This document shows positions 1 through 64,000 of a stretch of 64,000 nucleotides of DNA, piece after piece. A model generated the notes under the pieces. It did not search any database and had not been told where the DNA came from. It worked only from the letters and a program-made list of their open reading frames with translations. The translations under genes and the position numbers were made by a program. Source of the DNA: a virus; IMG/VR virus record IMGVR_UViG_3300031962_000002, positions 11,541 through 75,540 of that record; one strand, written 5' to 3'. Positions within the stretch are counted from its first letter, which is position 1; each line of letters begins with the position of its first letter.

Positions 1-27
1 CTGGTTTGATTTCCATATTTAAAAGGT

Positions 28-195
28 TTATGTTTTTGAATCTAAAAATAGACTTCCAATCCCAATCAGCAAAAATGACGGGATAAACATGAAAAGTTCA
101 GCATATTTCGAACTCATTACAATTATAGCCGAAGCGATACCAGCAATTATGAGGATAGTGCCAAAAATATTTGAAATAGATTTTAGTATTCTCAT
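28..195 (-). CDS. Small two-transmembrane protein (holin-like/membrane protein), 55 aa
   Basis: Translated by hand: MRILKSISNIFGTILIIAGIASAIIVMSSKYAELFMFIPSFLLIGIGSLFLDSKT. It has two hydrophobic segments and an ATGA overlap with the upstream ORF. Confidence 0.55.
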   Translation of the reverse strand: MRILKSISNIFGTILIIAGIASAIIVMSSKYAELFMFIPSFLLIGIGSLFLDSKT

Positions 196-347
196 ATGAA
201 TTCAATCTTTTGAATAGTGACTTGTTCCGAATAATGTTTTGCCATAAACATTTCCTTAGCAAGCGAAACTGTAGGTGCAATAACTTTTTCAGTAAATGGC
301 ACCAAGCTTAAAACTCCCTTCCTGCAATATGTAATTTTGAACTGCAT
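192..347 (-). CDS. Hypothetical protein, 51 aa
   Basis: Translated by hand: MQFKITYCRKGVLSLVPFTEKVIAPTVSLAKEMFMAKHYSEQVTIQKIEFI. It is tightly packed between neighbouring genes. Confidence 0.5.
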   Translation of the reverse strand: MQFKITYCRKGVLSLVPFTEKVIAPTVSLAKEMFMAKHYSEQVTIQKIEFI

Positions 348-348
348 T

Positions 349-1884
349 TTAAAATTGCCTCGCCAAGTCTATTCCTATCTGAATATAACTCGCATTGCTG
401 AAGTGAATCCCATCTCCTTGAAAACTGTATGAGTTTGTGCTGAATAAGTTTGCATTGGCCAATGCTGCCGCCGCATTTGTCTGCGCTGTCTGAACAGTGC
501 TCAGATAAGTCTCACTAGCCTGTCCATTTGGTAATCTTGTTATCCAAACTGGTGCCGATACGCCTTTAACATCGGTTCCTAATTCAGGTCTAAGTGTATT
601 ATAGAAGGTCGTAATATTTGCCTGATATGCACTAGCGGCAGCGGAAATTGTTGCGTCTTGCTCTCCTTGTGTTCCAACAATGGCGACCATGACAGGCCGT
701 TGGCTGGCCGTCTGAAAGGCTATTAGAGCAGCCGTCCAATTATTCATTAAGGTGCTGTAAAGTCTCAGCCCTGAATTTGGAACAACCGTATTATCTGTAG
801 GAAGCCAGAATAATGCCCCGCCGCCATTATTGTAAAGAGCTGTTCCTCCTACAGCATATTTGTGAAGATAAACGGTCCCACCAACGCGAGTAATGTATGC
901 ATTGCCTATACTAGCTTCATAGCCAAAATCAGTGGAAGCCAATGAGCCATCCCCAAGCATATTATTATTTGCCGACTCATCCAAAGTTTGCCATGATGTT
1001 CCAAGTGGTTGAGTATAATCAGCAAGATTCGTCCAAACTTTCACTCCTGTTTGAGCAGTATTGTAAGGACTTGTTAGATAAGATTTCGGATTTCCACGCC
1101 CTGAAGCATTTGATTGACCCCAAATAAAAACAACATTTACGCCAGTATAACTAGACCATAAAGGAATCGACATGCTATATCTGCTATTCAGATAAGCATT
1201 CAATTCATCCATATCGCTTAGACTAAGTGGACGAGTCCAAACTAGAGTTTCATACCAATCACAATTTAAACCGCGATATTGCGTGCCAATGGAAGTGGCA
1301 AGTGCTGCTGATTGCACGACACTTGGAAGTGTATATGTTGCCTGTATAACACCATTAATGAATGTGCGACGTGATCCCCATCCAAGTTCAGCGCCATAAG
1401 CCGCGATCGTTCCGGCTTCTGAAGTTGTATTTGGCGAAGAATTGGTATTGTAAATTACATTACTATTACTTGCTTCGTAACCATTCCAAAGTGTATTTGT
1501 GCCGCTAGCACCTTGATGACCAAAAAAGCCACATAAAGCATTATTTGCGCGAACGCCAATAGTGACTGTAAATATTGGCCAGTTAGTTGTAGAGAACGCA
1601 GAATTTAGATAGGCAGAACTGTTCCCAGTAACTTTTGCTTGACTATTCACCCCTGTTCCAGTCGTAAGAGTGCCAGCCTGTTGGATCATCGGATTATTAT
1701 TCCCGCTTTTATCAGTGAATGAATATGATCCAGATGAACCAGTTATCGCATCAGCACGCCACCATCCGGCAATATCATGAAAAATTGAATATGGTCTGGG
1801 GACTGTCTGAGGTGCTGAAAGATATCCTTGCGACTCACATGAGAAAAATGAAAATAGTGCAAAAAGTAAAAATAGTTTTTTCAT
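349..1884 (-). CDS. SGNH/SASA-family carbohydrate (sialate) O-acetylesterase with N-terminal LamG-like domain and lipoprotein-type signal peptide
   Basis: Motifs GQSNASG, YAVGGT, QGEQDA and DGIHF. N-terminal WWRAD...DKSGNNN lectin-like region. N-terminus MKKLFLLFALFSFFSC. Confidence 0.8.
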   Translation of the reverse strand: MKKLFLLFALFSFFSCESQGYLSAPQTVPRPYSIFHDIAGWWRADAITGSSGSYSFTDKSGNNNPMIQQAGTLTTGTGVNSQAKVTGNSSAYLNSAFSTTNWPIFTVTIGVRANNALCGFFGHQGASGTNTLWNGYEASNSNVIYNTNSSPNTTSEAGTIAAYGAELGWGSRRTFINGVIQATYTLPSVVQSAALATSIGTQYRGLNCDWYETLVWTRPLSLSDMDELNAYLNSRYSMSIPLWSSYTGVNVVFIWGQSNASGRGNPKSYLTSPYNTAQTGVKVWTNLADYTQPLGTSWQTLDESANNNMLGDGSLASTDFGYEASIGNAYITRVGGTVYLHKYAVGGTALYNNGGGALFWLPTDNTVVPNSGLRLYSTLMNNWTAALIAFQTASQRPVMVAIVGTQGEQDATISAAASAYQANITTFYNTLRPELGTDVKGVSAPVWITRLPNGQASETYLSTVQTAQTNAAAALANANLFSTNSYSFQGDGIHFSNASYIQIGIDLARQF

Positions 1885-1887
1885 AAT

Positions 1888-4296
1888 TTACCTAATTCTA
1901 CGTGCTCTAATTGAACCAACGAACTGAGGATTGCCTACTGTAAATGTTGCTTGTGCATTTAAATAATAAGTAGTGTTACCACTCAAACTAATTCTATAAG
2001 GTCCAATTACATCCGTGAATTTTGAGGTCCCTAAAAGGGCTGCTTGTGGAACATAGGATATATTTTGACCTTCGGTTGATCCCGAGGCGCTAGCGGTTGT
2101 TGTACTTACTACAAATATTGCATTTGAGGATGCGGTTATAGTCGCTGAATTCGAACTATAAGTAAAAAAGGCAGAAATATCCCAATCGCCTGCGGTTAAA
2201 GCAATTGAAGTAATGTTTTGATATGTCGCACTTGTAGTGAAATTTGTGTAGGTACTTTGAATTGCATTAATTTCTTCCCCAATGTTTCCCGCAGATGCTG
2301 CGTCATTGGTTGCTGTCCCAGCAATTTTATTAGATGTGCCGGTTACGGTTATTGAACCTCCTATTTTTGCTGCTCCATTTGTACCAAGTGCCCACAAATT
2401 GGTAGTAGTTCCGCTCCCATTAGTTGGGACTTCCCAATAACCATTATAAGAATCAGTAATCGTATTCCCTGAGCCAGCATTAACAGTAGGGGATTTAAAA
2501 TAGTGATAGCGTTGAAGAGCAAGTGTTGAAGATCCTGCTGCCCATGTTTGTGTACTGCCAGTCCAAACCGTTTCTGGAAACTCTGTTCCTGCGGTCATTG
2601 CAGTATGCGCACCTGGGTCAACTCGCATTGTTGGTATCCATGAAGCTGAAAGAGCGCTTTGTACATTATAAAAATGTGCATTATCAGAAGTGCTTCCTAA
2701 AAGAAAATCACGATTTGTATTATTATAAAAACGTGCAGCTTCACCGTTTGATACATAGAAACTTTCCCAATATCCTGTGTTTGTAAAAAATTTAAATTCA
2801 CCAGTACTAGGATTAGCCGATATAGCGAAATTTCCTGATCCACCGGCAAATCCCAATTTTGGCGTTCCTGAGTTTGGTCCGATAACTGCAATTTTATTGG
2901 TAGCATCCCAAGTAAAATCAGTGGGAGCCGCCACGGTTGTTGCACTTGTGGCATAAACAATCCCATTTGTATTTAGCCCAGAAAGTCCTCCGCTTGGTGC
3001 CGCACTTGTCCATGTAGTTCCATTGGATGTCAAAACATTTCCATTTGCGCCGACTGCAACACGTGTAGGAGTCGCATATCCACTTGCCCCAACTGCGCCG
3101 CCAACAAGTATATCGCCCTGATTTGTCAATGGATAAATGGGATAGTATTTTGAATCCCAAGAAGCAGTTCCAGTTCCGCTTGTCAAGATACATTTTACAA
3201 TTAAAAAGTCCCCCGCATTCAATGCGATAATGGTATTTGCTCCTGAACTCTGAACTGTCACAACTCCGCTGGATGTGCAATTGTTATAAATTCTAAATTG
3301 CTGACCTAAAACAAGCGTAGACGTTACTGGGAGTGTAACAGTTTGATTGGAAGTAGTTCCAGTGAAATACTGATCTTCTGTACTTGAAACCGTAAGAGTT
3401 GTTGTTGCTCCCGCCGTTGCAGTTGTGGTATATCCAAGCAATGCATTATTAGCAGACAAATTTTTATTAGCATCCCATCCTGCAAATGCGCTAGCTGTTG
3501 GTGCAGATGTTACCGAAGTAACATTGGTCCCTCCATTAGCCACGGGAAGCACTCCAGTCACTCCTGTAGTCAAAGGCAATCCGGTGGCATTCGTTAAGGT
3601 TAAATTCGTAGGAGCAATCCCAAAATTCAAAGACGCGGATGAAGCATTCCCTATCGTAATATTCCCTGAATTGGAACTTGTTCCGATGTTTATATCACCC
3701 GTACTTCCTTGGTTAAGGTTTAAAGTAGTAGTAGAACTTACCGAAAGAGAACCTGAAGAAGGGAATATAGAAGCATTCGCAGCCGTAACTAAATTTCCAA
3801 CCGAGTTAATCGTAAATACCTTCGTGTTCGAACCATTGTTTACATTCCAGTATAGATCAAGAGTTCCTGTAGGATTAGTCAATCCTTGAACCGGAGTAGC
3901 GTACCATAAAAATTTGGTTGATTGACTTGCCGCCGTAGATTGCGTTTTCCATCCTTGTCCCTCAAAAACAAGTGATGGTGAAATCTGTTGGGCTCCCGCT
4001 GCGGCTGCTGTGGCATTTTGTAACCATAATCCTGCCCCGTTAGTTTGCGTTGTTGCAAGAGATGGAAAATTCAATTGAAAGGTATTCGAAGAACTGCCGG
4101 TTATTGACGTAGCCCCAGTAAGTAATGTTGACACAAAAAGACTACCTGATGCCTTTTTATTAACGCCTCCCTGTAGGATTGGGACATAGACGGTTCCACT
4201 CAAATCAGTGGCAGAAGTCATGGCGCTAATTTTCACATCCTGGGAAAATCCTCCGAATGATAAGACTGTGAAAAATAAGAAAAGTAATTTTTTCAT
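1888..4296 (-). CDS. Tail/head fibre-like protein with Sec signal peptide
   Basis: Rich in S/T/G/A, with fibre modules (LTNATGLPLTTGVTGVLPVANGGT; GTATNDAASAGNIGE...LTAGDWD). Start re-assigned to MKKLLFLFFTVLSFGGFSQ at 4296. Confidence 0.7.
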   Translation of the reverse strand: MKKLLFLFFTVLSFGGFSQDVKISAMTSATDLSGTVYVPILQGGVNKKASGSLFVSTLLTGATSITGSSSNTFQLNFPSLATTQTNGAGLWLQNATAAAAGAQQISPSLVFEGQGWKTQSTAASQSTKFLWYATPVQGLTNPTGTLDLYWNVNNGSNTKVFTINSVGNLVTAANASIFPSSGSLSVSSTTTLNLNQGSTGDINIGTSSNSGNITIGNASSASLNFGIAPTNLTLTNATGLPLTTGVTGVLPVANGGTNVTSVTSAPTASAFAGWDANKNLSANNALLGYTTTATAGATTTLTVSSTEDQYFTGTTSNQTVTLPVTSTLVLGQQFRIYNNCTSSGVVTVQSSGANTIIALNAGDFLIVKCILTSGTGTASWDSKYYPIYPLTNQGDILVGGAVGASGYATPTRVAVGANGNVLTSNGTTWTSAAPSGGLSGLNTNGIVYATSATTVAAPTDFTWDATNKIAVIGPNSGTPKLGFAGGSGNFAISANPSTGEFKFFTNTGYWESFYVSNGEAARFYNNTNRDFLLGSTSDNAHFYNVQSALSASWIPTMRVDPGAHTAMTAGTEFPETVWTGSTQTWAAGSSTLALQRYHYFKSPTVNAGSGNTITDSYNGYWEVPTNGSGTTTNLWALGTNGAAKIGGSITVTGTSNKIAGTATNDAASAGNIGEEINAIQSTYTNFTTSATYQNITSIALTAGDWDISAFFTYSSNSATITASSNAIFVVSTTTASASGSTEGQNISYVPQAALLGTSKFTDVIGPYRISLSGNTTYYLNAQATFTVGNPQFVGSIRARRIR

Positions 4297-4304
4297 AATT
4301 TTTG

Positions 4305-5468
4305 TCATTGAATGCAATGGTATTTCCAAGTGTAAGTAGTCGTGGCTGAAAGGGTGCCCTTGAAAGAAAAAGTTGTTGTAGTCTCTGAATTATTAACATA
4401 TCCTCCATTGGCTCCTAAAGCTATTGCAGCGGCGTTATCTGGAATTAAAACCACCGACGGCGCAGAAGCATACGCAGCATTAAACGTAATTGTAGCGATA
4501 ATTGAGGCCGCTGTGGGGCTACTGCCAGTCAACACAGAGATCAACCCTCCTGTATCCGACCCACGCGTTATGTTTACTGTTGGGCTTGTCCCAGCTCCCA
4601 CGCCTGCTGCAATGGCTGGTGGTCCGCCTTGTCCGACCAAATGTGATAGTGTCAAAGTAAAAACACCATTTCCAGTTAAAGAGGATGTAGATGTAGTGAA
4701 TTGGAGGTTTATTAATTGAGAACTCGTTAAAGTTGATCCAAGTGTCAAAGCACCTATACTGCCAGAGAAACCTCCATATAAACTCATTCCAGTGGTTCCA
4801 CTTGCTGGTTGAATGGTTGGATTACCACCACCAACTTGTGCGAATGTAAAATTTCCACTCTTGCTTGCAAATGCCAAATCAATGAGACTTGCGCTACCAG
4901 CCGTAGCGATCGTTCTGGTGCCACCAGAAATAGATGAACTTCCTAAATTCAAATCTCCGGCTGCATCTCCGAAAAGCCCTGAAGAAACGACATTTGTGCC
5001 GTTTGACATTGCTAATTCATTATTCAAGGCGGAATTACTGATTCCTGGTGGAAGCGCCCATGAACCATCTGCTCTTAAAAAGTTTGTTGTTCCACCACCT
5101 GAAGAAGGGACAATTCCACTTCCGGTACTTGAAAAAGGATGTGTATCGGCAATTTGATAATAAGTCCCATTGTAACTTACAATCCTTGTATCGCCTGCTT
5201 TTAGATCCCCACTTGCAAGTGCTACTGCACCTGAAAATTGAAGTGCTTTTGCTCCGAGACTATTTCTGTTAAGGGTAGCTGCTCCAGTATTCCCGTTGGT
5301 AAATCTTACAAGGAACCTTTCATTTGTGGTATACACTGCTGGCAATGGCTCTGGAATCGTATAGGTATTAGTTCCAGAAGCCACTAAGGTTTTTAAACCA
5401 CCATCGACGCTCTGCCCACAGGCAGCTAGTGGAAATAAAATCAGAATTAATAATTTTCTTAGAACCAT
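4305..5468 (-). CDS. Tail fibre-like protein with signal peptide
   Basis: Fibre modules (FTNGNTGAATLN; SGGGTTNFLRADGSWA; ITFNAAYASAPSV). Likely start MVLRKLLILILFPLAACGQ. Confidence 0.7.
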   Translation of the reverse strand: MVLRKLLILILFPLAACGQSVDGGLKTLVASGTNTYTIPEPLPAVYTTNERFLVRFTNGNTGAATLNRNSLGAKALQFSGAVALASGDLKAGDTRIVSYNGTYYQIADTHPFSSTGSGIVPSSGGGTTNFLRADGSWALPPGISNSALNNELAMSNGTNVVSSGLFGDAAGDLNLGSSSISGGTRTIATAGSASLIDLAFASKSGNFTFAQVGGGNPTIQPASGTTGMSLYGGFSGSIGALTLGSTLTSSQLINLQFTTSTSSLTGNGVFTLTLSHLVGQGGPPAIAAGVGAGTSPTVNITRGSDTGGLISVLTGSSPTAASIIATITFNAAYASAPSVVLIPDNAAAIALGANGGYVNNSETTTTFSFKGTLSATTTYTWKYHCIQ

Positions 5469-6091
5469 ATTTTCCAATTTGCTAATGTTTGTCCCGGATT
5501 GTCAATTTTTGCCATTATCGTGGCCCCAGCGGATAATCCTTCCCCTCCTGGTGAACCACCAACAGAGATATTCCACATATTCCCTGCCTTCACTATACCT
5601 GCGGACCCACTCCCTGTGGATGGGAAATTGTTAGAACTTGCATCGTAGTCTCCAAGATAATCAACCGTCCCTGCCGGAAGCGAAACAGTTAATCGCCCTG
5701 CCGATAGTGCAGCGATAATTCCTTCAAAATCTACCTGTGAGGCAACTCCCAAAAGGGCACCTTGATTGTAGAAGATGATGTTATTTCCAGCAAGAACTAT
5801 TTGAACGTTGAGGGCCTGCCCTACTATTGGACTGACTCCGGGGAATGAATACTGTCCTGAAAGTTGCCGCAAAGCATATAGAAGGCTATCTGACAATGCC
5901 ATCGTCATGTCGGCCTGATGAACATACGCCGTCAACAAATAGAGAATTTGTTTTGCTGTTTTTAACTGTTTTTTAGACTCTATTCCGTTGACGATGTTAT
6001 TCGAGGCTTGGGCGCCAAGTTGTATCATGCGGTTTGTGGCCGCAAGGATTATAGCGTTTGCTTGTGTGCTTATTTGGCTTGGTACACCCAT
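5459..6091 (-). CDS. Putative virion structural (tail/fibre attachment) protein
   Basis: Position in the structural operon. C-terminal module YLGDYDAS...AGNMWNISVGG is typical of fibre proteins. Confidence 0.55.
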   Translation of the reverse strand: MGVPSQISTQANAIILAATNRMIQLGAQASNNIVNGIESKKQLKTAKQILYLLTAYVHQADMTMALSDSLLYALRQLSGQYSFPGVSPIVGQALNVQIVLAGNNIIFYNQGALLGVASQVDFEGIIAALSAGRLTVSLPAGTVDYLGDYDASSNNFPSTGSGSAGIVKAGNMWNISVGGSPGGEGLSAGATIMAKIDNPGQTLANWKIWF

Positions 6092-6094
6092 TTT

Positions 6095-6787
6095 TTAAAA
6101 TTGTGCGCCATCGGCAAAATTCCAAACTGCTCCCAATGTCGTTAATCCCTCTGCATTTGATTCAGCGTCCAAATTGTCACCTAATTGATCGGCTGACTGA
6201 ATACACTGAATAAGTGTGTAAATATTGTCAAGGCGTTCTTTTTGCGAATCGTCCTCTGGAATACCTAGAAGTCCTTTTTGGGTATAGCCTGCCATTTGAT
6301 TTGACCAATACGTCGCGGCATTATAAGCCGTACTCCGACCAAGTATCGTGGTGATAATTGAAGAATTTCCAATGATTGTTGTAAAATCAATTACCGCTGC
6401 CCAAGTTCCGTCAGCGCCTGGCGTAGAACTGGTCGTGGTATTCGCTTGGTAGACTGTTCCGGCATATTCTACTACATTCCCACTCACATAACTTCCTGAA
6501 CTCCAAATTGGTATGTTCAGTTTTGAGGCTTCATACCATCCGTCAATCGTTCTTTCGTAAGTGAATGTTGTCGCGGTTAAAGGATTGTAAGAATCAAGTA
6601 CAAGTACTGTGTCGGCTGAATTGACATTTTTCTTTTTGAGTACTACATAATGGGCGTATGTGTTGAAGGCTGGATTTGGTGCGCCATACCCTCCTGGATT
6701 AGTAGAAGCATTGTAATTACCTGTGGTATCAGTAACAATCACTTGTGTACTACTGAATGTTACTGTAATTACCACTGATAATGCCAT
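6095..6787 (-). CDS. Putative virion structural protein with a carbohydrate-binding-like (ChtBD3-type) motif
   Basis: Motifs DTTGNYNASTNPGGYGAPN and WSSGSYVSGNVVEYAGTVYQA. Lies in the structural operon. Confidence 0.55.
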   Translation of the reverse strand: MALSVVITVTFSSTQVIVTDTTGNYNASTNPGGYGAPNPAFNTYAHYVVLKKKNVNSADTVLVLDSYNPLTATTFTYERTIDGWYEASKLNIPIWSSGSYVSGNVVEYAGTVYQANTTTSSTPGADGTWAAVIDFTTIIGNSSIITTILGRSTAYNAATYWSNQMAGYTQKGLLGIPEDDSQKERLDNIYTLIQCIQSADQLGDNLDAESNAEGLTTLGAVWNFADGAQF

Positions 6788-6821
6788 TGCTTTTTTATTT
6801 TAAATAAAATTATTAAAACTG

Positions 6822-6855
6822 AAAAGGGTGAGCCACCTTAACGATGGCTACACCC
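6822..6855 (-). terminator. Probable intrinsic terminator
   Basis: Minus-strand hairpin GGGTG-TAGCCAT...GTGGCT-CACCC followed by TTTT, downstream of 6897-7793. Confidence 0.5.
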
Positions 6856-6896
6856 GATTCTCGCTTCCCCCACCTTCCTAAAGCGGTCCTTAAATT

Positions 6897-7793
6897 TCAT
6901 TTGGTCACGTTTAACGCCTGCCGTAGCATCTTGGCGAATAACTGGTAGTTCTTTTTCCCTTCTTCGCTCATCAAATAAGTGATCAAGGATTCAACTTTAT
7001 CGATGTCTGCTTCAGGCTTATGAAGTTCTACCATGTCGGTATCGGTATCTAACCAATAAGCGCCGCCATCGAATGTTAAAACAGCATAAACCTGGGCATC
7101 GTAAATCTGAACCCTCAATTGTGTTTTCTGGTCAGGATGGGCACCCATTACCTGTTTAGGGAAAGTATGTGCCAACTGAATAAGTTCGTATTTTACCTCA
7201 TCTGGCTTATTTGTAAAGCCTTCTAGGAATGATTTCACATGAAGTTTGGCATCTGGGCTGGTGTTCATTTTGGCTGCTACCTCTTTGAGGTATTGCCATG
7301 AACTTTCGCGTATCATTTTCTCTGCTTGATACCTCATATCAGCCAATTGCATGAAAGAAGTGACTCTCTTCGTGCCAACCAACTCGAACTTGGGGGCAAA
7401 TTTTGCTCCCATCTGCTTACGGTAGAAATTGGATTCATTGTCCTTGTTCCGCATCGCGAACTGATAAATCGCTGGATCTGACGTCCGCAATTCTCCTTTT
7501 TTGAATTCGAGGGCCTGATATACCGGTCGGGCTTGTGATCCGCCACCCATGGAAGTATAGCCCTTTATGAAAGTCGCTATTTTCTTAGACTTTGGACCGC
7601 CTACTTCGTAGGGATCGGTTATTTGTTGTACACCTGAAAGTTGTACGAATTCAGGACATGACGGAAAATCTCTGCTCCCGTCCTTAACAAAGGCGTTTTT
7701 GAGCCGAAATACGGCTACATCGTTCTCTTTTAATTTCGGAATGGAATTAAGCAACTTCGGGCTTAACTCTTTGACATCGTCTAGAATTTGCAT
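6897..7793 (-). CDS. Conserved protein downstream of the major capsid gene (auxiliary capsid/head-associated candidate)
   Basis: 298-aa ORF directly downstream of the MCP, as in crAss-like gene order. Confidence 0.55.
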   Translation of the reverse strand: MQILDDVKELSPKLLNSIPKLKENDVAVFRLKNAFVKDGSRDFPSCPEFVQLSGVQQITDPYEVGGPKSKKIATFIKGYTSMGGGSQARPVYQALEFKKGELRTSDPAIYQFAMRNKDNESNFYRKQMGAKFAPKFELVGTKRVTSFMQLADMRYQAEKMIRESSWQYLKEVAAKMNTSPDAKLHVKSFLEGFTNKPDEVKYELIQLAHTFPKQVMGAHPDQKTQLRVQIYDAQVYAVLTFDGGAYWLDTDTDMVELHKPEADIDKVESLITYLMSEEGKKNYQLFAKMLRQALNVTK

Positions 7794-7816
7794 TTTGAGT
7801 TGGGGGTTAAATTATT

Positions 7817-7852
7817 AAAAAAAGGAAGGGGAGGTTAAAATTTCCCCTTCCT
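7817..7852 (-). terminator. Intrinsic terminator after the major capsid gene
   Basis: Minus strand AGGAAGGGGA-loop-TCCCCTTCCT followed by a T-run. Confidence 0.75.
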
Positions 7853-7857
7853 GTAAA

Positions 7858-9297
7858 TCATGCTGCTTTTGTCAGAATCAGGAACTTGTTACGGCACCGG
7901 ATTTCCAACCCTTTGTACGACATCGCATTTATCCTCCAGAATGCGGCATCGCTCGTCGCTCCACCAGGGGCCAACGCACCGTCGCTCCATACCCTGTGGT
8001 CACCTTTGTTCTCATGAGCTGCGCCACCACAGTCGGCATATACCAACTGGAGGTAAGGCTCACGATCATTGTAACCATCACCTGGTTCAGGATTCATGGT
8101 CGTTCCCATGGGAATGAAGACAGCCATATCTTTGTACGGCATGTTTCCAGCACCCAGTGAATCAGAATGCGCCAAGCAATCCCATGTCTGCATGTGTAAA
8201 TTGTAAGGCTCGATGTTGATCGACTTGAAATTCAAACTAACTGCCTGTTCTTTGCCCTTGTCAAAGGCATCGAAAGAGATGTTTTTGTCAGAATTCAAAT
8301 TGAAATCAATAAGCCAGTTTTTCCAGCCAAGGTTTAAGTTCAAACCCTGACCTACGATGTAGTCATGCTCCCCGTAGGACCGGTTCAGAATCAAAATCGC
8401 ATCATCCACGGTGGTCATGTCAGGAGTACCAAAATACTCAAGCGTGTTACCATTTGCGTTGATTTGAGGAATCAAACCAGTTGCCATTTGGATGTTCTTC
8501 GAGTTCGCATTGGTAAGCGCATTAGAGGCTGGGTTGACCAATAAAGCCAAGTCTTCCTGATATGCAAACCGATCCATCATTTCATCAATCCCAAGGGGGT
8601 GCAAGAACGGAATACCGTTCCACTCGAATTCTGTTTCGTTACCCTGCGCAAAGTCGCTGGCAAGGTAAGATTCCCTGAAAGCCTGGATGTAGTTCGTCAC
8701 CTTGTCGGTGTTCGGAGTACGGCTTTCCGTAGCGGACGATTGTTCTTGTTGCGCATTGGAGTAGAACACCATCGAAGAACCAACCACTGCGGCTGCAATG
8801 ATATTATAATTCGTGGAGTCTACCGGATAAACCGTCACCGTGTGGGCGCTGTCAACTGTCCTGTTCACAGAATACACATATCCGGCTGTTTGGTTCTCGA
8901 AAAGAACCGTCTGACCAACTACAGGGAATGATTGCTTTCCACCATTCAGGTGATCGCCAGGGGCCAGCGTGATCGTGGCATTCGTGCCATTATCAACAAC
9001 CGTGGTCACCGTAGCGGATGCCGACATCCACTGTCCATTCTCATGGTAGTAGTACTGGAAGCGCTTCGCTTTCCGCTTTCCCATATACCCTTTAACTACT
9101 CTCATCCACTGAAGCGCCGCTGCTTTGGGCACCCGCTGAATGAGTTTCTTGTAATAATCGCGTTGGTAGATATCGTAACTAGATACTAGACCATACGCGA
9201 GAATCTGTCCGTAATTTTCACCGCTGTTTCCATAGGTCGCTGATGGACCGCCTGAACCATTGATGCCCGGAACTGCACTTGCGTTCGTATTTGCCAT
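7858..9297 (-). CDS. Major capsid protein (crAss-like HK97 fold)
   Basis: 479 aa. Motifs TNYIQAFRESY and ATGLIPQI, with C-terminal SYKGLEIRCRNKF. Gene order portal-...-scaffold-MCP and a strong terminator follow. Confidence 0.8.
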   Translation of the reverse strand: MANTNASAVPGINGSGGPSATYGNSGENYGQILAYGLVSSYDIYQRDYYKKLIQRVPKAAALQWMRVVKGYMGKRKAKRFQYYYHENGQWMSASATVTTVVDNGTNATITLAPGDHLNGGKQSFPVVGQTVLFENQTAGYVYSVNRTVDSAHTVTVYPVDSTNYNIIAAAVVGSSMVFYSNAQQEQSSATESRTPNTDKVTNYIQAFRESYLASDFAQGNETEFEWNGIPFLHPLGIDEMMDRFAYQEDLALLVNPASNALTNANSKNIQMATGLIPQINANGNTLEYFGTPDMTTVDDAILILNRSYGEHDYIVGQGLNLNLGWKNWLIDFNLNSDKNISFDAFDKGKEQAVSLNFKSINIEPYNLHMQTWDCLAHSDSLGAGNMPYKDMAVFIPMGTTMNPEPGDGYNDREPYLQLVYADCGGAAHENKGDHRVWSDGALAPGGATSDAAFWRINAMSYKGLEIRCRNKFLILTKAA

Positions 9298-9361
9298 TTT
9301 TGTTTCTTTTTTAAAGGTTTAAATTCATCCGCTTTAGGATAGATTTAGTCTTTAAAAAAAC

Positions 9362-10567
9362 TCAAACTTCAATTCCCTTTGCCTGTGCCCATGCTTCCGC
9401 TGGTGAGTTTGCCTTTTTCTTGGCAACCACTGGCGGTTGAGGTACTTGGGACGGGTTTTTGGGGTCAGACGCATTTCTGGCTTCATTAACTTTGGCCAGT
9501 TGACCTAATTTTAAGCCATGCGCGTATGCCATTTGAGCTTTCTTTTGGTGGTTCCGCATCTCATGAAATTCCCGGACGAAGGACGGATAATCAAATCCTT
9601 TCTCCGTCTGGAACTCAGCCATGAAATTATTCCACCATTGTTGGGGGTTTAAGGCATCCTGTTTCAAGGTTTCGAGTTCTTGTGGGTTCTCGATGACCAT
9701 GTTCAAGAAGTCGCTTTCCTGGGGGGTTTCAGTGAACGCGAGCCTTATTCCTCCAAAGTTGTCTACCGCACTTTGAATGTTTCTCTCCACTTCTTCAGAG
9801 ATTTGTCGTGCCTGTTGTTGCGGCTGCTCTTCGGCAGCCTTAAACGACTTAGAAACCTCTGAAATTAACTTTGTGGCATCCTTCACTTCGTTAGCAAGGG
9901 CTCGTTCTTTGACAAGATTCCCCTCTAAGTCGGCATACTTTTGTTCGTATTCGGCTTGGAAATATTCATGGGCTTTGTCTGGTGTCAAATCCGAGTTTTT
10001 CGGATCAACCAGATAAGCCTCAAAAAGTACTTCCTTTGGGGATTTCCCTTCTGGATTAAAGGATACCGCACGGAGAGTGCGCATGGCAGTTTGGGCCGCT
10101 TCCGGTCCTGAGAGATCAGCCAAAAGTTCGTGAACCATCCTTGTTCGTTCATCTTTGTATTTTGGCTTAAATCCTTGTTCTGCCTGTTCCAACAGTTCAT
10201 TATAGTGGTTAAGAACGCCTACCAAATCTTCTTCCGATTTGATACCGCCATCTGTCAATTTGCTTAGATGGCCGTAAAAAACAGGATCTTCGATTGTGGC
10301 CTCTTGCGGGGCCGTAGCAGGCGTTTGGTCACCAGCTTTTGGTTCTGCTGGAGGTGTCGCAGTATTATCGTCTTTCGGCAAAGTTGCCGTTGGTGTCGGT
10401 TGTGGTTTTTCGCCCTCTTTTTGTAAAGGAGTGGTTTGTACTGGCGGCGCTGGTGGTTCTGCTGGGGGAGTGACTGGGGGCGTTGGTTGCAGTGGTTCTG
10501 CTCCGGGAGGGGCTGCATTCATATTTTGGAATGCTTCCTGAAGGGTACTGCCTGATAATTTTTCCAT
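9362..10567 (-). CDS. Capsid scaffolding-like protein
   Basis: Acidic, P/E/Q-rich disordered N-terminus and helical C-terminus. Lies immediately upstream of the MCP. Confidence 0.65.
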   Translation of the reverse strand: MEKLSGSTLQEAFQNMNAAPPGAEPLQPTPPVTPPAEPPAPPVQTTPLQKEGEKPQPTPTATLPKDDNTATPPAEPKAGDQTPATAPQEATIEDPVFYGHLSKLTDGGIKSEEDLVGVLNHYNELLEQAEQGFKPKYKDERTRMVHELLADLSGPEAAQTAMRTLRAVSFNPEGKSPKEVLFEAYLVDPKNSDLTPDKAHEYFQAEYEQKYADLEGNLVKERALANEVKDATKLISEVSKSFKAAEEQPQQQARQISEEVERNIQSAVDNFGGIRLAFTETPQESDFLNMVIENPQELETLKQDALNPQQWWNNFMAEFQTEKGFDYPSFVREFHEMRNHQKKAQMAYAHGLKLGQLAKVNEARNASDPKNPSQVPQPPVVAKKKANSPAEAWAQAKGIEV

Positions 10568-10704
10568 GTGGGGGTATGGTTTTTTCTATCCGTTTTTCTA
10601 TTTAGCATAATGTACGGATATGCGAATGAACTATTTTTTTGATTAATTTGCAAATAGATTGCACTTGAAGGACAAGTGCTGCCATTAACTAAACAGAAAA
10701 AACT

Positions 10705-11007
10705 ATGGCACAATCAGTAAAGCCTCCCTTCGTGGGAGCAATCGTTATCTACCATGTCTCAGATAGCGAGAAGGTTCAAAACAACGGTTCCAATGAAATG
10801 CCAGCGATCATCACGCGGGTATGGTCCAAAACTCCACCATTCACGGTGAATTTGAAGGGACTGCCGGATGGTACGGGTACTTTTTGGAGAACTTCTGTCA
10901 TCCACCAAAATCCTTATCCCGGCACAGTCGTAGCCCAGATAAGCGGATGGCGCTGGCCAGATGAAGACTTGCAACGTGGTGAAGCATCCATGGAAGCGAG
11001 TGAGTAA
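10705..11007 (+). CDS. Hypothetical phage protein (KPxVGxIVxY...PAIITRVW family)
   Basis: Clean 100-aa ORF on the opposite strand with its own terminator. Confidence 0.7.
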   Translation: MAQSVKPPFVGAIVIYHVSDSEKVQNNGSNEMPAIITRVWSKTPPFTVNLKGLPDGTGTFWRTSVIHQNPYPGTVVAQISGWRWPDEDLQRGEASMEASE

Positions 11008-11033
11008 AAATTAGAGGGCTTCGGCCCTCTTTT
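11007..11033. terminator. Bidirectional intrinsic terminator
   Basis: AAAA-TT-AGAGGGC-TTCG-GCCCTCT-TTT between convergent genes. Confidence 0.8.
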
Positions 11034-11563
11034 CATAAAGCCTTACATTTCTCTATCGCCTCTCGCGCTGACTCTTCGTGGTTTGGTTGATAGCCCATCC
11101 GATCGGACATCTGAAATAAGTCTTCGTGCGGCATGATCACCGTGTTCCATGGCTGATTGAGATGTGTGAAAATCCTGTCGGCCTCCCGGAGCAAGTTCTG
11201 ATCAACTCCGTATTTATCTATGTACTTGTCGAATACTTTCAGCATTCCTTTGTGGAAATAACAGCCCCAGCCGACCAGCGTACAACCCATGTCTTCGTAC
11301 TTCTTCTGAAATTCCTTGGTCATTGTATTGGTCAATCGGCCATCGTATTTTGAAAAAAGAACCTGGTAGTTCACGAAGCAATCATCGTCACACACAAAAA
11401 TAATGTCATTCTTTGCTTTCGCTGCGCACAAATAGCGATGATAAACAGACGGACACTTGGTATAAATTAAAATTTCATCGAAAAAATCTTGATCAAGTCT
11501 GTCAAGAATTATTTCAGGAAAATTATCTTCGCGAGTTATTAAAATGCAACTTATCTTTTCCAT
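11033..11563 (-). CDS. GT-A fold glycosyltransferase-like protein
   Basis: KISCILIT beta strand, AKNDIIFVCDDD DxD motif and LVGWG. Confidence 0.65.
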   Translation of the reverse strand: MEKISCILITREDNFPEIILDRLDQDFFDEILIYTKCPSVYHRYLCAAKAKNDIIFVCDDDCFVNYQVLFSKYDGRLTNTMTKEFQKKYEDMGCTLVGWGCYFHKGMLKVFDKYIDKYGVDQNLLREADRIFTHLNQPWNTVIMPHEDLFQMSDRMGYQPNHEESAREAIEKCKAL

Positions 11564-11564
11564 C

Positions 11565-12185
11565 CTATATTTCATTTAATTTTGCGAATTCACCAAATTG
11601 TATTTTAGCTGCTTCATTATATGCCTTAGCAGCTAATTCAGCCGTCCTAAACGCTCCCAAGTAACTCTTCCCAACTTTTGCTTGATAAGTGTTATTTCTA
11701 GTTTTATGTACTCCTTTATAAAAGCTGGTTACCCTCTTTGAAACATTTTGAGTATTTTGAGCCGTGGTGCATATCCTTAAATTTATTCTCCGGTTGTCAA
11801 GTTTAATTCCGCTAATATGATCTGTGTCCATGCCTTTTGGAGTATTCATAATAAGGCGGTGCATTGTCTCTCTGATGCCATGTCTTGTGCTAGTGGCTGC
11901 ATATCCAGTTTTTAAAATTAACCATGTATGCTTATTAACTAATTCAAAGTCTTCTTTGTCAAAAAGTACATTGAATATTCCACGACTATTTTTTATTACA
12001 ATCTCACAATGTGATTCATGATGGATTATTTCATTTTGTCTCTTCCTTTTGCCTTTTAATTTATCTGCGGCCCTTTTTTTTCTACAATCATTGGAGCAAA
12101 AATGACCATGACCATTTTCAATGACATGAGGCCACACAAAAAATTCTTTGCCACATTCTCCGCAAATCCTTAATATTTTAGGCAT
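11565..12185 (-). CDS. HNH homing endonuclease with AP2 domain
   Basis: N-terminal Zn finger (CGECGKEF...FCSNDC), MHRLIM...TDHISGIKLDNRRINLR, and AP2 motif YLGAFRTAELAAKAYNEAA. Confidence 0.9.
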   Translation of the reverse strand: MPKILRICGECGKEFFVWPHVIENGHGHFCSNDCRKKRAADKLKGKRKRQNEIIHHESHCEIVIKNSRGIFNVLFDKEDFELVNKHTWLILKTGYAATSTRHGIRETMHRLIMNTPKGMDTDHISGIKLDNRRINLRICTTAQNTQNVSKRVTSFYKGVHKTRNNTYQAKVGKSYLGAFRTAELAAKAYNEAAKIQFGEFAKLNEI

Positions 12186-12189
12186 ATCA

Positions 12190-13029
12190 CTATATCAAAT
12201 TTAAAATTTCCTCTTTGGTGTACCGTTCACTGTGAAAAGAATCTGGCAATTCAGGAGTTATTATTTCGTGCATGTTCTCCCCAGGCTGAAGGCCAATTGT
12301 CTTAACTGGCACCTTGCCGTACTTTTCCATCATGGCGTTAAGAAGGTCACCCAATCGAATTGATTTCATGGCAGTGATGTACGGTGTCGCATCTTTAGCT
12401 TTCTCAATGCACTCAAAAATCAAATCAATGGCCTGATCTACTGACCAGAAAAATCTTGTGGAGTCAATATCGGTTACTATTATTTCTTCGCCTTTCTTCA
12501 TTTTGTCTCTCCATTTGCACAAAACCGACCCCGAACTATAAAGCACATTTCCGTATCGTACAGTCCTATATTTGGTATAGCAATTCATCTCTTGCGCCTC
12601 AATCATCATTTTTTCTCCCAATTTCTTTGAAATTCCATAGACCCCAGTTCCTTGAGCTGCCTTATCGGACGAGATGAATACAAATTTGTCAGGATTAGTT
12701 TCCAGTGATTCGTTTATCACATTCATGCAACCTATAACATTTGTGTTTATGCACGATTGAACATCCTTCTCAGCAATACCCACATGTTTAAGCGCCGCCA
12801 TTAAAAAAATTTGGTCAGCAAAATTCATTGCTTTTTTACCCACCGATTGATACCGGATGTCGCCAATCATTATTTGCACAGATGGAAATTTTTCTTTCAA
12901 TGCAACCGCCAATGATTCATTTCGTGAAACGGATAGGATATTTGTTTCTCCTTGTGAAATCAACCGTTGAATAAGTGCATGACCAAGGAATCCAGAACCT
13001 CCAAATAAAACAATTCTACTATTTTTCAT
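12190..13029 (-). CDS. UDP-GlcNAc 4,6-dehydratase-like SDR (PseB/CapD, Polysacc_synt_2 family)
   Basis: Motifs GGSGFLG, AALKHV, ISSDKA, YGISK, RYGNVLYSSGSV and GLQPGENMHE. Confidence 0.88.
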   Translation of the reverse strand: MKNSRIVLFGGSGFLGHALIQRLISQGETNILSVSRNESLAVALKEKFPSVQIMIGDIRYQSVGKKAMNFADQIFLMAALKHVGIAEKDVQSCINTNVIGCMNVINESLETNPDKFVFISSDKAAQGTGVYGISKKLGEKMMIEAQEMNCYTKYRTVRYGNVLYSSGSVLCKWRDKMKKGEEIIVTDIDSTRFFWSVDQAIDLIFECIEKAKDATPYITAMKSIRLGDLLNAMMEKYGKVPVKTIGLQPGENMHEIITPELPDSFHSERYTKEEILNLI

Positions 13030-13582
13030 TGATCAGTGTTTTTACATAAAATCCGTCCTCTTGATTAAGGCCCGCCAATTTGACTCCTTCCCACCGACTC
13101 GACAATGATGAGTTGGTGAAATATGGAATACACGGCATGGAAATCGACTGTGCCCCAGCCATCTTCATAATTTTGCTCCCTTCCATTTCAAACCGCCAAG
13201 GGGTGTAAGTTTGAAGTAGCAACGAAATCAAATACTCCCGATACCAAATGCTGTATTGTGTTGTGCACGGGTATTCCTCTTGCTCTTGCTCTGAACACTC
13301 ACAAAGTTTTGCACACACCAGCGCGCCTCCAATGCCTTCGTCAGCTTCTTTGTAAACTTTCTCATCAATTGGGCCAGAAATCAGATAATCGTCTAAGGCA
13401 AAAATCACCTTGTCATCTGTCAGATATCGTAGAAAGTCGGCGATGTACGCTCCCCAGCCGTTGATCCCTCCTTTGTAGTTGAGATAGATGGTATCAAACT
13501 GTGGCAAATACTTTTTAGTAAGATACTTGCTGGCTGGAACAATTTTCTGTGAACCCGGATGACCTATGAGAATTATTTTCAT
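13019..13582 (-). CDS. Glycosyltransferase-like protein (GT-A)
   Basis: VIFALDDY DxD-like motif and TPWRFE. Located in the sugar cluster. Confidence 0.55.
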   Translation of the reverse strand: MKIILIGHPGSQKIVPASKYLTKKYLPQFDTIYLNYKGGINGWGAYIADFLRYLTDDKVIFALDDYLISGPIDEKVYKEADEGIGGALVCAKLCECSEQEQEEYPCTTQYSIWYREYLISLLLQTYTPWRFEMEGSKIMKMAGAQSISMPCIPYFTNSSLSSRWEGVKLAGLNQEDGFYVKTLINEK

Positions 13583-13974
13583 CTTTGGAGAATGTAGTAA
13601 TTGTCAACGTGATTGATCGGGGAGAATCCGGCCTTCACAAATGCTCTGAATGAACCGATATTGCCATCTACAATTTTCGCAAACATCCCTGGTTGACAAA
13701 TCCTTGTGATAATCTGCGAGGCAATACCCAATCCCCAAAAATTTCTGTCTAACCAGATACTTATTTCATTGCCAAAAATTCTCACTGCCCCAATTCTTCG
13801 GCCAGAATCAGTTTCAATGATTTGAAAGAAAATGATATTTTTTTCCAGCCATTTTAAGTGGTCAATTAGTTTTATTTCATCATGCGATTTGATGGCAAAC
13901 TGTCTTGTCTCTGGATAGTTTTTTAACTCCAACATAAAGTTGGCGTCATCCATAGTCATTGGGCGTAGGTTCAT
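13579..13974 (-). CDS. GNAT N-acetyltransferase (PseH-like)
   Basis: MNLRPMTMDDA, HLKWL, FWGLGIA and NIGSFRAFVKAGF. ATGA overlap with the upstream gene. Confidence 0.8.
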   Translation of the reverse strand: MNLRPMTMDDANFMLELKNYPETRQFAIKSHDEIKLIDHLKWLEKNIIFFQIIETDSGRRIGAVRIFGNEISIWLDRNFWGLGIASQIITRICQPGMFAKIVDGNIGSFRAFVKAGFSPINHVDNYYILQR

Positions 13975-14630
13975 AGCGGCCATTGTTTTGAGTGTCGAAA
14001 ATGGAAAAAGCAAATCTCTTCCCAGTTATGGTCGATTGAATTAAAATCAACCTTTTGAAATAATTTATTGCCTTCTTTTTTTAGGATTGGTGTTGTTGTC
14101 CACGGCATCCCTTGTTGGAAGTCATACTTGTACCTCAGTCCTGATAATTCCAGTATGCGGGAAAATTGCGTCTCAACCCATCCTGACGATTCTGGATTTC
14201 TTAATTCAACTTCCCACAGAGGATAATTTTTGAACAGATTATTGACCTCTGGCGAATTCCTGTAAAGACTGAAACATCCGCACACATACTCATTGTGGCC
14301 TGAATAAACATCCAGTTCGTTGAGTAGTGAGTCTGGCACGAACTTATCAACATCGCCGAATACCATGTCAAAATCACAGGTCCCCCACCAGTCATAATCT
14401 TTGATCTCATCCTTATAAAGCAACCCGAGTGCGCAACGGTAGTCCCATACCTTCGTACCACCAACAACTCCAGGATAATCAATGCCGAGTTTTTGTTTGA
14501 CACGAAGTTTAAAGTCCGCCAGATCAGTATCAATAATCATGTGATACCCTTTCGGCCACTCGAATTTGTTCATCCATTCTGGAAATTTTCCGAAGTATGG
14601 ACAGATAAGTATTTTTTTTAAGCCTGACAT
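13971..14630 (-). CDS. DUF6625-like glycosyltransferase-associated protein
   Basis: ICPYFGKFP, KVWDYR, YDWWGTCDFDMVFGD and FFHF, a motif set seen in EPS/capsule loci. Confidence 0.75.
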   Translation of the reverse strand: MSGLKKILICPYFGKFPEWMNKFEWPKGYHMIIDTDLADFKLRVKQKLGIDYPGVVGGTKVWDYRCALGLLYKDEIKDYDWWGTCDFDMVFGDVDKFVPDSLLNELDVYSGHNEYVCGCFSLYRNSPEVNNLFKNYPLWEVELRNPESSGWVETQFSRILELSGLRYKYDFQQGMPWTTTPILKKEGNKLFQKVDFNSIDHNWEEICFFHFRHSKQWPL

Positions 14631-14899
14631 TGTTTCCTGTAACTTTCAATTGCTGGTAAAAAATTTCTTGAATCTGTTATCTGGTTTGCCAATTGATGAG
14701 CAATGGCTTCTCCATTAATAATTGGATAATAGCCCCATCTTTTTTCTATTGGCCAAATTTTTTGAAAAGATGTAGGATAGTATCCAGTTAAAAACCAATT
14801 TTTTATTTCAGCAAAATCATTTCTACCTCCATCAACGCCAAAGATCGCCAGATACTTTCTGAAAAAATCTTCAATTTGTTCTTCTGATAAATAATTCAT
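14618..14899 (-). CDS. Hypothetical protein
   Basis: Translationally coupled (ATGA) ORF starting MNYLSEEQ within the cluster. Confidence 0.55.
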   Translation of the reverse strand: MNYLSEEQIEDFFRKYLAIFGVDGGRNDFAEIKNWFLTGYYPTSFQKIWPIEKRWGYYPIINGEAIAHQLANQITDSRNFLPAIESYRKQCQA

Positions 14900-16326
14900 A
14901 ACAACCACTCACTTTTCCCGTTAACAGCCAAAAAATGTGGCAATGTGGATGGCAAAGCCAATTGTGATTTATAACACTCCAACATTTTTGCTTTTGTCTC
15001 CAGTTCAAAAGTAGTTGGTTTGATCTCGATTCTGCCAGTGGTGTACAATTCTGTTTTAGTGTAAGTCAAATACTCCATACACTTGTCTCCGAACAATTCA
15101 CGGCCTACTTTGTTCACCAGATCATGTTGAAGATTGCCACCTTGCAATGCTGGGATGTAAACTACTCCCGGTCTGAATGCTTTCAGCCTTTCGCGCAAAA
15201 TTTCTTCACTCAACTCCGTGTCTTTGATTCCAAGGAACACCACTGGGCAACCTGCGATTGCCATTGCGTTGATTGTTTCTTGCCTACGTATTTCAGCGTC
15301 ACATCCAATGTCACCGCGTTCGGGCTGGATATGGCTATCTGTTATTACGCACACTAGAGGCGTGAGTCTAAGCAATGTAAAGGCTCCGAACAAAGACTCA
15401 TCGTCATTATGGATTGATAAAAACAAAACATCATTAGGTAACTCCACTTCTGTTCTAGCCCAGATCAATCCTTGATTGTTGGCCGTTCTCGCCATGCGTT
15501 GCCATTGTAACTTGTTCTCTGCTGTGGCGATGATAGCCATAAATTCAATAGCTTCCCGAAAATTAGAGTTTATTTTTAGGCATTGAAGAACAGCCGCCGC
15601 ACACTCTTCAATTCTTTCCAATCCCAACCAGCATTGAGCCATGATTAAATAAGCCTCTGCTATTTCTGCGGGCCAGTTTGAAACAGGAATGTATCGCTTT
15701 AATACATCTATCGCCTCCCAGAATTTTCCTTTGTAACTATACTCTCTCCCGAGATAGAAAAGATTACGAACAGGATTCTTTTCGGCTTTCACGGTGGCCT
15801 CAAGCATTCTTAAAGAACGATCAGGGTCAAGGGCATGAGCTGGGCTATAACCGTACTGGATTTTGATGTCTCCAATTTCTTCTCCTTCGCCTGGAATGTT
15901 GAGATGTTTGTGGATTGCTGACTCCCAATAAATTTCAGGACAATTTCTAAATATCCTTCCAAAGAAAAATTCATTTTTGTCATGCTCTGAAATCATTTTG
16001 ACTCGTAATACATCTTTGGCTTGTTCAACAGCCGCCCTAACTTCGGATTCTGTACTCAACATTATTTCATCAGCGTCTAAGGAAATTACGAAATCCTCCT
16101 TCGCCCTTGACTTTATCAAATTTTGGTGATACGAAAAATCATCAATCCAGATACTATCAAGAAAAACATTCGATGTATATTGTTTGCAAATTTCAACAGT
16201 ACGATCGCTACTCCCTGTATCGAGAATGTAAATATTTTCCACCCATTTTATTGATTCGAGTGCCCTTGAAATAAGAGCCTCTTCATTTTTGCAGATGATA
16301 CAGCAAGCGATTGTTTTACTCATCAA
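14896..16326 (-). CDS. Fusion of GT2 glycosyltransferase, TPR repeats and PIG-L/LmbE-like deacetylase
   Basis: IICKNEE, ILDTGSSDRT and SLDADE (GT2). RNLFYLGREY and AEAYLIMAQC (TPR). LSIHNDDESL, RRQE, GGNLQHD and CYKSQ (PIG-L). Confidence 0.85.
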   Translation of the reverse strand: MMSKTIACCIICKNEEALISRALESIKWVENIYILDTGSSDRTVEICKQYTSNVFLDSIWIDDFSYHQNLIKSRAKEDFVISLDADEIMLSTESEVRAAVEQAKDVLRVKMISEHDKNEFFFGRIFRNCPEIYWESAIHKHLNIPGEGEEIGDIKIQYGYSPAHALDPDRSLRMLEATVKAEKNPVRNLFYLGREYSYKGKFWEAIDVLKRYIPVSNWPAEIAEAYLIMAQCWLGLERIEECAAAVLQCLKINSNFREAIEFMAIIATAENKLQWQRMARTANNQGLIWARTEVELPNDVLFLSIHNDDESLFGAFTLLRLTPLVCVITDSHIQPERGDIGCDAEIRRQETINAMAIAGCPVVFLGIKDTELSEEILRERLKAFRPGVVYIPALQGGNLQHDLVNKVGRELFGDKCMEYLTYTKTELYTTGRIEIKPTTFELETKAKMLECYKSQLALPSTLPHFLAVNGKSEWLL

Positions 16327-16682
16327 ATGATTTTTAATTCTTCACCTGTCAAAGAAAAATATAGATTTTGGAGTTGATGAACAAACTGACAAGGAGCCCC
16401 AGTGAATGCTGCGTCCCAAATATGTTGAATTTCTTCATCTAATGTTGGCAATTGAATTTGAAAGCATTCATTGTCTGGTCTTTGCCAAAGTCCATCTTCA
16501 TCGATTCCTTCAAATCCTAATTTTGCAAGCCATTCTTCGGTGAGTGGAATTGGTTCACAAAATGAATAATGATAATTATTAATGTGATTATTTTCTATTT
16601 TATGAACTGTCTGTTCACCAGGCCTAAATACTTCGTCAGTTGTTTTTATCCAATTCCCTATTCGTAATTCGTTTGTTTTCAT
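16323..16682 (-). CDS. Hypothetical Bacteroidota-phage protein (ELRIGN...VHQLQNLYF family)
   Basis: Paralog at 63173-63565 shares ELRIGN, EPIPLT.EWL and FVHQLQNLYF.LTGEEL. Confidence 0.8.
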   Translation of the reverse strand: MKTNELRIGNWIKTTDEVFRPGEQTVHKIENNHINNYHYSFCEPIPLTEEWLAKLGFEGIDEDGLWQRPDNECFQIQLPTLDEEIQHIWDAAFTGAPCQFVHQLQNLYFSLTGEELKII

Positions 16683-16807
16683 TTTTTAATTTCGGTGTGA
16701 TCCTTCAAAACTTTCTCCATATATGGTTTCAACTTGCGATCATCTTTGTCAGCAAGTTTTTGTAATTTTTTGATTACTTCTTCTGAAAGGTTAATGTCTT
16801 TTCTCAT
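16679..16807 (-). CDS. Ribbon-helix-helix (Arc/CopG-like) regulator, 42 aa
   Basis: Translated by hand: MRKDINLSEEVIKKLQKLADKDDRKLKPYMEKVLKDHTEIKK. ATGA overlap with the next gene; first gene of the sugar cluster. Confidence 0.7.
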   Translation of the reverse strand: MRKDINLSEEVIKKLQKLADKDDRKLKPYMEKVLKDHTEIKK

Positions 16808-16842
16808 ATTTAAAAAGAAAAAAAAGAGGACGCGACAAACTT

Positions 16843-16850
16843 CAAAGTTA
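16843..16850 (-). promoter_or_regulatory. Bacteroidota sigma-A -7 element (TAACTTTG) upstream of the glycosylation operon
   Basis: Matches TAnnTTTG; the -33 element is imperfect. Confidence 0.5.
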
Positions 16851-16924
16851 CATTTTCGGCCTCTTTTTTATAAATACGCATTTCTGCGTACATCATGCGG
16901 TAAATGTACACAATTATTTCAAAT

Positions 16925-16964
16925 AAAAAAGGAGGCGACCTGTACAGTCTTTAACCTCCCTTTT
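16925..16964 (-). terminator. Probable terminator separating the portal-distal gene from the glycosylation operon
   Basis: GGAGG...CCTCC stem flanked by A- and T-runs. Confidence 0.5.
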
Positions 16965-16987
16965 CAGTTTTAAACTTTGAATTTCGC

Positions 16988-17542
16988 TTACGTAGCCGTC
17001 TGCCATCCTGCTGTCGTCCCAGCTGTGGTCGGGATAACCGGTGCCGCAAAGTGCTTGCGCTTTCCTGCCAGGATCGTAAGGGCTGCGGTGGATCCATCAA
17101 TCGGTGAGGTTGTACCCCTGCCAGTGATCGTAATCGAGCCGGTAGTGGTGTTGAATACAACCAGAACTTTGCGATAGAATGGATCAGGGAGGACAACGCC
17201 TCCGCCATTTCCGGCGTTCACTTCGTGGATGTACTTGGTGGCATCCAAGGCCTGCGTGCCACTGGTCGCGGTGACAGCTTCATACTTGCTCTGAAAATAA
17301 ATGCTCGATGTCGCTCCTTGTGAGAGTGCTTGGATCGCCTGAAAGTCAGAGAAACTTTCATAGGTTCTCACTCTTTTTGGGCGTTTGTTCAGTTTGATGA
17401 CTAGATCATCAAGCGGAACGTCGCCAGGTTCGAGTCCTTCAATGTCGATGGATTGGAGAAAGAACACTTTTGGCCTTGTCCTGAGAGGCCCGGGGCCGAT
17501 TCCTTTAGCCGTCACTTGGAGGGCTATGTCACTGTTTGCCAT
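16988..17542 (-). CDS. Hypothetical structural (head decoration/fibre-like) protein
   Basis: 184 aa with a beta-rich C-terminus, its own promoter, and a position downstream of the portal. Confidence 0.55.
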   Translation of the reverse strand: MANSDIALQVTAKGIGPGPLRTRPKVFFLQSIDIEGLEPGDVPLDDLVIKLNKRPKRVRTYESFSDFQAIQALSQGATSSIYFQSKYEAVTATSGTQALDATKYIHEVNAGNGGGVVLPDPFYRKVLVVFNTTTGSITITGRGTTSPIDGSTAALTILAGKRKHFAAPVIPTTAGTTAGWQTAT

Positions 17543-17602
17543 TTTTGATAATTGTTTTGGTTTCGCAAACCTCCCAATGGGGGACTGGTTATTCGCTCAT
17601 AA

Positions 17603-17634
17603 CAAATGTAAAGTGGTATTGTTGGATTTGCAAA
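17603..17634 (-). promoter_or_regulatory. Bacteroidota-type promoter
   Basis: Minus strand TTTG-N20-TACATTTG. Confidence 0.7.
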
Positions 17635-17636
17635 TG

Positions 17637-20069
17637 CTATTTACCGCTAGGTTTTGGTTTTGCGTTCGCTGCCGCCAACTGAAACCTACCTACGGTTTCG
17701 GCTTTCATCAATTCGGTAAACCGTCTCTCTTCCTCTGCCGAAAGTTCTTTGCCTCTTTCCAACTGGATTTTAACATGCAACAAGAAAGCCTCATTGCTGG
17801 CTTTTTTATCTTCCAGCGCCATTTTTCCTTCTATTTCTTGGTTCATTAACCCAGATTTAGCCTGCATCTCCATTTGCAGCCCTTGTTGGGCGGCTTGTGC
17901 CGTGGCCTGTGCCGAAGCGATGTTCTTTTGCTGTTCGCCTTGATATTGGGCCTGCATTTCTTGCTGTTTGAGGTCTTGTTTCTGCTTCCGATACATTTTA
18001 AGCAGTCGGATGGACCTCCAGATATTTGGTTCCATTTGGATTTCAAAGGCTTCCTCTTCATAGAGAGTACCATTGGTGATGCCAACTTGGCAGTATTGAT
18101 TGATCCACTGCCGCATTTCTTGAGTAGGTTGCTTCATCAAATAACACCCCAGTTCGTGATAGGTCAAATCCGAAAGAAGTGCTGGAATGGCCATGGCCTG
18201 AATCCCGAGCGCTTCCGTGTATTGTGGTGCCAGCCCTGTAGCTGCCATCCCAGTAATATGCATCACAGTCCGCTGGTGAGTCCCCAGATTGATCGAATCG
18301 AATGCGAAGTACAATTGCCTCAAGGCATCGTCAGTCGCTCCTGAAGCCATTGTAGCCACCGCTTTGCCCATTTCTGAATTGGGAGTACTTGCGTCTGTCA
18401 ACTCATTTAAGCCGATCTGATCGCGTAGAAGGTTGATATTTTGGATAAGGAAGCTAAAATGCTTCTCCATGGCATTTGATATGCCTCCGGCTAAAGGCTG
18501 GATTGGTAGATTATTCCGGATGTTTCCCTGGGCATCGCGCGTCCGGATCAATTGGATACCTGTCTCAAAATAGATTTGAAGGGCTTCCTTCGGGGTGATG
18601 GCTTTCCCTCCGGCTCCCTGAAGGCTGATATCCTGAAGGGCTGTGAAGTCGATCGCAAACCCAGCGGGCACCGATTTGGCGGCATGGTGCTGGAATTGTA
18701 GCCACTGGATTTGGATGTTATCAAGGGTAGGAATAATGCTGTCGATAATGCAGCGCTTCATCTTATAGATAGTGTACGGCCCTACTGTTTTGCCAAGATC
18801 CGACTCGTTTTTGAGGATATCCTTGCTTTTCCCGTATGAGCAAACAAACTCCGTCCCTCTCACCCAGAGACATTGATACTGATTATCTAGCGTGTACCGT
18901 ACTACTTTGCTGTTATTGACCTTATTGAATTTTTCTTCTGTTAGGCCAGGATTTTTCTTTTGAAGGTCATTCCACCAGGAATATTCCTTTTGACTCACAC
19001 TGACATTTCCAAACTGATTTTGACCGACTTGATAAGTTTCCCAGTCAGGAGAAAACCACACAAAGTCGCCAATCGTTATTTTGGTATTGTCCCATGGATA
19101 GCACAAGTTTTCGCTGAAATAAGTCTCGGTGTTAACTGAATCAAAATTTGTTCTCATGGCCTGTTCTGCCATCTTTTTGTATTCATCTTCGGTGAACTGA
19201 TCGCCCGCTATCTCTTTGAATTGACCGATGGTCAAATCCCAGTATTCACCGATGTACTTTACATCGTCACACAGGCTTTTGCTGGTAGAACTCATCACCA
19301 TCCTCTCCGGCACACACCGTCTGCGAACAATTTTGTTCCTCACACGGTAAACCTTTGTGACTCCTACACCTATCTCAATCAAATCACGGGCGGCTTCTGC
19401 AAGTATGTCGGTGTAGTTGTCATTCTCGTTCATTATTTTCAACAAGTCCTGAATGACCATGCAATAGTCCTCTTTGTAGAACATATCCATGAACACGTTG
19501 ATCTCGGCCATGTTCTGTGGCGTGCCCATCACCTCTTCCTGCGCTGGTTGCTCGAACTGAATTCCTGTTTTCTGTGTAACGCCTTGCAAAAAACTGGAAT
19601 TCATAACGTACTCCTGCAACTCCATTTTCTTTTTTCTTCTGGCGTCCTGCGCCCGGACATCCACGGCCCGGATACCAATGTCATTGTTTTGCTTCATCAA
19701 TTTGCCAAGCAAAACATTCACATATTTTGACGCGATGTCCAATATCTCCCAGTTGAGAGCTCGGTAACTATGTGCCGTTGGATCACGGCGCGCTCGTTTA
19801 TCATTTATCCCTAAAATGGGTTTGTACTTGTCAATGGGCTGGTTCCCTCTCGCATACGCCCTTCGTTCGGTGTACTTATTTGCATTGATGCCATTTCGAG
19901 TGGTGTTAAATCCAGGAAACAGACCGTTATCGGTTCCATTTATTCCTACTCCGTTGATGGCTTTTGCCCATTTAATAGCATATTCCTTTGATGCCTTCTG
20001 CTCTGGACTTAAAAAGTCAGAGGGGAATCTGGGATTGCGGACGTCCATTTCCATTTCTGCCATAATCAA
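17637..20069 (-). CDS. Portal protein (crAss-like)
   Basis: 810 aa, directly downstream of TerL. Motifs YARGNQPIDKYK and LRDQIGLNELTDAS; Q-rich coiled C-terminus. Confidence 0.85.
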   Translation of the reverse strand: MIMAEMEMDVRNPRFPSDFLSPEQKASKEYAIKWAKAINGVGINGTDNGLFPGFNTTRNGINANKYTERRAYARGNQPIDKYKPILGINDKRARRDPTAHSYRALNWEILDIASKYVNVLLGKLMKQNNDIGIRAVDVRAQDARRKKKMELQEYVMNSSFLQGVTQKTGIQFEQPAQEEVMGTPQNMAEINVFMDMFYKEDYCMVIQDLLKIMNENDNYTDILAEAARDLIEIGVGVTKVYRVRNKIVRRRCVPERMVMSSTSKSLCDDVKYIGEYWDLTIGQFKEIAGDQFTEDEYKKMAEQAMRTNFDSVNTETYFSENLCYPWDNTKITIGDFVWFSPDWETYQVGQNQFGNVSVSQKEYSWWNDLQKKNPGLTEEKFNKVNNSKVVRYTLDNQYQCLWVRGTEFVCSYGKSKDILKNESDLGKTVGPYTIYKMKRCIIDSIIPTLDNIQIQWLQFQHHAAKSVPAGFAIDFTALQDISLQGAGGKAITPKEALQIYFETGIQLIRTRDAQGNIRNNLPIQPLAGGISNAMEKHFSFLIQNINLLRDQIGLNELTDASTPNSEMGKAVATMASGATDDALRQLYFAFDSINLGTHQRTVMHITGMAATGLAPQYTEALGIQAMAIPALLSDLTYHELGCYLMKQPTQEMRQWINQYCQVGITNGTLYEEEAFEIQMEPNIWRSIRLLKMYRKQKQDLKQQEMQAQYQGEQQKNIASAQATAQAAQQGLQMEMQAKSGLMNQEIEGKMALEDKKASNEAFLLHVKIQLERGKELSAEEERRFTELMKAETVGRFQLAAANAKPKPSGK

Positions 20070-20075
20070 AGATAT

Positions 20076-23000
20076 TTAATTATCAGTCGTATCTAAAACA
20101 AATTGGGAATTAACGCCTGAGTTATCATAAGTCTCGAACCAATCTTCAATCTTATGTTTTGGCGCATCATCCTCTCTTTCAACTTTCTTTTCAGCGTGCG
20201 CCAATGTGAATCCAGAACTTACGGTAGCATCTGATTTTGTTGGGTTTGTTGGGTCAAAACCAAGCCAGTCTTCAATCGTATTATCGAAAGGCATTGACCC
20301 AATTCTTGTGTTGATAAAGGCAATTATGCGCCTGGTATAGTAGTCAATAACTTCTGGCGTTGTGGACCATCCTGCATCGTCAGAACTGGTTTGTATCTCC
20401 ATGTCTGACCCAACAAAGTCTCTCGGATAAGCCAGAAATTTTTCCAGTCCATTGGTTTCAAAGTAATCGTTCAGGGAAGGAACGTTTCTTTCAGGCATCA
20501 ATTTACATCCAAGAAAAATGCAAGCCATTGCTGTATCCTCAAATGACGTTTCTGGGTCTTCTGGACGGTTGATGTATTCAAATATGAAGTTAGATGACTC
20601 CCAGTCTTTCTTTTCTTTTCCGTAGTCAACGGACATATCGAATAATCTATATCCATGAATGGCTGCTTTTGATGCCCGTGGGTCTTTCGTCTTTGAATAC
20701 TTTATCGGGTCACTCCCTATCCTGAAAAGGTGATCGTTTTTCGGAAATAGCATCTGTCTGGAAAATCCTTTGTTGTCGTATCCCCATGCTTTTCCAACAT
20801 TGTTCAGAATTTTTACATTCTCTGGGTCTTTGATCTTGCTAAATTCATCGGGGAACCAAGCCCAATTAAATCGGCCTGCGTGATCATCCCGTTGCCACCA
20901 TACTGGCCCAAATTTCTCTTTCACCCAATATAAATTCCCTTTTACATACGGCAATCGGGGCATGTTTCTTATTTGCTCTAACCGGTTGGTCAGCAACATG
21001 ACATTGAAAATAGACTTGCTCTGATCTTTGATGAAAGCTTCTGCCTCATTACGAGGGCTTTTGCGCATACGGCCTGACAGCTTTTTAAGGTCATGTTTCA
21101 CCGCGTCAAAGTCATTCTGAATTTTGATGTTAGCGATATTACGGTTCACATTCCCGTACTTGTCACAAGGAATGCCGTGGTTGACCCCTTTTAAGTCAAT
21201 ATATGGTACTAGCGAAGTGTCAGTATCTAATGCGGAAATAAGGTGAAAGTGAATCTTGGATGTGGTGAATCCGTTGCCATCCAAAATTTTCATGTTGCTG
21301 TCCTTTCTTAATTTCAAACACTCATCACCGCCTTCATTCATCTCTTCAACCGTAGATGTTTTTCGTAACAATCCTATCTTGCGATTATTCCGGAACACAC
21401 ATTTCAAATTCACCTCATGGCGAACGTAAACATCGGCAACTGTTTTTGGATTGGTGTTGTGAGTGACTTGACAATCTCCTAATAAATGTTGCTTATCTCC
21501 ATCTAAAACGAACCCAACATATTGCGAGAACCCATTTTTTTGAACAGAGAACCCACAGCGTAATGGATTTCTCCTATTCACATGATGTTTGTTTATTTTT
21601 GGAAATTGTTTTCTCTTAACTTTTGTTGGAATGTCTGATAAATCTCCAAACAAGAATAACCTATACACTTTGCAGGAATATATTGTACCATCTTTTCTTT
21701 TCATGGTCGCATTTTTCTCAGCAATGGAGCAATAAAATCCAAGTTCAGTTGATAATCTATGAATGCCCTTGGCTAAAACTTCAAGTTTTTGCGTTATCTC
21801 ACAATTCTGTCTATTTCCTGAAATTGTTGCATGACCATCTGAGTCGATTAGGCCGGCTAATAATTTTAAGCGACTTTCTCTATCATTTATTAAATAGTCC
21901 TTCGGGATGTGTTTGTTCTTTTTTAGATTATACAATTTCAGAATTCCGTGGAATGTCTTAATCCTAACACTTTGTGTTCTATTGACAGGTTCAACAAGTC
22001 TGGAAATTCCTTTATAGGTTGACAACAACCAATTAAGCACTTCCGGATCGGTATTGGTTATGTGCATTGCGCATTTATTCCCATCTCCGAGCCAAAGACC
22101 TAATAAATAAGGATCTATCCATGTTTTTTTGAATTCATATTCAACTGGAACTTTAAATAATAAAAGATGTTTCTTAATTGTTTTATTCAATTTCAAGTAA
22201 GAATCAATTGTTATTGTGACGGTATCGTCTTTCTTAAATTTTTTGCCATTTAAATTTAGTGTTCTATGATTGCCCCATTTCAAAACTAATTTATGACCTG
22301 AACTACATGACCATTCATCCCATCCTTTTTTAGGTATTATTTTAAACGACTGGTCAAATCCTAATTTAATTTGTTGAATGTTTCTTATGGTTGAATCTGG
22401 CCCCATTAACTTATCAGAGATAGCAATCTCATCGGCCCTTTTTATGTGACCATTGTGTAATAAAACTTTTGTTTCAGGTGCTAAACATTTCCCTATCTCA
22501 TCCTCAAATAGGTCTGAAAGTGTGTCTGAGTCAAGTACCTTTTCACCTGGGCCCGCAGCAAAAATTGTACTTAGCAATTCATAGTCTGCACCATATTCTA
22601 CATTGATACTTTCTTTTCCACCTACTGATCTACGTCTGAATACGAGTTCGCTTTGAGTATTTGTACCGTGAGTGAATTCTGGCTTAAAGAATTTTGGAAG
22701 AGCATTGAATAATGGTACCATCTTGGCCTGAATCAATACTCCTTTTGCATCGTCTTCAAGGTGCTTGCTTTGAAGTGCTGCTCGATGATTGTGGTACATC
22801 GTTGCGCGATTTGTGATACAGGCCAACTCTTCGTTGGTTTTTCCTGTCGCCCTGGGGCCGATGATCATATACCCCATGCTGTGAGGATTTTCTTCACACC
22901 ATTGCCGTATCCTGAAATTGTCAAGAGAGAAATGATAATAGAATGGGTAACCATTATTTTCCTTGTGATCAAACTTGCACCATTGCAGATAGAAATAATG

Positions 23001-23339
23001 ATGGTTAGTCAAATAAATACATTCGCCATTGATCATTACGTGAACCCCATACATTCTACGATACCATTCACGCCTACGATAGCGTTCACACATCGCATCC
23101 ACATAGACGGTTTTCTTTTTCCCCCTCAAAACAAGATCCCGATCTTGTCCTTGCTTAAACTCTTCTTCCAGTGATCTTTCGATATACCATTTCGGAACAG
23201 ATTCACGTTTCCAGTATTGTTCTTCGATCGGTAATCCGTAATTGATAATTTGTGAAGTGTCCGTAGGTACGGGTGGAATCCAGCATTGAAAGCCCTCGCC
23301 GACTGTAATTTTTGTTCCGTTTTTTATAGGATAGAACAT
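20076..23339 (-). CDS. terL: Terminase large subunit, intein-containing
   Basis: YLTNHHYFYLQW, Walker A PRATGKT, Walker B LFEDEIGK and nuclease IGSDP. Confidence 0.92.
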   Translation of the reverse strand: MFYPIKNGTKITVGEGFQCWIPPVPTDTSQIINYGLPIEEQYWKRESVPKWYIERSLEEEFKQGQDRDLVLRGKKKTVYVDAMCERYRRREWYRRMYGVHVMINGECIYLTNHHYFYLQWCKFDHKENNGYPFYYHFSLDNFRIRQWCEENPHSMGYMIIGPRATGKTNEELACITNRATMYHNHRAALQSKHLEDDAKGVLIQAKMVPLFNALPKFFKPEFTHGTNTQSELVFRRRSVGGKESINVEYGADYELLSTIFAAGPGEKVLDSDTLSDLFEDEIGKCLAPETKVLLHNGHIKRADEIAISDKLMGPDSTIRNIQQIKLGFDQSFKIIPKKGWDEWSCSSGHKLVLKWGNHRTLNLNGKKFKKDDTVTITIDSYLKLNKTIKKHLLLFKVPVEYEFKKTWIDPYLLGLWLGDGNKCAMHITNTDPEVLNWLLSTYKGISRLVEPVNRTQSVRIKTFHGILKLYNLKKNKHIPKDYLINDRESRLKLLAGLIDSDGHATISGNRQNCEITQKLEVLAKGIHRLSTELGFYCSIAEKNATMKRKDGTIYSCKVYRLFLFGDLSDIPTKVKRKQFPKINKHHVNRRNPLRCGFSVQKNGFSQYVGFVLDGDKQHLLGDCQVTHNTNPKTVADVYVRHEVNLKCVFRNNRKIGLLRKTSTVEEMNEGGDECLKLRKDSNMKILDGNGFTTSKIHFHLISALDTDTSLVPYIDLKGVNHGIPCDKYGNVNRNIANIKIQNDFDAVKHDLKKLSGRMRKSPRNEAEAFIKDQSKSIFNVMLLTNRLEQIRNMPRLPYVKGNLYWVKEKFGPVWWQRDDHAGRFNWAWFPDEFSKIKDPENVKILNNVGKAWGYDNKGFSRQMLFPKNDHLFRIGSDPIKYSKTKDPRASKAAIHGYRLFDMSVDYGKEKKDWESSNFIFEYINRPEDPETSFEDTAMACIFLGCKLMPERNVPSLNDYFETNGLEKFLAYPRDFVGSDMEIQTSSDDAGWSTTPEVIDYYTRRIIAFINTRIGSMPFDNTIEDWLGFDPTNPTKSDATVSSGFTLAHAEKKVEREDDAPKHKIEDWFETYDNSGVNSQFVLDTTDN
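21456..22487 (-). mobile_element. Intein (344 aa) with LAGLIDADG homing endonuclease in TerL
   Basis: Starts CLAPETKV after DEIGK and ends VTHN before a +1 Thr. Internal LGLWLGDG and LAGLIDSDG motifs. Confidence 0.92.
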
Positions 23340-26300
23340 TATTCTACTGGGGTTAGTACTGGATGTGCTTTGTACTCTTTCGCATTCTTAATAATCCTTT
23401 CATAATAATTCATTGCCTCTTTCAAAGTGAATTTATCCTCCGAAGTGATCTGACGCCCGAAGTGTGTCTGAGGATGATAGTTCTCATCGTTAAGAATGTG
23501 GTATAGGTCAATCCACTCGGACACTGGCTCTCCTTTGATCGGCACTTTCTTCACGCCGGCGAAAGGATTTGAACTTCTCAACTTCTGTTTGATGTTGGCT
23601 GGATTGCCTCCTTTTTGAAGGAATTCTCCGAGCCATTTATCAGCATCATCATATTTTCCATAACGAAGTGCCAGCATGAATTTGTATTCAGCATCCTTCT
23701 GGTCGGCTCTGGTCGGATTTCCTGTCTCGCCCTTGCTCCCGCCAACATCACCGCCTTCGTAATTGTTAATAATTTTCTTGGCCGCATAATAACTCAATTG
23801 TTCGGTGTCAAATTCTCGGAGCAAAGAGTTATGAAATTTACGGCTCAAATAAGATTCACGTTTTGGTTTGTCACTCAAGGCATAGTTATACTCGTCACCA
23901 AGTGTCATCGACTTGAATAGATACTCCCATTTGTCGTTAATCGGAGTAGGATTAGTTATGTCAGGATAATAGGATTGACCAGAACCCAATTCAAATAGAG
24001 CCTTTGGTAACGGATTCACCAACTGCACTCCTTTGTTGAGCATGTTTGTTCCTATGCCTTTTGCTGTTTTGACAGTTTCTTTCACTGGCTGACCTCCTGT
24101 AAAAATCCTCTCCAGATCATCACCGATAGACCACAGCCCAAAGAAATCAATAAAGTCGTAGAAAGCTCCCTGAATCGGAACAGTAATAATGTGACCATCC
24201 CGAACGCCTACGATCAACTGAAGCCCCTTAATTTTAGTAGCCCGTAATCTTTTTTCATCATCCTCATCTCCACCATACAATCCAAAAGCAAACTTATTCC
24301 ATGCTTGGATTGCTGCTGTGAATAATCCCATCATCACATAGGCCCGTGCCATCTTGAAAGCAACCGAAGGAATACCGCGTGATACTGCCGATTTGATAAT
24401 ATCGCGTTGTGCCTGCGGCGAACTTGCATTTTTAAGCAAATTCAAATGAGTTTTCATGTTCACTTCAAACCAAGAATAGAAAGGCAATAATACTCGACGC
24501 ATTTGGTGCGCTCCTTGGCTAAGATTCATGTAGTCTCCAAACACATCACGGGCGAGTTTGGCATTCTTCTGCCGGACATCTGTAATTTTACGAATTTGAT
24601 CTGCTGGACTTGCCCAATAGAATGCTTCTCCTTTGGCTGTTTTTTCAACTGCCAGTTTATATGCGGCATATCGCAGAATGTTTTCACGGAATTGTACATA
24701 AGGAGAAACAGCCTTCATGTATTTGTCCCATAAATTGCCTGGAGCATCCTTGATTTTAATAGCCAGTTTTTTCATGCCTTCTTTTCCGAGAATGTTTTCA
24801 ATGCTTGGTGAATCACTTTGTAATGCTTCAGCCCACTTCTCTTTGCTGATATCTGCAAGTTCTGAAATCTGGAACCCAGAATTGATCACATCCCCTCTCA
24901 TTGCCTCCAAAAGTTGTGGTGTTGTTTCTCCGTACTTCAAGTATCTCCAAAGTTCGCCAGTGGCTTCTTTGGCATACTTGGCTATTTTTGGTTCAACTTG
25001 GATAAGCCGATCAAGATCACTACCGAAGTTATTCAAATTGTATCGAAGCATTCGAGTAGGAGAAAGAATCATCAATTGCTTCCATGCTGATGTAATCTTT
25101 GTAGCCAGTCCTGTCGGCGCACTGACTGTCTCATTTTTTGCCAATTCTTCAAGTTGTTCGGCAAGTTGAGTCGGTATCATGTACTGCTTACGTTTTGGGC
25201 CTACCATTAATCCACTTTTAAGGCCGCTGATCAATTCGTCAACAATTGCCAAGGCATCACTCAAGCCAGCATTGTCATTGTCTTCAGCTTGGTCTATGGC
25301 CCGATCAATGGTCTTTTGACTCACTGTTTTTCCCCAGAATAACCTATTATCTTCACTCACGCGGTAGAAAGTGAATCCTTCTGGCAGATTATCAAATAGA
25401 TAATTACGTTTCAATGCACGTTTGCCGTCTATATACTGTTTGACCTCTTTGCTGTCTTCTCCGAATTGCTTTTCAATTGATGCCAATTGAGCATCGAAAT
25501 GTTTCTTAAATTCAGCGGAAATAGCGTTTAATTGCTTCTCAAAAGGTGCCACAAGGTCTTTAAGGATACGCTGTTTCTCCATCTCGTACATACCTTCAGA
25601 AACCACCTTGAATTCAGTCTCAATGAAATTGGTGCTGTAATCCAATCCTCGCGTTCCTTTCCTGCGCTTCTGGAAGTCACGCTTTTTATCAGCTATATCT
25701 TTTCCGAAGAGAATGCTCTTGTGCTCGTTTTCTGCATGGTATTCCAACACCCGACGATGGTAGTAACTTTCAATGTCATTTTCATCCAATAGACCAGATT
25801 CGATCAGTTGCCTCTTGAATTCTGCCATGAATTCTTCACGCATGTCGAATGCACGTTGAATGCGTGGATCGCCCTTCATAAAAATGTCGTACTTCGTCAG
25901 TGCCCTATCAACTTGATCGGCATCATTAAATCCGAATGGCAGTTTTCCGTCAGGGCCAACCATGTTCAATCCCTTTTTGATGGATTCCTGCATGTCGGCC
26001 AATATAATACGCATGGAAAAAATCTTGTACTGTTGCGGAGTCATTCCTTCAACCATTGTTTTTACGTATTGGTTGGCATTGCCTTTCGCCCATGGATAGA
26101 GTGTTTCAAATTCCCGTAGGATATTTGCCTCACGGGGCCATGTCTTGGCATCAAGAAATTTGAAGTGTTGAGTTGCCCAATTTTTAACGCCTGTGATGGC
26201 TTCTCCCCACGTTTTTTCCATGTTCTCGGGAGCGGGCGCTGCGGCCTTATCTATGCGTTCATCTACTTCCTGATCACCAATTTTGACTTCTTCATTCAAT

Positions 26301-29300
26301 TGGCGCTCCAATTCTTCTCTGGTCTTGCCGGATTGCGCGATAATGGCCAATAACGCATTATTGCTGGGTGCTTTTTTAACCTTCCCAATTGGCTTAATTG
26401 GTAGGCCGGTAGTCATCGCCCCAGAAAATCCCTCGAAGTTCTCTTCGGCGTTTTTTTTTGAATTTTCGGCAATGATGTCCTCTAATGAATTTTTAGGTTC
26501 CTCTGGCAATTTTTCTTCTGATTGCTTTTCAGATTCAGCCTTCAATTCTGCTGATAGTTTATTGCGCTTCTCTTCTGTCTCGGCCAATTCTTTGATATCC
26601 TCTTCTTTGGCTGCCACTTCTTTAACTCCTTCGGCACTTTTGAGATTTGATAAAGCGTCTTTGTACTCCTTTTCAGATTGTGAAATGTCAATCCGAATAT
26701 CGCGAATGGTGGCCTGAACAGCAATCCGCAAGGTAAGAGGATTGATTGCCTGTGTTCGCTTGATAATGGCGACTGGGGAAATGTTCTTGTTGGTCACAGT
26801 GTCGTCGCCAAGATCAACACGCGCATCTTTGTAGCCTTCGTTTTGTCTGGCATAAACATCTATTCCTCCAATTGTACCAATTTGTCTACGGTATGTGCTG
26901 TGCATGGCGTCATTCGCCCGCTCGGACAATGCTTGATAAAACTCTTGGCGTTGTTTTGGATTGGCGGTGTCGTATTCTTGTCCATTCACTTCCCCTTTGA
27001 ATTTGGCAACAACGGTAGTGACCTTTTTAACTTTGCCTTTCTCATCTTTCGATTCCTCTTCGACTTCCTCAAGTTTTATGTTTTTAACTATTCGATCGGC
27101 CAAATCATTAACAATTCTCCGTTCTTCGCGGGTATAGTCCACGAACTTTTTCGCCTCATCAATTCTGCGGGAGCGCATGATATTTGCCCGCTTCGTAGAT
27201 TCAACACGGTTTCTCAACTTTTCTGCTTTTGACTTCAACTTCTCCAAGTCAAGTATGCGGGTGTCTCCACTGATAGCGGCTGCAAATTCACTCATGGTCA
27301 TACTCTCTCCGTCCTCGAAGTCCATCTCACGCAATCCTTTGGCCCCAGCCCGGAAGGAATCAATCCCTGATTGTTTGCGAGATAATAGGTCAAACCGATA
27401 GGAGTCTATGGTTTCTTGGGTGCCATAATATTTAATCGCTACTTCCTTGTATGAGTTACCCCGGCGAATACCACGGCCATTCCTTTGTTCAAGGTCTGAC
27501 GGCCTCCAACCAACATCTACATGGTGCATGGCGGCAATTTTGCTTTGCACATTGACCCCTGTACCCATCTTTTGAGTGGACCCGAGCAATACACGTACTT
27601 GTCCTTTGTTGACTTTATCAAAAAGTTCTTCTTTCAGTTTTTTGGTAGGAGCATCGTGGATGAAAGCAATCTCTTTTTCGGGAATGCCTTTTGATACAAG
27701 AAGGTTTTTCAGTGCGTCATAAACATTGAAAGAGTTTACGTTATTTGCTTCCTCGATGATAAAATCAGCTTCTGATGGATCAACCTCCAAAATGTCGATC
27801 AATTTTTGCTTTATCGCTGACTGTTCAGTCTGTTTCCAGATTGTATCAGTGTTCGGGATTTCATTCAATACCTCTTCGCCATACATTTCAATCACCTGAT
27901 CGTGGACGCGATCACCTAACTTGGCATTTTTGTTCTTAGGGGTACCCATATCGGCAAAGACCAACTGTGTACCTTTCTTTTCGGCTTCTTCATCATAGAT
28001 TTTCTTAACCTCATCGGCTACTTTAAATAGTTTCCCGCCATCGGCTTTCTGGTGAGGAAATACCAATCTCGGGTCAATGCTGGCTTTGGTACCTAATGTG
28101 GTGAGGACAAGTCCTAACGCCTTTTCTGCATCTCCTTGTGGATTGATGCCTATTGATTTTAGCGGAGCGATGCTGGCCGACTTAGAGGCATCGTAGATGG
28201 CCTTGGTTATCATTCTCACTGTCTCTGACTGCGGAATTAGGATAATTTCTGGTTTGCCTCCTTTTATTTCTGGCTTTTCAAGTTTTAAGTTATGCTCTCC
28301 GCGCACATCTGAAATCTCTGAATACAGACTTGCCAATTCTGGCACGTTCACAAACTTAGTTAATCGAGTTTTGTTCTTGATCACGCCAGCCACATTCTTC
28401 TCCATCTGCGAGGTGATCAGCGCGAAGTTCTTTAAGAACTGATCCAGACTCACCATTTGCAGTTTCTTCAAAAGGCTTGGCCGTAGGTACTGGAAAATAT
28501 TGTAAACCTCAACCAATGAGTTTGAAATCGGGGTTCCGGATGCAAAGACAATACCCTTGTCTCCGCCGTGCATGTTTTGGAGATACCTGGTAACCATTTT
28601 CAAATTCGACGCTCTCTTTGAACCTTTCGCGGTGCCCATACCGGACACATTGCGCAACTTGGTCACAAAGTTTAGGTTCTTCATCTGCTGGGATTCATCC
28701 ACAAAGAGCATATCCACACCCATGGTGCCAAAGTCTGTCCGACTGGCTCCAACACCCTTATCTTGCAATTTTTCCAGTCTGGTTTTGAGGTTGGCAACGC
28801 GCTCTTCCAATGCCTTGGCTTGTTTCACCGCCCATTTGTCGCTCTTATCTGCGTTCATTTCCGACATGGCCGACCGCAATTCTTCAATCTCTCCTTCGAT
28901 ATACTGCGATTCAAATTCTGCCGGCAACGGGATTGTCCCAAGATTCTCATGGGTGATTATCACAAGATCCCAATCATTATTTGCAATCTGCGCGAACAAC
29001 CTTTGACGATTTGCAGCGGAGAAGTCTTTATCTGTTGGTGCCAGTATCTTCTTTTCAGGGTATTGGGCCTTGATTTGATCCATCATGCCGGGCACCACAG
29101 ATTTCATTGTAGTTATCAGTGGCTTGTTAACCAGCCCTATTTCTTTCATCTTGATGGCCCCCACGGACATAACCAGCGACTTCCCGGCTCCGACCTGGTG
29201 ATCAACCATCCCGCCCATTTTCTGCACGATCATCATTATTGCGTCCTTCTGGTGAGGATTCAGGTCATAACCTTGCATCCCTGGGAAGGTCAGGTGATCG

Positions 29301-32300
29301 CCATTGAATTTCTTAATGACAATGCCATTGAAATACTCATTGTATAGTTTTGACAGTTCGTTACCTGTCTTTTCATCGGCCTCAATAAGCCCGGCAAATT
29401 CGTTCTGGAGTCTTTCAGCCTTATCACGAACATCCTGCGTGAGTTTTGGAAGTGGTGTTTTGGTACCATCTGAATGAGTGACATAAAAGTCGGGCACATT
29501 TTTAGTGATAGCGGCTTTCACGACCACATCAACGCCACGGCGATGACCGTCTGGGTCGAAGGCTTCATAGTCGCCTCCCAGAACGCGGGAATTCACTTCG
29601 TAATCATCCGTGGCTTTATTGTACCGAACCGTCACTCGTCCTTCTCCAAATACTGAATCAAGGAATTGTTGTGTATATTTTAACGGAATCCACGATGCCC
29701 CCAACTGGAAAGTGATTTGTTCTTTGGGAATAGGCATCGGAATGATCTTTTTGAGCGCCTCAACATTGCGTTCATATTTCTGATCAACCTTAACCCATTG
29801 TTCGGCCTGCTTTAGCTTCTCAATGACGTTGCCTGATAAATACTCGTTCTTTTCAACGATCTCGTCAGGCGTCTCAAAAATCTCATCTTTTATTCTTTTG
29901 ATTGTTGCCTCTTCTGATTTCTCGCCGAGTACCTTCTGAATGAAAGGCATGTTGAGTTTTCCATAGTTGTTGATGGAAAACCCTATCGCTTCCTGTGGAA
30001 CTTCGGTCTTTGTAAATTCATTCAGTTCTCTCTTGATAGGTTTTTCAACAACATCTGAAAATGTTCCATCCGATTTTTCAAGGGCTGACACCGCATAAAA
30101 ATCGGGATCAGAAACCAGTATGCGATTGATCGCTTTGTTGCCTTTTGCAAGTGAGTTGAGGTTTGATGGTTTGATTATCCTGATAAAATTCTTTAGCGCA
30201 ATCCGAAGGCGTGAACGCTCTTCTTTTGTGTCCTCATTGAGTTTGTCTTTTGCCAAAACATCAAAGTAGATTTTCTTAGTATCAACAAATGCCTTCAAAA
30301 TAGGCATGTCCTTCTCGGCGGGCATCACGCCTTTGCCAATCTCTTCGATTGAGTATTTGCCTGTATCCCGGTCGAAGTCGCGCACGAAGTAATATTTCCC
30401 TTCATTTTCAACAATGCCACCAGATACCATCCGGCCCAGCGGTGTGATTTGAAGAGTCTGAAGGGTGTCCTTTTCTTGCGCCTGACGTTCGAGTATGGGT
30501 GCCTTTTTGGCCATCTCGGCAAGTTTTTCGCCTACCTTGGTTGGATCAAATTCACCTACCAAAGTGTATCCTCTTTCAGCATTGTAAAGTCCACCGGCCT
30601 TGAATTCTGTGCCAAAGATGTTTTCCGGGTTCTTTTTGAAATACTCATTGTACTGGATATCCTGATTGGGCAAAGCGGGGTTGTTGTGCTTTACATTTTG
30701 GGTTACAATGTTCGAAATCTGGTCGACGCCGGGAACTGATGGTGTAATCTTCTTCCTCAAAAGGATGATATCAGTCACCACCTGGGTACCGGCATCGGCA
30801 TTGAATGCTGAAGAAGAAAGCCTAACGGCGCCTACAAAATCGGTTTCCTTGTTGATTAGGTCCCTGGTGCCTTGGTTTCCCGGCGTATCGAGGATATTTG
30901 ATGTGGTCAAAATCGCCACATATCCACCCGGCCGCACCGAATCAATGGCTTTGGCAAAGAAGTAGGTATGCAGTTTATCTTGGCTCTGTTTCCACAGACC
31001 TCCGCGCTTGTCCAATTGAGGATCGTACACATGAGCTGACCCAAAAGGAATATTGGAAACGAACAAATCATAGTAATTTGACGGAATTGAGGCGCTTTGC
31101 AGCGGGCTATTAATAATTGATGCCTTCGGATATAGGTATTTGCTGATCAAAGAGCTTACGACATCCATGTCGACGCCTTTAACCCGGCTATTGCCGGACA
31201 TCGCCGCTGGCATCCCGCCTATAAACCGACCAGTTCCTACTGAACCTTCAAGGATTTTGCCCCCTTCAAATCCTCCAGCGCCAAGCCCTTCATAGATTGC
31301 CCGAATAACAGGCAAGGAGGTGTAATAGGCATTGCGTGTTGAACTTTTGGCTGTCTCCAATGGCTTTGTGCCAGTCTTCTCCCCAATGTCCTCCAAGAGG
31401 CTTTTGAGCTTTTGGGCATCATCAAAGAATTCGAGGTTTGATTTCGTCCAGTCTTTGCCGAGCTTGTTGTCAGAAAGCAGAATCTCGCCCAGCGGGCCTA
31501 ACCCATTGTATTTGGCGAGTGCTTCCTTTTGTTCATCTGTGGCAAAACTGTCCGGATTGTCCAAAAGATTATTAATCACCTCCAACGCCGCGATGTTGTC
31601 AGTGTATGCCTGCCGCTTGGAGAATGTCTTGTTCTTAGTCCTTTCCCAGTTCTCTGGGTAGACAAAGTTGTGCTGGATCTCGGAGTCCTTTAATTCAGGC
31701 CGTAGGCGTCCCTCATTGCCTCCTGAAGGCTCTCCTGCGGGCTCATTCCCGTTTTCTCGTACATCTCCTGGTTGTGATTCACCAGGCTGACTAACGTTTC
31801 CATTTGCTTCTTCGCCTCCAGTTCCTTTTCCTTGTTCAGTTCCTCCCTTCTCTTCTCCGGCATTGCGTTCAGCATTGACGCTACTGGTCCGTGAACCTCC
31901 TTCACCAACCACTGTTCCAGTTTTGTTAACATTTTCTTTAGGTGTTAATTTTTCAAGTTCTCTTTCGTTGACTACCTTTTCGATAGTCTCTTTCGGAATA
32001 TCTTGGACGTTTTCAAATTTCTCACCAGTCCGCTTCTCCACTGAATTCAACAAGTGAGAAGGATTTTCAAATCCTTTCTTTTTGGCTATCTCGTCCGCAT
32101 GAGATTTAGCCTCTTCCTTAGTCAGAAATTCCCCTTCAGGCGTGGCGACATGATAGCCGCTGCCGGGAATTATGTGCACTGGTTGAGACGAAACAATGTT
32201 GCCTTTCAGAACCGCACGGACTCCGTTCTTGTCCTCCCCTACTTTATCCCCTTCCAGGTTGGTCCCGAGAACTTTAAAGCCCTTGCCAAAAGACTCTTCT

Positions 32301-34870
32301 TGTTTGGCTTCTTCGGGTTTAGGATTAGATATTTCACTCCCTTGAGTTGACGTTTGAGTATTTTCATTGGTTATTTTATCTTTAAAAAATTGCGCTATAT
32401 TTTTGTCTGAAATTTCATAGCCTGAATCAGTTTCAGTTAGATAATTAGTTAACTCACTGCCAGCCTTAAGTCTTATACTAACCGCTCTTTTGTCTTGTAT
32501 AGGTTTTCCTTCTTTGTCATAAAACTGGACTATTCTGCTGCCATCATCTGTTTTTATTTCTTGACGAATACCATTTTCAAAATCAGTCTTTGTGGCTGTA
32601 GCATTTCCTATTTTTAATTCCTGTTTATTAATTTCTTCTCCAAGATCAGGAACATCAATTGTGCTTGTTGCTATCCCGTGTTTTTCTGATTCTTTCTTCC
32701 ACTTTATTTTTTCCTCGGTATTGTCTCCGAGTGGTGCTTGTTGCTTTTCTTCTTCAGTCCGATTTTCTTGGGTAGTTTCATTCCCTTGGACGCTTGGTTC
32801 CACTCGTCCACGTTCACTCCCTGGTTCTCCAACTGCTTCTTGTGCATGTTGAAGTACGCTGCTTGTGCTTGGCTCTTGTATGGCATTTTGTTCCCCCTCC
32901 TTGGTTTTATTTTTTAGTTTGTAAACAAATGCTTTTTCTCCGTTTTCTAAAATGATGGTTGAACGTTCGTATTTCTCTTCCCAATTATCAAGTTTTTTTA
33001 ACTGTTCTGGCGTAACCTCCAAAACTTCCCCTCTTAAATTCTTCCCTTCATCATGTTTAATGTCAGGGAAAGATTTAATGTCAAATTTTTCATCGTTTGG
33101 AGCAATTGCCATTTCTGTCTTCACATGTTCACCTATTGCTTCTTTTCTTGTCTTTGGATCTTTTAAAGTGCCGTAAACAAATACTTTTTGTTTCCCCGTT
33201 TCTGGATTAACTGGAACTACTTCTGATGATGGCTTAGTCTCGAGAATTTTATCTTGCCGTACTTTTTCCTCCCGATTGCTGCCGCTACTGCTCCCGGGTT
33301 GTTCACTCCCGGTTCGTGGCTCAATTTGTTCTTCAGTTTCTGAAAGCGGCCTCCCCCGCCCAGTTTCATTGACTTGTGGATTGTTTGTGATTTCATCTTT
33401 TTGTGATTTTGATTCGTTTGTTATTTTCTCTTGGTTGTTTTTAAAATTGCCAACGATATGACCGCCTCCAATAATACCAATGGAACCATAAAATCCCTGT
33501 AATCCTTCCTCTCTCGATCTATTCCAATCAATGTCTTTTTCCCAATCAATGTCATCAACTTTCTTTCCACTTGCTAAAAGTGCCCCTATTTGTGAATTGG
33601 TGCCTTGCATGAACTCTGTTGCATATTCAGTTAATGGTTCTGCTAAAGCCTTAACGCCTTTTTTCCACATTGCCTCTGGGGCATGTTTCAATAACTCTTC
33701 TGTGGCTTTCTTTTTGATTATATTCTTAACACCTACACTAAATGCTTTAGTAGTTGTGAATATTGATGATCCTAGATCAAGAACTCCATTTATTAACCCT
33801 ACAACGTGAGCAACTTCTTTGGCTGGCTTGTCAAGATCCTTTTCAATAACTTCTTTTTCTGTTATTCCATAATTCTTAGCTATCGCTGAAACAGCCTCAT
33901 CATAGGCACCTCCTTTTTCCATAAGATAACTTGATGCCCCGAGCGTAGCTACTGAGGTAGGAATATAACCTAACCCATTACCGATGGCTCCCCCAATATA
34001 GGATGCTATTCCAGATGAACCTTGCTTGGTGGCTTCTTCCCAATCTTTTGGTATTGCCTTCAAACCAGAATAATCACCCAGAAGTTTACTGGATTCCTCC
34101 TGAATTTTTTTTGCCTCTTCTAAGTGTGATATTTTTTTATTTATTGCCGCCGCTGTAAATGATGGCCCTACTTTAATAATCTTACCCTCTTTTGTAATGA
34201 CATCCCCACCTTTGCGCCATCCAGGATATTCCTCATCTGCTATTTTTTCAGCATATTTTCTTCGCGTCTCATCACTGGCAAATTCATTTAACACTGCATA
34301 TTTTTCAGGATGAGTCCGGATAAGTTCATCTATGAAATCCGTTTTCTGATTGATAGCCTCATTTTGTTGAATGTTTGCAGGAACATCATGCTTAAGTACC
34401 GAAATAAACTTTCTTCCTAAATCAAATAGTCCTCTGAATAGATTTTCTGTCGCACCTCCTCCATATTCCTTCAATGCTATATCATGAATGTTCTCTTCTG
34501 GAGTAGGCGTTAAAGTTACTTCTGGTGTTGGTGGTTGAGGTTTTGTTGGATCAATCTGCCCGCTTAATAATTGTTCTTCTGGCGAAGGACTTGGTGGCGT
34601 GATTGCCAACTCTGAACCAGTTGATAAAGGCTTTGTAACATCCAATTGACCAGGTAACGAAAAACTGAAAGTATCGTCTTTTTTTTTTACTTTGGATTCA
34701 AAGTCTGAATATTCTCCTAATTCAAATTCTTTACCAACTCCATTGTAAAATGCCTGTCTTTTAGTTGGATCTTGCAGTTTTTTAGTGAACTCATCTAGGG
34801 AACCAATGTCATATTTTTTTGACACGGCTTCATGCAACACCTTTATTTTATCGTCAGTAGGATCAATCAT
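23339..34870 (-). CDS. Giant polyvalent virion-ejected protein (3843 aa): gamma-glutamylcyclotransferase-like domain, DarB-like N6-adenine methyltransferase, SNF2/SF2 helicase and LPD38-like C-terminus
   Basis: VFVYGTLK...LDNWEEKY (GGCT). ILEGSVGTG and VSNIPFG (MTase motifs I and IV). HQVGAGKS, VDESQ, SGTPISN, GTGVNVQ and QRNGRGIR (helicase). Confidence 0.85.
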   Translation of the reverse strand: MIDPTDDKIKVLHEAVSKKYDIGSLDEFTKKLQDPTKRQAFYNGVGKEFELGEYSDFESKVKKKDDTFSFSLPGQLDVTKPLSTGSELAITPPSPSPEEQLLSGQIDPTKPQPPTPEVTLTPTPEENIHDIALKEYGGGATENLFRGLFDLGRKFISVLKHDVPANIQQNEAINQKTDFIDELIRTHPEKYAVLNEFASDETRRKYAEKIADEEYPGWRKGGDVITKEGKIIKVGPSFTAAAINKKISHLEEAKKIQEESSKLLGDYSGLKAIPKDWEEATKQGSSGIASYIGGAIGNGLGYIPTSVATLGASSYLMEKGGAYDEAVSAIAKNYGITEKEVIEKDLDKPAKEVAHVVGLINGVLDLGSSIFTTTKAFSVGVKNIIKKKATEELLKHAPEAMWKKGVKALAEPLTEYATEFMQGTNSQIGALLASGKKVDDIDWEKDIDWNRSREEGLQGFYGSIGIIGGGHIVGNFKNNQEKITNESKSQKDEITNNPQVNETGRGRPLSETEEQIEPRTGSEQPGSSSGSNREEKVRQDKILETKPSSEVVPVNPETGKQKVFVYGTLKDPKTRKEAIGEHVKTEMAIAPNDEKFDIKSFPDIKHDEGKNLRGEVLEVTPEQLKKLDNWEEKYERSTIILENGEKAFVYKLKNKTKEGEQNAIQEPSTSSVLQHAQEAVGEPGSERGRVEPSVQGNETTQENRTEEEKQQAPLGDNTEEKIKWKKESEKHGIATSTIDVPDLGEEINKQELKIGNATATKTDFENGIRQEIKTDDGSRIVQFYDKEGKPIQDKRAVSIRLKAGSELTNYLTETDSGYEISDKNIAQFFKDKITNENTQTSTQGSEISNPKPEEAKQEESFGKGFKVLGTNLEGDKVGEDKNGVRAVLKGNIVSSQPVHIIPGSGYHVATPEGEFLTKEEAKSHADEIAKKKGFENPSHLLNSVEKRTGEKFENVQDIPKETIEKVVNERELEKLTPKENVNKTGTVVGEGGSRTSSVNAERNAGEEKGGTEQGKGTGGEEANGNVSQPGESQPGDVRENGNEPAGEPSGGNEGRLRPELKDSEIQHNFVYPENWERTKNKTFSKRQAYTDNIAALEVINNLLDNPDSFATDEQKEALAKYNGLGPLGEILLSDNKLGKDWTKSNLEFFDDAQKLKSLLEDIGEKTGTKPLETAKSSTRNAYYTSLPVIRAIYEGLGAGGFEGGKILEGSVGTGRFIGGMPAAMSGNSRVKGVDMDVVSSLISKYLYPKASIINSPLQSASIPSNYYDLFVSNIPFGSAHVYDPQLDKRGGLWKQSQDKLHTYFFAKAIDSVRPGGYVAILTTSNILDTPGNQGTRDLINKETDFVGAVRLSSSAFNADAGTQVVTDIILLRKKITPSVPGVDQISNIVTQNVKHNNPALPNQDIQYNEYFKKNPENIFGTEFKAGGLYNAERGYTLVGEFDPTKVGEKLAEMAKKAPILERQAQEKDTLQTLQITPLGRMVSGGIVENEGKYYFVRDFDRDTGKYSIEEIGKGVMPAEKDMPILKAFVDTKKIYFDVLAKDKLNEDTKEERSRLRIALKNFIRIIKPSNLNSLAKGNKAINRILVSDPDFYAVSALEKSDGTFSDVVEKPIKRELNEFTKTEVPQEAIGFSINNYGKLNMPFIQKVLGEKSEEATIKRIKDEIFETPDEIVEKNEYLSGNVIEKLKQAEQWVKVDQKYERNVEALKKIIPMPIPKEQITFQLGASWIPLKYTQQFLDSVFGEGRVTVRYNKATDDYEVNSRVLGGDYEAFDPDGHRRGVDVVVKAAITKNVPDFYVTHSDGTKTPLPKLTQDVRDKAERLQNEFAGLIEADEKTGNELSKLYNEYFNGIVIKKFNGDHLTFPGMQGYDLNPHQKDAIMMIVQKMGGMVDHQVGAGKSLVMSVGAIKMKEIGLVNKPLITTMKSVVPGMMDQIKAQYPEKKILAPTDKDFSAANRQRLFAQIANNDWDLVIITHENLGTIPLPAEFESQYIEGEIEELRSAMSEMNADKSDKWAVKQAKALEERVANLKTRLEKLQDKGVGASRTDFGTMGVDMLFVDESQQMKNLNFVTKLRNVSGMGTAKGSKRASNLKMVTRYLQNMHGGDKGIVFASGTPISNSLVEVYNIFQYLRPSLLKKLQMVSLDQFLKNFALITSQMEKNVAGVIKNKTRLTKFVNVPELASLYSEISDVRGEHNLKLEKPEIKGGKPEIILIPQSETVRMITKAIYDASKSASIAPLKSIGINPQGDAEKALGLVLTTLGTKASIDPRLVFPHQKADGGKLFKVADEVKKIYDEEAEKKGTQLVFADMGTPKNKNAKLGDRVHDQVIEMYGEEVLNEIPNTDTIWKQTEQSAIKQKLIDILEVDPSEADFIIEEANNVNSFNVYDALKNLLVSKGIPEKEIAFIHDAPTKKLKEELFDKVNKGQVRVLLGSTQKMGTGVNVQSKIAAMHHVDVGWRPSDLEQRNGRGIRRGNSYKEVAIKYYGTQETIDSYRFDLLSRKQSGIDSFRAGAKGLREMDFEDGESMTMSEFAAAISGDTRILDLEKLKSKAEKLRNRVESTKRANIMRSRRIDEAKKFVDYTREERRIVNDLADRIVKNIKLEEVEEESKDEKGKVKKVTTVVAKFKGEVNGQEYDTANPKQRQEFYQALSERANDAMHSTYRRQIGTIGGIDVYARQNEGYKDARVDLGDDTVTNKNISPVAIIKRTQAINPLTLRIAVQATIRDIRIDISQSEKEYKDALSNLKSAEGVKEVAAKEEDIKELAETEEKRNKLSAELKAESEKQSEEKLPEEPKNSLEDIIAENSKKNAEENFEGFSGAMTTGLPIKPIGKVKKAPSNNALLAIIAQSGKTREELERQLNEEVKIGDQEVDERIDKAAAPAPENMEKTWGEAITGVKNWATQHFKFLDAKTWPREANILREFETLYPWAKGNANQYVKTMVEGMTPQQYKIFSMRIILADMQESIKKGLNMVGPDGKLPFGFNDADQVDRALTKYDIFMKGDPRIQRAFDMREEFMAEFKRQLIESGLLDENDIESYYHRRVLEYHAENEHKSILFGKDIADKKRDFQKRRKGTRGLDYSTNFIETEFKVVSEGMYEMEKQRILKDLVAPFEKQLNAISAEFKKHFDAQLASIEKQFGEDSKEVKQYIDGKRALKRNYLFDNLPEGFTFYRVSEDNRLFWGKTVSQKTIDRAIDQAEDNDNAGLSDALAIVDELISGLKSGLMVGPKRKQYMIPTQLAEQLEELAKNETVSAPTGLATKITSAWKQLMILSPTRMLRYNLNNFGSDLDRLIQVEPKIAKYAKEATGELWRYLKYGETTPQLLEAMRGDVINSGFQISELADISKEKWAEALQSDSPSIENILGKEGMKKLAIKIKDAPGNLWDKYMKAVSPYVQFRENILRYAAYKLAVEKTAKGEAFYWASPADQIRKITDVRQKNAKLARDVFGDYMNLSQGAHQMRRVLLPFYSWFEVNMKTHLNLLKNASSPQAQRDIIKSAVSRGIPSVAFKMARAYVMMGLFTAAIQAWNKFAFGLYGGDEDDEKRLRATKIKGLQLIVGVRDGHIITVPIQGAFYDFIDFFGLWSIGDDLERIFTGGQPVKETVKTAKGIGTNMLNKGVQLVNPLPKALFELGSGQSYYPDITNPTPINDKWEYLFKSMTLGDEYNYALSDKPKRESYLSRKFHNSLLREFDTEQLSYYAAKKIINNYEGGDVGGSKGETGNPTRADQKDAEYKFMLALRYGKYDDADKWLGEFLQKGGNPANIKQKLRSSNPFAGVKKVPIKGEPVSEWIDLYHILNDENYHPQTHFGRQITSEDKFTLKEAMNYYERIIKNAKEYKAHPVLTPVE
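31690..31932 (-). CDS. Candidate nested gene (+1 frame) inside the giant gene, helical 80-aa protein
   Basis: Protein-like sequence (…EKTGMSPQESLQEAMRDAYGLN) overlying a low-complexity linker of the main frame; A-rich leader. Confidence 0.45.
   Translation of the reverse strand: MLTKLEQWLVKEVHGPVASMLNAMPEKRREELNKEKELEAKKQMETLVSLVNHNQEMYEKTGMSPQESLQEAMRDAYGLN
32704..32886 (-). CDS. Candidate nested gene (+1 frame), small basic MPYKS-type phage protein
   Basis: MPYKSQAQAAYF...VDEWNQASKGMKLPKK resembles stand-alone small phage proteins. Preceded by AAGGAGG. Confidence 0.6.
   Translation of the reverse strand: MPYKSQAQAAYFNMHKKQLENQGVNVDEWNQASKGMKLPKKIGLKKKSNKHHSETIPRKK
33217..33369 (-). CDS. 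Candidate nested gene (+1 frame), small basic protein with IGRKKYG motif
   Basis: Translated by hand: MKLGGGGRFQKLKNKLSHEPGVNNPGAVAAAIGRKKYGKIKFSRLSHHQK. Confidence 0.6.
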   Translation of the reverse strand: MKLGGGGRFQKLKNKLSHEPGVNNPGAVAAAIGRKKYGKIKFSRLSHHQK

Positions 34871-36252
34871 TAAAATCCGGGTATTTTAATTTTTCCTGTT
34901 TTAGGCTTAGTCTTTTCTTCTGCCTTTCTTTTTTCATTTATATAGGTAGGATATTCTTCTCCAATGGCTGTCTTTTTATTGATCTCATCCATTCTTTGAG
35001 ATAGAGCAACTTTGGCTTGACGTTTTTCTTCTTCTGTATTTATCGGAAGATAAACTGATGCTTTACTCTTCGCCCCACCGAAAATGTTGAATGTCTGATT
35101 ACCCTCTGCATCGGTTTGTGGCATCCCACTCACATAATCAAGTTTGATGAATTTTCCTTTTGTTCCCTTATCATTCTTGCTAGCGTATTCTGCTCGCACG
35201 TCGCTGGCTAACTTGCCGAAATACGAAAGGACATCTTTCCCTGAATCTCCAGAAACAACACGATTTAAAAGTTCATCTCTTCCTTCCAAGTCTGCTTTCT
35301 GATTTCTGTATCCGTAGCCTCCAAAATGATAATACCTACGGTCAGCCTCATTTTGTTTGAATCCTAATTGAGGTCTATTTTTAACTTCCTTCGGATCGTA
35401 ACCTTCAAGCAATGCAGTCAGGTACTTCTTATTCTGTTCAATTGTGCCATTTGGTACATCTTTAGCTACGAGTTTAGACAACATAGGATCTTGCATTGCC
35501 TGGATGTAAACATCGTCGGTCATGTTGATCTTTGGCATTCCAGTTCTCGGGTCCATAATAATTCTACCTTTGTCATCCTGCGCGATTCCAAGTTTTGTTT
35601 TTGTGTCTTGAATGTTGTATTGCTGGCCTAGTGGATTAAACATATCAGTGTAGTACTGATTCACTTTTTCCGGTAATCCTTTCATAAAATTAAGAGCAAC
35701 ACCTTGTTTGTCGTAATTATTTGGATGGTCAACAATGCTTTGTAATTGATTCATCCCTGCTCGAATGTCATTATCTGGTTTCAGTTTCCCAGTATTGTCA
35801 TATAGAACATCGCGGAGTACGCTTCTTGATTCTGGTTTATAAATCCCAGATTTGATATTGTCTTCGATTATTTTGCTTGCGGCATCATAGTCGTTTTTCC
35901 AATTGTCTGTTTCGGCGATGTAGGAATTCACTTCTCCTTGACCTCTTCGGATATCACGTTCAGCCATCGATATTTTTCGTGGATCATTTTGAGCGGCATC
36001 AATAACGGAATACGATTTTTCTCTGTGATTATTGACGTAATCGGATATTCTTTGCTTCAAAGGATCGAACTTTGCTTCGGGCTTGTACTTATCCATGTAA
36101 TCATGGAGTGCGTCGCGATCTTTCTTGGCTTGCTCTGCCTTTAACGCTTCGTTTTTTTGACGTTGCGCTTGTTGACCGATGTACACTTGAAGAGGATTTA
36201 TACTCCCTCCAAGTATGGTTGCGTTGCCTAGTTCTTCACTTGCAGAGGCCAT
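34870..36252 (-). CDS. Putative internal virion/ejection protein
   Basis: Helical 460-aa protein lying between the small pilot-like gene and the giant gene. Confidence 0.6.
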   Translation of the reverse strand: MASASEELGNATILGGSINPLQVYIGQQAQRQKNEALKAEQAKKDRDALHDYMDKYKPEAKFDPLKQRISDYVNNHREKSYSVIDAAQNDPRKISMAERDIRRGQGEVNSYIAETDNWKNDYDAASKIIEDNIKSGIYKPESRSVLRDVLYDNTGKLKPDNDIRAGMNQLQSIVDHPNNYDKQGVALNFMKGLPEKVNQYYTDMFNPLGQQYNIQDTKTKLGIAQDDKGRIIMDPRTGMPKINMTDDVYIQAMQDPMLSKLVAKDVPNGTIEQNKKYLTALLEGYDPKEVKNRPQLGFKQNEADRRYYHFGGYGYRNQKADLEGRDELLNRVVSGDSGKDVLSYFGKLASDVRAEYASKNDKGTKGKFIKLDYVSGMPQTDAEGNQTFNIFGGAKSKASVYLPINTEEEKRQAKVALSQRMDEINKKTAIGEEYPTYINEKRKAEEKTKPKTGKIKIPGF

Positions 36253-36258
36253 TCATTT

Positions 36259-36963
36259 TTATTGGTTAGCCCATCCGTTATTTCTCCATCCACCCCATTG
36301 TTGCATTCCAAATCCTCTTCTTAATTTTTGATTAAAATAAGGTTGATTAAAATAAGGTTGATTGAAATTTGGATTGTATTGTTGAGGATTGCTGTCATCC
36401 ATTGTTGGGTATTTGGCTTTGATTTGTGCTGTGGCTCCCTTGTTGCCTTTTGCTGACATTCCAACAAGGGCCGTGCTAGCTAAATTATTTATGCCACTGT
36501 AAATGTTTGTATTTCCGGCATTGTTCAATGCCGCTTTGGTTTGGATGTACTGATTTTGGTTTATACGGTCATTCCCAGCTAATTGAGCGTTTGCATTTGA
36601 CAATCGACCAAAGGCATTTTCACTGAATTGCTGGCCTTGAGCGGCAATTCGGCTGTTGGCATCTTGCGCTTGTTGCGTGGCCCCTGCTGACACAGCAGCT
36701 ATTTTATTGGCATCTCCACCAAACATACGCTGGGCGCCAGCTATTTGATTGGCTGCAAGTCTCCGGTTCTGCTCTTCTGCGAAAGCGGCCCCAGGAGCAC
36801 GTCTGGAATAAGCCTGCTGCATCGCCAAGTCTTTATTCATCAAAAGCTGTGGCGGCACGTAGTTGCTTTTTTGCAGATTAGATGCTTTATTTTTTTGGTT
36901 TATACCGCTTCCTATCTGATAGGCTGCGGATGCGGCTGTTACTCCTGCTGCGATCCACGACAT
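36259..36963 (-). CDS. Putative internal virion (pilot/ejection) protein
   Basis: N-terminus MSWIAAGVTAASAAYQIGSG; rich in A/Q/N/G. Confidence 0.65.
   Translation of the reverse strand: MSWIAAGVTAASAAYQIGSGINQKNKASNLQKSNYVPPQLLMNKDLAMQQAYSRRAPGAAFAEEQNRRLAANQIAGAQRMFGGDANKIAAVSAGATQQAQDANSRIAAQGQQFSENAFGRLSNANAQLAGNDRINQNQYIQTKAALNNAGNTNIYSGINNLASTALVGMSAKGNKGATAQIKAKYPTMDDSNPQQYNPNFNQPYFNQPYFNQKLRRGFGMQQWGGWRNNGWANQ
36328..36372. repeat. Three 15-bp tandem units (TTGATTAAAATAAGG x2 plus a degenerate copy) encoding FNQPY repeats
   Basis: Directly visible tandem repeat. Confidence 0.7.
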
Positions 36964-36979
36964 CTTGATATTGAGTTAT

Positions 36980-37477
36980 TCATTTCAAAAACAGTATTTT
37001 ACGTATAAAACTAAGGAATTTCCGCTTCTTTCGAAACTTGTCGTATTGGGCGTAATCTTTGGCTATCACAATATCCTCCAATTTGTCCAAATCTTGGGTG
37101 TTATCAGGATTGTAGTGAACGGTGATCCAACACAAGTCAGTTACGGAATAAAGGGCTCTTTTTGTACCTGGTGGTGAAATCATCGACAGTGGGCCAGTTA
37201 ATCGTTCGTGGCCGCCTGACTCGGTGTACACATCTACTGTGCCAGACATCAAAAAATTTGGATGCGAATGTTTGTGTATTTTCCCTGTAATCAACATCCC
37301 GGCTGGAATGCGAATTTCTCTAACATAAATACCATCGGCGAAAGTATGCTTTAATGGACATATCACGTTATCACCTTGAAATGATCCTTCAATTTCTTTG
37401 ATTTTGTCTTCGACGTCGAAAATCTTTTCTCTTCTGATCAATTCGGCCTCTTCTTTTTTTAATGCTACGCTTTTCAT
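36980..37477 (-). CDS. Cupin-fold hypothetical phage protein
   Basis: HTFADGIYVREIRIPAG, GKIHKHSHPN and SPPGTKR. Confidence 0.75.
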   Translation of the reverse strand: MKSVALKKEEAELIRREKIFDVEDKIKEIEGSFQGDNVICPLKHTFADGIYVREIRIPAGMLITGKIHKHSHPNFLMSGTVDVYTESGGHERLTGPLSMISPPGTKRALYSVTDLCWITVHYNPDNTQDLDKLEDIVIAKDYAQYDKFRKKRKFLSFIRKILFLK

Positions 37478-40400
37478 GGGTTGGATTGCATTGAAGGCGT
37501 GTAATAAACAGTAATCGACTTCATCGGATTACGATCAGTTCCGTTGTAAACTACAGTCATAAAGGCGCTCTGTCCTCTCACTCTTCTGGCGGAGTTATAT
37601 TTTGATTGAATTAAGGCATTTGGACCAGTGAAATTCTGATCCTGCATCCATCGGAAGAAAGCCGATCTCCATACTCGGTCACTTTCTCTTAGTATAAAGT
37701 CCGAGTAATTTATTTGAGTTTGCAGGGTATCACCATTCTTGTGGTACAACTGGATAATCACTTCATTTGAACCGCTTGTCACGTAAATATTTTCCACATC
37801 TACTTCAACGCCATCCCAGATGTGAATGAGTGTGCGAAGTGGCGAAAACTCCATATCTAGTTGACGATTATACTGCACTCCAAAGAACTTGTTGTAATTT
37901 CCTTCAATGCTTTGAATCCAGCATCCCCCGTTAAGGAAAGCAAATTGATTTTGGTTTAAAACTCCAAAAAATTCAGGCAACATGCTACTTTGAAATATCC
38001 ATGAATTAGATTTCTCATGGAAGTATAGCGTAATGCCTGAAGGTCCAGAAGTGTCAATGAAACTAATGCAGTAACAGTCGTATTGAGGATCCCAGCCTGC
38101 TATTATTCGGCTTGTTGCAAGGGTGGCATGGGTGTTACAAAGAGTGCTTATAAGTCCCTTAACGCCATAGTCTGAAATTACATAAAGACCATCCTGGGCT
38201 CGGCGAACAACAACTCCTTTTCTAATATCCAGGTAATATACCTTCCCTTCTCTTGCTACTACACTGGCTGGATGGAGTGATCCGTGCCCTCCTAAATACT
38301 TTCTCGCATCTCCAATTACATTATCTGTCTTTGTCAAAAACAAATTCGCGTTTGATGTCTGCACAAATCCCTGTCCTACATAAACCGCTTCTGTCTCTAC
38401 TTCTTGAACCGCGACAAGGACTTCGCCTGCTTCCGCTAGTCTGGTTCCGGCGCCATTTTCAATAGGAAGTGCTTGTTCATCTAAGGCATAGAAAGTATTA
38501 AGACCAAGGAAATTGGCATTCAGGATGAACTGTTGCCCAAATCTAAGATATGTGTACTTGTTGATTTGTCGTGAATCGCTTTTGACCAATGATCGCCCAG
38601 CATCGGTTATCCACTGCGGAAATACTTTCTCCCAAACGGACATATCTTCGAGTGGTTGTAGAAATGATGAGTTTGGTTGAACAATGTAGGCATTAGATGC
38701 TGCAAATGGGTCTGTTGCGCTGTACGATCCACCGCCAGTAGGAGGGCAACTATATATTTCGTGAATGCCTATTTCAATGTCACCATCCAAATCAAAGGTT
38801 GTCCCATTGATATTTGTAATTCCGGTTTCAAAAAATGGCGCTTGAGTTGCCTTTATTGGGGTATATATCTGAAATCTGAAATTTGTAGATAGTGTGGTGC
38901 TTAATGGATTTAATTCTGATAGAACTCTGGTAAACACAAATCTGCCATCTTGGGCTAAAATTTCCACGTCAATGACATGATAGGTGTTATCTAAATTTAA
39001 GTAATCATAAATTTTTATTCTGTCACCGGCATTAAACGTGTATCCTCTTTTCTCCTTTGTGAGTGCTGATATGTCGATAGCGGTTCCTTCGGCTGCAATA
39101 GCTGATAAATCTTTGTTGTATGTGTAAACTCCAGAGCCATCTTGTTTATAAAAATAAATGTCTTGTGTGAATTGAGACAGAAAAAAGCTACTTGTTAACT
39201 CCTTTGTACACACAATGCTCCTTCTAACCGCCCACGTTGGAATGTCAGCCGCTATCGCTGTTAAATCGACATGTATTTTATACTTATTATTTGATTCTGG
39301 AATTGTAATCGTGTTATCACATTTCACCCCTGAATGTCTTCCGGCAAAATCAAAAAACATAACACCTACATTGTACCTTCCTCCGCCTTTTGCTACTCGA
39401 ATAACTTTTGTTACGCTTTCTCCATTGACAAAATTAGGAGTGACATTGGTCAATGAAAGTGTTACTTGTGTCGTTGTGTTGTGGGTGTAACCTTCCGTGT
39501 TGTTGAAAAGAAATGTCCTGTTCTTAAATATTTTTAGAGATTTTGTTTTCAGTGGGATGTTGTCGTTCCAAACAAATGTGTCGGCATCTGGAACAGTGAA
39601 TAGATAACTGGTATTGTAGAAAGTATGTGACGATGTGAATGCGCCTGTTTTCTCTATTTTATAAACGAAAAATTCATTTGAACCATTAACTCTAACGGCA
39701 TACTCAATTTGAATTACTGTGGCTGGCGGAGTGACAGGTCTTGTGATCGTCATGTAATTCGGACCAGTGAGATTAGTTCTAACTACAGTCCCTCCGATGG
39801 GAACGTTTAAGAACCATACTTGCGAAAAATTTTTAACCCCTCCTTTTACATACACTGTTGTTGGCGTTGAACTAATATCTGGTGAATCTGTAGCCTTGGT
39901 CCATGCTCCTGTTGCTTTAACCCAAATTCCATTTTCACCAATATTTGTCTGATTTGTTAAAAGAATCCTGTCTCCAACTGTTGGCGTGACTTCTCCGTCC
40001 ACAGCATAATTGCCTGTTACAGCTTGATTCACATGTGATGCATAATCTACATCAATCCCAGTTGGATGTAACCATCCATTGCAAACTAAACTTGCCGAGT
40101 TAAATACGCTATAGTCGTAGTCTTCATAGACATACCGGTAGAAAAACTGAAAATAACTTCCTGAAATAAAGTTTATTGAAGTTGAAGTATCGTATCCAAG
40201 TGCCCATGTTAAAGGAGCAAGCGGAGGTGGTTTTATAAACGTCAATTCAACGGCAAGCGGAGTATATGTTCCCCCTGCAATTGCCTTCAATACGTTTATT
40301 TTCTGAATATCGATCCCATTGTTAGTAAATATCAGAATATCCCCGACGATGTCCATGTCCACAAAATCAGTCTGTGCCCATGCGAATAATGCCGTCCGCA

Positions 40401-40728
40401 TGACCAATGTGATAGCGCCTGTTGCACCTGAATATTGGTAGATTGAATTGTTTGCTGCTGTATTATTCCATCCAGCGAAAAAAAGACGATTAGACTTTTT
40501 ATCCTGAACACATCCGATGATTTGATTCGTGCCTGACGGAAGTGAATTTGCGACTAACTGATTTCCAATGAGACTACAAACAATTGATTCAGCCGCATTC
40601 GCGTAAGAGGTAGAATAAGGTTGAATTGGAGAACCGTTGGTGAGTTTACGGTAGTCTCCTGGCTGCATGGCTCGACAGTCTGCATCCAAGTTCATTTTTT
40701 GGAATCGTTGATGCCATGATTGGTTCAT
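37474..40728 (-). CDS. Tail stabilisation/muzzle (nozzle) protein, P22 gp10/crAss-like
   Basis: MNLDAD N-terminus, FQFFYRYVYEDYDYSVFNSAS and YYLDIRKGVVVR...ISDYG. Confidence 0.8.
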   Translation of the reverse strand: MNQSWHQRFQKMNLDADCRAMQPGDYRKLTNGSPIQPYSTSYANAAESIVCSLIGNQLVANSLPSGTNQIIGCVQDKKSNRLFFAGWNNTAANNSIYQYSGATGAITLVMRTALFAWAQTDFVDMDIVGDILIFTNNGIDIQKINVLKAIAGGTYTPLAVELTFIKPPPLAPLTWALGYDTSTSINFISGSYFQFFYRYVYEDYDYSVFNSASLVCNGWLHPTGIDVDYASHVNQAVTGNYAVDGEVTPTVGDRILLTNQTNIGENGIWVKATGAWTKATDSPDISSTPTTVYVKGGVKNFSQVWFLNVPIGGTVVRTNLTGPNYMTITRPVTPPATVIQIEYAVRVNGSNEFFVYKIEKTGAFTSSHTFYNTSYLFTVPDADTFVWNDNIPLKTKSLKIFKNRTFLFNNTEGYTHNTTTQVTLSLTNVTPNFVNGESVTKVIRVAKGGGRYNVGVMFFDFAGRHSGVKCDNTITIPESNNKYKIHVDLTAIAADIPTWAVRRSIVCTKELTSSFFLSQFTQDIYFYKQDGSGVYTYNKDLSAIAAEGTAIDISALTKEKRGYTFNAGDRIKIYDYLNLDNTYHVIDVEILAQDGRFVFTRVLSELNPLSTTLSTNFRFQIYTPIKATQAPFFETGITNINGTTFDLDGDIEIGIHEIYSCPPTGGGSYSATDPFAASNAYIVQPNSSFLQPLEDMSVWEKVFPQWITDAGRSLVKSDSRQINKYTYLRFGQQFILNANFLGLNTFYALDEQALPIENGAGTRLAEAGEVLVAVQEVETEAVYVGQGFVQTSNANLFLTKTDNVIGDARKYLGGHGSLHPASVVAREGKVYYLDIRKGVVVRRAQDGLYVISDYGVKGLISTLCNTHATLATSRIIAGWDPQYDCYCISFIDTSGPSGITLYFHEKSNSWIFQSSMLPEFFGVLNQNQFAFLNGGCWIQSIEGNYNKFFGVQYNRQLDMEFSPLRTLIHIWDGVEVDVENIYVTSGSNEVIIQLYHKNGDTLQTQINYSDFILRESDRVWRSAFFRWMQDQNFTGPNALIQSKYNSARRVRGQSAFMTVVYNGTDRNPMKSITVYYTPSMQSNP

Positions 40729-40731
40729 AGC

Positions 40732-41526
40732 TTAAAGGACTGGTGCTAAATGATAGGTGTCTCTCAGAACTTCCATAACGTCTTCTGCGCGAAGAGGGAA
40801 TAATCTTCCTTGAACCGCGTAAAATTCCTGCCAGTAGTTCTTTTCTGAAAGTTGTTTTTCGGCCATGTTTGAACTTCTCGAAAAATAGTGTCTCCATCTA
40901 TGGATGCCAAGTTCAATCAGTTTGCCGGCATAAACATTCACGCAAATTTGTTCGGTTGGATTAATGCCAGTGGAAATGTATTCCATATAAATTGGAGTCG
41001 ATGAATTTAGGCTTATGTTGAATTGGATTTCTCCACGTTCACGATTTATCTTAAATTCTCCAACGCCGTTACTTTTTACAGCAAGTCCGAATAATTTACC
41101 CGTATCCATGAATCTGCTATCCAGATTGTAAAATAAAAACCGTGTTATATCCGTTGGATCGGGCAGAGAATTGGAACCTACTTCTGGGGCTGGTGAACCA
41201 TTTGGAGGAACGTTATTCGGGAGATTCAAAGAAATCCTTCGATCGTTTGTGAAAAGTCGAATTTGTTTGTTGAATTCTACGCCGATCATTACATAATCGA
41301 CAAAATCATCCGGAAGTATTACGGCTTTCCAAGGTGTGAGGGTTAATACAACAGTCTTGATTATTGCATCGAGATCAAATTGGAAACTTTTATAAGTGTC
41401 TAAAGCCCATTTGCGATAGGACTCATATCTATGCATCGTCTCACCAGTATCCATCAAAGCATTTTTGATACACTCATCCAGTGTCACAAAACCTTTCTGC
41501 TTGCCGCCTTGTTTTGTCTGGCTCAT
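40732..41526 (-). CDS. Tail ring/adaptor protein (crAss-like)
   Basis: LPDDFVDYV motif and MEYISTG; lies upstream of the muzzle gene. Confidence 0.7.
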   Translation of the reverse strand: MSQTKQGGKQKGFVTLDECIKNALMDTGETMHRYESYRKWALDTYKSFQFDLDAIIKTVVLTLTPWKAVILPDDFVDYVMIGVEFNKQIRLFTNDRRISLNLPNNVPPNGSPAPEVGSNSLPDPTDITRFLFYNLDSRFMDTGKLFGLAVKSNGVGEFKINRERGEIQFNISLNSSTPIYMEYISTGINPTEQICVNVYAGKLIELGIHRWRHYFSRSSNMAEKQLSEKNYWQEFYAVQGRLFPLRAEDVMEVLRDTYHLAPVL

Positions 41527-42164
41527 ACTTTAACTGGTTGTGATGGTATCGGTTGACCATCCAGTATGCGATCTTGAGGCGCCATCGTCTTCAGCATCAT
41601 TCGCACTTCTTTTATTATCTCGGTTTGATGTTCCGGGAAAATTGGCAAAACGTCATCTGGTCCAACTGAATCAGGACTTGCTACAACTAAGTCTACAAGA
41701 ACTTTTCCTAAAATTGGCCCATCATTGTCGAAGTAAACATTAAGTCCTTTGTTCCAGTAGCTAAATTGGCCTGGATCAAGATCGGCACATGGAAGATCTT
41801 TGCTGACTGCCGGACTTAATCTAGGGATACCGTGATTCGTAGGGTCGTCCACAGGCGCAACCGCCGCCAGTCCTTTGTTGAAAGGAAGGCTCATGTAGAA
41901 TTCAGGGAGTGTGATATATTTTTGGGCTTTTTGTCCGTATTTCTGTGTTTGAACTGTCACCGTATACGTGACCACCATCAACTGCAATAGACTTCTATCA
42001 TCGGAGGCTAGTTTCTCATAAATACGTGGCGCAAGCACTGTATTGGAAGCCTGACGGATGTATTGAATAACATACAGTTCAGACAGATTGGAATCGACGC
42101 TTTGAGCTCCCCCGCTTTCGAGTTCGATTATTTCTCTAGCCAATTTTCGAAGTGTGATGCTCAT
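41523..42164 (-). CDS. Tail ring/tubular protein
   Basis: Tandem ring-gene cluster; LPIFPEH motif. Confidence 0.6.
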   Translation of the reverse strand: MSITLRKLAREIIELESGGAQSVDSNLSELYVIQYIRQASNTVLAPRIYEKLASDDRSLLQLMVVTYTVTVQTQKYGQKAQKYITLPEFYMSLPFNKGLAAVAPVDDPTNHGIPRLSPAVSKDLPCADLDPGQFSYWNKGLNVYFDNDGPILGKVLVDLVVASPDSVGPDDVLPIFPEHQTEIIKEVRMMLKTMAPQDRILDGQPIPSQPVKV

Positions 42165-43018
42165 ACTGTGCTGGCTTCAATGGGTATCTGGGGTTGTCCA
42201 AATCTTTGTACTTGCATATCCCTAAATGTCAAACCAAGAATTGCGCATGCATCTTTCGCTAACCGGTCCAAGCATTGTGGAGGCCATCCAACATCAGTAC
42301 TTAACGCATCATTGTAAACATATTGAGTAGTCGATGTCACGGCTGAAAAAGTTATTGTAGCGTCTCCAGTTCCAGACGATTTCGTTAAAGTACCGCTGGC
42401 AGTTGGGCCAGTTCCTGGACTTGTGCAAATTAAAGTAGTCGCACCCGCTATTGTGTTTACAACTGTAAATGTCTGACCGTTGTTTGTGTAGGTAGCCCCC
42501 ACAGTTGCATTTGCAGAGGTAACAGTAAAAGTATAAGTCAGCGTTGTAACATAAATAGGTTTGACTGGTCTTATGAAATAATTGAAGACCACTGGTGTAA
42601 CCTGATCGGACAATTCTAGTTGTTGAGCGGTGCCGTCATTGAATATGTTAGCGATCAAATTTGTGGTGCTGTGAACGTCAATCGGATCTCGAAGTCTACG
42701 CCTGAATACTCCAGCCTCAAATATCCGTATCTCGTAGTTGACTCCACCTACCAACGCCCAAAGATCCATTTCATGTAAATAGTCGGAAGGAAGTGGGCCA
42801 AGGTTGTTGGTGATTGCAATATTCGCCCTCTTCATGAAAGGGAAAAGTTCGTTCCTGACTTTTTTTGTTTTAGCAAATTCACTGACAAGTTCGCGAAAGA
42901 AACTCATTTGCGCGAAGTCTATCGCTTGCATCACTTGGTCATCGGAATAGTAAGTTGTGACTCCTTTGTCAGTGGCAAGGGATATTATGTCGTAAATCTG
43001 TTTTGCGAGCTTTGCCAT
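42161..43018 (-). CDS. Tail ring protein with an inserted fibre-type module
   Basis: AIDFAQMSFF, LPSDY and YFIRPVKP, plus a T-rich insert. Confidence 0.65.
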   Translation of the reverse strand: MAKLAKQIYDIISLATDKGVTTYYSDDQVMQAIDFAQMSFFRELVSEFAKTKKVRNELFPFMKRANIAITNNLGPLPSDYLHEMDLWALVGGVNYEIRIFEAGVFRRRLRDPIDVHSTTNLIANIFNDGTAQQLELSDQVTPVVFNYFIRPVKPIYVTTLTYTFTVTSANATVGATYTNNGQTFTVVNTIAGATTLICTSPGTGPTASGTLTKSSGTGDATITFSAVTSTTQYVYNDALSTDVGWPPQCLDRLAKDACAILGLTFRDMQVQRFGQPQIPIEASTV

Positions 43019-43578
43019 TATGCAACGGCATTCTTTCCGAAAGGTCTTAGTGTAGCTGCTCTGAACAATCTAACATTGCCAGCCGTGGTGATTGCAATGG
43101 ATTTGATAATTCCTGGAAACACATAAAGTTTACCTTGAAGGAAGTTTTCAAGGGTTTCATTGCCCCCTTGTCTGTTTGGGTCCCAATAAGTCAGGGCTAC
43201 ATTTGCTGCCGTCAGGTCTGCCCCCATAGCCATGAATCCATCCCAGGCTCCCAAACCGCCTGTTATATCCCAGTTGCCTGTTACATCTGTTGGGGCCTGA
43301 TAGGCTATTTCAAGGATGATTTGGTTTGAAGCAACGACAATATCTTTGATGTGATGTAACCCATTCAGCCACGCATCAAGATTGGTAAGGTTAATAGGCA
43401 TCCCTTTTGTCAATCCTGTGACTGAATTAACCGTAATGGCTGTATAGCCACTCCATTTGCCACTTATTGATTTCGCATCCGAGACGGCTGATACAGTGCC
43501 AGTGGCTTGTGCGATACCTACATCATCGGTTCCTTTGTCTGCCGCTGTGAGTGAGAAAAATTTATCTTTTGACCCCAT
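43018..43578 (-). CDS. Hypothetical structural protein
   Basis: Beta-rich 186-aa ORF coupled to the ring genes. Confidence 0.55.
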   Translation of the reverse strand: MGSKDKFFSLTAADKGTDDVGIAQATGTVSAVSDAKSISGKWSGYTAITVNSVTGLTKGMPINLTNLDAWLNGLHHIKDIVVASNQIILEIAYQAPTDVTGNWDITGGLGAWDGFMAMGADLTAANVALTYWDPNRQGGNETLENFLQGKLYVFPGIIKSIAITTAGNVRLFRAATLRPFGKNAVA

Positions 43579-43595
43579 GTTATTTTATGGTTTTG

Positions 43596-43757
43596 TTAAG
43601 GCCCAGTTTCCAATTCAATGTTTCCAGTTCCGGTTTCAAGTTGGATGTGACCAGTCCCTGACTCCAACGCAATGTCAGAACCGCTTCCGCCACCTCCACC
43701 ACCGCCATTGGCGAGACTTGGTGGTTCCCACATTTGAGCAATCAAATCCAGTTCCAT
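43596..43757 (-). CDS. Small protein with Gly linker and three (I/L)xLE(S/T)G repeats, 53 aa
   Basis: Translated by hand: MELDLIAQMWEPPSLANGGGGGGGSGSDIALESGTGHIQLETGTGNIELETGP. Confidence 0.6.
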   Translation of the reverse strand: MELDLIAQMWEPPSLANGGGGGGGSGSDIALESGTGHIQLETGTGNIELETGP

Positions 43758-43766
43758 GTTGTAAAG

Positions 43767-44459
43767 TTAGTTAATCTTAACCTTCGAACCACTCCATTTG
43801 ATTTTTGTGCGTCCTCCCGAGTTGGGGTGACTGGTGAACGCTTTTGTCTGCTTTTTTGTGGAAGTCCAAGGGGTATTTTCAAACGACTGCTGGCGGGGGA
43901 TAGATTGAGACGCGGGTTTAACGGGCTTTTGGACGGAAGTCACTGGCCGAGTGATTGTTTCTTTTGTAACAGTTGGCTTTCCGGGGATTGGTATCTTAAT
44001 TTTTGCTTGTTTGTACGTGGTTTCATGCCTTCCTGAATACTCTTCTTTGCCTTTATAGTTATAGGAAGTTTGACCTTCTTTCTGCGCATTCATGCGCATT
44101 TGAGTTTTTTCAGGCTTTTCGTGCCGTAGTGCGCCGCTTGCCATGGAGGTTTTTTCATCCACTGGTTTGTTGCCGTGAAAGGAACCTGGCACAAATGTTT
44201 TTTGAGGTACACTGATAGGGCGATCTTCGTAAGTTGTCGGTGTCGATGGGCCTGGTTTTTCAATAGTCTGCGACTTCATGCCCACATTCACTGTGCTGCC
44301 GCGTGACAGATTTTGACCCGGATTGGTTGGATCCGCAATTTTCCCTTTGCTTTTGATTTTGTAACTACCTCCCTGCGCTATTGAGGCCATGCCTCTTTCG
44401 TCTTTCGCCTTACGTGATAACAAGTTTATCTTGGCGAATGGTGGCTTGGTATCTGGCAT
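43767..44459 (-). CDS. Basic, K/P/T-rich disordered protein
   Basis: 230-aa ORF; first gene of the minus-strand structural operon. Confidence 0.6.
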   Translation of the reverse strand: MPDTKPPFAKINLLSRKAKDERGMASIAQGGSYKIKSKGKIADPTNPGQNLSRGSTVNVGMKSQTIEKPGPSTPTTYEDRPISVPQKTFVPGSFHGNKPVDEKTSMASGALRHEKPEKTQMRMNAQKEGQTSYNYKGKEEYSGRHETTYKQAKIKIPIPGKPTVTKETITRPVTSVQKPVKPASQSIPRQQSFENTPWTSTKKQTKAFTSHPNSGGRTKIKWSGSKVKIN

Positions 44460-44530
44460 AGTTGTAATTGTTTAGTAAAAATTGCAAATTTGGACAACAT
44501 TTACAAATAACCATTTTAACCCCAAACAAA

Positions 44531-44791
44531 TTGCAACAATCAGATGTCGATAATGCCGAAGCGCTAAAAGCCGCTCCGCTTGCATTGAAATTGGTAAAGG
44601 AACTTGCTTTAAGGGTTGAGAAACTCGAAAATGCCGTTCTTGGGGAATTGCCAGCCGCACCAACTTCGGCCAGCGTGATTCCTGAAGTAAGTGATCTAGT
44701 TAAGGAGGAAACTCCGGCTGAAGAACCAGCAACTATCGAGACTCCGGCGCCTGTTGATGCACCCGCCGAGCCATCCGTAGAAGGACAATAA
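44531..44791 (+). CDS. Hypothetical protein (coiled coil with acidic P/E tail); TTG start
   Basis: The TTG at 44531 is preceded by the same 18-nt leader as groES. Confidence 0.55.
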   Translation: MQQSDVDNAEALKAAPLALKLVKELALRVEKLENAVLGELPAAPTSASVIPEVSDLVKEETPAEEPATIETPAPVDAPAEPSVEGQ

Positions 44792-44812
44792 CCATTTTAA
44801 CCCCCCATCAAA

Positions 44813-45127
44813 ATGATTAAAGCGCCTGAGGATAGAATTATCCTCAAACCAATTCCGCCTGAAACCGTCCTGAAATCTGGCCTTTTTATCCCTTTGGAGG
44901 CCCAAAAGGTCATATGGTGGGAAGTTGTCGCTATCGGCCCGCACGTTGCCAACCGGATAAAGATTGTCGGCGATAAAGTCACTGTCTTCCAAGATCCAGA
45001 AATAAAACTTGAACCCGGCATGTTGGTATTGATCGGAGAATCAGTAGGTATCGAGTTTGAAGATAAGGGAGAAAAATTCAAGGTGATACGGCACTCGTCT
45101 GTGGAACTTTACGATGACAAAAAATGA
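44813..45127 (+). CDS. groES: Co-chaperonin GroES-like
   Basis: KAPEDRIILKP, KSGLFIP, EVVAIGP and GEKFKVIR. Confidence 0.8.
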   Translation: MIKAPEDRIILKPIPPETVLKSGLFIPLEAQKVIWWEVVAIGPHVANRIKIVGDKVTVFQDPEIKLEPGMLVLIGESVGIEFEDKGEKFKVIRHSSVELYDDKK

Positions 45128-45276
45128 TCTGTGAACAGTGTAGCGTTGAAATTATCACCTTAATGGACCAAGTGAATCATGTTTGTCCTCAAAGTAGTTT
45201 GTGTCCAAAGGAATTTGTTTTGCCAGATATTGATGAAATTATTTTAAAACTTATTGAATTGGAGGATACTGAATGA
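45124..45276 (+). CDS. Small Cys-containing hypothetical protein, 50 aa
   Basis: Translated by hand (MICEQCSVEIITLMDQVNHVCPQ...). ATGA overlaps at both ends. Confidence 0.5.
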   Translation: MICEQCSVEIITLMDQVNHVCPQSSLCPKEFVLPDIDEIILKLIELEDTE

Positions 45277-45950
45277 CGCGCTATTCCTCCATCCGATTCA
45301 AACCGGCTGACCTTTTCCGCCACAAGACCTTCCAGAAGTTAAAGTCACGCCCTGACTGCGATAAACTCGTCAACTACATTCTTTTTCTTTATTCAAAGGA
45401 CAGTGAATTAATCCGCGAATTTGAGAACGACCTACAAGCCCGCAAGAATGAGGCAGCTAAAGATGCAGGATATGTGAAGGTTGGCGGAAAATGGGATAAT
45501 GATCTCGAAAAAGTGATGACCATTCGTGATTACAAAGTGCATGATGCCATCATGGAATTTCTGAAAATGCAAAAGCATGATGTGTTTACGGATATTCAGA
45601 TAACTGAGCAGGAGTTATTTGAATTTCAGTCTATGCGTTTCGCGCCAGTTCTCAAGAATAAAGCTAAAAAGAATCCATCGGCTGACGAAGAGAAAGCCAT
45701 CATTGAATCCACTTTAAAGAAAAGTACTTTGATGAAAGCCTGCGATGAACGCCGGGTTAGACTTGTCAGCCTGCGAGCAGAATTCTACGGAGATAACAAA
45801 GACGTGCAAGAGGCAGAATTCACCGAGCAAATTACTCCGGAAAAGGCGGAGCGAATTTTGGCGACACTTCCTGCTCCTTATGAACTTGAAATTTCAACTC
45901 CCGTAGTCGATAATCACCAATCTTCCATCCAACCATCCGAAAGAGTCTGA
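45273..45950 (+). CDS. Hypothetical protein (possible terminase small subunit-like)
   Basis: 225-aa helical ORF. The function is a guess. Confidence 0.5.
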   Translation: MTRYSSIRFKPADLFRHKTFQKLKSRPDCDKLVNYILFLYSKDSELIREFENDLQARKNEAAKDAGYVKVGGKWDNDLEKVMTIRDYKVHDAIMEFLKMQKHDVFTDIQITEQELFEFQSMRFAPVLKNKAKKNPSADEEKAIIESTLKKSTLMKACDERRVRLVSLRAEFYGDNKDVQEAEFTEQITPEKAERILATLPAPYELEISTPVVDNHQSSIQPSERV

Positions 45951-46280
45951 TTTTTTTTCACAAGGAAATTTGCTTTCTGGAAAATCTGGTTCAATTATTA
46001 AAAAATCATCAATGTTAATATGTGCGAGTTTGCCGTCTCGGCATTCTTGATCGGTCAATACTTTAACTCTTGGCATCACAATTATAAGGCATCCCAACGA
46101 ACACCACAAAACAGGGCATAGTTTTTTTGTCCACTTAAACATTCTGCTCCAATGCTGCTCTTGATCGTTAGCAAGAATTCCTTGCAGAAAGTGACGATAT
46201 GAATAAAATGATGGAAATTTTATGGCGTATTTTTTGGTGATTATTACCCACCTTGTGACACCAGTTTTAACTAATCTCAT
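45894..46280 (-). CDS. Small kinase-like hypothetical protein
   Basis: GVTRWV...YAIKFP...FGWLDGRLVIIDYG resembles a minimal protein-kinase-like fold. Confidence 0.5.
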   Translation of the reverse strand: MRLVKTGVTRWVIITKKYAIKFPSFYSYRHFLQGILANDQEQHWSRMFKWTKKLCPVLWCSLGCLIIVMPRVKVLTDQECRDGKLAHINIDDFLIIEPDFPESKFPCEKKSDSFGWLDGRLVIIDYGS

Positions 46281-46932
46281 TTTTCCTCCATCGTGGATGG
46301 TTGCTTTTGACATACTTCCTCTTCGGAATCTTTGGCGGATCACCATGAAATGGTGCATTGGGGTCAAAACCTCTTCCCCTCCATTCCGGATACTGCATGA
46401 CAAGATAGTATGTGATCTTTTTGTAGTTCTCTTCGCCAATCATTGAAAGCCACATTTCAAGATTATTATTCGCAGCGTGGAGGTTTTCAACGAATGCCTT
46501 AATCATCATTTTACCAAGTCCTGTCACCCGGTACAATCTCGCTCTATTTGCACTCAATGGAATATTTTCTACCAACCCTAATTTTGTCAATTCAGCCTTT
46601 CGCGCTGCGAATATCGCGCCACTCACATTCATTCCTTTGATGGCGGGATAGGCAGGGAAAGCAAATCCTTCTTTTGCTTCCTCACAGCGCTGCATCCAGC
46701 AAAGTTCTTGAAATCGAGTGTATTTAAGTTTTCCAGGTAGTTGATCTTTAAACTGACTTTTGGTTATTACCCAAGCTGGGTACATGAGCCCTACCAGTCT
46801 CCATACCTCGTCATTTATTCGGCTGTTGATAGGATAAATGTCGTTCAACTCTCCGTAACTCTTTCCAGAGAATAAAGGCATTTCTTTGCCGAACTTCCAC
46901 CGCTTTTTCTTGGGTTTATCTTCGTTCATCAA
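46267..46932 (-). CDS. Hypothetical protein, possible winged-helix DNA-binding domain
   Basis: LTKLGLVE...RLYRVTGLGK, a MarR-like wHTH pattern. Confidence 0.55.
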   Translation of the reverse strand: MMNEDKPKKKRWKFGKEMPLFSGKSYGELNDIYPINSRINDEVWRLVGLMYPAWVITKSQFKDQLPGKLKYTRFQELCWMQRCEEAKEGFAFPAYPAIKGMNVSGAIFAARKAELTKLGLVENIPLSANRARLYRVTGLGKMMIKAFVENLHAANNNLEMWLSMIGEENYKKITYYLVMQYPEWRGRGFDPNAPFHGDPPKIPKRKYVKSNHPRWRKNEIS

Positions 46933-48446
46933 AATGGCTGTTCAAATTGGTCTTGATCCTTTAACTGTTCAGTCGGGTCTTTCATACGAGTCACTCCATT
47001 AATCTGCCTTTGTGTGTTCCAAGTATGCTCCGCAGCCCAAGGAACAAATTTTGTAATCTTCCCTATGAACTTCAGTTTTGCTGTTTCCAAGGCTCCTGCT
47101 CTGTGCTTTGCCACAATAACTTCCGCAAGTCCACTGGTAGAATTTCCATCCACATCTTCGGTGATTTTGTAATACTCTGGACGGTATAGGAACAGAACCA
47201 AATCGGCATCGCTCTCCAAACTGCCCGATTCTCGCAAGTCGGAAAGCTGTGGCCGTTTGTCACCTCCGCGTGTCTCCAACCCCCTGTTCAAAGAAGAAAT
47301 CAGGATAACACAAATGCCGTTTTCCTTAGCAATTGCCTTACATCCACGCGACACGTTTCCTATTTCCTGGTCTCGGGATATTGATTGACCGTGGACAGTC
47401 CCGCGAACGAGCTGGGCATAGTCAATCAGCAATATCCTGATTTTATGCTTTTGAACCATTCTTTTAGCCCTAGCCCGTATATCGGTGATGTGTAAAGCTG
47501 CTGAATCATCGATATACATTTCGCACTGTCCTACCTTGCCATAACCATCAGCCATCCGCTCGAATTCGTACTGGGTAAGTGCATCCTTGCCTTGCCTAAC
47601 CTTGTCAGAGTCAATTTCGGCCTCTGCGCACGCTAGGCGTTCGATGACAGCCACGGACGGCATTTCAAGGGAGAAAGCCCCAGTCGGTATTCCGAGTTCC
47701 TTAGAGGCAAAATAAAGCGATTGAAAGGCCAATGTAGTCTTTGCCATGCCAGGGCGTCCGCCTAAAACTACCAAATGTCCTGCATGCCATCCAAAAATAA
47801 TACGATCCAGTGTTTCGTGACCTGTTGATGTGCCAGAAGTCTGCCCGGCCATGCGGTTTTGAAGTCCTACATAGGCCTCGTAGGCTATTTCTTTCGCTGA
47901 TTTCTTGTTTTTGGTGTCCGATAGGCTTTCTGTGATGCTTTCAATCCGCTCGTACGCATAATCTTTCAATTCAAAGGCGTCTGTGGTATCGTCATAAGCC
48001 CTGGCGTGCAGTTCAGAGGCTATCATGATTAATTCCCGCTTCATAGCATGCTGGATGATAATCCTCGCATGCCATTCGATATTTGCCGATGAACTTACCT
48101 TTGAAGTCAATTCAGCGATATAGTAGGCACCTCCAATCAACTCAATCTTTCCTTTTTTTCGGAGCCGGGCTATCACGGTGCGCATGTCAATCGCCTCCCC
48201 TTCGGTGAATAATTCAAAAATTGCCTCAAAAATCTCTTTATGAGCATCAACATAAAAGTGATCTGGCCGGAGTATCCCTCCCACTACTGTCATCGCGTTT
48301 GACTCAAGCATCAAACCGCCAAGTATGGCCTGTTCAGTCGGAACATCCTGCGGTGGCATTTTTCCAATACTTTCGGAAATGTCTCTTGCTAGTGGCCTAT
48401 TTGGAATCCCCTGACCTAATCGAACTGGCGTTGATCGTTGCTCCAT
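46929..48446 (-). CDS. dnaB: Replicative DNA helicase DnaB
   Basis: MPPQD..EQAILG, GRPGMAKT, FSLEM, IDYAQL, LSDLRESGSLESDAD and KHRAG. Confidence 0.95.
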   Translation of the reverse strand: MEQRSTPVRLGQGIPNRPLARDISESIGKMPPQDVPTEQAILGGLMLESNAMTVVGGILRPDHFYVDAHKEIFEAIFELFTEGEAIDMRTVIARLRKKGKIELIGGAYYIAELTSKVSSSANIEWHARIIIQHAMKRELIMIASELHARAYDDTTDAFELKDYAYERIESITESLSDTKNKKSAKEIAYEAYVGLQNRMAGQTSGTSTGHETLDRIIFGWHAGHLVVLGGRPGMAKTTLAFQSLYFASKELGIPTGAFSLEMPSVAVIERLACAEAEIDSDKVRQGKDALTQYEFERMADGYGKVGQCEMYIDDSAALHITDIRARAKRMVQKHKIRILLIDYAQLVRGTVHGQSISRDQEIGNVSRGCKAIAKENGICVILISSLNRGLETRGGDKRPQLSDLRESGSLESDADLVLFLYRPEYYKITEDVDGNSTSGLAEVIVAKHRAGALETAKLKFIGKITKFVPWAAEHTWNTQRQINGVTRMKDPTEQLKDQDQFEQPF

Positions 48447-48724
48447 TATCTAACCATAAACTTTGTTTCTAACCATCCTTGAAATTCTCCTGCAAAAAAT
48501 GACGGACAAACCATTTGGTCACTATGGCTATCAATTGAACATCCGCACATTGCGCACGGTTCTTGTGTGGAGTGAATTTCTATAAAACATTTTTTTAATT
48601 GGTCTTGATCTATCCCTGTTCCATCACAAAATGAGCAAGTTGATGGACAATCCATTCCGTCAACGTTTATTTCCTTTTCTCCGTGACCATTACAGAATTC
48701 GCATTTTAAATCTTCGTATTTCAT
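48446..48724 (-). CDS. DnaJ-type zinc-finger protein
   Basis: CEFCNGHG and CSFCDGTG. Confidence 0.7.
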   Translation of the reverse strand: MKYEDLKCEFCNGHGEKEINVDGMDCPSTCSFCDGTGIDQDQLKKCFIEIHSTQEPCAMCGCSIDSHSDQMVCPSFFAGEFQGWLETKFMVR

Positions 48725-49554
48725 TTCGGTATCTGGTAAAACATTTTTTCATCTTTTTTTCCTTTGTTCAATGGACTTGATTCCCATGAGGCCAACCTTT
48801 TTGCTAAATCCCAGAATTCTTCCAACTCCCACCGGATGCGTTGTGGTTCTGGTTTGTTTTCTGGCATCGACCAATGACGGTAGAAAGAGTTCATCACATC
48901 GCTTGTGTATTTGCCCCTAAATGGTTCCATTGCTGCGGTCAGGGCTTGTTGCTTCTGTTTCACGGTCTTTTCGATGTCGGTCAAGTAACAGGCAATTTTG
49001 TCGAAATTATTTCGAGCCCAAGTAGCAAGGCGAAGTGATATTTCAAATGTTTTTTCCTTTTCGAACTTCATTTTTGGTACTTTGGAACGGGATGTTTCAG
49101 TCCATTTCGCTACGAAGTTATCCAACATTTTCTTTGTGTATATCAATTCTCCAGCATGGTAAACTTCTTTTTTGAACGACTCTTTTTTAATTTTTAATTC
49201 AGAGTAGATACTTTCATTTTCATTTTCCATATGTGGTGACATATGTTCCTGTTGACTCCTATTATTCTTTCTTGAAGAACAATAATCAATACGCTTAGTT
49301 TTTTCAAAGTCCAATCTTTCATTAAAAAAAAGACCTTGTTCGTCTTTTTGAAACTTCTTTTGGAGGGTAGGCCAGCTTGAGCCAAAATCCGATCCAAGAC
49401 AAGTTTTTATTTCTTCTAATGAAAGGTGACCATTATTAAACTGAGCGTGAAGCAAGTCCATGTAGCACCCCTTTATGAATCGGGTCATAAGACTGGTGCC
49501 AGAATACCAATCTCCAAAATACCAAAGAAGGGCCGGATCTTTAGCGATAGGCAC
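48721..49554 (-). CDS. Replication initiator-like protein (YdaU/DUF1376-type N-terminus)
   Basis: KDPALLWYFGDW...GCYMDLL...FNERL, with duplicated C-terminal W-containing repeats. Lies upstream of dnaB. Confidence 0.7.
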   Translation of the reverse strand: MPIAKDPALLWYFGDWYSGTSLMTRFIKGCYMDLLHAQFNNGHLSLEEIKTCLGSDFGSSWPTLQKKFQKDEQGLFFNERLDFEKTKRIDYCSSRKNNRSQQEHMSPHMENENESIYSELKIKKESFKKEVYHAGELIYTKKMLDNFVAKWTETSRSKVPKMKFEKEKTFEISLRLATWARNNFDKIACYLTDIEKTVKQKQQALTAAMEPFRGKYTSDVMNSFYRHWSMPENKPEPQRIRWELEEFWDLAKRLASWESSPLNKGKKDEKMFYQIPK

Positions 49555-49981
49555 CTCCCTTCACTATACATTCTTCGTTGAAAATAAAGACACCATGATC
49601 AGTTAATTGATGAAATTTTGAATGGCAATTTGGACATATTTTTATAACTTGAGTGCCATTATTTTTCTTACGAATGGGATAATGATGATCATGCATCAAA
49701 ATATTTGATAATCCGCAAAACTGACATCCTACTAAGTAATTTTGATTGAGCAAATCAAATGCTTCTTTGTCGGTAATTACCTTTCTCTTAATCAATTTTA
49801 ATGAAGAAATCTTTTTTAATTTCCTGTATATAGAATCTTTTTTTAAATCAAGTAGAGGAAGTGCCGTCACTAAGTTATCATAAGAATATAAAATTTTATT
49901 TAATCGGAACCATGTTATTATGGCCGCATCATCATAATTAATGAGACCACCAAACTTGTTTAAATCATCATCAATGGCCAT
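49541..49981 (-). CDS. HNH-type endonuclease-like protein
   Basis: CQFCG...HHYP...ICPNCH. Confidence 0.65.
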   Translation of the reverse strand: MAIDDDLNKFGGLINYDDAAIITWFRLNKILYSYDNLVTALPLLDLKKDSIYRKLKKISSLKLIKRKVITDKEAFDLLNQNYLVGCQFCGLSNILMHDHHYPIRKKNNGTQVIKICPNCHSKFHQLTDHGVFIFNEECIVKGGAYR

Positions 49982-50125
49982 AAAAAATAAAGCCTTTGAT
50001 CGGGTTCAGGTGTGCAGCCATCCCCCTATCAAAGGCGTTTAAAGTTCTTTTTCACCGCTTCTGCACACAGCGATTGCCGATCCTTTCGGCGCAACAAATT
50101 TAACAATCAATGACACTTTCACAAA
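49982..50125 (-). promoter_or_regulatory. Promoter plus terminator/antiterminator leader of the replication operon
   Basis: TTTG-N19-TAAATTTG (50125-50095). Terminator stem GCCTTTGAT/ATCAAAGGC plus T-run. Upstream GTGTGCAG is complementary to CTGCACAC inside the terminator. Confidence 0.7.
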
Positions 50126-50141
50126 GATTTCATGATTTTAA

Positions 50142-50366
50142 TCACGTAACTAGGCAAATTTTTTTAGCCTTTGCATGCAAATCGACATAGTTCGGTATCT
50201 GCCTCCGGTACTTAACCAGTAATTTGACCAGCATGGCCCGTCCTTTGACCGTCATTTCACGATCATACCAATTGGGCAGGTTTTGTACGAAGCGTTTGTC
50301 GAACGTTCCTGGAAGGAAAGAACAGGCTTGTAAGGCTACGGCTATTTGGCGCTCGATGACGGTCAT
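50142..50366 (-). CDS. Hypothetical protein
   Basis: Coupled ORF; FLPGTFDKRF and YRRQI. Confidence 0.65.
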   Translation of the reverse strand: MTVIERQIAVALQACSFLPGTFDKRFVQNLPNWYDREMTVKGRAMLVKLLVKYRRQIPNYVDLHAKAKKICLVT

Positions 50367-51142
50367 GCTGGAACCTGCCTTGAATCAATCAAATACTGTG
50401 GAACCGGCTCAATTTTATCAATTTGCTTGAAAAAATAAGGTACGCCAGCCGCCTTGCACTGCTTTTGCACACTGTCAGCCCATTCCATGTCGAACGGACG
50501 CCGATTATGACCGCTTTCACCGCCTTGGATAACCCAATTTATGCCACCGTACCAGACACCTGGACGCAACACTGGATCTTCAAAATCAATGGGACCAAGT
50601 TGCGGCTCTATGCTAAGGAACTTTTTGCCTTTCACTTGTAATAATTGCGGAATCAATGTTTGTGCTGTTTTCTGATCCACTGGAGATGTACCGTACATCA
50701 CGTTCGGTTCTGGGTTATCCAACCAACCAGCGGGTACGTACTTTGGAATGTTGCTTGGCCGTTTGGTCAGGAGCAAAAACAATAGATTAGGATAAATTTC
50801 AGCACTGATGCGGGTGAAAAATTCCTGCCGTAAATCATCCGTGTTTTCATAGTGACGGAATGGATTTGAAATAGGCATTGGCTTTTCAAAAATGTCCATC
50901 ATTGATCCCACAAAAACTCGATCAAATCTATCTGCTTTTTTTGCTTCGCGCTGGAACCTATCCAAATCCTTCCAGACGGACATGATTGCTCGGCGTGGTT
51001 TGTCGTTTCCCCATTCATCGTGTCCCCAACGGTGCGATAATACCCTGGCATAACAGTTGTCACAGCCGGCATGAACCTCAGTGCATCCCCACCACAGATT
51101 TGCCGTGTGATCGGTCCACTCAATTTTGCTATTCTGTGCCAT
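50363..51142 (-). CDS. DUF5131 / phage Gp37-Gp68 family protein
   Basis: SKIEWTDHT, GC...GCDNCYA, LLTKRP, GGESG and FFKQ. Confidence 0.92.
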   Translation of the reverse strand: MAQNSKIEWTDHTANLWWGCTEVHAGCDNCYARVLSHRWGHDEWGNDKPRRAIMSVWKDLDRFQREAKKADRFDRVFVGSMMDIFEKPMPISNPFRHYENTDDLRQEFFTRISAEIYPNLLFLLLTKRPSNIPKYVPAGWLDNPEPNVMYGTSPVDQKTAQTLIPQLLQVKGKKFLSIEPQLGPIDFEDPVLRPGVWYGGINWVIQGGESGHNRRPFDMEWADSVQKQCKAAGVPYFFKQIDKIEPVPQYLIDSRQVPA

Positions 51143-52254
51143 CAGTCGTCAACCTTAATCCCACTGACTGGAACCGCCTTCCTATTGCTTTTGTATTTAT
51201 TGCAAGTCTCAAAAGCCTCCTTCAGGTGGGAATGTACTTCGTAGGCCGCATGTTTGCCTTTCTTGGACTTCATGTGACTCCAGACGGATGACTGCAACAA
51301 TTGGACTTCGATTTGCTGGGCCAGAAAAGCGAACCGATCGGAGTCTTCGCCGAACTTCAACTTCTCGGCGGCCTCTTCCTTCTCCTGCTGTTCGCGTTCG
51401 GCTTTCTCTTTGATCTCGCGTTTAATTCTTTCTTCGGTTTCAATGCGGGCTCTTTCTTCTGCCTCTTTCTTTTCCTGTTCGGCTTTCACGGCGGCAACAC
51501 GCTCGCGTTCCTGACGGTCGATTTCATCTTGTCGCTTTTTCAATTCAAGTTCCTTGGCCTCTTGTTCTTTCCGTATCCGGTCATTATCGGCCTTAATCTT
51601 GTCCTGTTCAATTTTGAAAAGACGTTCGCGTTCTTCCTGCTCTTTGCGGAGGTTCAAAAGCCTTTCTTCTTCCTGCTGTTTGAGTTCTGCCTGGCGCCGC
51701 TCTTCATCTTTCTGTTTTTGACGTTCGGTGACTTCCAGTCGTTGCTTTTCTGCGTACTTCTCTTTGGCCTCAGTCAGGATATCTTGAAATTGCTCATCTG
51801 TCAAAGCCTTCAATTCGTGGAAGTCAACAGCATAATCAACCTCATTGAGTTGTTCGATCATTGCCTGAATGCGGTCAGATTCTTTCTTTTCTTCTTCCAG
51901 CCGCAGGCGTTCCTTCTCCGCGTAGTAATCATCCTCGCGTTGCTGAAGGAGTACTTCGGTGGGATACAGATATTCGATCAGTTCGTTTTCTTTGCTGATC
52001 ACCGCCTTCTGAAAGCGTACTGCCGATTCTCGGAGGTTCTTTGATTCCTTCTGGATTTCAACACGTTTCCCCTTTAGCAATTTACGGGCCGCCTCCACTT
52101 CTTTGAGTCGGCTTTTTTCATCCTGCAAAATGACATTGCTGGCCAAGTCTTTGACGGAATCAACCAGTGCGATAAGACTTTCTTTGGTGATCTTGTTTTC
52201 GAACTTCTGAATTTCAGTGTCGATGAATGATGTTTTGGTTAGTTCGGTTTCCAT
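51142..52254 (-). CDS. Coiled-coil hypothetical protein
   Basis: Long E/K/R heptad-rich region. Confidence 0.75.
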   Translation of the reverse strand: METELTKTSFIDTEIQKFENKITKESLIALVDSVKDLASNVILQDEKSRLKEVEAARKLLKGKRVEIQKESKNLRESAVRFQKAVISKENELIEYLYPTEVLLQQREDDYYAEKERLRLEEEKKESDRIQAMIEQLNEVDYAVDFHELKALTDEQFQDILTEAKEKYAEKQRLEVTERQKQKDEERRQAELKQQEEERLLNLRKEQEERERLFKIEQDKIKADNDRIRKEQEAKELELKKRQDEIDRQERERVAAVKAEQEKKEAEERARIETEERIKREIKEKAEREQQEKEEAAEKLKFGEDSDRFAFLAQQIEVQLLQSSVWSHMKSKKGKHAAYEVHSHLKEAFETCNKYKSNRKAVPVSGIKVDD

Positions 52255-52257
52255 AAT

Positions 52258-52593
52258 TTAAGTTTCTATATGTTGAGGTTCTTTTTTTGCCACCCACTTT
52301 GGAAGTTTATCCAACACTTCTGATTCGCCTTCTGTTACGATGTATCCCACAACCCACCATTTATAGCCATTGTTGTATTCAGCCATTAATGTGTATCTGA
52401 ATTTTGGAAAATAATGAAACTCAATTTCATCGAATGAGGTACATTCTTTTTGTACAGAAAATTTATGGAACCAAAGATCATCCATGAATTTTTTTAACGT
52501 ATTCAATTTAAACAATTCATCCAATGAGTTGAATTCAAATTCTTTTGGGTCATAGCCGCTTACAAAAGATGGCACATGTTCTATTAATGTCAT
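52258..52593 (-). CDS. Hypothetical protein
   Basis: Likely start MTLIEHVPSF; motif KWWVVGY. Confidence 0.6.
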   Translation of the reverse strand: MTLIEHVPSFVSGYDPKEFEFNSLDELFKLNTLKKFMDDLWFHKFSVQKECTSFDEIEFHYFPKFRYTLMAEYNNGYKWWVVGYIVTEGESEVLDKLPKWVAKKEPQHIET

Positions 52594-52595
52594 AG

Positions 52596-53000
52596 TCAAT
52601 TTGTGAAGGTCCTTAAAATCCATTTGCCTCGCCAGAATCCTACACCCATGGCCTTCACGCTCTTGCCCATCAAACATTGCCGGTGAGGCTTGCTTTTCAT
52701 CCATGATTTAACTGGGTCTGCACCGATGGCAATGCACTCCGCCCCGGTTCTATTGAATCGTACAAGAAATTTTGTGTTGTGCTTCAAATCGTAAGGCATG
52801 AATACCGCCCAAGTTTGAGCTGACCTTTCAAGTTTTTTGTCAACTGGCACCGATTGGAGCCCGGCCCGTTGTCGCGCCGCATTAATAGAATCGTAGACCT
52901 GTTGTCTGGTCTGGGCAAAAGAGTGGGGTGCCGCTAACCAAAACAGCACCCCAAGTGTGATCACGGAACACAAACTATATGAAGGTGCAAAGTTACGCAT
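52596..53000 (-). CDS. CAP/SCP-domain protein with signal peptide
   Basis: INAARQRAGL, AECIA, WMKSKPHR and MGVG. N-terminal hydrophobic signal ending SFAQ. Confidence 0.8.
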   Translation of the reverse strand: MRNFAPSYSLCSVITLGVLFWLAAPHSFAQTRQQVYDSINAARQRAGLQSVPVDKKLERSAQTWAVFMPYDLKHNTKFLVRFNRTGAECIAIGADPVKSWMKSKPHRQCLMGKSVKAMGVGFWRGKWILRTFTN

Positions 53001-53005
53001 TTTTT

Positions 53006-54010
53006 TTAAGGTTTCACAGTCCGTTCGTGTGTAGCAAAAACGTCTCTTTTTCTGATCAGCAAGTATTTCTCTTTATTCAAAACAATTTCCTGACGGTCGT
53101 TCTCTCCAAATAGCACTTGCATTCCTTCTGGATAGTCGCTGTCGCCACCGTGATACACAATTCCTTTCCGTGTCAATTTCTTTTTCAGGTAGATTCCTGA
53201 TTCTGTTTGCTCGGGTTCTGGCTCAGGAACGATGAGCATGTGCCCGCGTATAGGTACAAACTTTCCATCTACTTCCTTTCCAGTGATGTGTCGCTGCCGA
53301 ATGACGAAATAATCCCGTCCCTCGATCTTGTTCATCCAGTCGGCATTTCTGCGGTACCAAATCTTCTGGCCAACTTCAAACTCAAGATTGTCGCCTTTCA
53401 AAGGCTTGCCCACATGTCGGACGAAAGCTGTTAGAAACTTGTGTTCCGGTTTAACCTTCTTTTGGATCCACTGATCTTTGGGTTTGAGGATATCCTTTCC
53501 GTGTTTGTCTTTCAGCCCTGATTTTGTCGGAACAAAAATGTCCTCCCAGCTTTCCATGTCTGGATCACAAAGTACGTAAGACGCTATCGGGATAATCTGA
53601 CCATCTCTCACGGCGCAGATAATCTGGTCGTAAGAAACCTTGTAATACCACACTCGGTTCGTATGTGTTCCTTCAATCTTCACACAATTTTTCATCGTGA
53701 TGGTATTGAAGTGATAATACACACGGTCTGAAACCTTCACTTCTTGTTCGATGTCGCAAATATGTCTGTATTCAAACGGAGACGATTCACTGTATGGCGG
53801 TGAGCCCCGGAGTTCCTGTGAGACGGGATGCTTGCTCAAATGCAAAGGGATGCTGACGACCTCTCCGTAACATCTGACGTGCCTTGCTGGATCGAATCCA
53901 GGTTGAATAACAATATCTTGGCCATTCACTCCTTTGAAGGTTGCCTTGTCATTGAAAATGACATCTGTTTTGAAAATGACGTGGTTGGAGTAGGCCTTAA
54001 AGTCACTCAT
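53006..54010 (-). CDS. Multi-domain GroES-like co-chaperonin
   Basis: Three GroES-like repeats; the last is PIRGHMLIVP...TESGIYL...EKYLLIR. Confidence 0.65.
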   Translation of the reverse strand: MSDFKAYSNHVIFKTDVIFNDKATFKGVNGQDIVIQPGFDPARHVRCYGEVVSIPLHLSKHPVSQELRGSPPYSESSPFEYRHICDIEQEVKVSDRVYYHFNTITMKNCVKIEGTHTNRVWYYKVSYDQIICAVRDGQIIPIASYVLCDPDMESWEDIFVPTKSGLKDKHGKDILKPKDQWIQKKVKPEHKFLTAFVRHVGKPLKGDNLEFEVGQKIWYRRNADWMNKIEGRDYFVIRQRHITGKEVDGKFVPIRGHMLIVPEPEPEQTESGIYLKKKLTRKGIVYHGGDSDYPEGMQVLFGENDRQEIVLNKEKYLLIRKRDVFATHERTVKP

Positions 54011-54011
54011 C

Positions 54012-54335
54012 CTAAAAAAATTTAATCAGGTTGTCTTTTCCGAATTTCTGGAATCCTCTTTTGTAAATGCAATGTTGTTTGAACTTAGCGTTAAAGAATT
54101 CCATTATAACCAGTGCTTTTTTGTCGCGCTTACAAGAAAACTCAAACCACTGAAATACATCATCGAGATGACCATTACCAGGTACGTCATTCATAACTGA
54201 AATAATGCAATATGACAGGTCGTTATAAACCCATTGACCTTCGCATGTTCCAATCTTAAATAGTTGAATAGCAGGATTACGTGGCCATGGACACGCTTGA
54301 AAATATAATTTGTGAGTAGTTATTACGGCGTTCAT
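54012..54335 (-). CDS. Hypothetical protein (GNAT-like)
   Basis: NDVPGNGH...KRGF. Confidence 0.5.
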   Translation of the reverse strand: MNAVITTHKLYFQACPWPRNPAIQLFKIGTCEGQWVYNDLSYCIISVMNDVPGNGHLDDVFQWFEFSCKRDKKALVIMEFFNAKFKQHCIYKRGFQKFGKDNLIKFF

Positions 54336-54868
54336 TGGATGCCTTTTTCAAATTTAAGCCTTTCAACCTCTTTGGTGTAGTGAGCGACCAAGTAATCAAC
54401 CTCCGTTTTTCCTAGTTTGGATATCCCGCGCGATGCCACTTCCATTTTGTCCCATGTGCCAAACCCATACTTTCTATCCATGGCTATCTTGTACGCCTCT
54501 CTTCGTCCTCCTTCGAAGCCGTTGCAAGTTTTGCACTGAAGATGATTATTTTGTTCGTTGTACTTGGTTGCTTTGTGCTGGCGCCCAGCGCCATGCCCAC
54601 AGTCGGCCTTGGTGTAGTGTTTTGGTTTGCCACAGGTGAAACAATTCCCTATGCCTTGTTTGTTGGAATCCCTAAGGCGGATGAACAGTGAGAATATAGG
54701 CCAAAGGTGGATTTCGTCGTAAGCCTTTCCACGGGCATTTTTAGGTTCTTCTTTTTCGAGTTTCGGTTCCTGGCAGAACGTACAGGTTTGGTCATCTTCG
54801 CCATTAATGCGCTTGCAGTGCTGACAAATCCAGCGCTTCTCCTTCTTTGACTTCTGAATAAAACTCAT
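54332..54868 (-). CDS. ninG: NinG/Rap-like recombination nuclease with N-terminal RanBP2-like zinc finger
   Basis: FSLFIRLRD, CFTCG, DCGH and NNHLQCKTCN. Confidence 0.85.
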   Translation of the reverse strand: MSFIQKSKKEKRWICQHCKRINGEDDQTCTFCQEPKLEKEEPKNARGKAYDEIHLWPIFSLFIRLRDSNKQGIGNCFTCGKPKHYTKADCGHGAGRQHKATKYNEQNNHLQCKTCNGFEGGRREAYKIAMDRKYGFGTWDKMEVASRGISKLGKTEVDYLVAHYTKEVERLKFEKGIQ

Positions 54869-54894
54869 TGGACTTGGTTAGTCTGTTCGTATTC

Positions 54895-55060
54895 CGCGAA
54901 TAGGGGGCCAGCTCAACATCGCTCGCCAGCCCCCTTTCATACCAGCATCGCGCTGGGGATCATTGGTGCGGGACTCTCGGAGTCCGTTGGCCCTTAACGC
55001 CTGGTGCCCAACGGACGAAACACCAAGCCAAAACCATCCTGCAAACGAGTCCCTTCTTTG
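54895..55060 (-). ncRNA. Candidate structured RNA in an intergenic region
   Basis: Several perfect GC-rich helices: AGGGGGC/GCCCCCT, CCAGC/GCTGG, GTCCGTTGG/CCAACGGAC, GGGACTC/GAGTCCC and TTGGTG/CACCAA. Confidence 0.4.
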
Positions 55061-55198
55061 GATTTACTTTAAATATCTGCGGCCCACTATCCTAGTGATC
55101 AATCAAGGAATTCAATTGTCAGCAAATAGTCTTCGTAACGTTCCGAATGTCTCCACTAAAAATTGCTTTTCATGGGCCTTTCTCAACATAAGTTATCT

Positions 55199-55390
55199 TT
55201 ATTGAGGCACCAACTGCGCCTCTTCTTCATCATTTTTAGCCGCTTCGGTCTTGATCAAAATATCGACCATTCCGATTCTTGCGTGGATGTACCGCTCATT
55301 TTCGCACACAATACGGTTTGGATTGACTGTTTTCATAGCCGTTTCCTGTAATCCTTCCTGACCACAAATTGGACAAATTAGCCGTTCCAT
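55199..55390 (-). CDS. Small zinc-finger hypothetical protein
   Basis: CPICG...C...H; a consensus promoter lies immediately upstream. Confidence 0.55.
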   Translation of the reverse strand: MERLICPICGQEGLQETAMKTVNPNRIVCENERYIHARIGMVDILIKTEAAKNDEEEAQLVPQ

Positions 55391-55394
55391 ACCT

Positions 55395-55425
55395 CAAATA
55401 TAACTATCTTAAATACCACTCCAAA
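55395..55425 (-). promoter_or_regulatory. Bacteroidota-type promoter (near-leaderless transcript)
   Basis: TTTG-N19-TATATTTG, 4 nt before the ATG. Confidence 0.6.
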
Positions 55426-55490
55426 CTATTTTTAACATTTTATATTTTGAATAGGTTTTATTTGTTAGTTAAATAGTTTTTAATTGACTG

Positions 55491-55691
55491 TCATAACCAC
55501 TTGCCAAACTTGTCTACACGCCCCGGTATTAAATAATCAAAAGGCACGCATTCAATGTCTGTGAATCCCATTCCTTCCTTTTAGGCGATTACTTTTTCGG
55601 CCTCTTTCGCCTTTTCTTCAGTAGAAAAAACGCCGTAAATGATGAATCCACTATCTCTACCTTCGCTGTGATATAATAACCAAACTGTCAT
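55491..55691 (-). pseudogene. Small phage gene interrupted by an in-frame TAA
   Basis: MTVWLLYHSEGRDSGFIIYGVFSTEEKAKEAEKVIA*KEGMGFTDIECVPFDYLIPGRVDKFGKWL; stop at 55581-55583. Confidence 0.55.
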
Positions 55692-55854
55692 CTGAATAGT
55701 TTAACGACTCCAATCCCTCCGCATGCGACACAAATGCGCTCCAAATTTGTCACAGCGTCAATCCTGCGACCAGTTCCGTTGCAGCATGGGCAATCTACTT
55801 TAACCAAGTGAAGTGGTTCTGCTTTATGTGTAGTGCCACCACCCAGGATACCAT

Positions 55855-56118
55855 TTACCTTTCGACACTTTGCATTTCCATTTTAGGATACATCAAATCG
55901 TTGATTTGTTTCTTGGTCTGGTCGATGGTCGTGTTCAGGGTTTTGATAAGGCCATCGAAGAAAAGAGGTTGGTTTTCCTTAAGTATGATGTCTTCGGAGG
56001 CCACCACCTTGATGGTTACATCAGCACCCTGGTCGCGCTGGGCCACAGCCTCTTCAAGGTATTTCTCCAATTTCTCCAATTCAAGGGCCAAAACCGCTAC
56101 TGTCTTTGTTGCTGCCAT
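55855..56118 (-). CDS. Hypothetical coiled-coil protein
   Basis: Likely start MAATKTVAV. Confidence 0.55.
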   Translation of the reverse strand: MAATKTVAVLALELEKLEKYLEEAVAQRDQGADVTIKVVASEDIILKENQPLFFDGLIKTLNTTIDQTKKQINDLMYPKMEMQSVER

Positions 56119-56258
56119 AATTTTTTGTTGAATTAAAAAGCCTCCTGACCGCCAAAACAGGAGGTTTACAATTTTACCTAAACTCACAAATTTGAATCGA
56201 ATGCTCCGACCACGCCTGGCGATTTTTAGCCGGACTACGAACACAATCCGCAGTATTT

Positions 56259-56456
56259 TTATTTATTTGAAATGCGTTTTTCAAACCTCTCCAATTTTTC
56301 GTTCATATCCCTTAATATCTGGGCGGCTCCGCGACCGTCCTTTTTTTCAAGTAGTGCTTTAACTTCTTCCATCCGCTCTCTGGTAATGATCTTTTTGACT
56401 CCTTTCTTTGCCCAAGGAACCATGTCTTTGAAGCCGAATAGTTCACCGTCAGCCAT
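56259..56456 (-). CDS. Hypothetical protein
   Basis: Coupled ORF in the minus-strand gene run. Confidence 0.55.
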   Translation of the reverse strand: MADGELFGFKDMVPWAKKGVKKIITRERMEEVKALLEKKDGRGAAQILRDMNEKLERFEKRISNK

Positions 56457-56739
56457 CTGATAGACGCTCTCCTAGCATAAAAACCTCCATCAAGTCATAC
56501 TCTAGTTGATCGCTTGTCACCAGTGCCTCAAATGAGTCCTCGTTAAACAACGCGAACGGCAGTTCTGCCAGAAGTAGGTATTTATGTTTCGGGTGGAATG
56601 GTGAGTCACCAAACGGGTACAATTGAACTGTGTACACCTTCCCGAACTTTGGCATTTTGTCGTCTGAAATGGGTTCGCCAAAGGCAATGTTGAATTTCTC
56701 TTTCTTTGGAGTGATTTCTTGACCTAGTTTAAAGCGCAT
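56449..56739 (-). CDS. Hypothetical protein
   Basis: MRFKLGQE...PKFGKVYTV. Confidence 0.6.
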   Translation of the reverse strand: MRFKLGQEITPKKEKFNIAFGEPISDDKMPKFGKVYTVQLYPFGDSPFHPKHKYLLLAELPFALFNEDSFEALVTSDQLEYDLMEVFMLGERLSDG

Positions 56740-56944
56740 GGTTCGATGATTTAATTTCAAATGTCTTGTTCTTAAACATCAAAATCTGGTCTGTAGTGCA
56801 ATGAAGTATTTCCGAAGTATCGCATATTACCACTGTCCAAATGTCATTTTCGAACATCCCTCCTGATTCCACGTAGATTGCATAAGCCTCCTTTTTGGTC
56901 TTCTTTATGATCAAAGGAATAGGCTTGGCAAACTCGTGTATCAT
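56729..56944 (-). CDS. Hypothetical protein
   Basis: MIHEF...YAIYVESGGMFENDIWTV. Confidence 0.6.
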   Translation of the reverse strand: MIHEFAKPIPLIIKKTKKEAYAIYVESGGMFENDIWTVVICDTSEILHCTTDQILMFKNKTFEIKSSNHAL

Positions 56945-57006
56945 CGATTAAGAGATAACGATTTTAGAGCAAGGAAAGTCTTTGAATTTGTCCAATTCGA
57001 TGGCTA

Positions 57007-57252
57007 TCAGTCTTGCTCGTTGTCGGCTGATACGGGCTCCAATCTCGCTTTGAAGTCGGCTTTCACATCTTTCAGTTCATCAAGGATGGTGGCCTGAAGG
57101 ATGGATTTCTCTGCGAGTTGGTCTTTGTAGAAGGCGAGTTCTTCCGGCCCCAGCGGTTTTACGTACTTGCCCTCCTGAATGGCGGAGGCTTCGTTTTGGA
57201 GGACGAGTTTTCGGTCGTCATGCGATAGTGCTTTAAGTCTGTCGATGTCCAT
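57007..57252 (-). CDS. Hypothetical protein
   Basis: Has a TAACC-type leader and helical sequence. Confidence 0.6.
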   Translation of the reverse strand: MDIDRLKALSHDDRKLVLQNEASAIQEGKYVKPLGPEELAFYKDQLAEKSILQATILDELKDVKADFKARLEPVSADNEQD

Positions 57253-57285
57253 GGTTTATTTGGTTAGGTTAAATTACAAAAAATT

Positions 57286-57714
57286 CTAAAAAGGAAGATC
57301 ATCAGATAATGGCCCAGTGCCTAATCCTTGACCCTCATAATGTGTCCTGAGCGAAGTGTCCTCTTCCTCTGTTGGCGTTGTGCCTTTCAGCGCCTCTCCT
57401 TGGACTCTTCCTGGAGATCCACCTGGCTGCCACCCTCGGCGCTGCTGGTCGTCCCATTCCATCTTCCAGCACCGGACGTCCGTATACCACCTTCCATTGT
57501 ACTCCCGGCTTTCAAGGTTGATATGAGCTGTCACGGTGAGACCTTCCACAAGGTCGTACTTGTTGATCGCCTCTTCCCCCCACAGGTTCATGCATATCGG
57601 CTTTGGATATTGCCCGGGTTGCTCCAGTACAAACTCCTGTTTATACCAGTTGCCTTTCTTGCCGTTTCCCGTCTGAATTGGGTACACCTTGATAATCTTG
57701 CCTTTTATTTCCAT
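57286..57714 (-). CDS. DUF3127 single-stranded DNA-binding protein
   Basis: MEIKGKI, WYKQEFVLE, SREYNGRWYTDVRCW and C-terminal DDLPF. Confidence 0.9.
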   Translation of the reverse strand: MEIKGKIIKVYPIQTGNGKKGNWYKQEFVLEQPGQYPKPICMNLWGEEAINKYDLVEGLTVTAHINLESREYNGRWYTDVRCWKMEWDDQQRRGWQPGGSPGRVQGEALKGTTPTEEEDTSLRTHYEGQGLGTGPLSDDLPF

Positions 57715-58307
57715 TTTATCACTTCTTAACCATCAACAAATCAACCCCCTCATGTATCGTCCACAACCTCCCTCCGCTTCCCTTAACTACCGGATGACCT
57801 ACGTTACCATCCTTAGCCAATCCCAACTTCCTCGCACTAGCCCCGATTTCCCGCAATACTACACTATTCACCGTCCCAACAACTATATCAGAATGGCTTA
57901 CCGCTACCGTCACTTTCTTTTGATTATCTCCTGTCATCGACACAAATGTATCATCTACCCCGAACAAACAAAACATTTATGTACATTTATTTTCAAACAA
58001 ACAATAAACAGACCCGATACAGATACATTTAGGAGGTATCCTCCCCATTTGGACGGGTCAAAAATCGCGTCCCCGAACGCTTTATTTTGATGGGGTGGGG
58101 TCATTTTTGGACTCTCAATCGCTGTTTTTTGAAAACTGGCCGATAACTCCCAGCGCGAGGAAACTACCTGGAATTTGAATGCATATTCTTTGATAGAATG
58201 TGCAAATGGCGCAATATGACACGCATTCAATGAATTGTCAATTTTGACCCATAATATTTGTCGCTCATGACCGAGATTTCAGGTCAAAACATTATGTTAA
58301 ATAAACC

Positions 58308-58349
58308 TGCAAAAATGGCAGAATGATGGTTTCTCATGCAAAAATGGCA
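58308..58349. repeat. 13-bp direct repeat TGCAAAAATGGCA x2 in the strand-switch region
   Basis: Copies at 58308-58320 and 58337-58349; a degenerate copy at 58201. Confidence 0.6.
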
Positions 58350-58899
58350 TGATTTGGAGAGTGTGGGTGTATCATATTTTCATATTTGGGTATTTTTTGT
58401 GTGATTATTTACGTTTTTGGGTATTTTTTGGTTGGATGGATGTGTTTTGTGGTGTGTTGTTGTGGAAATGAAGAGAATGCGGGGTTTTGTGTTTTGAGTT
58501 TGTTGATGGGGTCTTTTTTTTTGTTCTTCGCCTGTTGTCCGTCTTGGCCTCTTCTCTCCGTCCTTCGGGGGCTTACGCCTACCATCTTCTGGGCGGCGTG
58601 GTGGTCCGTGGATTTGGTGTGGAATGGGGAGAGAATTTTGGCGATATCGGTAAACGAGGGTTTTGGGGTGATATGCGAATTGAGCGAAATAAAGGGGGTG
58701 AATTTTGGAATGGAGTGTACGATAGTCGGTAAAGTTGGCAACCGTTGCAAGGAAAATGGGTTAGTGGCGTGTTTTTAGTTAAAGTGTGTAATTAGTGGTG
58801 TTTTAGTTGTTTTGATGGTGAGTATTATAGATATATTAAATAGTTCTTGTGTGTTATGCACATTATATAGATATTGGTGCAAGAATTAACCAAAATTAT

Positions 58900-59085
58900 A
58901 TGAAAACTTTAAAAGAGATCAGCAAATTATCACCTAGTAGTTATACTATTTGTGATAACCAAGTTAACAAAGGCAATTTAAAATCGTGGTCTGATCGGAT
59001 TGAAATATATGTTCATTCTGATAGGAAAGCTAAAATCGTTAGTAGACTCGCGGCATATAAACATGGATTGGCCGAAAGGCCGTAA
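58900..59085 (+). CDS. Hypothetical early protein
   Basis: Start MKTLKEIS, preceded by TTAACCAAAATTAT. Confidence 0.6.
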   Translation: MKTLKEISKLSPSSYTICDNQVNKGNLKSWSDRIEIYVHSDRKAKIVSRLAAYKHGLAERP

Positions 59086-59094
59086 ATTCCACAA

Positions 59095-59148
59095 GGTTAA
59101 CTGACGAGAGGTTAATCCTCGAAACGGCCACAACTGGCCGTATTAACC
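59095..59148 (+). ncRNA. Hammerhead ribozyme (type I) HH1
   Basis: GGUUAA-CUGACGA-GAGG(UUAAU)CCUC-GAAA-CGGCCA(CAAC)UGGCCG-UA^-UUAACC. All core nucleotides and three perfect stems are present; predicted cleavage after 59142. Confidence 0.93.
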
Positions 59149-59161
59149 AAAAAAAAACTTT

Positions 59162-59326
59162 ATGAAGATGAAAACACAAGACGATTTAGGGCTTACATTG
59201 GATGCAGTCGCAGTCTACCTATATGGTCGCCCTTATTCAGAATTGGGTGAGTTTGAGCAAAATGCCGTAGAACTTGAATTGGAAGACCGTTTACGAACAA
59301 CCACCCAAAGCCATGACAACGGTTAG
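59162..59326 (+). CDS. Hypothetical protein, 54 aa
   Basis: Translated by hand (MKMKTQDDLGLTLDAVAVYLYGRPYSELGEFEQNAVELELEDRLRTTTQSHDNG). Begins 19 nt after the HH1 cut. Confidence 0.6.
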   Translation: MKMKTQDDLGLTLDAVAVYLYGRPYSELGEFEQNAVELELEDRLRTTTQSHDNG

Positions 59327-59404
59327 CCAGTTCACATCCCAAGATGTGGTGGCAAGGTCACAGTCTCCAATCCAAGAGTTTATCAAAATTAACCAACAAA
59401 CAAT

Positions 59405-59785
59405 ATGAAAACCATCTATTTAAGAAACGAGAAATTTGAGGGGACAAAATTCGAGTATGATAATTTGTCTGACATCTCATTGACTGATCGTAAAATAACG
59501 GTCGGCAATGGGGCAACGGTCGGCGATGGGGCAAGGGTCGGGCAAGCAAATGCTATTTTTGCTTTAAATCTGTACAAGTACGCATCCTCCGGTTATTTCA
59601 CGAAAGAGGGTGTACAAATGATACAACTCGGTTGCTATCTTCGCATGCGCACTGAATGGGAAAACGACTTTTGGAACAATACAAATGAATTCCCAAATGA
59701 TGGTAGTTCCTCATCTGAAGCCAGAATGCGTGCCTTCAAAACCATTTGTTTCTTTTTGGATAATGTTAAACCTGAAGAGAAATGA
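59405..59785 (+). CDS. Hypothetical protein with short hexapeptide (LbH) repeats
   Basis: ITVGNGATVGDGARVG; IQLGC...EWENDFWNN. Confidence 0.7.
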   Translation: MKTIYLRNEKFEGTKFEYDNLSDISLTDRKITVGNGATVGDGARVGQANAIFALNLYKYASSGYFTKEGVQMIQLGCYLRMRTEWENDFWNNTNEFPNDGSSSSEARMRAFKTICFFLDNVKPEEK

Positions 59786-60114
59786 AAGCAACAATCAAAT
59801 TCGATCTAGGAATCTATTCCTTCCACAGACTCATCCACGGCCCAGTCTGCGCGGATGACAGCAAAGTAAAAGAAAGTTCAATCCTGGGCGTCCTGCACCC
59901 CCTCACGACCGTGGATCCGGCCAACATATACTGCTATGCGGTTGACAGGTCATCCGGCGAGGTGCGCCAATTGGTCCGTAAGAATTTGCGGTTTAAGAAG
60001 GTCCTCACATTATCATGTGATGTGGAGCATGGGCGCGAGGTAGAATTACACGCAAAATTGAATGCTGCTTATCAGTTTTTGATGGATGAAACCAAACAGT
60101 TACAATTAGCATGA
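59782..60114 (+). CDS. Hypothetical protein
   Basis: ATGA-coupled ORF. Confidence 0.65.
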   Translation: MKATIKFDLGIYSFHRLIHGPVCADDSKVKESSILGVLHPLTTVDPANIYCYAVDRSSGEVRQLVRKNLRFKKVLTLSCDVEHGREVELHAKLNAAYQFLMDETKQLQLA

Positions 60115-60377
60115 AAACTACATTGGCAATACAAATTACAGCTATTGAAAAGGCGCGTGAATTGATTAAGACAATCGCCTCAAGCGTTCTTGAGCCATCA
60201 GCGAAGAAAGAACTTGATTATTATCTTGGATTGGATGAAGCCTTGAAAGATGCTGGTTCAACTCTTGCCTCATTGCATTTGGGAGGAAGTGTTCCGTTGG
60301 ATGCGGAAATGGTTGAAAGCATTGAAAGAATTTTTGGTAAGGCAAACGAACGAACAAAGTTAACTGAAGATCGCTGA
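60111..60377 (+). CDS. Hypothetical protein; its 3' end overlaps hammerhead HH2
   Basis: ATGA-coupled ORF whose TGA stop lies in the HH2 stem II loop. Confidence 0.65.
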   Translation: MKTTLAIQITAIEKARELIKTIASSVLEPSAKKELDYYLGLDEALKDAGSTLASLHLGGSVPLDAEMVESIERIFGKANERTKLTEDR

Positions 60378-60411
60378 ATGCGTGAAACCGGACTGCACAT
60401 CCGGTATTAAC
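60359..60411 (+). ncRNA. Hammerhead ribozyme (type I) HH2
   Basis: GUUAA-CUGAAGA-UCGC(UGAAU)GCGU-GAAA-CCGGA(CUGCACA)UCCGG-UA^-UUAAC. The core is intact with a U-U at 10.1/11.1; predicted cleavage after 60406. Confidence 0.85.
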
Positions 60412-60427
60412 CAAAATAACAAATTAT

Positions 60428-61066
60428 ATGCCTTACATGTCCTCTGAACGAACTGCCGAGATACGCAAAGCGATTAAAGCAGAATTTCCAGACTACAAGT
60501 TCTCAATCATCAATGAACACCATTCCGGAATCAGAATTGCCATCCTCTCCGGCCCACTTCAATTATTAAGCCCTGACCATTTGGAACGGGGTCGCGAACA
60601 AGTCAATGAGTACTACATCCGTGAGCACTTTGCCGAACGGCCAGAGACAAGCAAGATATTGCTGCGAATCAAGGAAATTGCCAACGAAGGTAATGGTACA
60701 GAAAGCACGGATGGAGATTACGGCAATATCCCACATTTCTATCTCACCATTGAAATAGGCAAGTGGGATGAGGCCTACAAAGTCATTGAACGGGGACGAT
60801 TAACCCCACGCATCGAAGGAGTTCCTCCCACTGGAGATAAAATAGCCACCTGCAAACTCAACCAAGCTAAAGGAGGCGTCGAACTTTATTTCCCCGCAAA
60901 TCCAGGGCGGGCAGTGCTGGACGATTTAACAGTCAACAGATTCAGGTGGTCACGGTTTAATAAGTGTTGGTACGCCAAGGACAATTCGATAGCCCGTAAG
61001 GTAGCCGAGAAGTACGCGACCATTCCTGTAGAGGAAGAAGCGAAGATCGCTATACCCGGATTCTAA
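60428..61066 (+). CDS. LPD29-like (large-polyvalent-protein-associated) domain protein
   Basis: IRKAIKAEFPDYKFSI, TDGDYG...FYLTIEIGKWD and C-terminal FRWSRFNKCWYAK. Confidence 0.75.
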   Translation: MPYMSSERTAEIRKAIKAEFPDYKFSIINEHHSGIRIAILSGPLQLLSPDHLERGREQVNEYYIREHFAERPETSKILLRIKEIANEGNGTESTDGDYGNIPHFYLTIEIGKWDEAYKVIERGRLTPRIEGVPPTGDKIATCKLNQAKGGVELYFPANPGRAVLDDLTVNRFRWSRFNKCWYAKDNSIARKVAEKYATIPVEEEAKIAIPGF

Positions 61067-61087
61067 AGCACATTTTTTGGTTAATTG

Positions 61088-61117
61088 GTCTGCTCAGAAA
61101 TGGGCAGGCTTTTTTTA
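61088..61117 (+). terminator. Intrinsic terminator of the early operon
   Basis: GTCTGCTCA-GAAA-TGGGCAGGC-TTTTTTT. Confidence 0.8.
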
Positions 61118-61120
61118 TGC

Positions 61121-61360
61121 CTACACCCGTTCAGGACCGTAGACTGATTGCTTAACAAGAGTTACAAAATTGAAATATATCTGATTGTCTTCAACCTTTA
61201 AATTGGTGCGCGATTCTACATCCTTTTTGGCCGATTGCAAGAGGTATTTAAAAATCTCTGGAGCGGTTAATTTTTCGGCGCCAATTATATCAAGTGACGA
61301 CTGGTGAATGTCATTAGGATGAGTGATTACTGTGAAGGAGTAAATGTAAGAAAGAACCAT
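61121..61360 (-). CDS. Hypothetical protein
   Basis: Likely start MVLSYIYSF immediately after the upstream stop. Confidence 0.5.
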   Translation of the reverse strand: MVLSYIYSFTVITHPNDIHQSSLDIIGAEKLTAPEIFKYLLQSAKKDVESRTNLKVEDNQIYFNFVTLVKQSVYGPERV

Positions 61361-61361
61361 T

Positions 61362-61760
61362 TTAAACAGCATTTGGATCATCCGGTGGCAAACCACCTCC
61401 GTAAATGTCAATTGGTTTGAATTCTTCCGGCTCGGAAGGAGCAACCACTGGTTCAGTGACCAGTGGTTGAGGTTGCAGCTCCTTCGCTGGGGGAGGGGTC
61501 AAGCGAGAACCAGGTGAATGATTTAAGTTTAAGGTTATGGGATGGCGCCCGGGTTTTAGTGGATTGGGGAATAATTCCTCAAAGGTCTGGCCAGTGTAAA
61601 GCAAAATCTTGTGGTAATCTTCAAGTGTCAGCCGGCCTTGCCTAATCCGGTAGCGCCACATCTGATAACTGATCCCCAGCCGATGCACGGCAAATTCTTG
61701 TGGCTTGATATTTAGCTGCCGTAAGGCAACCGTCAGGCGGTCTGGCTCTTTTCTTCCCAT
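61362..61760 (-). CDS. XRE/Cro-like HTH regulator
   Basis: QEFAVHRLGISYQMWRYRI...TFEELF; divergent from the next operon. Confidence 0.65.
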   Translation of the reverse strand: MGRKEPDRLTVALRQLNIKPQEFAVHRLGISYQMWRYRIRQGRLTLEDYHKILLYTGQTFEELFPNPLKPGRHPITLNLNHSPGSRLTPPPAKELQPQPLVTEPVVAPSEPEEFKPIDIYGGGLPPDDPNAV

Positions 61761-61891
61761 GTGCTTAGGCAAATATAGATATTTTAGATAAACAACACAG
61801 TTTAGTTAAAATAATTATATTGATTGTTTTGGAATTTGTTCACTTATTAACAACATTTGTGCACACGAACGCAAAATAACCAACAATCCTC

Positions 61892-62176
61892 ATGGAAAAA
61901 CCAGCCCAAAAAGAGGAACTTTTCACCGAAGAAGACAGAATCCAAGAAGATTTAGAGGCCAAAAAATCTCTCATCCAGCCCTCTCTTGATGAGCAAGTGA
62001 AATTCATTAACCGAAAGAAAGCAGCCTCTATTGGCTTCCCGGACTTTCACCTCTACCAAGCCGTTGAAGAAAATTTGATAGGTCTGCGACTGTTCGAAGA
62101 AGCCGAGCGGCGCCAGCAGGGAAAGCCAACTCCTGAAAGTGTCTTCCAGTTAGCAAAATCAGATCCTCTTATCTAA
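61892..62176 (+). CDS. Hypothetical protein
   Basis: ORF with a TAACCAA leader. Confidence 0.6.
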   Translation: MEKPAQKEELFTEEDRIQEDLEAKKSLIQPSLDEQVKFINRKKAASIGFPDFHLYQAVEENLIGLRLFEEAERRQQGKPTPESVFQLAKSDPLI

Positions 62177-62183
62177 TTTAGGT

Positions 62184-62414
62184 ATGAGTCCGCAATTCTT
62201 TCACAACTATTTTCCGATCATGCAACTCAATGACGCTGATTTCTTTTCGATTTGGTGCCTGAATTTTTCCGGCCAATTGAAAAAACTGCATGAAGAATTG
62301 GTAGTTGAGGATGAAAATGGAGAGATGGCAAATTTCCAAGGAATGAACTTCGAGGACTTCTGTATTTTGACCTACCAACAACGACCAGATTTAATCTCAT
62401 ACACTCAAAATTAA
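62184..62414 (+). CDS. Hypothetical protein
   Basis: Packed ORF in a plus-strand operon. Confidence 0.55.
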   Translation: MSPQFFHNYFPIMQLNDADFFSIWCLNFSGQLKKLHEELVVEDENGEMANFQGMNFEDFCILTYQQRPDLISYTQN

Positions 62415-62420
62415 ACTTTT

Positions 62421-62777
62421 ATGAAAGAATACATACTTGGTTTCACATTGGTATTTTTAGGATTCTGTCTCGGGTGTTTATTTGGTAGCCTTAGTGGTTA
62501 TGAATACGCAAAACGCCAAATAATCCCCTCAACAATCGTGCAGTCTTCTGAAACAAAATATCGTTCTTTTCCAATAATAAAGATGAGCGAATTTCAAGAA
62601 ACCGATTCTGTTCAAGGGGGTTATTTCATCGGTATTCTCAAAATAAAAAATGGCGGATTTAAACACGTTAAGTATCCTGTCTCGCTATTCGTAACAAAAG
62701 AGAACGATGTGATTCTTCAAGAGGTTGTTTTACAACTTAATGACAGAGTAAAGAAACTTGAAACCCAACTCAAATGA
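62421..62777 (+). CDS. Hypothetical membrane-anchored protein
   Basis: N-terminal transmembrane helix. Confidence 0.6.
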   Translation: MKEYILGFTLVFLGFCLGCLFGSLSGYEYAKRQIIPSTIVQSSETKYRSFPIIKMSEFQETDSVQGGYFIGILKIKNGGFKHVKYPVSLFVTKENDVILQEVVLQLNDRVKKLETQLK

Positions 62778-62983
62778 CCGTAATCAACAACAAACTTTTC
62801 ATCGCTCATCCTCATGGGGTAAGAATCCTACACGATGCCAGTGCACGGCAATTCATCCCAACTCATTCCTTCGACTATGCTGCCATCCTAGGCCTCGACA
62901 AACCTATGCGCCGAGTGAAAGCTCATACCTATGTCTGGTCTTCGTCTCAACATTGCCATGTAGTAAGGCATCCTAAATTTTAA
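62774..62983 (+). CDS. Hypothetical protein
   Basis: ATGA-coupled ORF. Confidence 0.45.
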   Translation: MTVINNKLFIAHPHGVRILHDASARQFIPTHSFDYAAILGLDKPMRRVKAHTYVWSSSQHCHVVRHPKF

Positions 62984-62987
62984 AATC

Positions 62988-63176
62988 ATGAGATTCACTT
63001 TAAAAAAAGGGTTATTATCTTTTGAAGATACTCGGATATATAATAGTGAAGGACCACCTAAACTAGGTCACATTATTTCTGAAATAACTAGGTCTATTGC
63101 TACGAAGTTTCAAAAAGTAGAAGTCGTTGAGTGGAAATGCAAAGGATTTATCGGCTACAAAAACAAAACGAAATGA
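62988..63176 (+). CDS. Hypothetical protein
   Basis: Packed ORF. Confidence 0.45.
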   Translation: MRFTLKKGLLSFEDTRIYNSEGPPKLGHIISEITRSIATKFQKVEVVEWKCKGFIGYKNKTK

Positions 63177-63565
63177 CCATCCAAGAACTACGTATTGGTA
63201 ACATCATTCGCCACAATGTAAAAGACGAAACAGAAAGTCTCACTGGCTTCTGTGAACCTAACGAAGATGCTATAAGTGAAGATGACATGTGGCATTTCAC
63301 TGGTGGAGTAGGCTTTGAGGATGCTGAACCAATTCCGTTAACGCGAGAATGGTTAGAAAAATTTGGGTTATTTAAGTACAATAATGCATGGGTATTTGAA
63401 ATGCCGGAAGAGCGACAATATTTAGGAGGCTTTTCAATTTTTGATTACGGCAATCGGTTGGCCTACAATACGTCCGACATAATTAACCCTCCATTGGAGT
63501 TTGTTCATCAACTCCAAAATCTATATTTCGCTTTGACTGGTGAAGAGTTAACATTGAAAAAATGA
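63173..63565 (+). CDS. Hypothetical protein, paralog of 16323-16682
   Basis: ELRIGN, EPIPLTREWL and FVHQLQNLYFALTGEEL. Confidence 0.8.
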   Translation: MTIQELRIGNIIRHNVKDETESLTGFCEPNEDAISEDDMWHFTGGVGFEDAEPIPLTREWLEKFGLFKYNNAWVFEMPEERQYLGGFSIFDYGNRLAYNTSDIINPPLEFVHQLQNLYFALTGEELTLKK

Positions 63566-63903
63566 GACCCCTTGACGATTTACCTATTGATTTTAAACTA
63601 AAAGATCAAAACAAAGAGATTGCTGCCGGACGTTACATGACAGTTCATCCTTTCATTAAAAAATACCATATATCCATGGATGTGTATGATGAACCCACAC
63701 AAGAGCGTGTCACGCTCCTTTTAATTTGCTTGGTATCTGCTACCAAGAAATTATTTAGGAACGTAAACCGATATCCTACATTCGATGAGTGTTTAATGTG
63801 TCGTAACCTGTTCTTCAATGAGGATGATGTAGTCTTTCAATTAATTCAAGTACAAGAAGTAATAGAGGGGCAGTTTTTTGCAACCTTAATAAGACTGAAA
63901 TGA
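63562..63903 (+). CDS. Hypothetical protein (RYPT..E...LFF motif)
   Basis: NRYPTFDECLMCRNLFFNEDDVVFQ; ATGA-coupled. Confidence 0.65.
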   Translation: MRPLDDLPIDFKLKDQNKEIAAGRYMTVHPFIKKYHISMDVYDEPTQERVTLLLICLVSATKKLFRNVNRYPTFDECLMCRNLFFNEDDVVFQLIQVQEVIEGQFFATLIRLK

Positions 63904-64000
63904 TCTGCGGCTTCCAACAAAAATTTCCATGGGGTGAACCAACTTGGTTCCGTGAAAAAATACTTGCAGGAGCAGGATACGCAACAACTGAAACGCATCC

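Follow-up and report, generated by a model that had tools for sequence, protein, structure and literature searches.

Small phage genes apparently nested out of frame in the linkers of a giant polyvalent-protein gene

Results

Within a stretch of 64,000 nucleotides from a virus record (IMGVR_UViG_3300031962_000002; hereafter the window), a giant gene next to the terminase is likely to be dual-coding: several of its linkers would be complete, still functional small genes read in another frame. Selection, as read from the pattern of substitutions, points to at least two, and probably three, conserved small proteins encoded out of frame in these linkers. An earlier note on this DNA had proposed that four nested ORFs (Table 1) may still be translated; frame-specific conservation supports pep1, pep2 and pep4 as genes, and nothing supports pep3, for which no homologue was found.

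Table 1. Positions of the giant gene, its nested ORFs and neighbouring features in the window.
Feature	Position	Strand	Description
Giant polyvalent-protein gene	23339..34870	minus	3843-aa ORF, 11.5 kb, outer frame 0
pep1	33217..33396	minus	+1 frame, 59 aa; alternative start 33369, 50 aa; over linker residues ~492-552
GGACT / gamma-glutamyl cyclotransferase-like domain	32891..33184	minus	frame 0, Pfam PF06094, E 1.3e-12, aa 563-660
AAGGAGG, Shine-Dalgarno-like heptamer	32896..32902	minus	9 nt 5' of pep2 ATG; K-E-G in the giant frame
pep2	32704..32886	minus	+1 frame, 60 aa; over linker residues ~662-723
pep3	32239..32367	minus	+1 frame, 42 aa; partial linker overlap
pep4	31690..31932	minus	+1 frame, 80 aa, helical; over G/E/N-rich linker just before methylase domain
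TerL	23339-20076		abutted by the giant gene, which lies directly upstream
Portal	20069-17637

A giant polyvalent-protein gene with four nested reading frames

The gene order at this place (tail genes, giant gene, TerL, portal) is a phage context. In the same frame as the GGACT domain, Pfam finds Helicase_C at aa 2389-2471 together with a weak SNF2 match; residues 999-1430 align with the Eco57I-type methylase region of another giant (L066), and the translation contains a NIPFG-type motif. With multiple unrelated conflict-type domains encoded by a phage, the predicted protein falls within the definition of a polyvalent protein (Iyer et al., 2017). No LPD marker was matched in it by Pfam at E <= 0.01; LPD1 is present in L004, another giant that carries nested pep2. 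Close relatives of the window's giant come from a single contig across the viral and metagenome collections, and this contig has neither pep1 nor pep2; blastn of the region against phages gave no match.

The layout described in the earlier note, four ATG-initiated ORFs in the +1 frame of the giant, was reproduced, with (34870-start) mod 3 = 1 in 4/4. All four have both start and stop and lie wholly within the giant ORF, and the Pfam domains on either side are in frame 0; pep1 ends 11 codons before the GGACT domain and pep2 starts 2 codons after it. For pep1, the inner ATG (33369) had been used, and the upstream ATG retains the conserved KSMKLGGGG of the family. That each ORF lies over a low-complexity linker holds for pep1, pep2 and pep4, and for pep3 only in part.

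The shared frame turns out to be a generic property of the gene and carries no weight as evidence, and the ORFs alone do not rise above chance. The +1 frame is generically the more open one: open stretches of >=35 codons number 50 versus 30 in the three largest genes of the window, and 575 versus 281 over 68 giant ORFs. Additional +1 ATG ORFs of 54-69 aa sit within folded domains of the giant gene. ORFs of this size are common in the +1 frame there; real genes and chance ORFs are separable only by sequence comparison. One could regard the nested ORFs as meaningless products of a T-poor, A-rich linker, where few T's give few stop codons in any frame and long open alternative frames would arise as a matter of course: T falls below 12% in three stretches of the giant gene, which are those of pep1, pep2 and pep4, ORFs of similar length occur elsewhere in the gene, and pep3 has no homologue and pep4 none beyond one relative. 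We consider this highly improbable, as it fails both on the E values of 1e-16 to 1e-18 that link pep1 and pep2 to hundreds of independently called small proteins and on the codon-position pattern described below, and the depletion in T is better taken as a consequence of two frames being kept open. Judged by these comparisons, pep1, pep2 and pep4 rise above chance through their homology and through conservation specific to their frame.

pep1 and pep2 belong to widespread families

By homology, the pep2 of the window is assigned to a widespread, unnamed family of small phage proteins. It matches 208 small proteins (E down to 6.7e-18, up to 91% identity, to P0121), and relatives are encoded in 340 viral stretches. 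Members measure 45-65 aa and follow the pattern MPYKSxAQAAYFNxHKKxLExQGVNVDEWNxASKGxKLPKK with a Lys-rich tail; pep2 keeps 17 of the 17 invariant columns, M1-P2-Y3-K4-S5 included. Likewise, pep1 is placed by its matches in a second widespread and unnamed family, made of small basic proteins of 50-100 aa with the pattern KLGGGGRF..GVxNPGAVAAAIGRKKYG. Here the homologues are 182 small proteins at 60-79% identity (79% to P0001; E down to 4.5e-16), relatives are encoded in 504 viral stretches, and the window's copy has 9/9 invariant and 10/10 near-invariant columns of the family alignment (A1). The resemblance of these two peptides to stand-alone small phage proteins, suggested in the earlier note, is substantiated by hundreds of free-standing homologues.

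Nested pep2 was found at 24 viral loci (22 distinct sequences), with an offset of +1 in all, inside ORFs of 427 to >4000 aa, and it forms the only alternative-frame ORF cluster common to many giants, any other occurring at <=5 loci. These outer ORFs are genuine polyvalent proteins, whose Pfam domains lie in a single frame to either side of pep2. The giant of L004 runs in one frame over >12 kb, from ddrB-ParB through the nested pep2 to LPD1 and sigma-70; in L017 pep2 is followed by a GGACT domain, with the domains in the giant frame, and in L045 it is preceded by His_Phos_1. pep1 is nested in the +1 frame in at least four other contigs (L060/L167, L168, L194 and L197), with the ATG present in all, a case that covers about four lineages. 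Stops in the nested frames of relatives, which the earlier note had named as part of a refuting outcome, were not encountered: the +1 frame is intact for pep2 at its 24 loci, for pep1 in the four further contigs and for pep4 in one.

Substitutions follow the nested frame

The 22 distinct nested pep2 sequences are mutually just 74% identical in their DNA, and the ATG, the 41-aa core and the stop are retained in 22/22. Entropy by pep2 codon position is 0.59/0.36/0.84 in the nested copies, pairwise identity is 0.71 in the pep2 frame versus 0.49 in the giant frame, and pN/pS is 0.28 in the former and 1.89 in the latter, nearly equal to the values of free-standing copies (0.21 and 1.91). Such a frame-specific comparison had been suggested earlier, and it reveals selection at the protein level on the nested frame. 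At third positions, diversity is lower when pep2 is nested (entropy 0.84 versus 1.30; pS 0.65 versus 0.91), which is expected only if a second frame is selected to stay open. Stops in the giant frame number 0 in 22/22 nested copies versus a mean of 5.85 in free-standing ones, where 0/40 are free of stops, a difference that is partly definitional because 'nested' presupposes an open giant frame; the independent support comes from the domain content of the giants and from the substitution pattern. By this pattern, nested copies evolve as pep2, and the giant frame there appears to be merely kept open. For pep1, the copies of the window, L060 and L168 share an identity of 0.69-0.78 in their own frame versus 0.46-0.60 in the giant frame, the sequences compared being few.

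These values bear on two other readings. Small genes might have been swallowed at fusion and persist as unexpressed relics, intact only since the fusion was recent. A swallowed gene is a natural origin, free-standing homologues being known; pep1 would need little recoding, as 3 of 30 free-standing copies have no stops in the giant frame by chance; and the sequencing-run search places the window's sequence in one DNA run, from a soil metagenome and probably the source sample, with no RNA run among those listed. A dead frame would, however, decay at the rate of the weakly constrained linker, whereas nested pep2 sequences as divergent as these keep ATG, core, stop and a low pN/pS, and the pattern is equal for pep1 in four lineages and for pep4; relics are for us a very unlikely reading. 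Alternatively, the giant ORF might not be one protein, its domains and the small genes being separate and frame 0 not translated through, in keeping with the common layout of giant ORF, stop and pep2 6-23 nt later and with the variation of polyvalent genes by module shuffling. This we find scarcely credible, given the contrast between ~5.9 stops in free-standing pep2 and none in nested copies at 24 loci, a frame 0 that stays open over 11.5 kb here and >12 kb in L004 and is flanked in both by recognised domains, and the reduced synonymous diversity at third positions.

pep4 is probably a gene, and pep3 probably a chance ORF

No free-standing homologue of pep4 was found in a search of 5.8 billion proteins or in a profile scan of viral contigs. 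Its sole relative is a +1 ORF at the equivalent place and with the identical end point in another contig (L163:4041-4280). Between the two, the +1 frame shows 42% identity and 64% positives (z 13.6) versus 31% identity and 47% positives (z 4.1) for the main frame over the same stretch, and substitutions by codon position are distributed 34/26/38 in the +1 frame versus 37/34/26 in the main frame. In the methylase domain, which served as a control, the +1 ORFs are no more than 37-42% identical, against 69% for the main frame. From this single pairwise comparison, pep4 is probably a real gene of a very narrow, lineage-restricted family. pep3, in turn, gave no match in Pfam, PHROGs, 1.84 billion representatives or 245 loci, and its length falls among those of other chance +1 ORFs of the giant gene; it is probably one of these.

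Expression and origin of the nested genes

We picture the giant as a virion-module polyvalent protein with an N-terminal domain, GGACT, further domains, an N6-methylase and an SNF2 helicase, and pep1 and pep2 as representing families of 45-65-aa basic, helical phage proteins that elsewhere are free-standing, commonly right behind the gene of a giant virion protein or right in front of terL, and occasionally in-frame domains. Selection would act on the amino acids of the nested frame, while the giant frame would need only to avoid stops and to remain hydrophilic or disordered. We infer from the conservation that the nested frames are translated, and ribosomes would start internally on the late mRNA of the giant gene, at the ATG of each small gene. 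An AAGGAGG upstream of pep2, reported before, is indeed present, and this Shine-Dalgarno-like motif also precedes nested pep2 in L004, L017 and L066, most nested copies being without it. Because the genome of the window barely uses such sites (4 of 52 ORFs), the use of the motif at pep2 is uncertain, and it may be inherited baggage. No Bacteroidota-type promoter motif (TAnnTTTG) was found upstream of the nested genes.

Programmed +1 frameshifting could instead yield truncated giants that carry pep1 or pep2 as a C-terminal domain, so that neither would be a free protein; in-frame fusions of the two to larger proteins do occur naturally (L008, L031, L099, L111, L143, L213), and the AAGGAGG lies shortly 5' of pep2. 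We give this hardly any credence. In the window, a +1 stop sits only 4-9 codons upstream of each nested ATG, with no slippery motif noted between the two; the ATG is kept in 22/22 nested pep2 sequences and in all nested pep1, exactly at the N-terminus of the family; and the Shine-Dalgarno-like motif is absent from most nested copies.

As to the origin of the dual-coding arrangement, neighbouring modules may have fused through a small gene once synonymous changes had removed its stops in the frame concerned. Growth by reading through neighbouring genes, as the earlier note had it, is a possible route that agrees with the data: among 53 free-standing pep2 genes, 17 begin 6-23 nt behind an ORF of >=800 aa, and these preceding ORFs have modules in common with the giants that carry nested pep2. 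A tree of pep2 over 42 columns resolves neither one versus many origins nor the direction of change.

Contexts and candidate functions

Free-standing pep2 lies close before terL in L092 and L041. The contexts of free-standing pep1 vary, with a primase adjoining in 23 loci, and in L213 a pep1 domain is fused in frame with a head maturation protease that adjoins the major head protein. In L009, L060 and L100, pep1 and pep2 lie next to each other, and one natural fusion combines a pep2-like part with pep1 (P0084). The tight coupling to giants, be it by nesting or by a start 6-23 nt after them, suggests a functional partnership.

Searches of the four peptides against Pfam and PHROGs returned nothing meaningful, nor did those of 51 family members (alignments A1 and A2) against Pfam; pep2 itself had no Pfam match at E <= 10, and 25 members of its family had none at E <= 1. 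The nearest named ESM Atlas cluster to pep2 is DUF3008 (feature similarity 0.88), a family of small proteins from viruses and bacteria that resembles it in its size, its occurrence in viruses and a K-S/A-x-A-Q-like motif at the N-terminus; DUF3008 (PF11450) was rejected as the family of pep2, with no HMM match even at lenient thresholds, and is a lead only. The structure model of pep2 is uncertain (pLDDT 68). For pep1 a fold of three helices is predicted (pLDDT 77); with this model, Foldseek found nothing significant in the PDB, and its matches in BFVD are uncharacterised proteins of uncultured phages. Profile matches in the PDB to designed helical bundles and LexA were judged spurious. Complex prediction for pep2 with pep1 gave a score of 0.01, evidence neither way. 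In tblastn against GenBank phages, queries with pep1, pep2 and two family members gave chance hits (one of them antisense, in CcrColossus) or nothing, and no cultured phage carrying either family was found. A literature search on nested genes in polyvalent proteins or on DUF3008 returned nothing relevant, and no paper describing the layout.

A guess, and a rather doubtful one, is that pep1 and pep2 are small, basic, head-associated and nucleic-acid-binding partners co-produced with a packaged giant. More generally, and tentatively, polyvalent linkers might routinely be still-functional small genes read out of frame, as a general route of domain accretion, with the nested proteins (pep1, pep2 and pep4, and other families elsewhere) as obligate partners, co-expressed with a giant that is packaged or injected, such as head-internal DNA-binding or chaperone-like factors; if this possibility were true, giant genes of phages and conjugative elements would hide a substantial unannotated small proteome.

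Discussion

Two widespread, unnamed families of small proteins thus appear to reside, in another reading frame, within linkers of giant anti-defence/ejection proteins, in >20 phage lineages. Gene callers forbid overlapping genes, and the annotation of giant phage genes would systematically miss real ones. Rather than being designed spacers, disordered linkers in polyvalent proteins may have come about as by-products of other genes, which suggests a concrete mechanism for the growth of these proteins.

Overlapping genes are textbook material in tiny viruses, and in large dsDNA phages they count as rare curiosities. The Rz and Rz1 spanin genes of lambda are both functional, and related phages show embedded, overlapped and separate arrangements; the embedded architecture was reportedly described by Summer et al. 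in 2007. As in that pair, pep2 is a complete small gene of a tailed phage that sits inside a larger same-strand gene at an offset of +1, and its nested, abutting and free-standing forms parallel their range of arrangements. Unlike in Rz/Rz1, the outer gene here spans 11.5 kb and encodes a multidomain polyvalent protein, with the overlap limited to disordered linkers; one host gene holds several small genes that are unrelated to each other, free-standing homologues number in the hundreds, and there is no functional link to lysis. In Bacillus subtilis, comS is said to be nested out of frame in srfAB (work by D'Souza, Nakano and Zuber in 1994); like the nested genes here, it is a functional gene, of roughly 46 codons, hidden in a giant multidomain gene. 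comS stands alone, being specific to one lineage and part of a bacterial NRPS operon, whereas the nested families here are widespread and occur in many unrelated architectures.

In small viruses, overprinted genes include B in A, E in D and K of phiX174 (reviewed in PMC8227390). There, as in the window, one stretch of DNA serves two proteins, with one frame ordered and conserved and the other disordered and biased. In classical overprinting the novel frame is the small protein, whereas here the small protein looks older and the giant linker derived; and in contrast to small overprinting viruses, a 75-kb dsDNA phage has no obvious need for compression.

Polyvalent proteins themselves are known from phages and conjugative elements, for example as the DarB-type methylase-helicases of P1 (Iyer et al., 2017; PMC5512222). 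The giant of the window resembles them as a virion-module giant with GGACT, methylase and SNF2 helicase, and its relatives carry LPD1, ddrB-ParB, zeta-toxin-like and phosphatase domains. A term search of that paper's text (PMC5512222) for overlapping genes, frameshifts and linkers gave no occurrence, and to polyvalent proteins the nested genes add a further, undescribed layer.

The giant gene and its +1 open reading frames

The window makes up the larger part of a 75.5-kb IMG/VR virus record that is about 94% complete, and the sole sequencing run in which a run search found its sequence is a soil metagenome. TAA, TAG and TGA all serve as stops in it, so the standard code applies. Its giant ORF is flanked by tail or virion genes on one side and by terL and portal on the other, with its stop overlapping the start of terL in an ATGA-type junction at 23339. 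Pfam places a gamma-glutamyl cyclotransferase-like (GGACT) domain at residues 563-660 and a Helicase_C domain at residues 2389-2471 of the protein, with a weak SNF2 match, and the Eco57I-type methylase region of a second giant ORF, from contig locus L066, aligns with residues 999-1430. Together with the position among virion and packaging genes, these domains identify a polyvalent-protein architecture (Iyer et al., 2017; PMC5512222). PHROG TerL matches to the terL product span only about residues 282-1078, leaving about 280 aa at the N-terminus unaccounted for, and a distinct gene for the small terminase is not evident between giant gene and terL.

Coordinates of the features in the window and in fetched relatives (L-numbers, viral or metagenomic contig loci)
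Feature	Position	Strand	Description
Giant ORF	34870 to 23339	minus	3843 codons; ORF calling
pep1	33396 or 33369 to 33217	minus	+1 frame, ATG
pep2	32886 to 32704	minus	+1 frame, ATG
pep3	32367 to 32239	minus	+1 frame, ATG
pep4	31932 to 31690	minus	+1 frame, ATG
terL	20076-23339	minus	1087 aa
L004 polyvalent ORF	3-12131	plus	over 4043 aa
L008 protein	2204-3883	plus	560 aa; pep2 in frame at N-terminus
L031 protein	6001-8358	plus	786 aa; pep2 in frame at N-terminus
L213 protein	3909-5978	plus	689 aa; pep1-type domain and protease
L100	6001-6290		adjacent pep2 and pep1 genes
L009	4304-4646		adjacent pep2 and pep1 genes
L107	6188-7999	minus	example of the loci with a primase next to free-standing pep1

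All four ATG-initiated ORFs that an earlier note had described in one shared +1 frame of the giant gene were found. Neither their presence nor their common frame is remarkable in itself: open stretches of at least 35 codons number 50 in the +1 frame vs 30 in the other alternative frame over the window's three largest genes, and 575 vs 281 over 68 giant ORFs, and +1 ATG ORFs of 54-69 codons also occur within folded domains of the same gene. Because the +1 frame is generally more open and such ORFs are common, it is comparative evidence that decides the question.

pep2, a small gene family nested in largely unrelated giant genes

The earlier note likened the first two peptides to stand-alone phage proteins, and searches indeed returned free-standing small homologues of both. 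For pep2 these are 208 proteins of 44-105 aa among 5.8 billion searched (E down to 6.7e-18, identity up to 91%), whose alignment has 17 invariant columns, starting with M-P-Y-K-S at the extreme N-terminus, followed by a variable Lys/Arg-rich tail. No Pfam or PHROG family covers them (pep2 was searched in both, family members in Pfam), and in the ESM Atlas the family falls among hypothetical viral clusters, DUF3008 being a weak lead (0.88).

Relatives of pep2 are encoded in 340 IMG/VR stretches, 80 of which were fetched and analysed locus by locus. The gene is free-standing in 53 loci, nested out of frame in same-strand ORFs of 427 to over 4000 codons in 24, and forms the N-terminal domain of a larger protein in a few (L008, L031); in the L008 protein there is a HELGH motif, and its match to Zn_peptidase_2 is weak, falling short of the Pfam cut-off. 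The offset is constant in all 24 nested loci, pep2 lying in the +1 frame as in the window. When the alternative-frame ORFs of 35 or more codons within the 68 giant ORFs are clustered, pep2 forms the sole many-locus cluster, with these 24 loci; every other cluster spans five or fewer, all from near-identical genomes. Beyond the pep2 stretch the host ORFs bear little relation to the window's giant gene, and domains typical of polyvalent proteins flank the nested gene in a single reading frame: ddrB-ParB before pep2 and LPD1 plus sigma-70 regions after it in L004, GGACT and a zeta-toxin-like region after it in L017, histidine phosphatase before it in L045, and a methylase in L066. The L004 ORF is open over the whole 12-kb locus and includes sigma-70 regions 2 and 4, with pep2 at about residue 1999; a sigma factor within a polyvalent protein is unusual.

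The earlier note had asked whether the +1 frames are interrupted in close relatives. For pep2 they are not: every nested copy retains its ATG, its 41-residue core and a stop codon that gives the usual length.

Variation in unique nested and free-standing pep2 sequences
Measure	Nested (22)	Free-standing (40)
Entropy, pep2 codon positions 1/2/3	0.59 / 0.36 / 0.84	0.61 / 0.44 / 1.30
Mean pairwise amino-acid identity, pep2 frame	0.71	0.73
Mean pairwise amino-acid identity, giant frame	0.49	0.36
Uncorrected pN/pS, pep2 frame	0.28	0.21
Uncorrected pN/pS, giant frame	1.89	1.91
Mean stops, giant frame	0 (22/22 stop-free; partly follows from the definition of nested)	5.85 (0/40 stop-free)

The entropy of nested copies has a normal coding signature in the pep2 frame and an inverted one in the giant frame. 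Nested copies thus evolve as pep2 genes, and the one visible constraint that the giant frame adds is stop avoidance. Stops are avoided by keeping T off pep2 third positions before AA, AG and GA codons, which accounts for the lower synonymous diversity of nested copies (pS 0.65 vs 0.91) and for the T-poor composition at the window's pep1, pep2 and pep4. Independent of how nesting is defined are the domains found in the giants and the pattern of substitutions.

pep1

The 182 small pep1 homologues reach E-values of 4.5e-16 at 60-79% identity, and in the window copy none of the family's invariant or near-invariant residues is missing; its AlphaFold2 model comprises three helices (pLDDT 77). Relatives are encoded in 504 viral stretches, mostly as free-standing genes, though some copies are domains read in frame with a larger protein. 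Copies nested in giant ORFs, always in +1 and always with an ATG, occur in L060/L167, L168, L194 and L197. One linker in L060 and L168 holds pep2 and pep1 side by side; in the window they are separated by the GGACT domain, with pep1 ending 11 codons before it and pep2 starting 2 codons after. Identity among the window, L060 and L168 is 0.69-0.78 in the pep1 frame vs 0.46-0.60 in the giant frame. The recoding is less telling here, since in 3 of 30 free-standing copies the giant frame happens by chance to contain no stop.

pep4 and pep3

No free-standing homologue of pep4 was found by protein search or by a profile scan of viral contigs, and the sole relative found for this part of the giant gene is one 62-kb contig (L163, L165, L166, L247). 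There, a +1 ORF in the equivalent linker has the same end point, just before the conserved NFVYPENW methylase start. Over the same nucleotides, the +1 and main frames give 42% and 31% identity, 64% and 47% positives, alignment scores of 125 and 66, z of 13.6 and 4.1 against shuffles, and 34/26/38 and 37/34/26 substitutions at codon positions 1/2/3. As a control, +1 ORFs in the methylase domain owe their 37-42% identity solely to a main frame that is 69% identical there. Given one comparison, we grade pep4 only as probably a real gene.

We regard pep3 as unsupported: it has no Pfam or PHROGs match and no homologue among 1.84 billion cluster representatives or in the fetched loci, the 62-kb relative is without the region, and its 42 codons are inside the range of chance ORFs.

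Proposed origin and expression of the nested genes

Of the 53 free-standing pep2 genes, 17 start 6-23 nt downstream of an ORF with 800 or more codons, and parts of these ORFs are homologous to segments found on one or the other side of nested pep2 elsewhere among the phages. By this placement and the shared flanks, pep2 habitually sits at junctions of giant-gene modules, and fusion of the modules through pep2, in a stop-purged frame, would be a natural path. L194 and L197, which are related contigs, have pep1 nested near the end of a giant ORF (1338 and 1887 aa) and pep2 roughly 50 codons inside the long open frame that follows (1373 and 880 aa), a layout suggestive of a stage between the abutting and the fully nested state. 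The earlier proposal that the giant protein grew by reading through neighbouring genes fits pep2 at module junctions; the 42-column pep2 tree gives it no direction. On that poorly resolved tree the nested label is clustered (10 changes vs 18.2 in shuffles), with which a single origin of nested pep2 would be compatible. It is the giant frame that reads as disordered and compositionally biased and the pep2 frame that reads as ordered and conserved, which is the usual polarity of a younger and an older frame.

The nested ATGs are conserved at the exact N-termini of their families and the +1 frame is shut 4-9 codons upstream of them, which favours independent internal initiation at these ATGs over frameshifting. 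No Bacteroidota-type promoter motif was found within the 5' third of the giant gene, so the giant gene's own mRNA is the likely template. A Shine-Dalgarno 4-mer core precedes only 4 of the 52 window ORFs that are 120 aa or longer, and the sequence upstream of ORFs is rich in A, both typical of phages of Bacteroidota-like hosts. The AAGGAGG reported upstream of pep2 is present, also in L004, L017 and L066; it stands out in a nearly Shine-Dalgarno-free genome and may have travelled with the module.

Possible functions

Structure and profile searches gave no informative fold or family match for pep1 or pep2. Both are small, basic and helical, and occur in the virion and packaging module, often adjoining terL (L092, L041) or tied to giant virion-protein genes. 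The L213 protein joins a pep1-type domain (two partial matches) to a Caudovirus prohead serine protease (Peptidase_S78, 36 bits), an in-frame head maturation protease followed directly by the major head protein gene, which hints at pep1 being a component of the head interior. In P0084, a metagenomic protein of 102 aa, an N-terminal half resembling pep2 (MPYVSEAQRRFFH...) is naturally fused to a pep1 C-terminal half; together with immediately adjacent pep2 and pep1 genes in a few phages (L100, L009, L060), this suggests that the two families work together. Size, charge, helices, position and fusions lead us to propose, tentatively and with low confidence, that they could be head-associated nucleic-acid-binding or chaperone-like partners of a packaged giant protein. 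The contexts of pep1 are varied: a primase or primase-helicase neighbours it in 23 loci, so the family is without a single conserved neighbourhood. Primase-adjoining free-standing copies, among loci L083-L162, are not in the packaging module.

Relation to known nested genes

A term search of the founding polyvalent-protein paper (PMC5512222) finds mention of neither overlaps nor linkers. Our literature search found no paper on nested genes in polyvalent proteins, nor one describing the pep1 or pep2 family. Same-strand nested genes are already known from lambda (Rz1 in Rz), from comS in srfAB and from phiX174, so that the kind of arrangement is not new.

Follow-up and report, generated by a model that had tools for sequence, protein, structure and literature searches.

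Retrozyme and viroid RNAs carry 5'-OH and 2',3'-cyclic phosphate ends, which can be joined by RtcB or tRNA ligase. In these RNAs and in satellite RNAs, two same-sense hammerhead ribozymes with compatible ends bracket a unit, and the units are non-coding, highly self-complementary repeats of one sequence. Hammerheads are also known from phages, where clustered copies flank prophage genes; their cleavage has been demonstrated in E. coli as well as in vitro (Perreault et al. 2011, PMC3088659). The authors proposed that such clusters process long phage transcripts into mRNAs the length of a gene or an operon; they also raised the possibility of circles or spliced RNAs, neither of which they detected (PMC3088659). 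The rules of that survey excluded mispairs in stem II next to the core, at position 10.1/11.1 (PMC3088659). A third setting is found in RNA viruses of fungi and plants, in which type I hammerheads located shortly before start codons aid translation (PMC13725137).

Here we describe a pair of hammerheads in a 64,000-nt window, the whole stretch of DNA that was analysed, which covers positions 11,541 to 75,540 of the 75,540-base IMG/VR virus record IMGVR_UViG_3300031962_000002; all coordinates below are those of the window. The record is that of a tailed phage with genes for a portal protein, a large terminase and a DnaB-like helicase. A blastn search of the 57–62 kb region against a phage collection gave no match. 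One soil DNA metagenome is the only sequencing run listed with the stretch. The two ribozymes, which we call HH1 and HH2, are part of a unit that runs from an AT-rich region through gene 1, HH1, four genes, HH2 and an LPD29-like gene to a terminator-like hairpin (Table 1). Within the four-gene block, for which no Pfam or PHROG families were found, the last two junctions are ATGA overlaps, and the ORF at 59405–59785 has 12 viral homologues.

Table 1. Coordinates of the two hammerheads and of the features around them in the 64,000-nt window
Feature	Position	Strand	Basis or remark
AT-rich putative promoter region	58800–58886	+	GC about 0.28; promoter function suggested by composition
Gene 1, 61 aa	58900–59085	+	ORF list; without Pfam or PHROG family
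GNRA hairpin adjoining the TAA stop of gene 1	59069–59082	+	MFE fold
HH1, complete type I hammerhead	59095–59148	+	predicted cut 59142/59143
Leader after the HH1 cut	59143–59161	+	19 nt, A-rich, without Shine-Dalgarno sequence
Four tightly packed genes	59162–59326, 59405–59785, 59782–60114, 60111–60377	+	ORF list
HH2, complete type I hammerhead	60359–60411	+	predicted cut 60406/60407
Leader after the HH2 cut	60407–60427	+	21 nt, A-rich
Gene 6, 212 aa, N-terminal LPD29 domain	60428–61066	+	Pfam PF18847, E = 5e-7; phrog_10415
Intrinsic-terminator-like hairpin	61087–61120	+	10-bp stem, then T run

Both motifs are complete type I hammerheads in the same orientation and lie exactly where the preliminary description had placed them, as seen in the sequence and in the descriptor scan. 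Each has the full core of the hammerhead class (C3 U4 G5 A6 N7 G8 A9, G12 A13 A14, A15.1-U16.1, H17) with three helices around it. In HH1, these are a 6-bp stem I (GGUUAA/UUAACC), a 4-bp stem II (GAGG/CCUC) closed by the loop UUAAU and a 7-bp stem III with A15.1-U16.1 as its first pair; the core reads CUGACGA, followed by GAA after stem II, and the GUA triplet places the predicted cut after A59142. HH2 has a 5-bp stem I (GUUAA/UUAAC, with A.C at the sixth position), the core CUGAAGA followed by GAA after stem II, a 3-bp stem II (CGC/GCG), a 6-bp stem III and GUA with the predicted cut after A60406. The sequence thus bears out the earlier account of stems II and III that differ but still pair, a common GUUAA/UUAAC stem I and a GUA triplet in both motifs. 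The pair at 10.1-11.1, next to the core, is G-C in HH1 and U.U in HH2. The coordinates of the expected double cut also agree, leaving a piece of 1264 nt (59143–60406), and the 3' cleavage products of the two ribozymes share 10 identical nucleotides (UUAACCAAAA).

We scanned the sequence with a purpose-written descriptor covering all three hammerhead topologies. HH1 and HH2 were the only matches, both in the window and in the entire 75,540-base virus record, and the scan found no type II or type III hammerhead in the window. Across 300 dinucleotide shuffles of the window, type I matches arose three times in total and once at comparable stem lengths, corresponding to a chance expectation of ~0.01 such motifs per shuffled window. 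The MFE structure of HH1 is the hammerhead fold, alone (z = −3.7) and in context (z = −3.8). In the MFE structure of HH2, stems II and III form and the weak, A/U-rich stem I is absent. Both hammerheads are genuine, complete and far above chance, and both are predicted to cleave themselves. The U.U mismatch of HH2 is probably tolerated, since the same mismatch recurs in the wider family described below, but HH2 may be slow or conditional, given this mismatch next to the core and the weak stem I missing from its MFE structure.

Rfam models did not recover these ribozymes. The preliminary description had suggested a check against the Rfam hammerhead models, and neither motif was reported: no match reached the gathering score over the window, neither motif was matched at E ≤ 10 over 2.5 kb, and HH1 remained without a match at E ≤ 10 over 76 nt. 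HH1 and HH2 share the catalytic core and three-way junction of RF00163 (type I), RF00008 (type III) and RF02276 (type II) and have type I topology, yet they match none of these models, so that the subfamily is in practice uncovered. We take the missing matches as a gap in the models and not as evidence against the motifs. A covariance model (R1) built from an alignment of 64 family members (A1, below) gave scores of 67 bits for HH1 and 58.7 bits for HH2, both of which are among its seed sequences. Searching the window with this model with filters off revealed no degenerate extra copies, and the model found additional copies in other hammerhead-bearing loci. Rfam-based screens therefore overlook a large group of phage hammerheads.

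To describe this group, we ran on IMG/VR a search pattern limited to the core plus the five inner pairs of stem I, and at least 118 viral contigs contained it. Among the matches listed, 78 loci formed complete hammerheads, and from these matches we collected a family sample of 98 unique complete ribozymes. In alignment A1, 98.3% of cells are paired, a figure inflated by the descriptor used for choosing its members, which required pairing; the diversity of pair types is free of this bias. At most positions of stems II and III, four or five types of pair occur, changes occurred on both sides in 10 of the 16 pairs, and the covariation score is 0.608, compared with 0.132 for shuffles and at most 0.11 for slid partners. 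Ten of the 64 members resemble HH2 in having a mismatch (U.U or A.A) at 10.1/11.1, with everything else kept.

Stem I is nearly invariant. It reads GGUUAA/UUAACC in 89 of the 98 collected ribozymes, which come from otherwise unrelated phages, and rare variants have both strands altered with pairing kept (GAUUAA/UUAAUC, AGUUAA/UUAACU and GAUUAG/CUAAUC). Judging by other natural hammerheads, a reasonable guess is that the conserved loop II, with its U.A pattern, would make a tertiary contact with the end of stem I and the A-rich flanks. Arrays of two to seven copies, always on one strand, were present in 17 of 66 hammerhead-bearing loci among the matches listed. The pieces between cuts in these arrays span 189–2885 nt, making the 1264 nt seen here unremarkable. 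Solitary copies with the same stem I occur as well, for example a single hammerhead in an 89%-complete record of 71 kb. The DNA similarity between the operon and about 20 hammerhead-bearing loci is confined to the ribozyme (75–86% over 49–83 nt); apart from the ribozyme, there is almost no protein similarity between the operon and other hammerhead-bearing loci, and neighbouring genes are not conserved. Matches to the pattern in cellular genomes were mostly in Bacteroidota metagenome-assembled genomes, which fits the A-rich leaders lacking Shine-Dalgarno (SD) sequences, and the family probably belongs to phages infecting Bacteroidota.

The position of the ribozymes relative to stop and start codons is regular. 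In 71 of the 98 ribozymes (72%; median 21 nt), the first start codon to open an ORF of 40 codons or more is 18–24 nt past the cut, compared with 5.3% at random same-strand positions. Leaders in the family consist of 60% A, 25% U and 3% G, and an SD-like 4-mer was present in 2 of 80. On the other side, 89 of the 98 collected ribozymes have an ORF of 50 codons or more upstream, and the stop of the upstream gene is usually inside the ribozyme: it is the UAA within GGUUAA in 33 of the 89 and the UGA of the CUGA core in another 15, while in 7 it falls in loop II or at its edge. HH2 is of this last kind, since it codes the last six codons of the ORF at 60111–60377 and holds the UGA stop (60375–60377) in loop II. 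HH1 starts 9 nt past the stop of gene 1. As a reason for the near-invariant stem I, the use of stop codons covers only about a third of cases, and HH1 uses neither stop.

Directly 3' of both cuts stands UUAACCAAAA, followed by an AUG 19 or 21 nt downstream. As a note separate from the preliminary description had observed, TAACCAA also precedes genes without a ribozyme, at 58887, 59390 and 61877 on the plus strand and at 57266, 54880 and 36268 on the minus strand. For 'TAACCA' as a general translation leader we found only modest support: it ranks 2 among 60 permutations in this genome and 1 among 60 in hammerhead-bearing loci, but other TAA-containing permutations score alike.

With two same-strand hammerheads placed between co-directional genes in a transcription unit of a phage, the locus is nothing out of the ordinary among clustered phage hammerheads, a layout known since 2011. 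Like the clusters of Perreault et al. (PMC3088659), it combines several hammerheads of one orientation in a polycistronic phage unit with flanked genes that are not conserved. Unlike them, it represents a particular subfamily of type I hammerheads, marked by a nearly invariant GGUUAA/UUAACC stem I, embedded stops and an SD-less leader of 18–24 nt, in which U.U and A.A variants at 10.1/11.1, rejected by the 2011 survey rules, are included. The design of this subfamily is unusually regular, with a stop inside the ribozyme, an SD-less A-rich leader of ~21 nt, an invariant stem I and up to seven copies. No description of these regularities was found in the literature searched, which does not prove that there is none. 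The hammerheads in 5' and intergenic untranslated regions of fungal and plant RNA viruses (PMC13725137) resemble those described here in being of type I, in occupying a short intergenic region and in cutting a few nucleotides before a start codon, and there the downstream 5'-OH RNA is translated. Those are eukaryotic viruses with a different translation system, whereas here a tailed phage carries the element in its DNA.

The best-supported reading of the locus, and one we consider probable, is that the ribozymes punctuate a polycistronic mRNA, that is, that the operon transcript undergoes RNA-only processing. This was the fallback claim of the preliminary description, and it fits all the evidence, from the motifs and the family with its covariation to the stop/start geometry, the operon layout and the unit boundaries. 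We infer that cleavage takes place in vivo on a single transcript and affects stability and translation. A single transcript of ~2.2 kb would start in the AT-rich region near 58.8 kb, end at the 61.09-kb terminator and cut itself after 59142 and 60406, yielding three RNAs: gene 1, the 1264-nt four-gene RNA, and the LPD29-like gene with the terminator. Because of the type I topology, the entire ribozyme body, stop codon included, would remain on the upstream piece, which suits the layout of stop and start codons. Each upstream piece would gain a new 3' end with two hairpins and a 2',3'-cyclic phosphate. Each downstream piece would begin with a 5'-OH and would retain only six ribozyme nucleotides within a short, unstructured, A-rich leader (UUAACCAAAA...), with an AUG 19–21 nt on; a leader of this type would be expected where initiation does without a Shine-Dalgarno sequence. 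Stability and translation could then differ between the pieces.

The headline claim of the preliminary description went further, proposing that a stem I matched specially between the two ribozymes gives rise to a circular polycistronic mRNA. According to this proposal, the 5'-OH UUAACC end of the four-gene RNA would pair with the GUUAA of HH2, and reversal of hammerhead cleavage or host RtcB would then join the two ends of the RNA into a circle resistant to exonucleases. Several of its elements hold. The piece between the cuts does carry four genes in the ORF list, and the 5' end derived from HH1 can pair with the GUUAA of HH2, with 5 bp in the cross as in cis; since the 3' products are identical over 10 nt, the junction of a circle would rebuild HH2 exactly, and the 5' end of the piece would serve HH2 as a perfect substrate for reversing its cleavage. 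The type I topology would keep the whole catalytic core on the 2',3'-cyclic phosphate end, RtcB was found in the Bacteroides control genome, and Perreault et al. (PMC3088659) deemed circles possible for phage clusters. The interchangeable stem I presented as a trait of this pair proved instead to be shared by the family (89 of 98) and by solitary ribozymes, and so does not speak for selection on joining the ends. Of the 35 adjacent pairs in family arrays, 32 could exchange stem I strands without loss of pairing because stem I hardly varies, and the rebuilding of a junction, as in hammerhead-bounded circles, holds equally for nearly any two family members. In two arrays, moreover, the downstream ribozyme keeps its own 6 bp and would be one base pair weaker with the product of its neighbour.

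The properties of the 1264-nt piece also argue against a circle. With a stem I of only 5–6 bp that is A/U-rich, product release should be quick, and stem I is not re-formed in the MFE structure of the fragment. End-to-end pairing was rejected for this piece, the duplex energy of its ends (−28.3 kcal/mol) being no better than the shuffled mean (−30.7 kcal/mol), and neither duplex energies against shuffles nor the MFE structure revealed a rod-like fold or extensive self-complementarity. In contrast to the units of retrozymes and viroids, it is a four-gene mRNA that lacks end-to-end pairing and repeats. The phage encodes no RtcB; a search for T4 RNA ligase gave no match in any control genome and is therefore no guide to the phage. 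Perreault et al. (PMC3088659) sought both circles and spliced RNAs without success, and linear punctuation alone explains the stop/start geometry. Circularisation is chemically possible and has no specific support of its own, and we consider a circular four-gene mRNA unlikely. A broader version, in which stem I is conserved for re-ligation by the hammerhead or host RtcB, giving circular mRNAs or the skipping and re-joining of cistrons at the RNA level, strikes us as quite improbable. The conserved sequence of stem I leaves it some room, since every ribozyme-bearing 3' end could pair with any 5'-OH UUAACC end in the infected cell; if true, bacterial mRNAs would have a programmed system of cutting and rejoining.

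Two further explanations concern what controls the ribozymes and whether their cleavage matters at all. The ribozymes might be switches that do not cut constitutively, their cleavage being coupled to or gated by translation, with a terminating ribosome or an alternative helix controlling folding and so linking downstream expression to translation of the upstream gene. The stops that most family members carry within the ribozyme, and HH2 in its loop II, would suit such coupling, as would an 8-bp helix (60337–60344 with 60429–60436, −12.9 kcal/mol) able to surround HH2 and to mask the AUG at 60428 for as long as its strands stay paired, and a hairpin adjoining the stop of gene 1 that contains GGCCG, identical to the 3' strand of stem III of HH1. 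Compaction explains the embedded stops equally well, however, and the HH1 fold dominates its own ensemble in context. Flank pairing across the family averages −4.82 kcal/mol against −4.94 kcal/mol for permuted partners; a distal extension of stem I or sequestration of the start codon, showing no signal as a family trait, was therefore rejected, and the HH2 helix is one outlier among 97. We regard gating of this kind as unlikely. Alternatively, the ribozyme could be a selfish or boundary element, a portable 55-nt intergenic cassette that spreads among phages, supplies stops in several frames and a leader and acts mainly as a recombination joint between cassettes of genes, its cleavage incidental or lost. 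That the ribozyme is the only DNA shared with the ~20 loci, in unrelated contexts and beside unconserved genes, is what such an element would predict, and the loci of distant homologues lack hammerheads. The intact core in all members and the dense compensatory change in stems II and III nevertheless show that selection acts on the RNA fold and not on a DNA joint, and the tight spacing to the start codon shows that it acts on an RNA-level function, making a selfish or boundary element very improbable.

The comparison with related phages bears on how far the function is needed. The preliminary description had asked whether related phages keep paired hammerheads, and none did among those compared. 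Hammerheads are absent within 3 kb on either side of distant homologues (29–52% identity), in other phages, of the ORFs at 59405–59785 and 60428–61066. Relatives of the portal protein at 70–78% identity are short fragments, and an R1 search of two of them over their full length, about 21 kb each, found no hammerhead. The lack of hammerheads in the phages compared implies that the function, which under ribozyme punctuation would be the processing of the operon mRNA, is dispensable or replaceable.

The role of DNA-encoded hammerheads in bacteria and phages was still described as open in a 2019 review (PMC6765202). What is most useful to carry forward from this locus is that the subfamily has a regular design and escapes the Rfam models. 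With more than 100 natural variants of this design, operon punctuation by ribozymes becomes testable in cultivable Bacteroidota phages that carry the family.

The second of the two type I hammerheads, HH2 (60359-60411), is enclosed by a perfect 8-bp complement (60337-60344, GUAAGGCA; 60429-60436, UGCCUUAC; -12.9 kcal/mol) that also takes in the AUG start codon at 60428. This flank pairing is the strongest among 97 members of the hammerhead family, which as a whole displays no trend towards such pairing, and the complement may therefore have arisen by chance. Upstream of the first ribozyme, HH1 (59095-59148), a GNRA-loop hairpin (59069-59082, UGGCC GAAA GGCCG) adjoins the TAA stop of gene 1. 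The GGCCG of its 3' arm is identical to that of the 3' strand of HH1 stem III, so that, judged from this shared motif, alternative pairing of the hairpin with stem III is conceivable.

Genes without a ribozyme can carry TAACCAA 8-16 nt 5' of their start codons, and these letters correspond to the stem I 3' strand of the hammerheads followed by the beginning of the leader, the A-rich stretch between the predicted cut and the next AUG. The motif shows modest enrichment, with 13 of 52 sites outside hammerheads and rank 2 among 60 permutations. Within the ~800 nt from the terminator-like hairpin (61087) to the next plus-strand gene (61892), no obvious gene was observed at 61121-61772, and the only ORFs are on the minus strand and start with TTG. 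Another AT-rich stretch, the second to resemble a promoter, spans ~61780-61870.

Features in the window and in other hammerhead-bearing phage loci
Feature	Locus	Position	Strand	Basis or context
TAACCAA	window	58887, 59390, 61877	+	upstream of start codons, genes without ribozyme
TAACCAA	window	57266, 54880, 36268	-	upstream of start codons, genes without ribozyme
Type III hammerhead	L014	12616-12669		own descriptor scan; array shared with type I family members
Type III hammerhead	L088	3496-3549		as for L014
Type III hammerhead	L110	2144-2203		as for L014

Arrays of four to seven family hammerheads, confined to a single strand and spaced from a few hundred nt to ~2.9 kb apart, were found in other phages (L041, L101, L097, L083 and L104). 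In L041 (IMGVR_UViG_3300049491_000350), every hammerhead of the array is followed by a conserved leader, AAAAGU(C/G)AGG(C/U)GCA(G/C)ACUAU. Based on type III matches inside type I arrays at three loci, arrays of mixed topology seem to exist.

Both HH1 and HH2 are type I hammerheads with a canonical core. Neither was reported by the hammerhead models of Rfam release 15, and HH1 was missed even with a 76-nt query. The phage subfamily to which they belong is probably undercounted in Rfam-based surveys.

What the first reader, a model, noticed from the sequence alone, without database searches (positions are those of the whole stretch)
59095..59165. HH1 cleavage generates a standard translation leader
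Seen in sequence: the cut after 59142 leaves UUAACCAAAAAAAAACUUU-AUG (19 nt). The 3' strand of stem I is the TTAACCAA motif that also precedes genes with no ribozyme (58886, 59389, ~61878). Inference: stem I sequesters the initiation region until cleavage and product release, so self-cleavage may gate translation. The 5'-OH end may also stabilise the message against 5'-monophosphate-dependent decay.
Basis: partly seen in the sequence, partly recalled or inferred. Interest (0 to 1): 0.72.

Follow-up and report, generated by a model that had tools for sequence, protein, structure and literature searches.

The report
Phage hammerhead cuts at gene leader
A genuine self-cutting hammerhead RNA sits between two small genes of an uncultured phage and cuts exactly at the front edge of a short A-rich leader that the phage also uses without a ribozyme; there is no evidence that the uncut ribozyme hides the start codon.

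Summary
Bases 59095-59148 (+) form a complete type I hammerhead. The cut after A59142 leaves a 19-nt leader before ATG 59162, or 25 nt if ATG 59168 is the start. TTAACCAA also precedes ATG 58900 and ATG 59405 without a ribozyme, and ATG 60428 behind a second hammerhead. The site at 61878 is ATAACCAA.

The ribozyme belongs to a large class in uncultured phage contigs. I found 104 unique examples. Stems II and III covary, stem I is almost always GGUUAA/UUAACC, and the cut lies 18-24 nt before an ATG in 71 of 104. An unbiased sample shows that the 6-bp stem I, the flanking A and AA, and the U-N-A-N-U loop II are general ribozyme features. UUAACC is the commonest of several phage-specific stem I words.

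The "standard leader" reading is supported. The "gating" reading is not: folding predicts the start region is equally open before and after cleavage (0.70 vs 0.74), and only UUAACC is paired. 5'-OH protection fits the RNases in three Bacteroidota genomes that carry the class, but it is untested.

Most likely this is constitutive cutting between genes, a natural counterpart of the synthetic RiboJ insulator. The scan had already found this ribozyme class in other phages. Cleavage, expression and effect are untested.

The parts
58886..58899 (+). TTAACCAA leader without a ribozyme, before ATG 58900 (61-aa ORF, first gene of the + strand operon)
   Evidence: No CUGANGA core upstream. Covariance model R1 finds nothing here.
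58900..59085 (+). Upstream ORF (61 aa). Its stop at 59083-59085 ends 9 nt before the ribozyme.
   Evidence: No Pfam or PHROG match.
59094..59150 (+). HH1: type I hammerhead including the conserved unpaired A (59094) and AA (59149-59150). Stem I 59095-59100/59143-59148, core 59101-59107, stem II/loop II 59108-59120, GAAA 59121-59124, stem III 59125-59140, U16.1-A17 59141-59142.
   Evidence: R1 score 76 bits, E 3.7e-15; HH1 was in the training set. Family covariation.
59142..59143 (+). Predicted self-cleavage site (after A17). It would leave a 2',3'-cyclic phosphate upstream and a 5'-OH on U59143.
   Evidence: Position follows from the hammerhead core numbering. The chemistry is established knowledge of the class (PMC8782182). 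Cleavage was not measured.
59143..59161 (+). Leader left on the downstream RNA: UUAACC + A9 + CUUU (19 nt, or 25 nt if ATG 59168 is used)
59162..59326 (+). Downstream ORF (54 aa, or 52 aa from ATG 59168). It is an orphan with no relatives.
59389..59404 (+). TTAACCAA leader without a ribozyme, before ATG 59405 (126-aa ORF)
   Evidence: The spacer folds only into an ordinary hairpin and has no Rfam match.
60359..60411 (+). HH2: second type I hammerhead. It has a 5-bp stem I, a U-U at 10.1/11.1, and the upstream ORF's stop TGA (60375-60377) in loop II. It cuts after 60406.
   Evidence: 63.8 bits
60407..60427 (+). Leader left by HH2 (TTAACCAAAATAACAAATTAT) before ATG 60428 (212 aa, LPD29-like)
61087..61117 (+). 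Intrinsic-terminator-like hairpin plus T run that closes the operon 58900-61066
61878..61891 (+). Near-match leader ATAACCAA before ATG 61892 (first gene of the next + strand operon)

Best explanation
HH1 is an active, constitutive, cis-cleaving type I hammerhead from a large class found in uncultured phages; prophage-like copies lie in Bacteroidota genomes. It sits in the 76-nt spacer between the first and second genes of a six-gene + strand operon, which I take to be the early operon. As soon as stem I is transcribed, it cuts the polycistronic RNA after A59142.

Stem I is only 6 bp and AU-rich, so the products should separate quickly. The upstream RNA ends in the compact ribozyme fold with a 2',3'-cyclic phosphate. 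The downstream RNA begins with a 5'-OH on UUAACCAA, followed by an unstructured A-rich tract and the start codon.

The ribozyme therefore punctuates the operon. It gives an internal gene the same short leader that other genes of the operon carry without a ribozyme, and it frees that gene from upstream sequence, structure and ribosome traffic. This is a natural counterpart of the synthetic RiboJ insulator.

Shown here: the motif, its covariation, the conserved spacing, the reuse of the leader word, and that three host-type genomes do not use that word as a leader.

Inferred: cleavage in vivo, fast product release, and any gain in translation or stability. The start codon is not predicted to be masked before cleavage, so any benefit would come from the new 5' end and the physical separation, not from unmasking.
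For: All core positions fit the hammerhead consensus, and the motif is beyond chance.

In 71 aligned family members, stems II and III show many compensatory changes. Pair 17-27, for example, is GC 34, UA 18, AU 11, CG 7. Overall 98.7% of cells are paired vs 74.7% in shuffles, and 0 of 500 shuffles reach the observed value.

Among 104 unique ribozymes in 80 loci, the cut lies 18-24 nt before an ATG-ORF in 71. Of 35 ribozymes that were not forced by my search pattern, 28 have UUAACC and 32 have AA next.

In an unbiased sample of 92 type I ribozymes, stem I is typically 6 bp with an A on the 5' side, AA on the 3' side and loop II U-N-A-N-U. Ribozymes within one phage tend to share a stem I word.

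In this window, all four genes of operon 58900-61066 that have their own leader use TTAACCAA. Two of the four leaders are made by ribozymes.

TTAACCAA without a ribozyme precedes an ATG-ORF 30 times in the family loci. Permuted words give a mean of 6.0 (sd 3.9).

Three Bacteroidota genomes that carry the class show no excess of TTAACCAA-N8-16-ATG over the reversed control, so the leader belongs to the phage.

The stem I duplex is worth only -4.1 kcal/mol.

Precedents: hammerheads flank genes in prophages, and one lies 13 nt before a start codon in haloviruses HF1/HF2 with a mapped 5' end (PMC3088659). RiboJ hammerhead insulators normalise the 5' UTR, and uncleaved mRNA was modelled as decaying about twice as fast (PMC7536230).
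Against: There are no RNA data: the only listed run is the DNA source sample.

No Rfam hammerhead model reports this site, even at E<=10 on 69 bases.

The downstream ORF is an orphan, so its expression is assumed.

The conserved spacing could simply reflect genome compaction: a ribozyme placed directly against a minimal initiation region.

The leader word does not need to be at a 5' end. At 59389, and in other phages, it lies inside transcripts. The best promoter-like boxes would put the start sites about 66 nt (58886) and about 13 nt (61878) upstream of the word.

No close relatives of this locus exist that would allow comparison with and without the ribozyme.
Confidence: 0.6

Rival explanations
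1. While uncut, stem I (with the docked AA) holds part of the ribosome-binding region. Ribosomes can load on the second gene only after cleavage and product release, so self-cleavage gates translation.
For: UUAACC is predicted to be about 70% paired before cleavage and 98% free after it. In HH1 the AA that follows stem I falls at -13/-12 relative to ATG 59162, and A at those positions promotes initiation in Flavobacterium johnsoniae (PMC6847099). A three-way junction ending at -14 would abut the 30S exit channel (my inference from established 30S footprints). In fungal RNA viruses a type I hammerhead must be catalytically active for downstream translation (bioRxiv 10.1101/2024.05.16.594327).
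Against: The start codon and -13..+15 are predicted to be equally open before and after cleavage: 0.70 vs 0.74 for HH1, and a median gain of 0.04 over 81 members. In most of the class the paired strand lies at -22 to -17, outside the A-rich -14..-11 determinant. If ATG 59168 is the start, the strand lies at -25 to -20. There is no sensor domain, so nothing would be regulated. The AA is conserved with every stem I word, so it is explained by the ribozyme itself.
Confidence: 0.15
2. The main benefit is differential mRNA stability, not translation. The 5'-OH end escapes 5'-monophosphate-sensing RNase E/G, and the folded ribozyme with a cyclic phosphate caps the 3' end of the upstream piece. Each gene segment then decays at its own rate.
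For: Three Bacteroidota genomes that carry this ribozyme class encode RNase E/G and RNase Y, and no RNase J scored above cut-off. In E. coli circuits, cleaved RiboJ transcripts were treated as about twice as stable as uncleaved ones (PMC7536230).
Against: This is untested here. The host of this particular phage is unknown. In Bacillus subtilis the 5'-OH product of the glmS ribozyme is the preferred RNase J1 substrate and is degraded rapidly (PMC3328962). Stability alone does not explain why the cut is placed at a reused leader word.
Confidence: 0.15
3. The ribozyme plus the TTAACC word is mainly a DNA-level cassette boundary. Shared sequence lets phages swap small accessory genes or copy the ribozyme module, and RNA cleavage is secondary. 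Alternatively, the identical ends allow RNA ligation or circularisation.
For: Ribozymes in one phage share a stem I word. The genes served are small, diverse and mostly orphans: the median is 77 aa, 4 of 71 have a Pfam match (all DUFs), and PHROG matches fall in 14 families, all of unknown function. An earlier scan note (e1-5891051) reports gene swapping at hairpin-TTAACC spacers.
Against: Stems II and III diverge freely while stem I stays fixed across very different contigs. That argues for selection on the word, not recent copying. The full catalytic core is maintained. I saw no evidence for circles, and stem I is too weak to hold the products together.
Confidence: 0.07
4. The motif is a chance or decayed look-alike that does not cleave.
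For: Rfam models do not report it, and no activity data exist.
Against: All invariant core positions are present. None of 200 shuffles gave an equal hit. More than 100 relatives show compensatory changes.
Confidence: 0.03

Closest known systems
Hammerhead ribozymes in phage and prophage operons (Perreault et al. 2011, PMC3088659), including the halovirus HF1/HF2 ribozyme 13 nt upstream of an early-gene start codon
   Same: A self-cleaving hammerhead between, or in front of, co-directional phage genes. There are several per operon, they sit close to a start codon, and they lie in what I take to be early genes. The presumed role is RNA processing.
   Different: Here stem I is an open 6-bp helix with a nearly fixed sequence, and that sequence is reused as a gene leader without a ribozyme. 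The spacing to the ATG is conserved over about 100 examples. The upstream stop codon usually lies inside the ribozyme. No Rfam model detects the class.
RiboJ and related synthetic ribozyme insulators (described in PMC7536230)
   Same: A hammerhead placed just upstream of the ribosome-binding region removes the variable upstream RNA and leaves a defined short 5' UTR with a 5'-OH.
   Different: RiboJ is engineered from a type III satellite-RNA ribozyme and carries an added 23-nt hairpin. The phage element is a natural type I ribozyme followed by an unstructured A-rich leader suited to Shine-Dalgarno-independent initiation.
Type I hammerheads in the 5' UTRs of chrysoviruses and fusariviruses that are needed for translation initiation (bioRxiv 10.1101/2024.05.16.594327)
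   Same: A type I hammerhead lies upstream of an ORF, and catalytic activity is linked to translation of the downstream product.
   Different: Those are eukaryotic RNA viruses with cap-independent initiation. Their ribozymes seem to lack loop-loop contacts and are slow. The phage class has conserved candidate tertiary-contact nucleotides and acts on a bacterial polycistronic mRNA.
glmS ribozyme (summarised in PMC3328962)
   Same: Self-cleavage in a bacterial 5' leader creates a 5'-OH on the coding RNA and changes its fate.
   Different: glmS is ligand-dependent, and its cleavage destabilises the mRNA through RNase J1. The phage hammerhead has no sensor, and RNase J was not found in the three host-type genomes I checked.

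Membership tests
Hammerhead ribozyme (type I) | Conserved core: C3 U4 G5 A6 N7 G8 A9, G12 A13 A14, the A15.1-U16.1 pair, and H17 not G | tested here: met
   CTGACGA at 59101-59107, GAAA at 59121-59124, U59141, A59142. The descriptor scan finds it.
Hammerhead ribozyme (type I) | Three helices around the core, supported by covariation; stem I open (type I topology) | tested here: met
   98.7% of cells are paired. Stems II and III have 3 of 4 and 5 of 6 pairs with changes on both sides. Slid controls give 24-40% paired. Caveat: the members were collected with a descriptor that requires minimal pairing.
Hammerhead ribozyme (type I) | Tertiary contact between stem I and stem II elements, needed for fast cleavage at physiological Mg2+ | tested here: inconclusive
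   The candidate elements are conserved: loop II U-N-A-N-U, an A 5' of stem I (92%), AA 3' of it (96% and 92%), and a 6-bp stem I in nearly all members. They hold whatever the stem I word. Whether these nucleotides actually touch cannot be tested with these tools.
Hammerhead ribozyme (type I) | Site-specific self-cleavage giving a 2',3'-cyclic phosphate and a 5'-OH | not testable with these tools
   No RNA run holds the locus. This needs in vitro transcription or end-specific RNA-seq.
Hammerhead ribozyme (type I) | Match to a curated Rfam hammerhead covariance model | tested here: not met
   There is no hammerhead hit at gathering score or at E<=10, even on 69 bases. None of about 30 relatives in 11 loci is reported. 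I read this as a gap in the models, because the defining core and helices are all present.
Ribozyme insulator (RiboJ-like function) | Ribozyme directly upstream of the translation initiation region, with the cut leaving a short defined leader | tested here: met
   The cut lies 19 nt (or 25 nt) before the ATG here, and 18-24 nt in 71 of 104 relatives.
Translation control by sequestration (riboswitch-like masking) | Start codon or ribosome-binding determinants base-paired in the 'off' state and released in the 'on' state | tested here: not met
   The unpaired probability of -13..+15 is 0.70 uncut vs 0.74 cut for HH1, and 0.62 vs 0.68 over 81 relatives. Only UUAACC changes. This is thermodynamic prediction only.

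The most novel reading that the evidence does not exclude
In phages of Shine-Dalgarno-less Bacteroidota, hammerheads act as natural insulators wired into translation. The upstream gene's stop codon usually lies inside the ribozyme, at the UAA of GGU-UAA or the UGA of the CUGA core, so a terminating ribosome controls when the ribozyme can fold. The cut then hands the next gene a standard phage-specific 5'-OH leader (UUAACCAA plus an A-tract) that is needed for efficient initiation or for escape from 5'-end-dependent decay. That would give bacterial hammerheads a defined job in gene expression.
Probability: 0.2. Interest if true: 0.75.

Novelty: new variant of a known kind. Interest (0 to 1): 0.45.

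Why it matters
What the thousands of hammerheads in bacteria and phages are for has been open since 2011. This class gives that question a concrete form. It has a fixed cut position relative to start codons. It has a leader word that occurs both with and without the ribozyme in the same operon, which is a built-in control. It also has an upstream stop codon placed inside the ribozyme.

If cleavage proves to raise downstream expression, these would be natural versions of the insulators that synthetic biologists built by hand, ready-made for Bacteroidota, where Shine-Dalgarno-based parts do not work. If cleavage has no such effect, the element remains an ordinary operon-punctuating ribozyme.

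There is also a practical point. Rfam models miss the whole class, so phage annotation pipelines will not report it.

Tried and rejected
- **Rfam.** Searches at gathering score and at E<=10 on 701, 121 and 69 bases gave no hammerhead hit.
- **Cultured phages.** Megablast of 55000-64000 and blastn of a multi-ribozyme locus gave no match.
- **Relatives of this locus.** There are none for the 54-aa ORF and only two partial relatives of the 212-aa ORF. I could not compare orthologous loci with and without the ribozyme.
- **Sequencing runs.** No RNA holder is listed. The only run is a soil-metagenome DNA run that is probably the source.
- **Literature search for the motif strings.** It returned only unrelated primers.
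- **Idea: UUAACCAA is a host translation signal.** Rejected. Three Bacteroidota genomes show no excess over the reversed control.
- **Idea: every mRNA of the operon starts exactly at UUAACCAA.** Not supported. There is no Bacteroidota -7 box at the right distance before 58886 or 61878.
- **Idea: loop II pairs with the cleavage-site strand in an alternative fold.** Rejected. Loop II stays U-N-A-N-U whatever the stem I word.
- **Idea: other stem I words are also reused as ribozyme-free leaders.** Only TTAACC shows this convincingly. Overall there were 45 cases vs 29 expected.
- **Idea: the spacer before 59389 hides another ribozyme.** It folds into an ordinary hairpin (z -1.1) and has no Rfam match.
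- **Bacteroidota genome survey.** Model R1 found the class only in the genome used as the centre, out of 151 sampled. It is rare in bacterial genomes.

Full report
**Setting.** The window is the last 64 kb of a 75.5-kb IMG/VR virus record estimated to be 94% complete. Most genes lie on the - strand, including a 3843-aa gene. From about 58900 a block of small + strand ORFs begins. The first operon runs from ATG 58900 to the stop at 61066 and ends at a strong terminator-like hairpin at 61087-61110. Its six ORFs have almost no family matches. The exception is the last one, which is LPD29-like.

**Observation.** GGTTAA (59095-59100) pairs with TTAACC (59143-59148). Between them lie CTGACGA, a 4-bp stem II with loop TTAAT, GAAA, and a stem III of CGGCC/GGCCG, followed by U59141 and A59142. 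Every invariant hammerhead position is present.

RNAfold returns the three-way junction as the minimum free energy structure (z -3.4). It also survives in a 161-nt context. My descriptor scan finds this site as the only complete type I motif in 64 kb. No equally good match appeared in 200 Markov shuffles, and loose matches are expected at 0.135 per window.

The cut after 59142 leaves UUAACC-A9-CUUU before ATG 59162. The gene call on record starts at the in-frame ATG 59168, which has A at -3 and -6. The leader is therefore 19 or 25 nt.

By eye, and then with a covariance model, I found a second ribozyme, HH2, at 60359-60411. It cuts after 60406, again in front of TTAACCAA, 21 nt before ATG 60428.

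**A large family.** Chance alone could give roughly that many pattern hits, so I filtered by structure. That left 120 ribozymes, 104 of them unique, in 80 loci.

In an alignment of 71 members, stems II and III are full of compensatory changes while stem I hardly varies. Overall 98.7% of cells are paired against 74.7% in shuffles, and slid controls give 24-40%.

Thirty-five ribozymes in the same loci did not match my seed pattern and so were not forced to carry the word. Even so, 28 have UUAACC and 32 have AA after it.

The distance from the cut to the first ATG opening an ORF of at least 30 aa is 18-24 nt in 71 of 104, with a mode of 22. The genes served are small, with a median of 77 aa, and are mostly of unknown function.

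Rfam reports none of these ribozymes. It did find a twister-P3 ribozyme next to hammerheads in one locus.

**Ribozyme features versus leader features.** A second scan used only CTGATGAG-N11-CGAAAC, with no constraint on stem I. It gave 92 unique type I ribozymes.

Their stem I words are diverse: TTAACC 10, TTAGTC 7, TTTGAC 6, TTGTTC 5 and many others. Across the recurring words, stem I is nearly always 6 bp, it is preceded by A, it is usually followed by AA, and loop II is typically U-N-A-N-U.

These features are therefore properties of the ribozyme, most likely its stem I/stem II tertiary contact. They do not belong to a translation signal.

Ribozymes within one contig tend to share the word, for example four TTAGAC, three TTAACC or four TTAATC.

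**The leader word without a ribozyme.** In this window, all four genes of the first operon that have their own leader carry TTAACCAA 14-21 nt before the ATG. Genes 4 and 5 overlap their predecessors and have no leader. The first gene of the next operon has ATAACCAA, and three - strand genes have CTAACCAA.

In the family loci, ribozyme-free TTAACCAA is followed by an ATG-ORF at 12-32 nt in 30 of 92 cases. Eighty permuted words gave a mean of 6.0 (sd 3.9, max 26). Some contigs use the word for most of their small genes.

Other stem I words are not clearly reused in this way.

Three Bacteroidota genomes that carry the ribozyme class show no excess of the leader pattern over a reversed control. 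The word therefore belongs to the phages and is not a general host signal. Its function is unknown.

The word need not be 5'-terminal. The best -7-box-like sites would start transcription about 66 nt and about 13 nt upstream of the words at 58886 and 61878 (TSS spacing from PMC6847099).

**Testing the gating idea.** I computed pairing probabilities for the uncut RNA (120 nt upstream to 60 nt into the ORF) and for the cut product.

| Region | HH1 uncut | HH1 cut | 81 relatives uncut | 81 relatives cut |
|---|---|---|---|---|
| -13..+15, unpaired probability | 0.70 | 0.74 | 0.62 | 0.68 |
| UUAACC, unpaired probability | 0.30 | 0.98 | 0.55 | 0.87 |

Only a quarter of the relatives gain more than 0.1 in the -13..+15 region. 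The start codon and the A-tract are thus predicted to be open either way.

In most members the paired strand lies at -22 to -17, outside the A-rich -14..-11 determinant described for Flavobacterium johnsoniae (PMC6847099). A steric effect of a three-way junction abutting the 30S subunit remains possible, especially for HH1 if ATG 59162 is used. The data do not call for it, and the ribozyme has no sensor domain.

Stem I is worth only -4.1 kcal/mol, so product release should be fast and effectively irreversible.

**Coupling to the upstream gene.** Of 88 ribozymes with a clear upstream ORF, 71 have that ORF's stop codon inside or touching the ribozyme:
- 38 at the UAA of GGU-UAA;
- 20 at the UGA of the CUGA core;
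- 8 at a UAG that includes the first G;
- 5 in stem II or loop II.

A terminating ribosome would cover the core, so upstream translation and ribozyme folding must compete. HH1 is a mild exception, with its stop 9 nt upstream. HH2 has its stop in loop II. Part of this pattern is automatic, because two of the three frames meet a stop in GGTTAACTGA. Even so, the read-through frame is clearly avoided.

**The 5'-OH idea.** Three Bacteroidota genomes that carry the class encode RNase E/G and RNase Y, and no RNase J scores above cut-off. Escape from 5'-monophosphate sensing is therefore plausible. The B. subtilis route, in which RNase J1 destroys the 5'-OH product of glmS (PMC3328962), may not apply. 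The host of this phage is not known, and nothing was measured.

**Comparison with known systems.** Clustered hammerheads flanking genes in prophages, and a halovirus hammerhead 13 nt before an early-gene start with a mapped 5' end, were described in 2011 (PMC3088659). Synthetic RiboJ insulators do by design what is proposed here (PMC7536230). Type I hammerheads of fungal RNA viruses need catalysis for downstream translation (bioRxiv 10.1101/2024.05.16.594327).

Earlier notes of this scan had already found the same ribozyme class in three other phage genomes and judged it a known kind. One note described hairpin-TTAACC spacers between swappable gene cassettes.

What is added here:
- the family-wide link between cut site and start codon;
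- the separation of ribozyme features from the leader word;
- the reuse of the word without a ribozyme;
- the stop-in-ribozyme layout;
- a negative result for start-codon masking.

**Verdict.** The "standard leader" reading is supported at the sequence level. The "gating by stem I" reading is not supported by folding predictions. The 5'-OH idea remains open. The element is a hammerhead of a known general kind, with an undescribed and testable relationship to translation start sites.

Noticed in passing
window 60359-60411; also L015, L043, L058, L065: HH2 has a U-U mismatch at positions 10.1/11.1 instead of the usual G-C. The same U-U recurs in at least four unrelated family members, and 8 of 71 aligned ribozymes lack a standard pair there. 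It looks like a tolerated natural variant.
   Followed up: partly
L020 (six copies, e.g. 8480-8545 on the - strand), L059, L072: In three contigs the ribozyme is followed by a conserved ~27-nt element where the short leader and ATG would normally be. It reads AAAAGU-S-AG..GCA-S-ACUAUAACAGGC and has a compensatory GUC/GAC to GUG/CAC change. There is no Rfam match. It may be a structured leader or another RNA module.
   Followed up: partly
L062:6669-6747: A twister-P3 ribozyme (Rfam RF03154, 40.3 bits) lies a few hundred bases from four hammerheads in the same small-gene block. This fits the known clustering of ribozyme classes.
   Followed up: no
L137, L200, L204, L205, L216, L226: Other phage contigs carry hammerheads with a closed stem I (type III-like). 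These also end 15-20 nt before an ATG, so there the ribozyme would stay attached to the 5' end of the downstream mRNA.
   Followed up: no
window 59077-59089 with 59182-59194: RNAfold predicts a long-range helix between the end of the upstream ORF and codons 8-11 of the downstream ORF. It would enclose HH1, the leader and the start codon. I did not test it for conservation, and it may be chance.
   Followed up: no
window 59070-59081: A GGCC-GAAA-GGCC hairpin lies inside the end of the upstream ORF, 13 nt before HH1. GGCC occurs four times between 59070 and 59139, including both strands of stem III, so misfolding alternatives exist.
   Followed up: no
window 57266, 54880, 36268 (- strand): Three - strand genes have a CTAACCAA leader 7-12 nt before their ATG. 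The core word TAACCAA is therefore not confined to the + strand operon.
   Followed up: partly
window 43765-43784 (- strand): AAGGTTAA-NN-TTAAC at the end of a - strand gene is a weak R1 hit (E 1.4). It consists only of the two stem I arms, which is what a ribozyme deletion between the TTAA repeats would leave. It could also be chance.
   Followed up: no
window 1843-1930 (+): A loose type II hammerhead-like match with three 3-bp stems, antisense to the - strand genes. Loose matches are expected at about 0.14 per window, so this is probably chance.
   Followed up: no
window 59108-59120: HH1's stem II and loop II contain a second GGTTAA. After cleavage the upstream product is predicted to refold with its stem I strand paired to this copy, which would block religation. 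This is specific to HH1.
   Followed up: no
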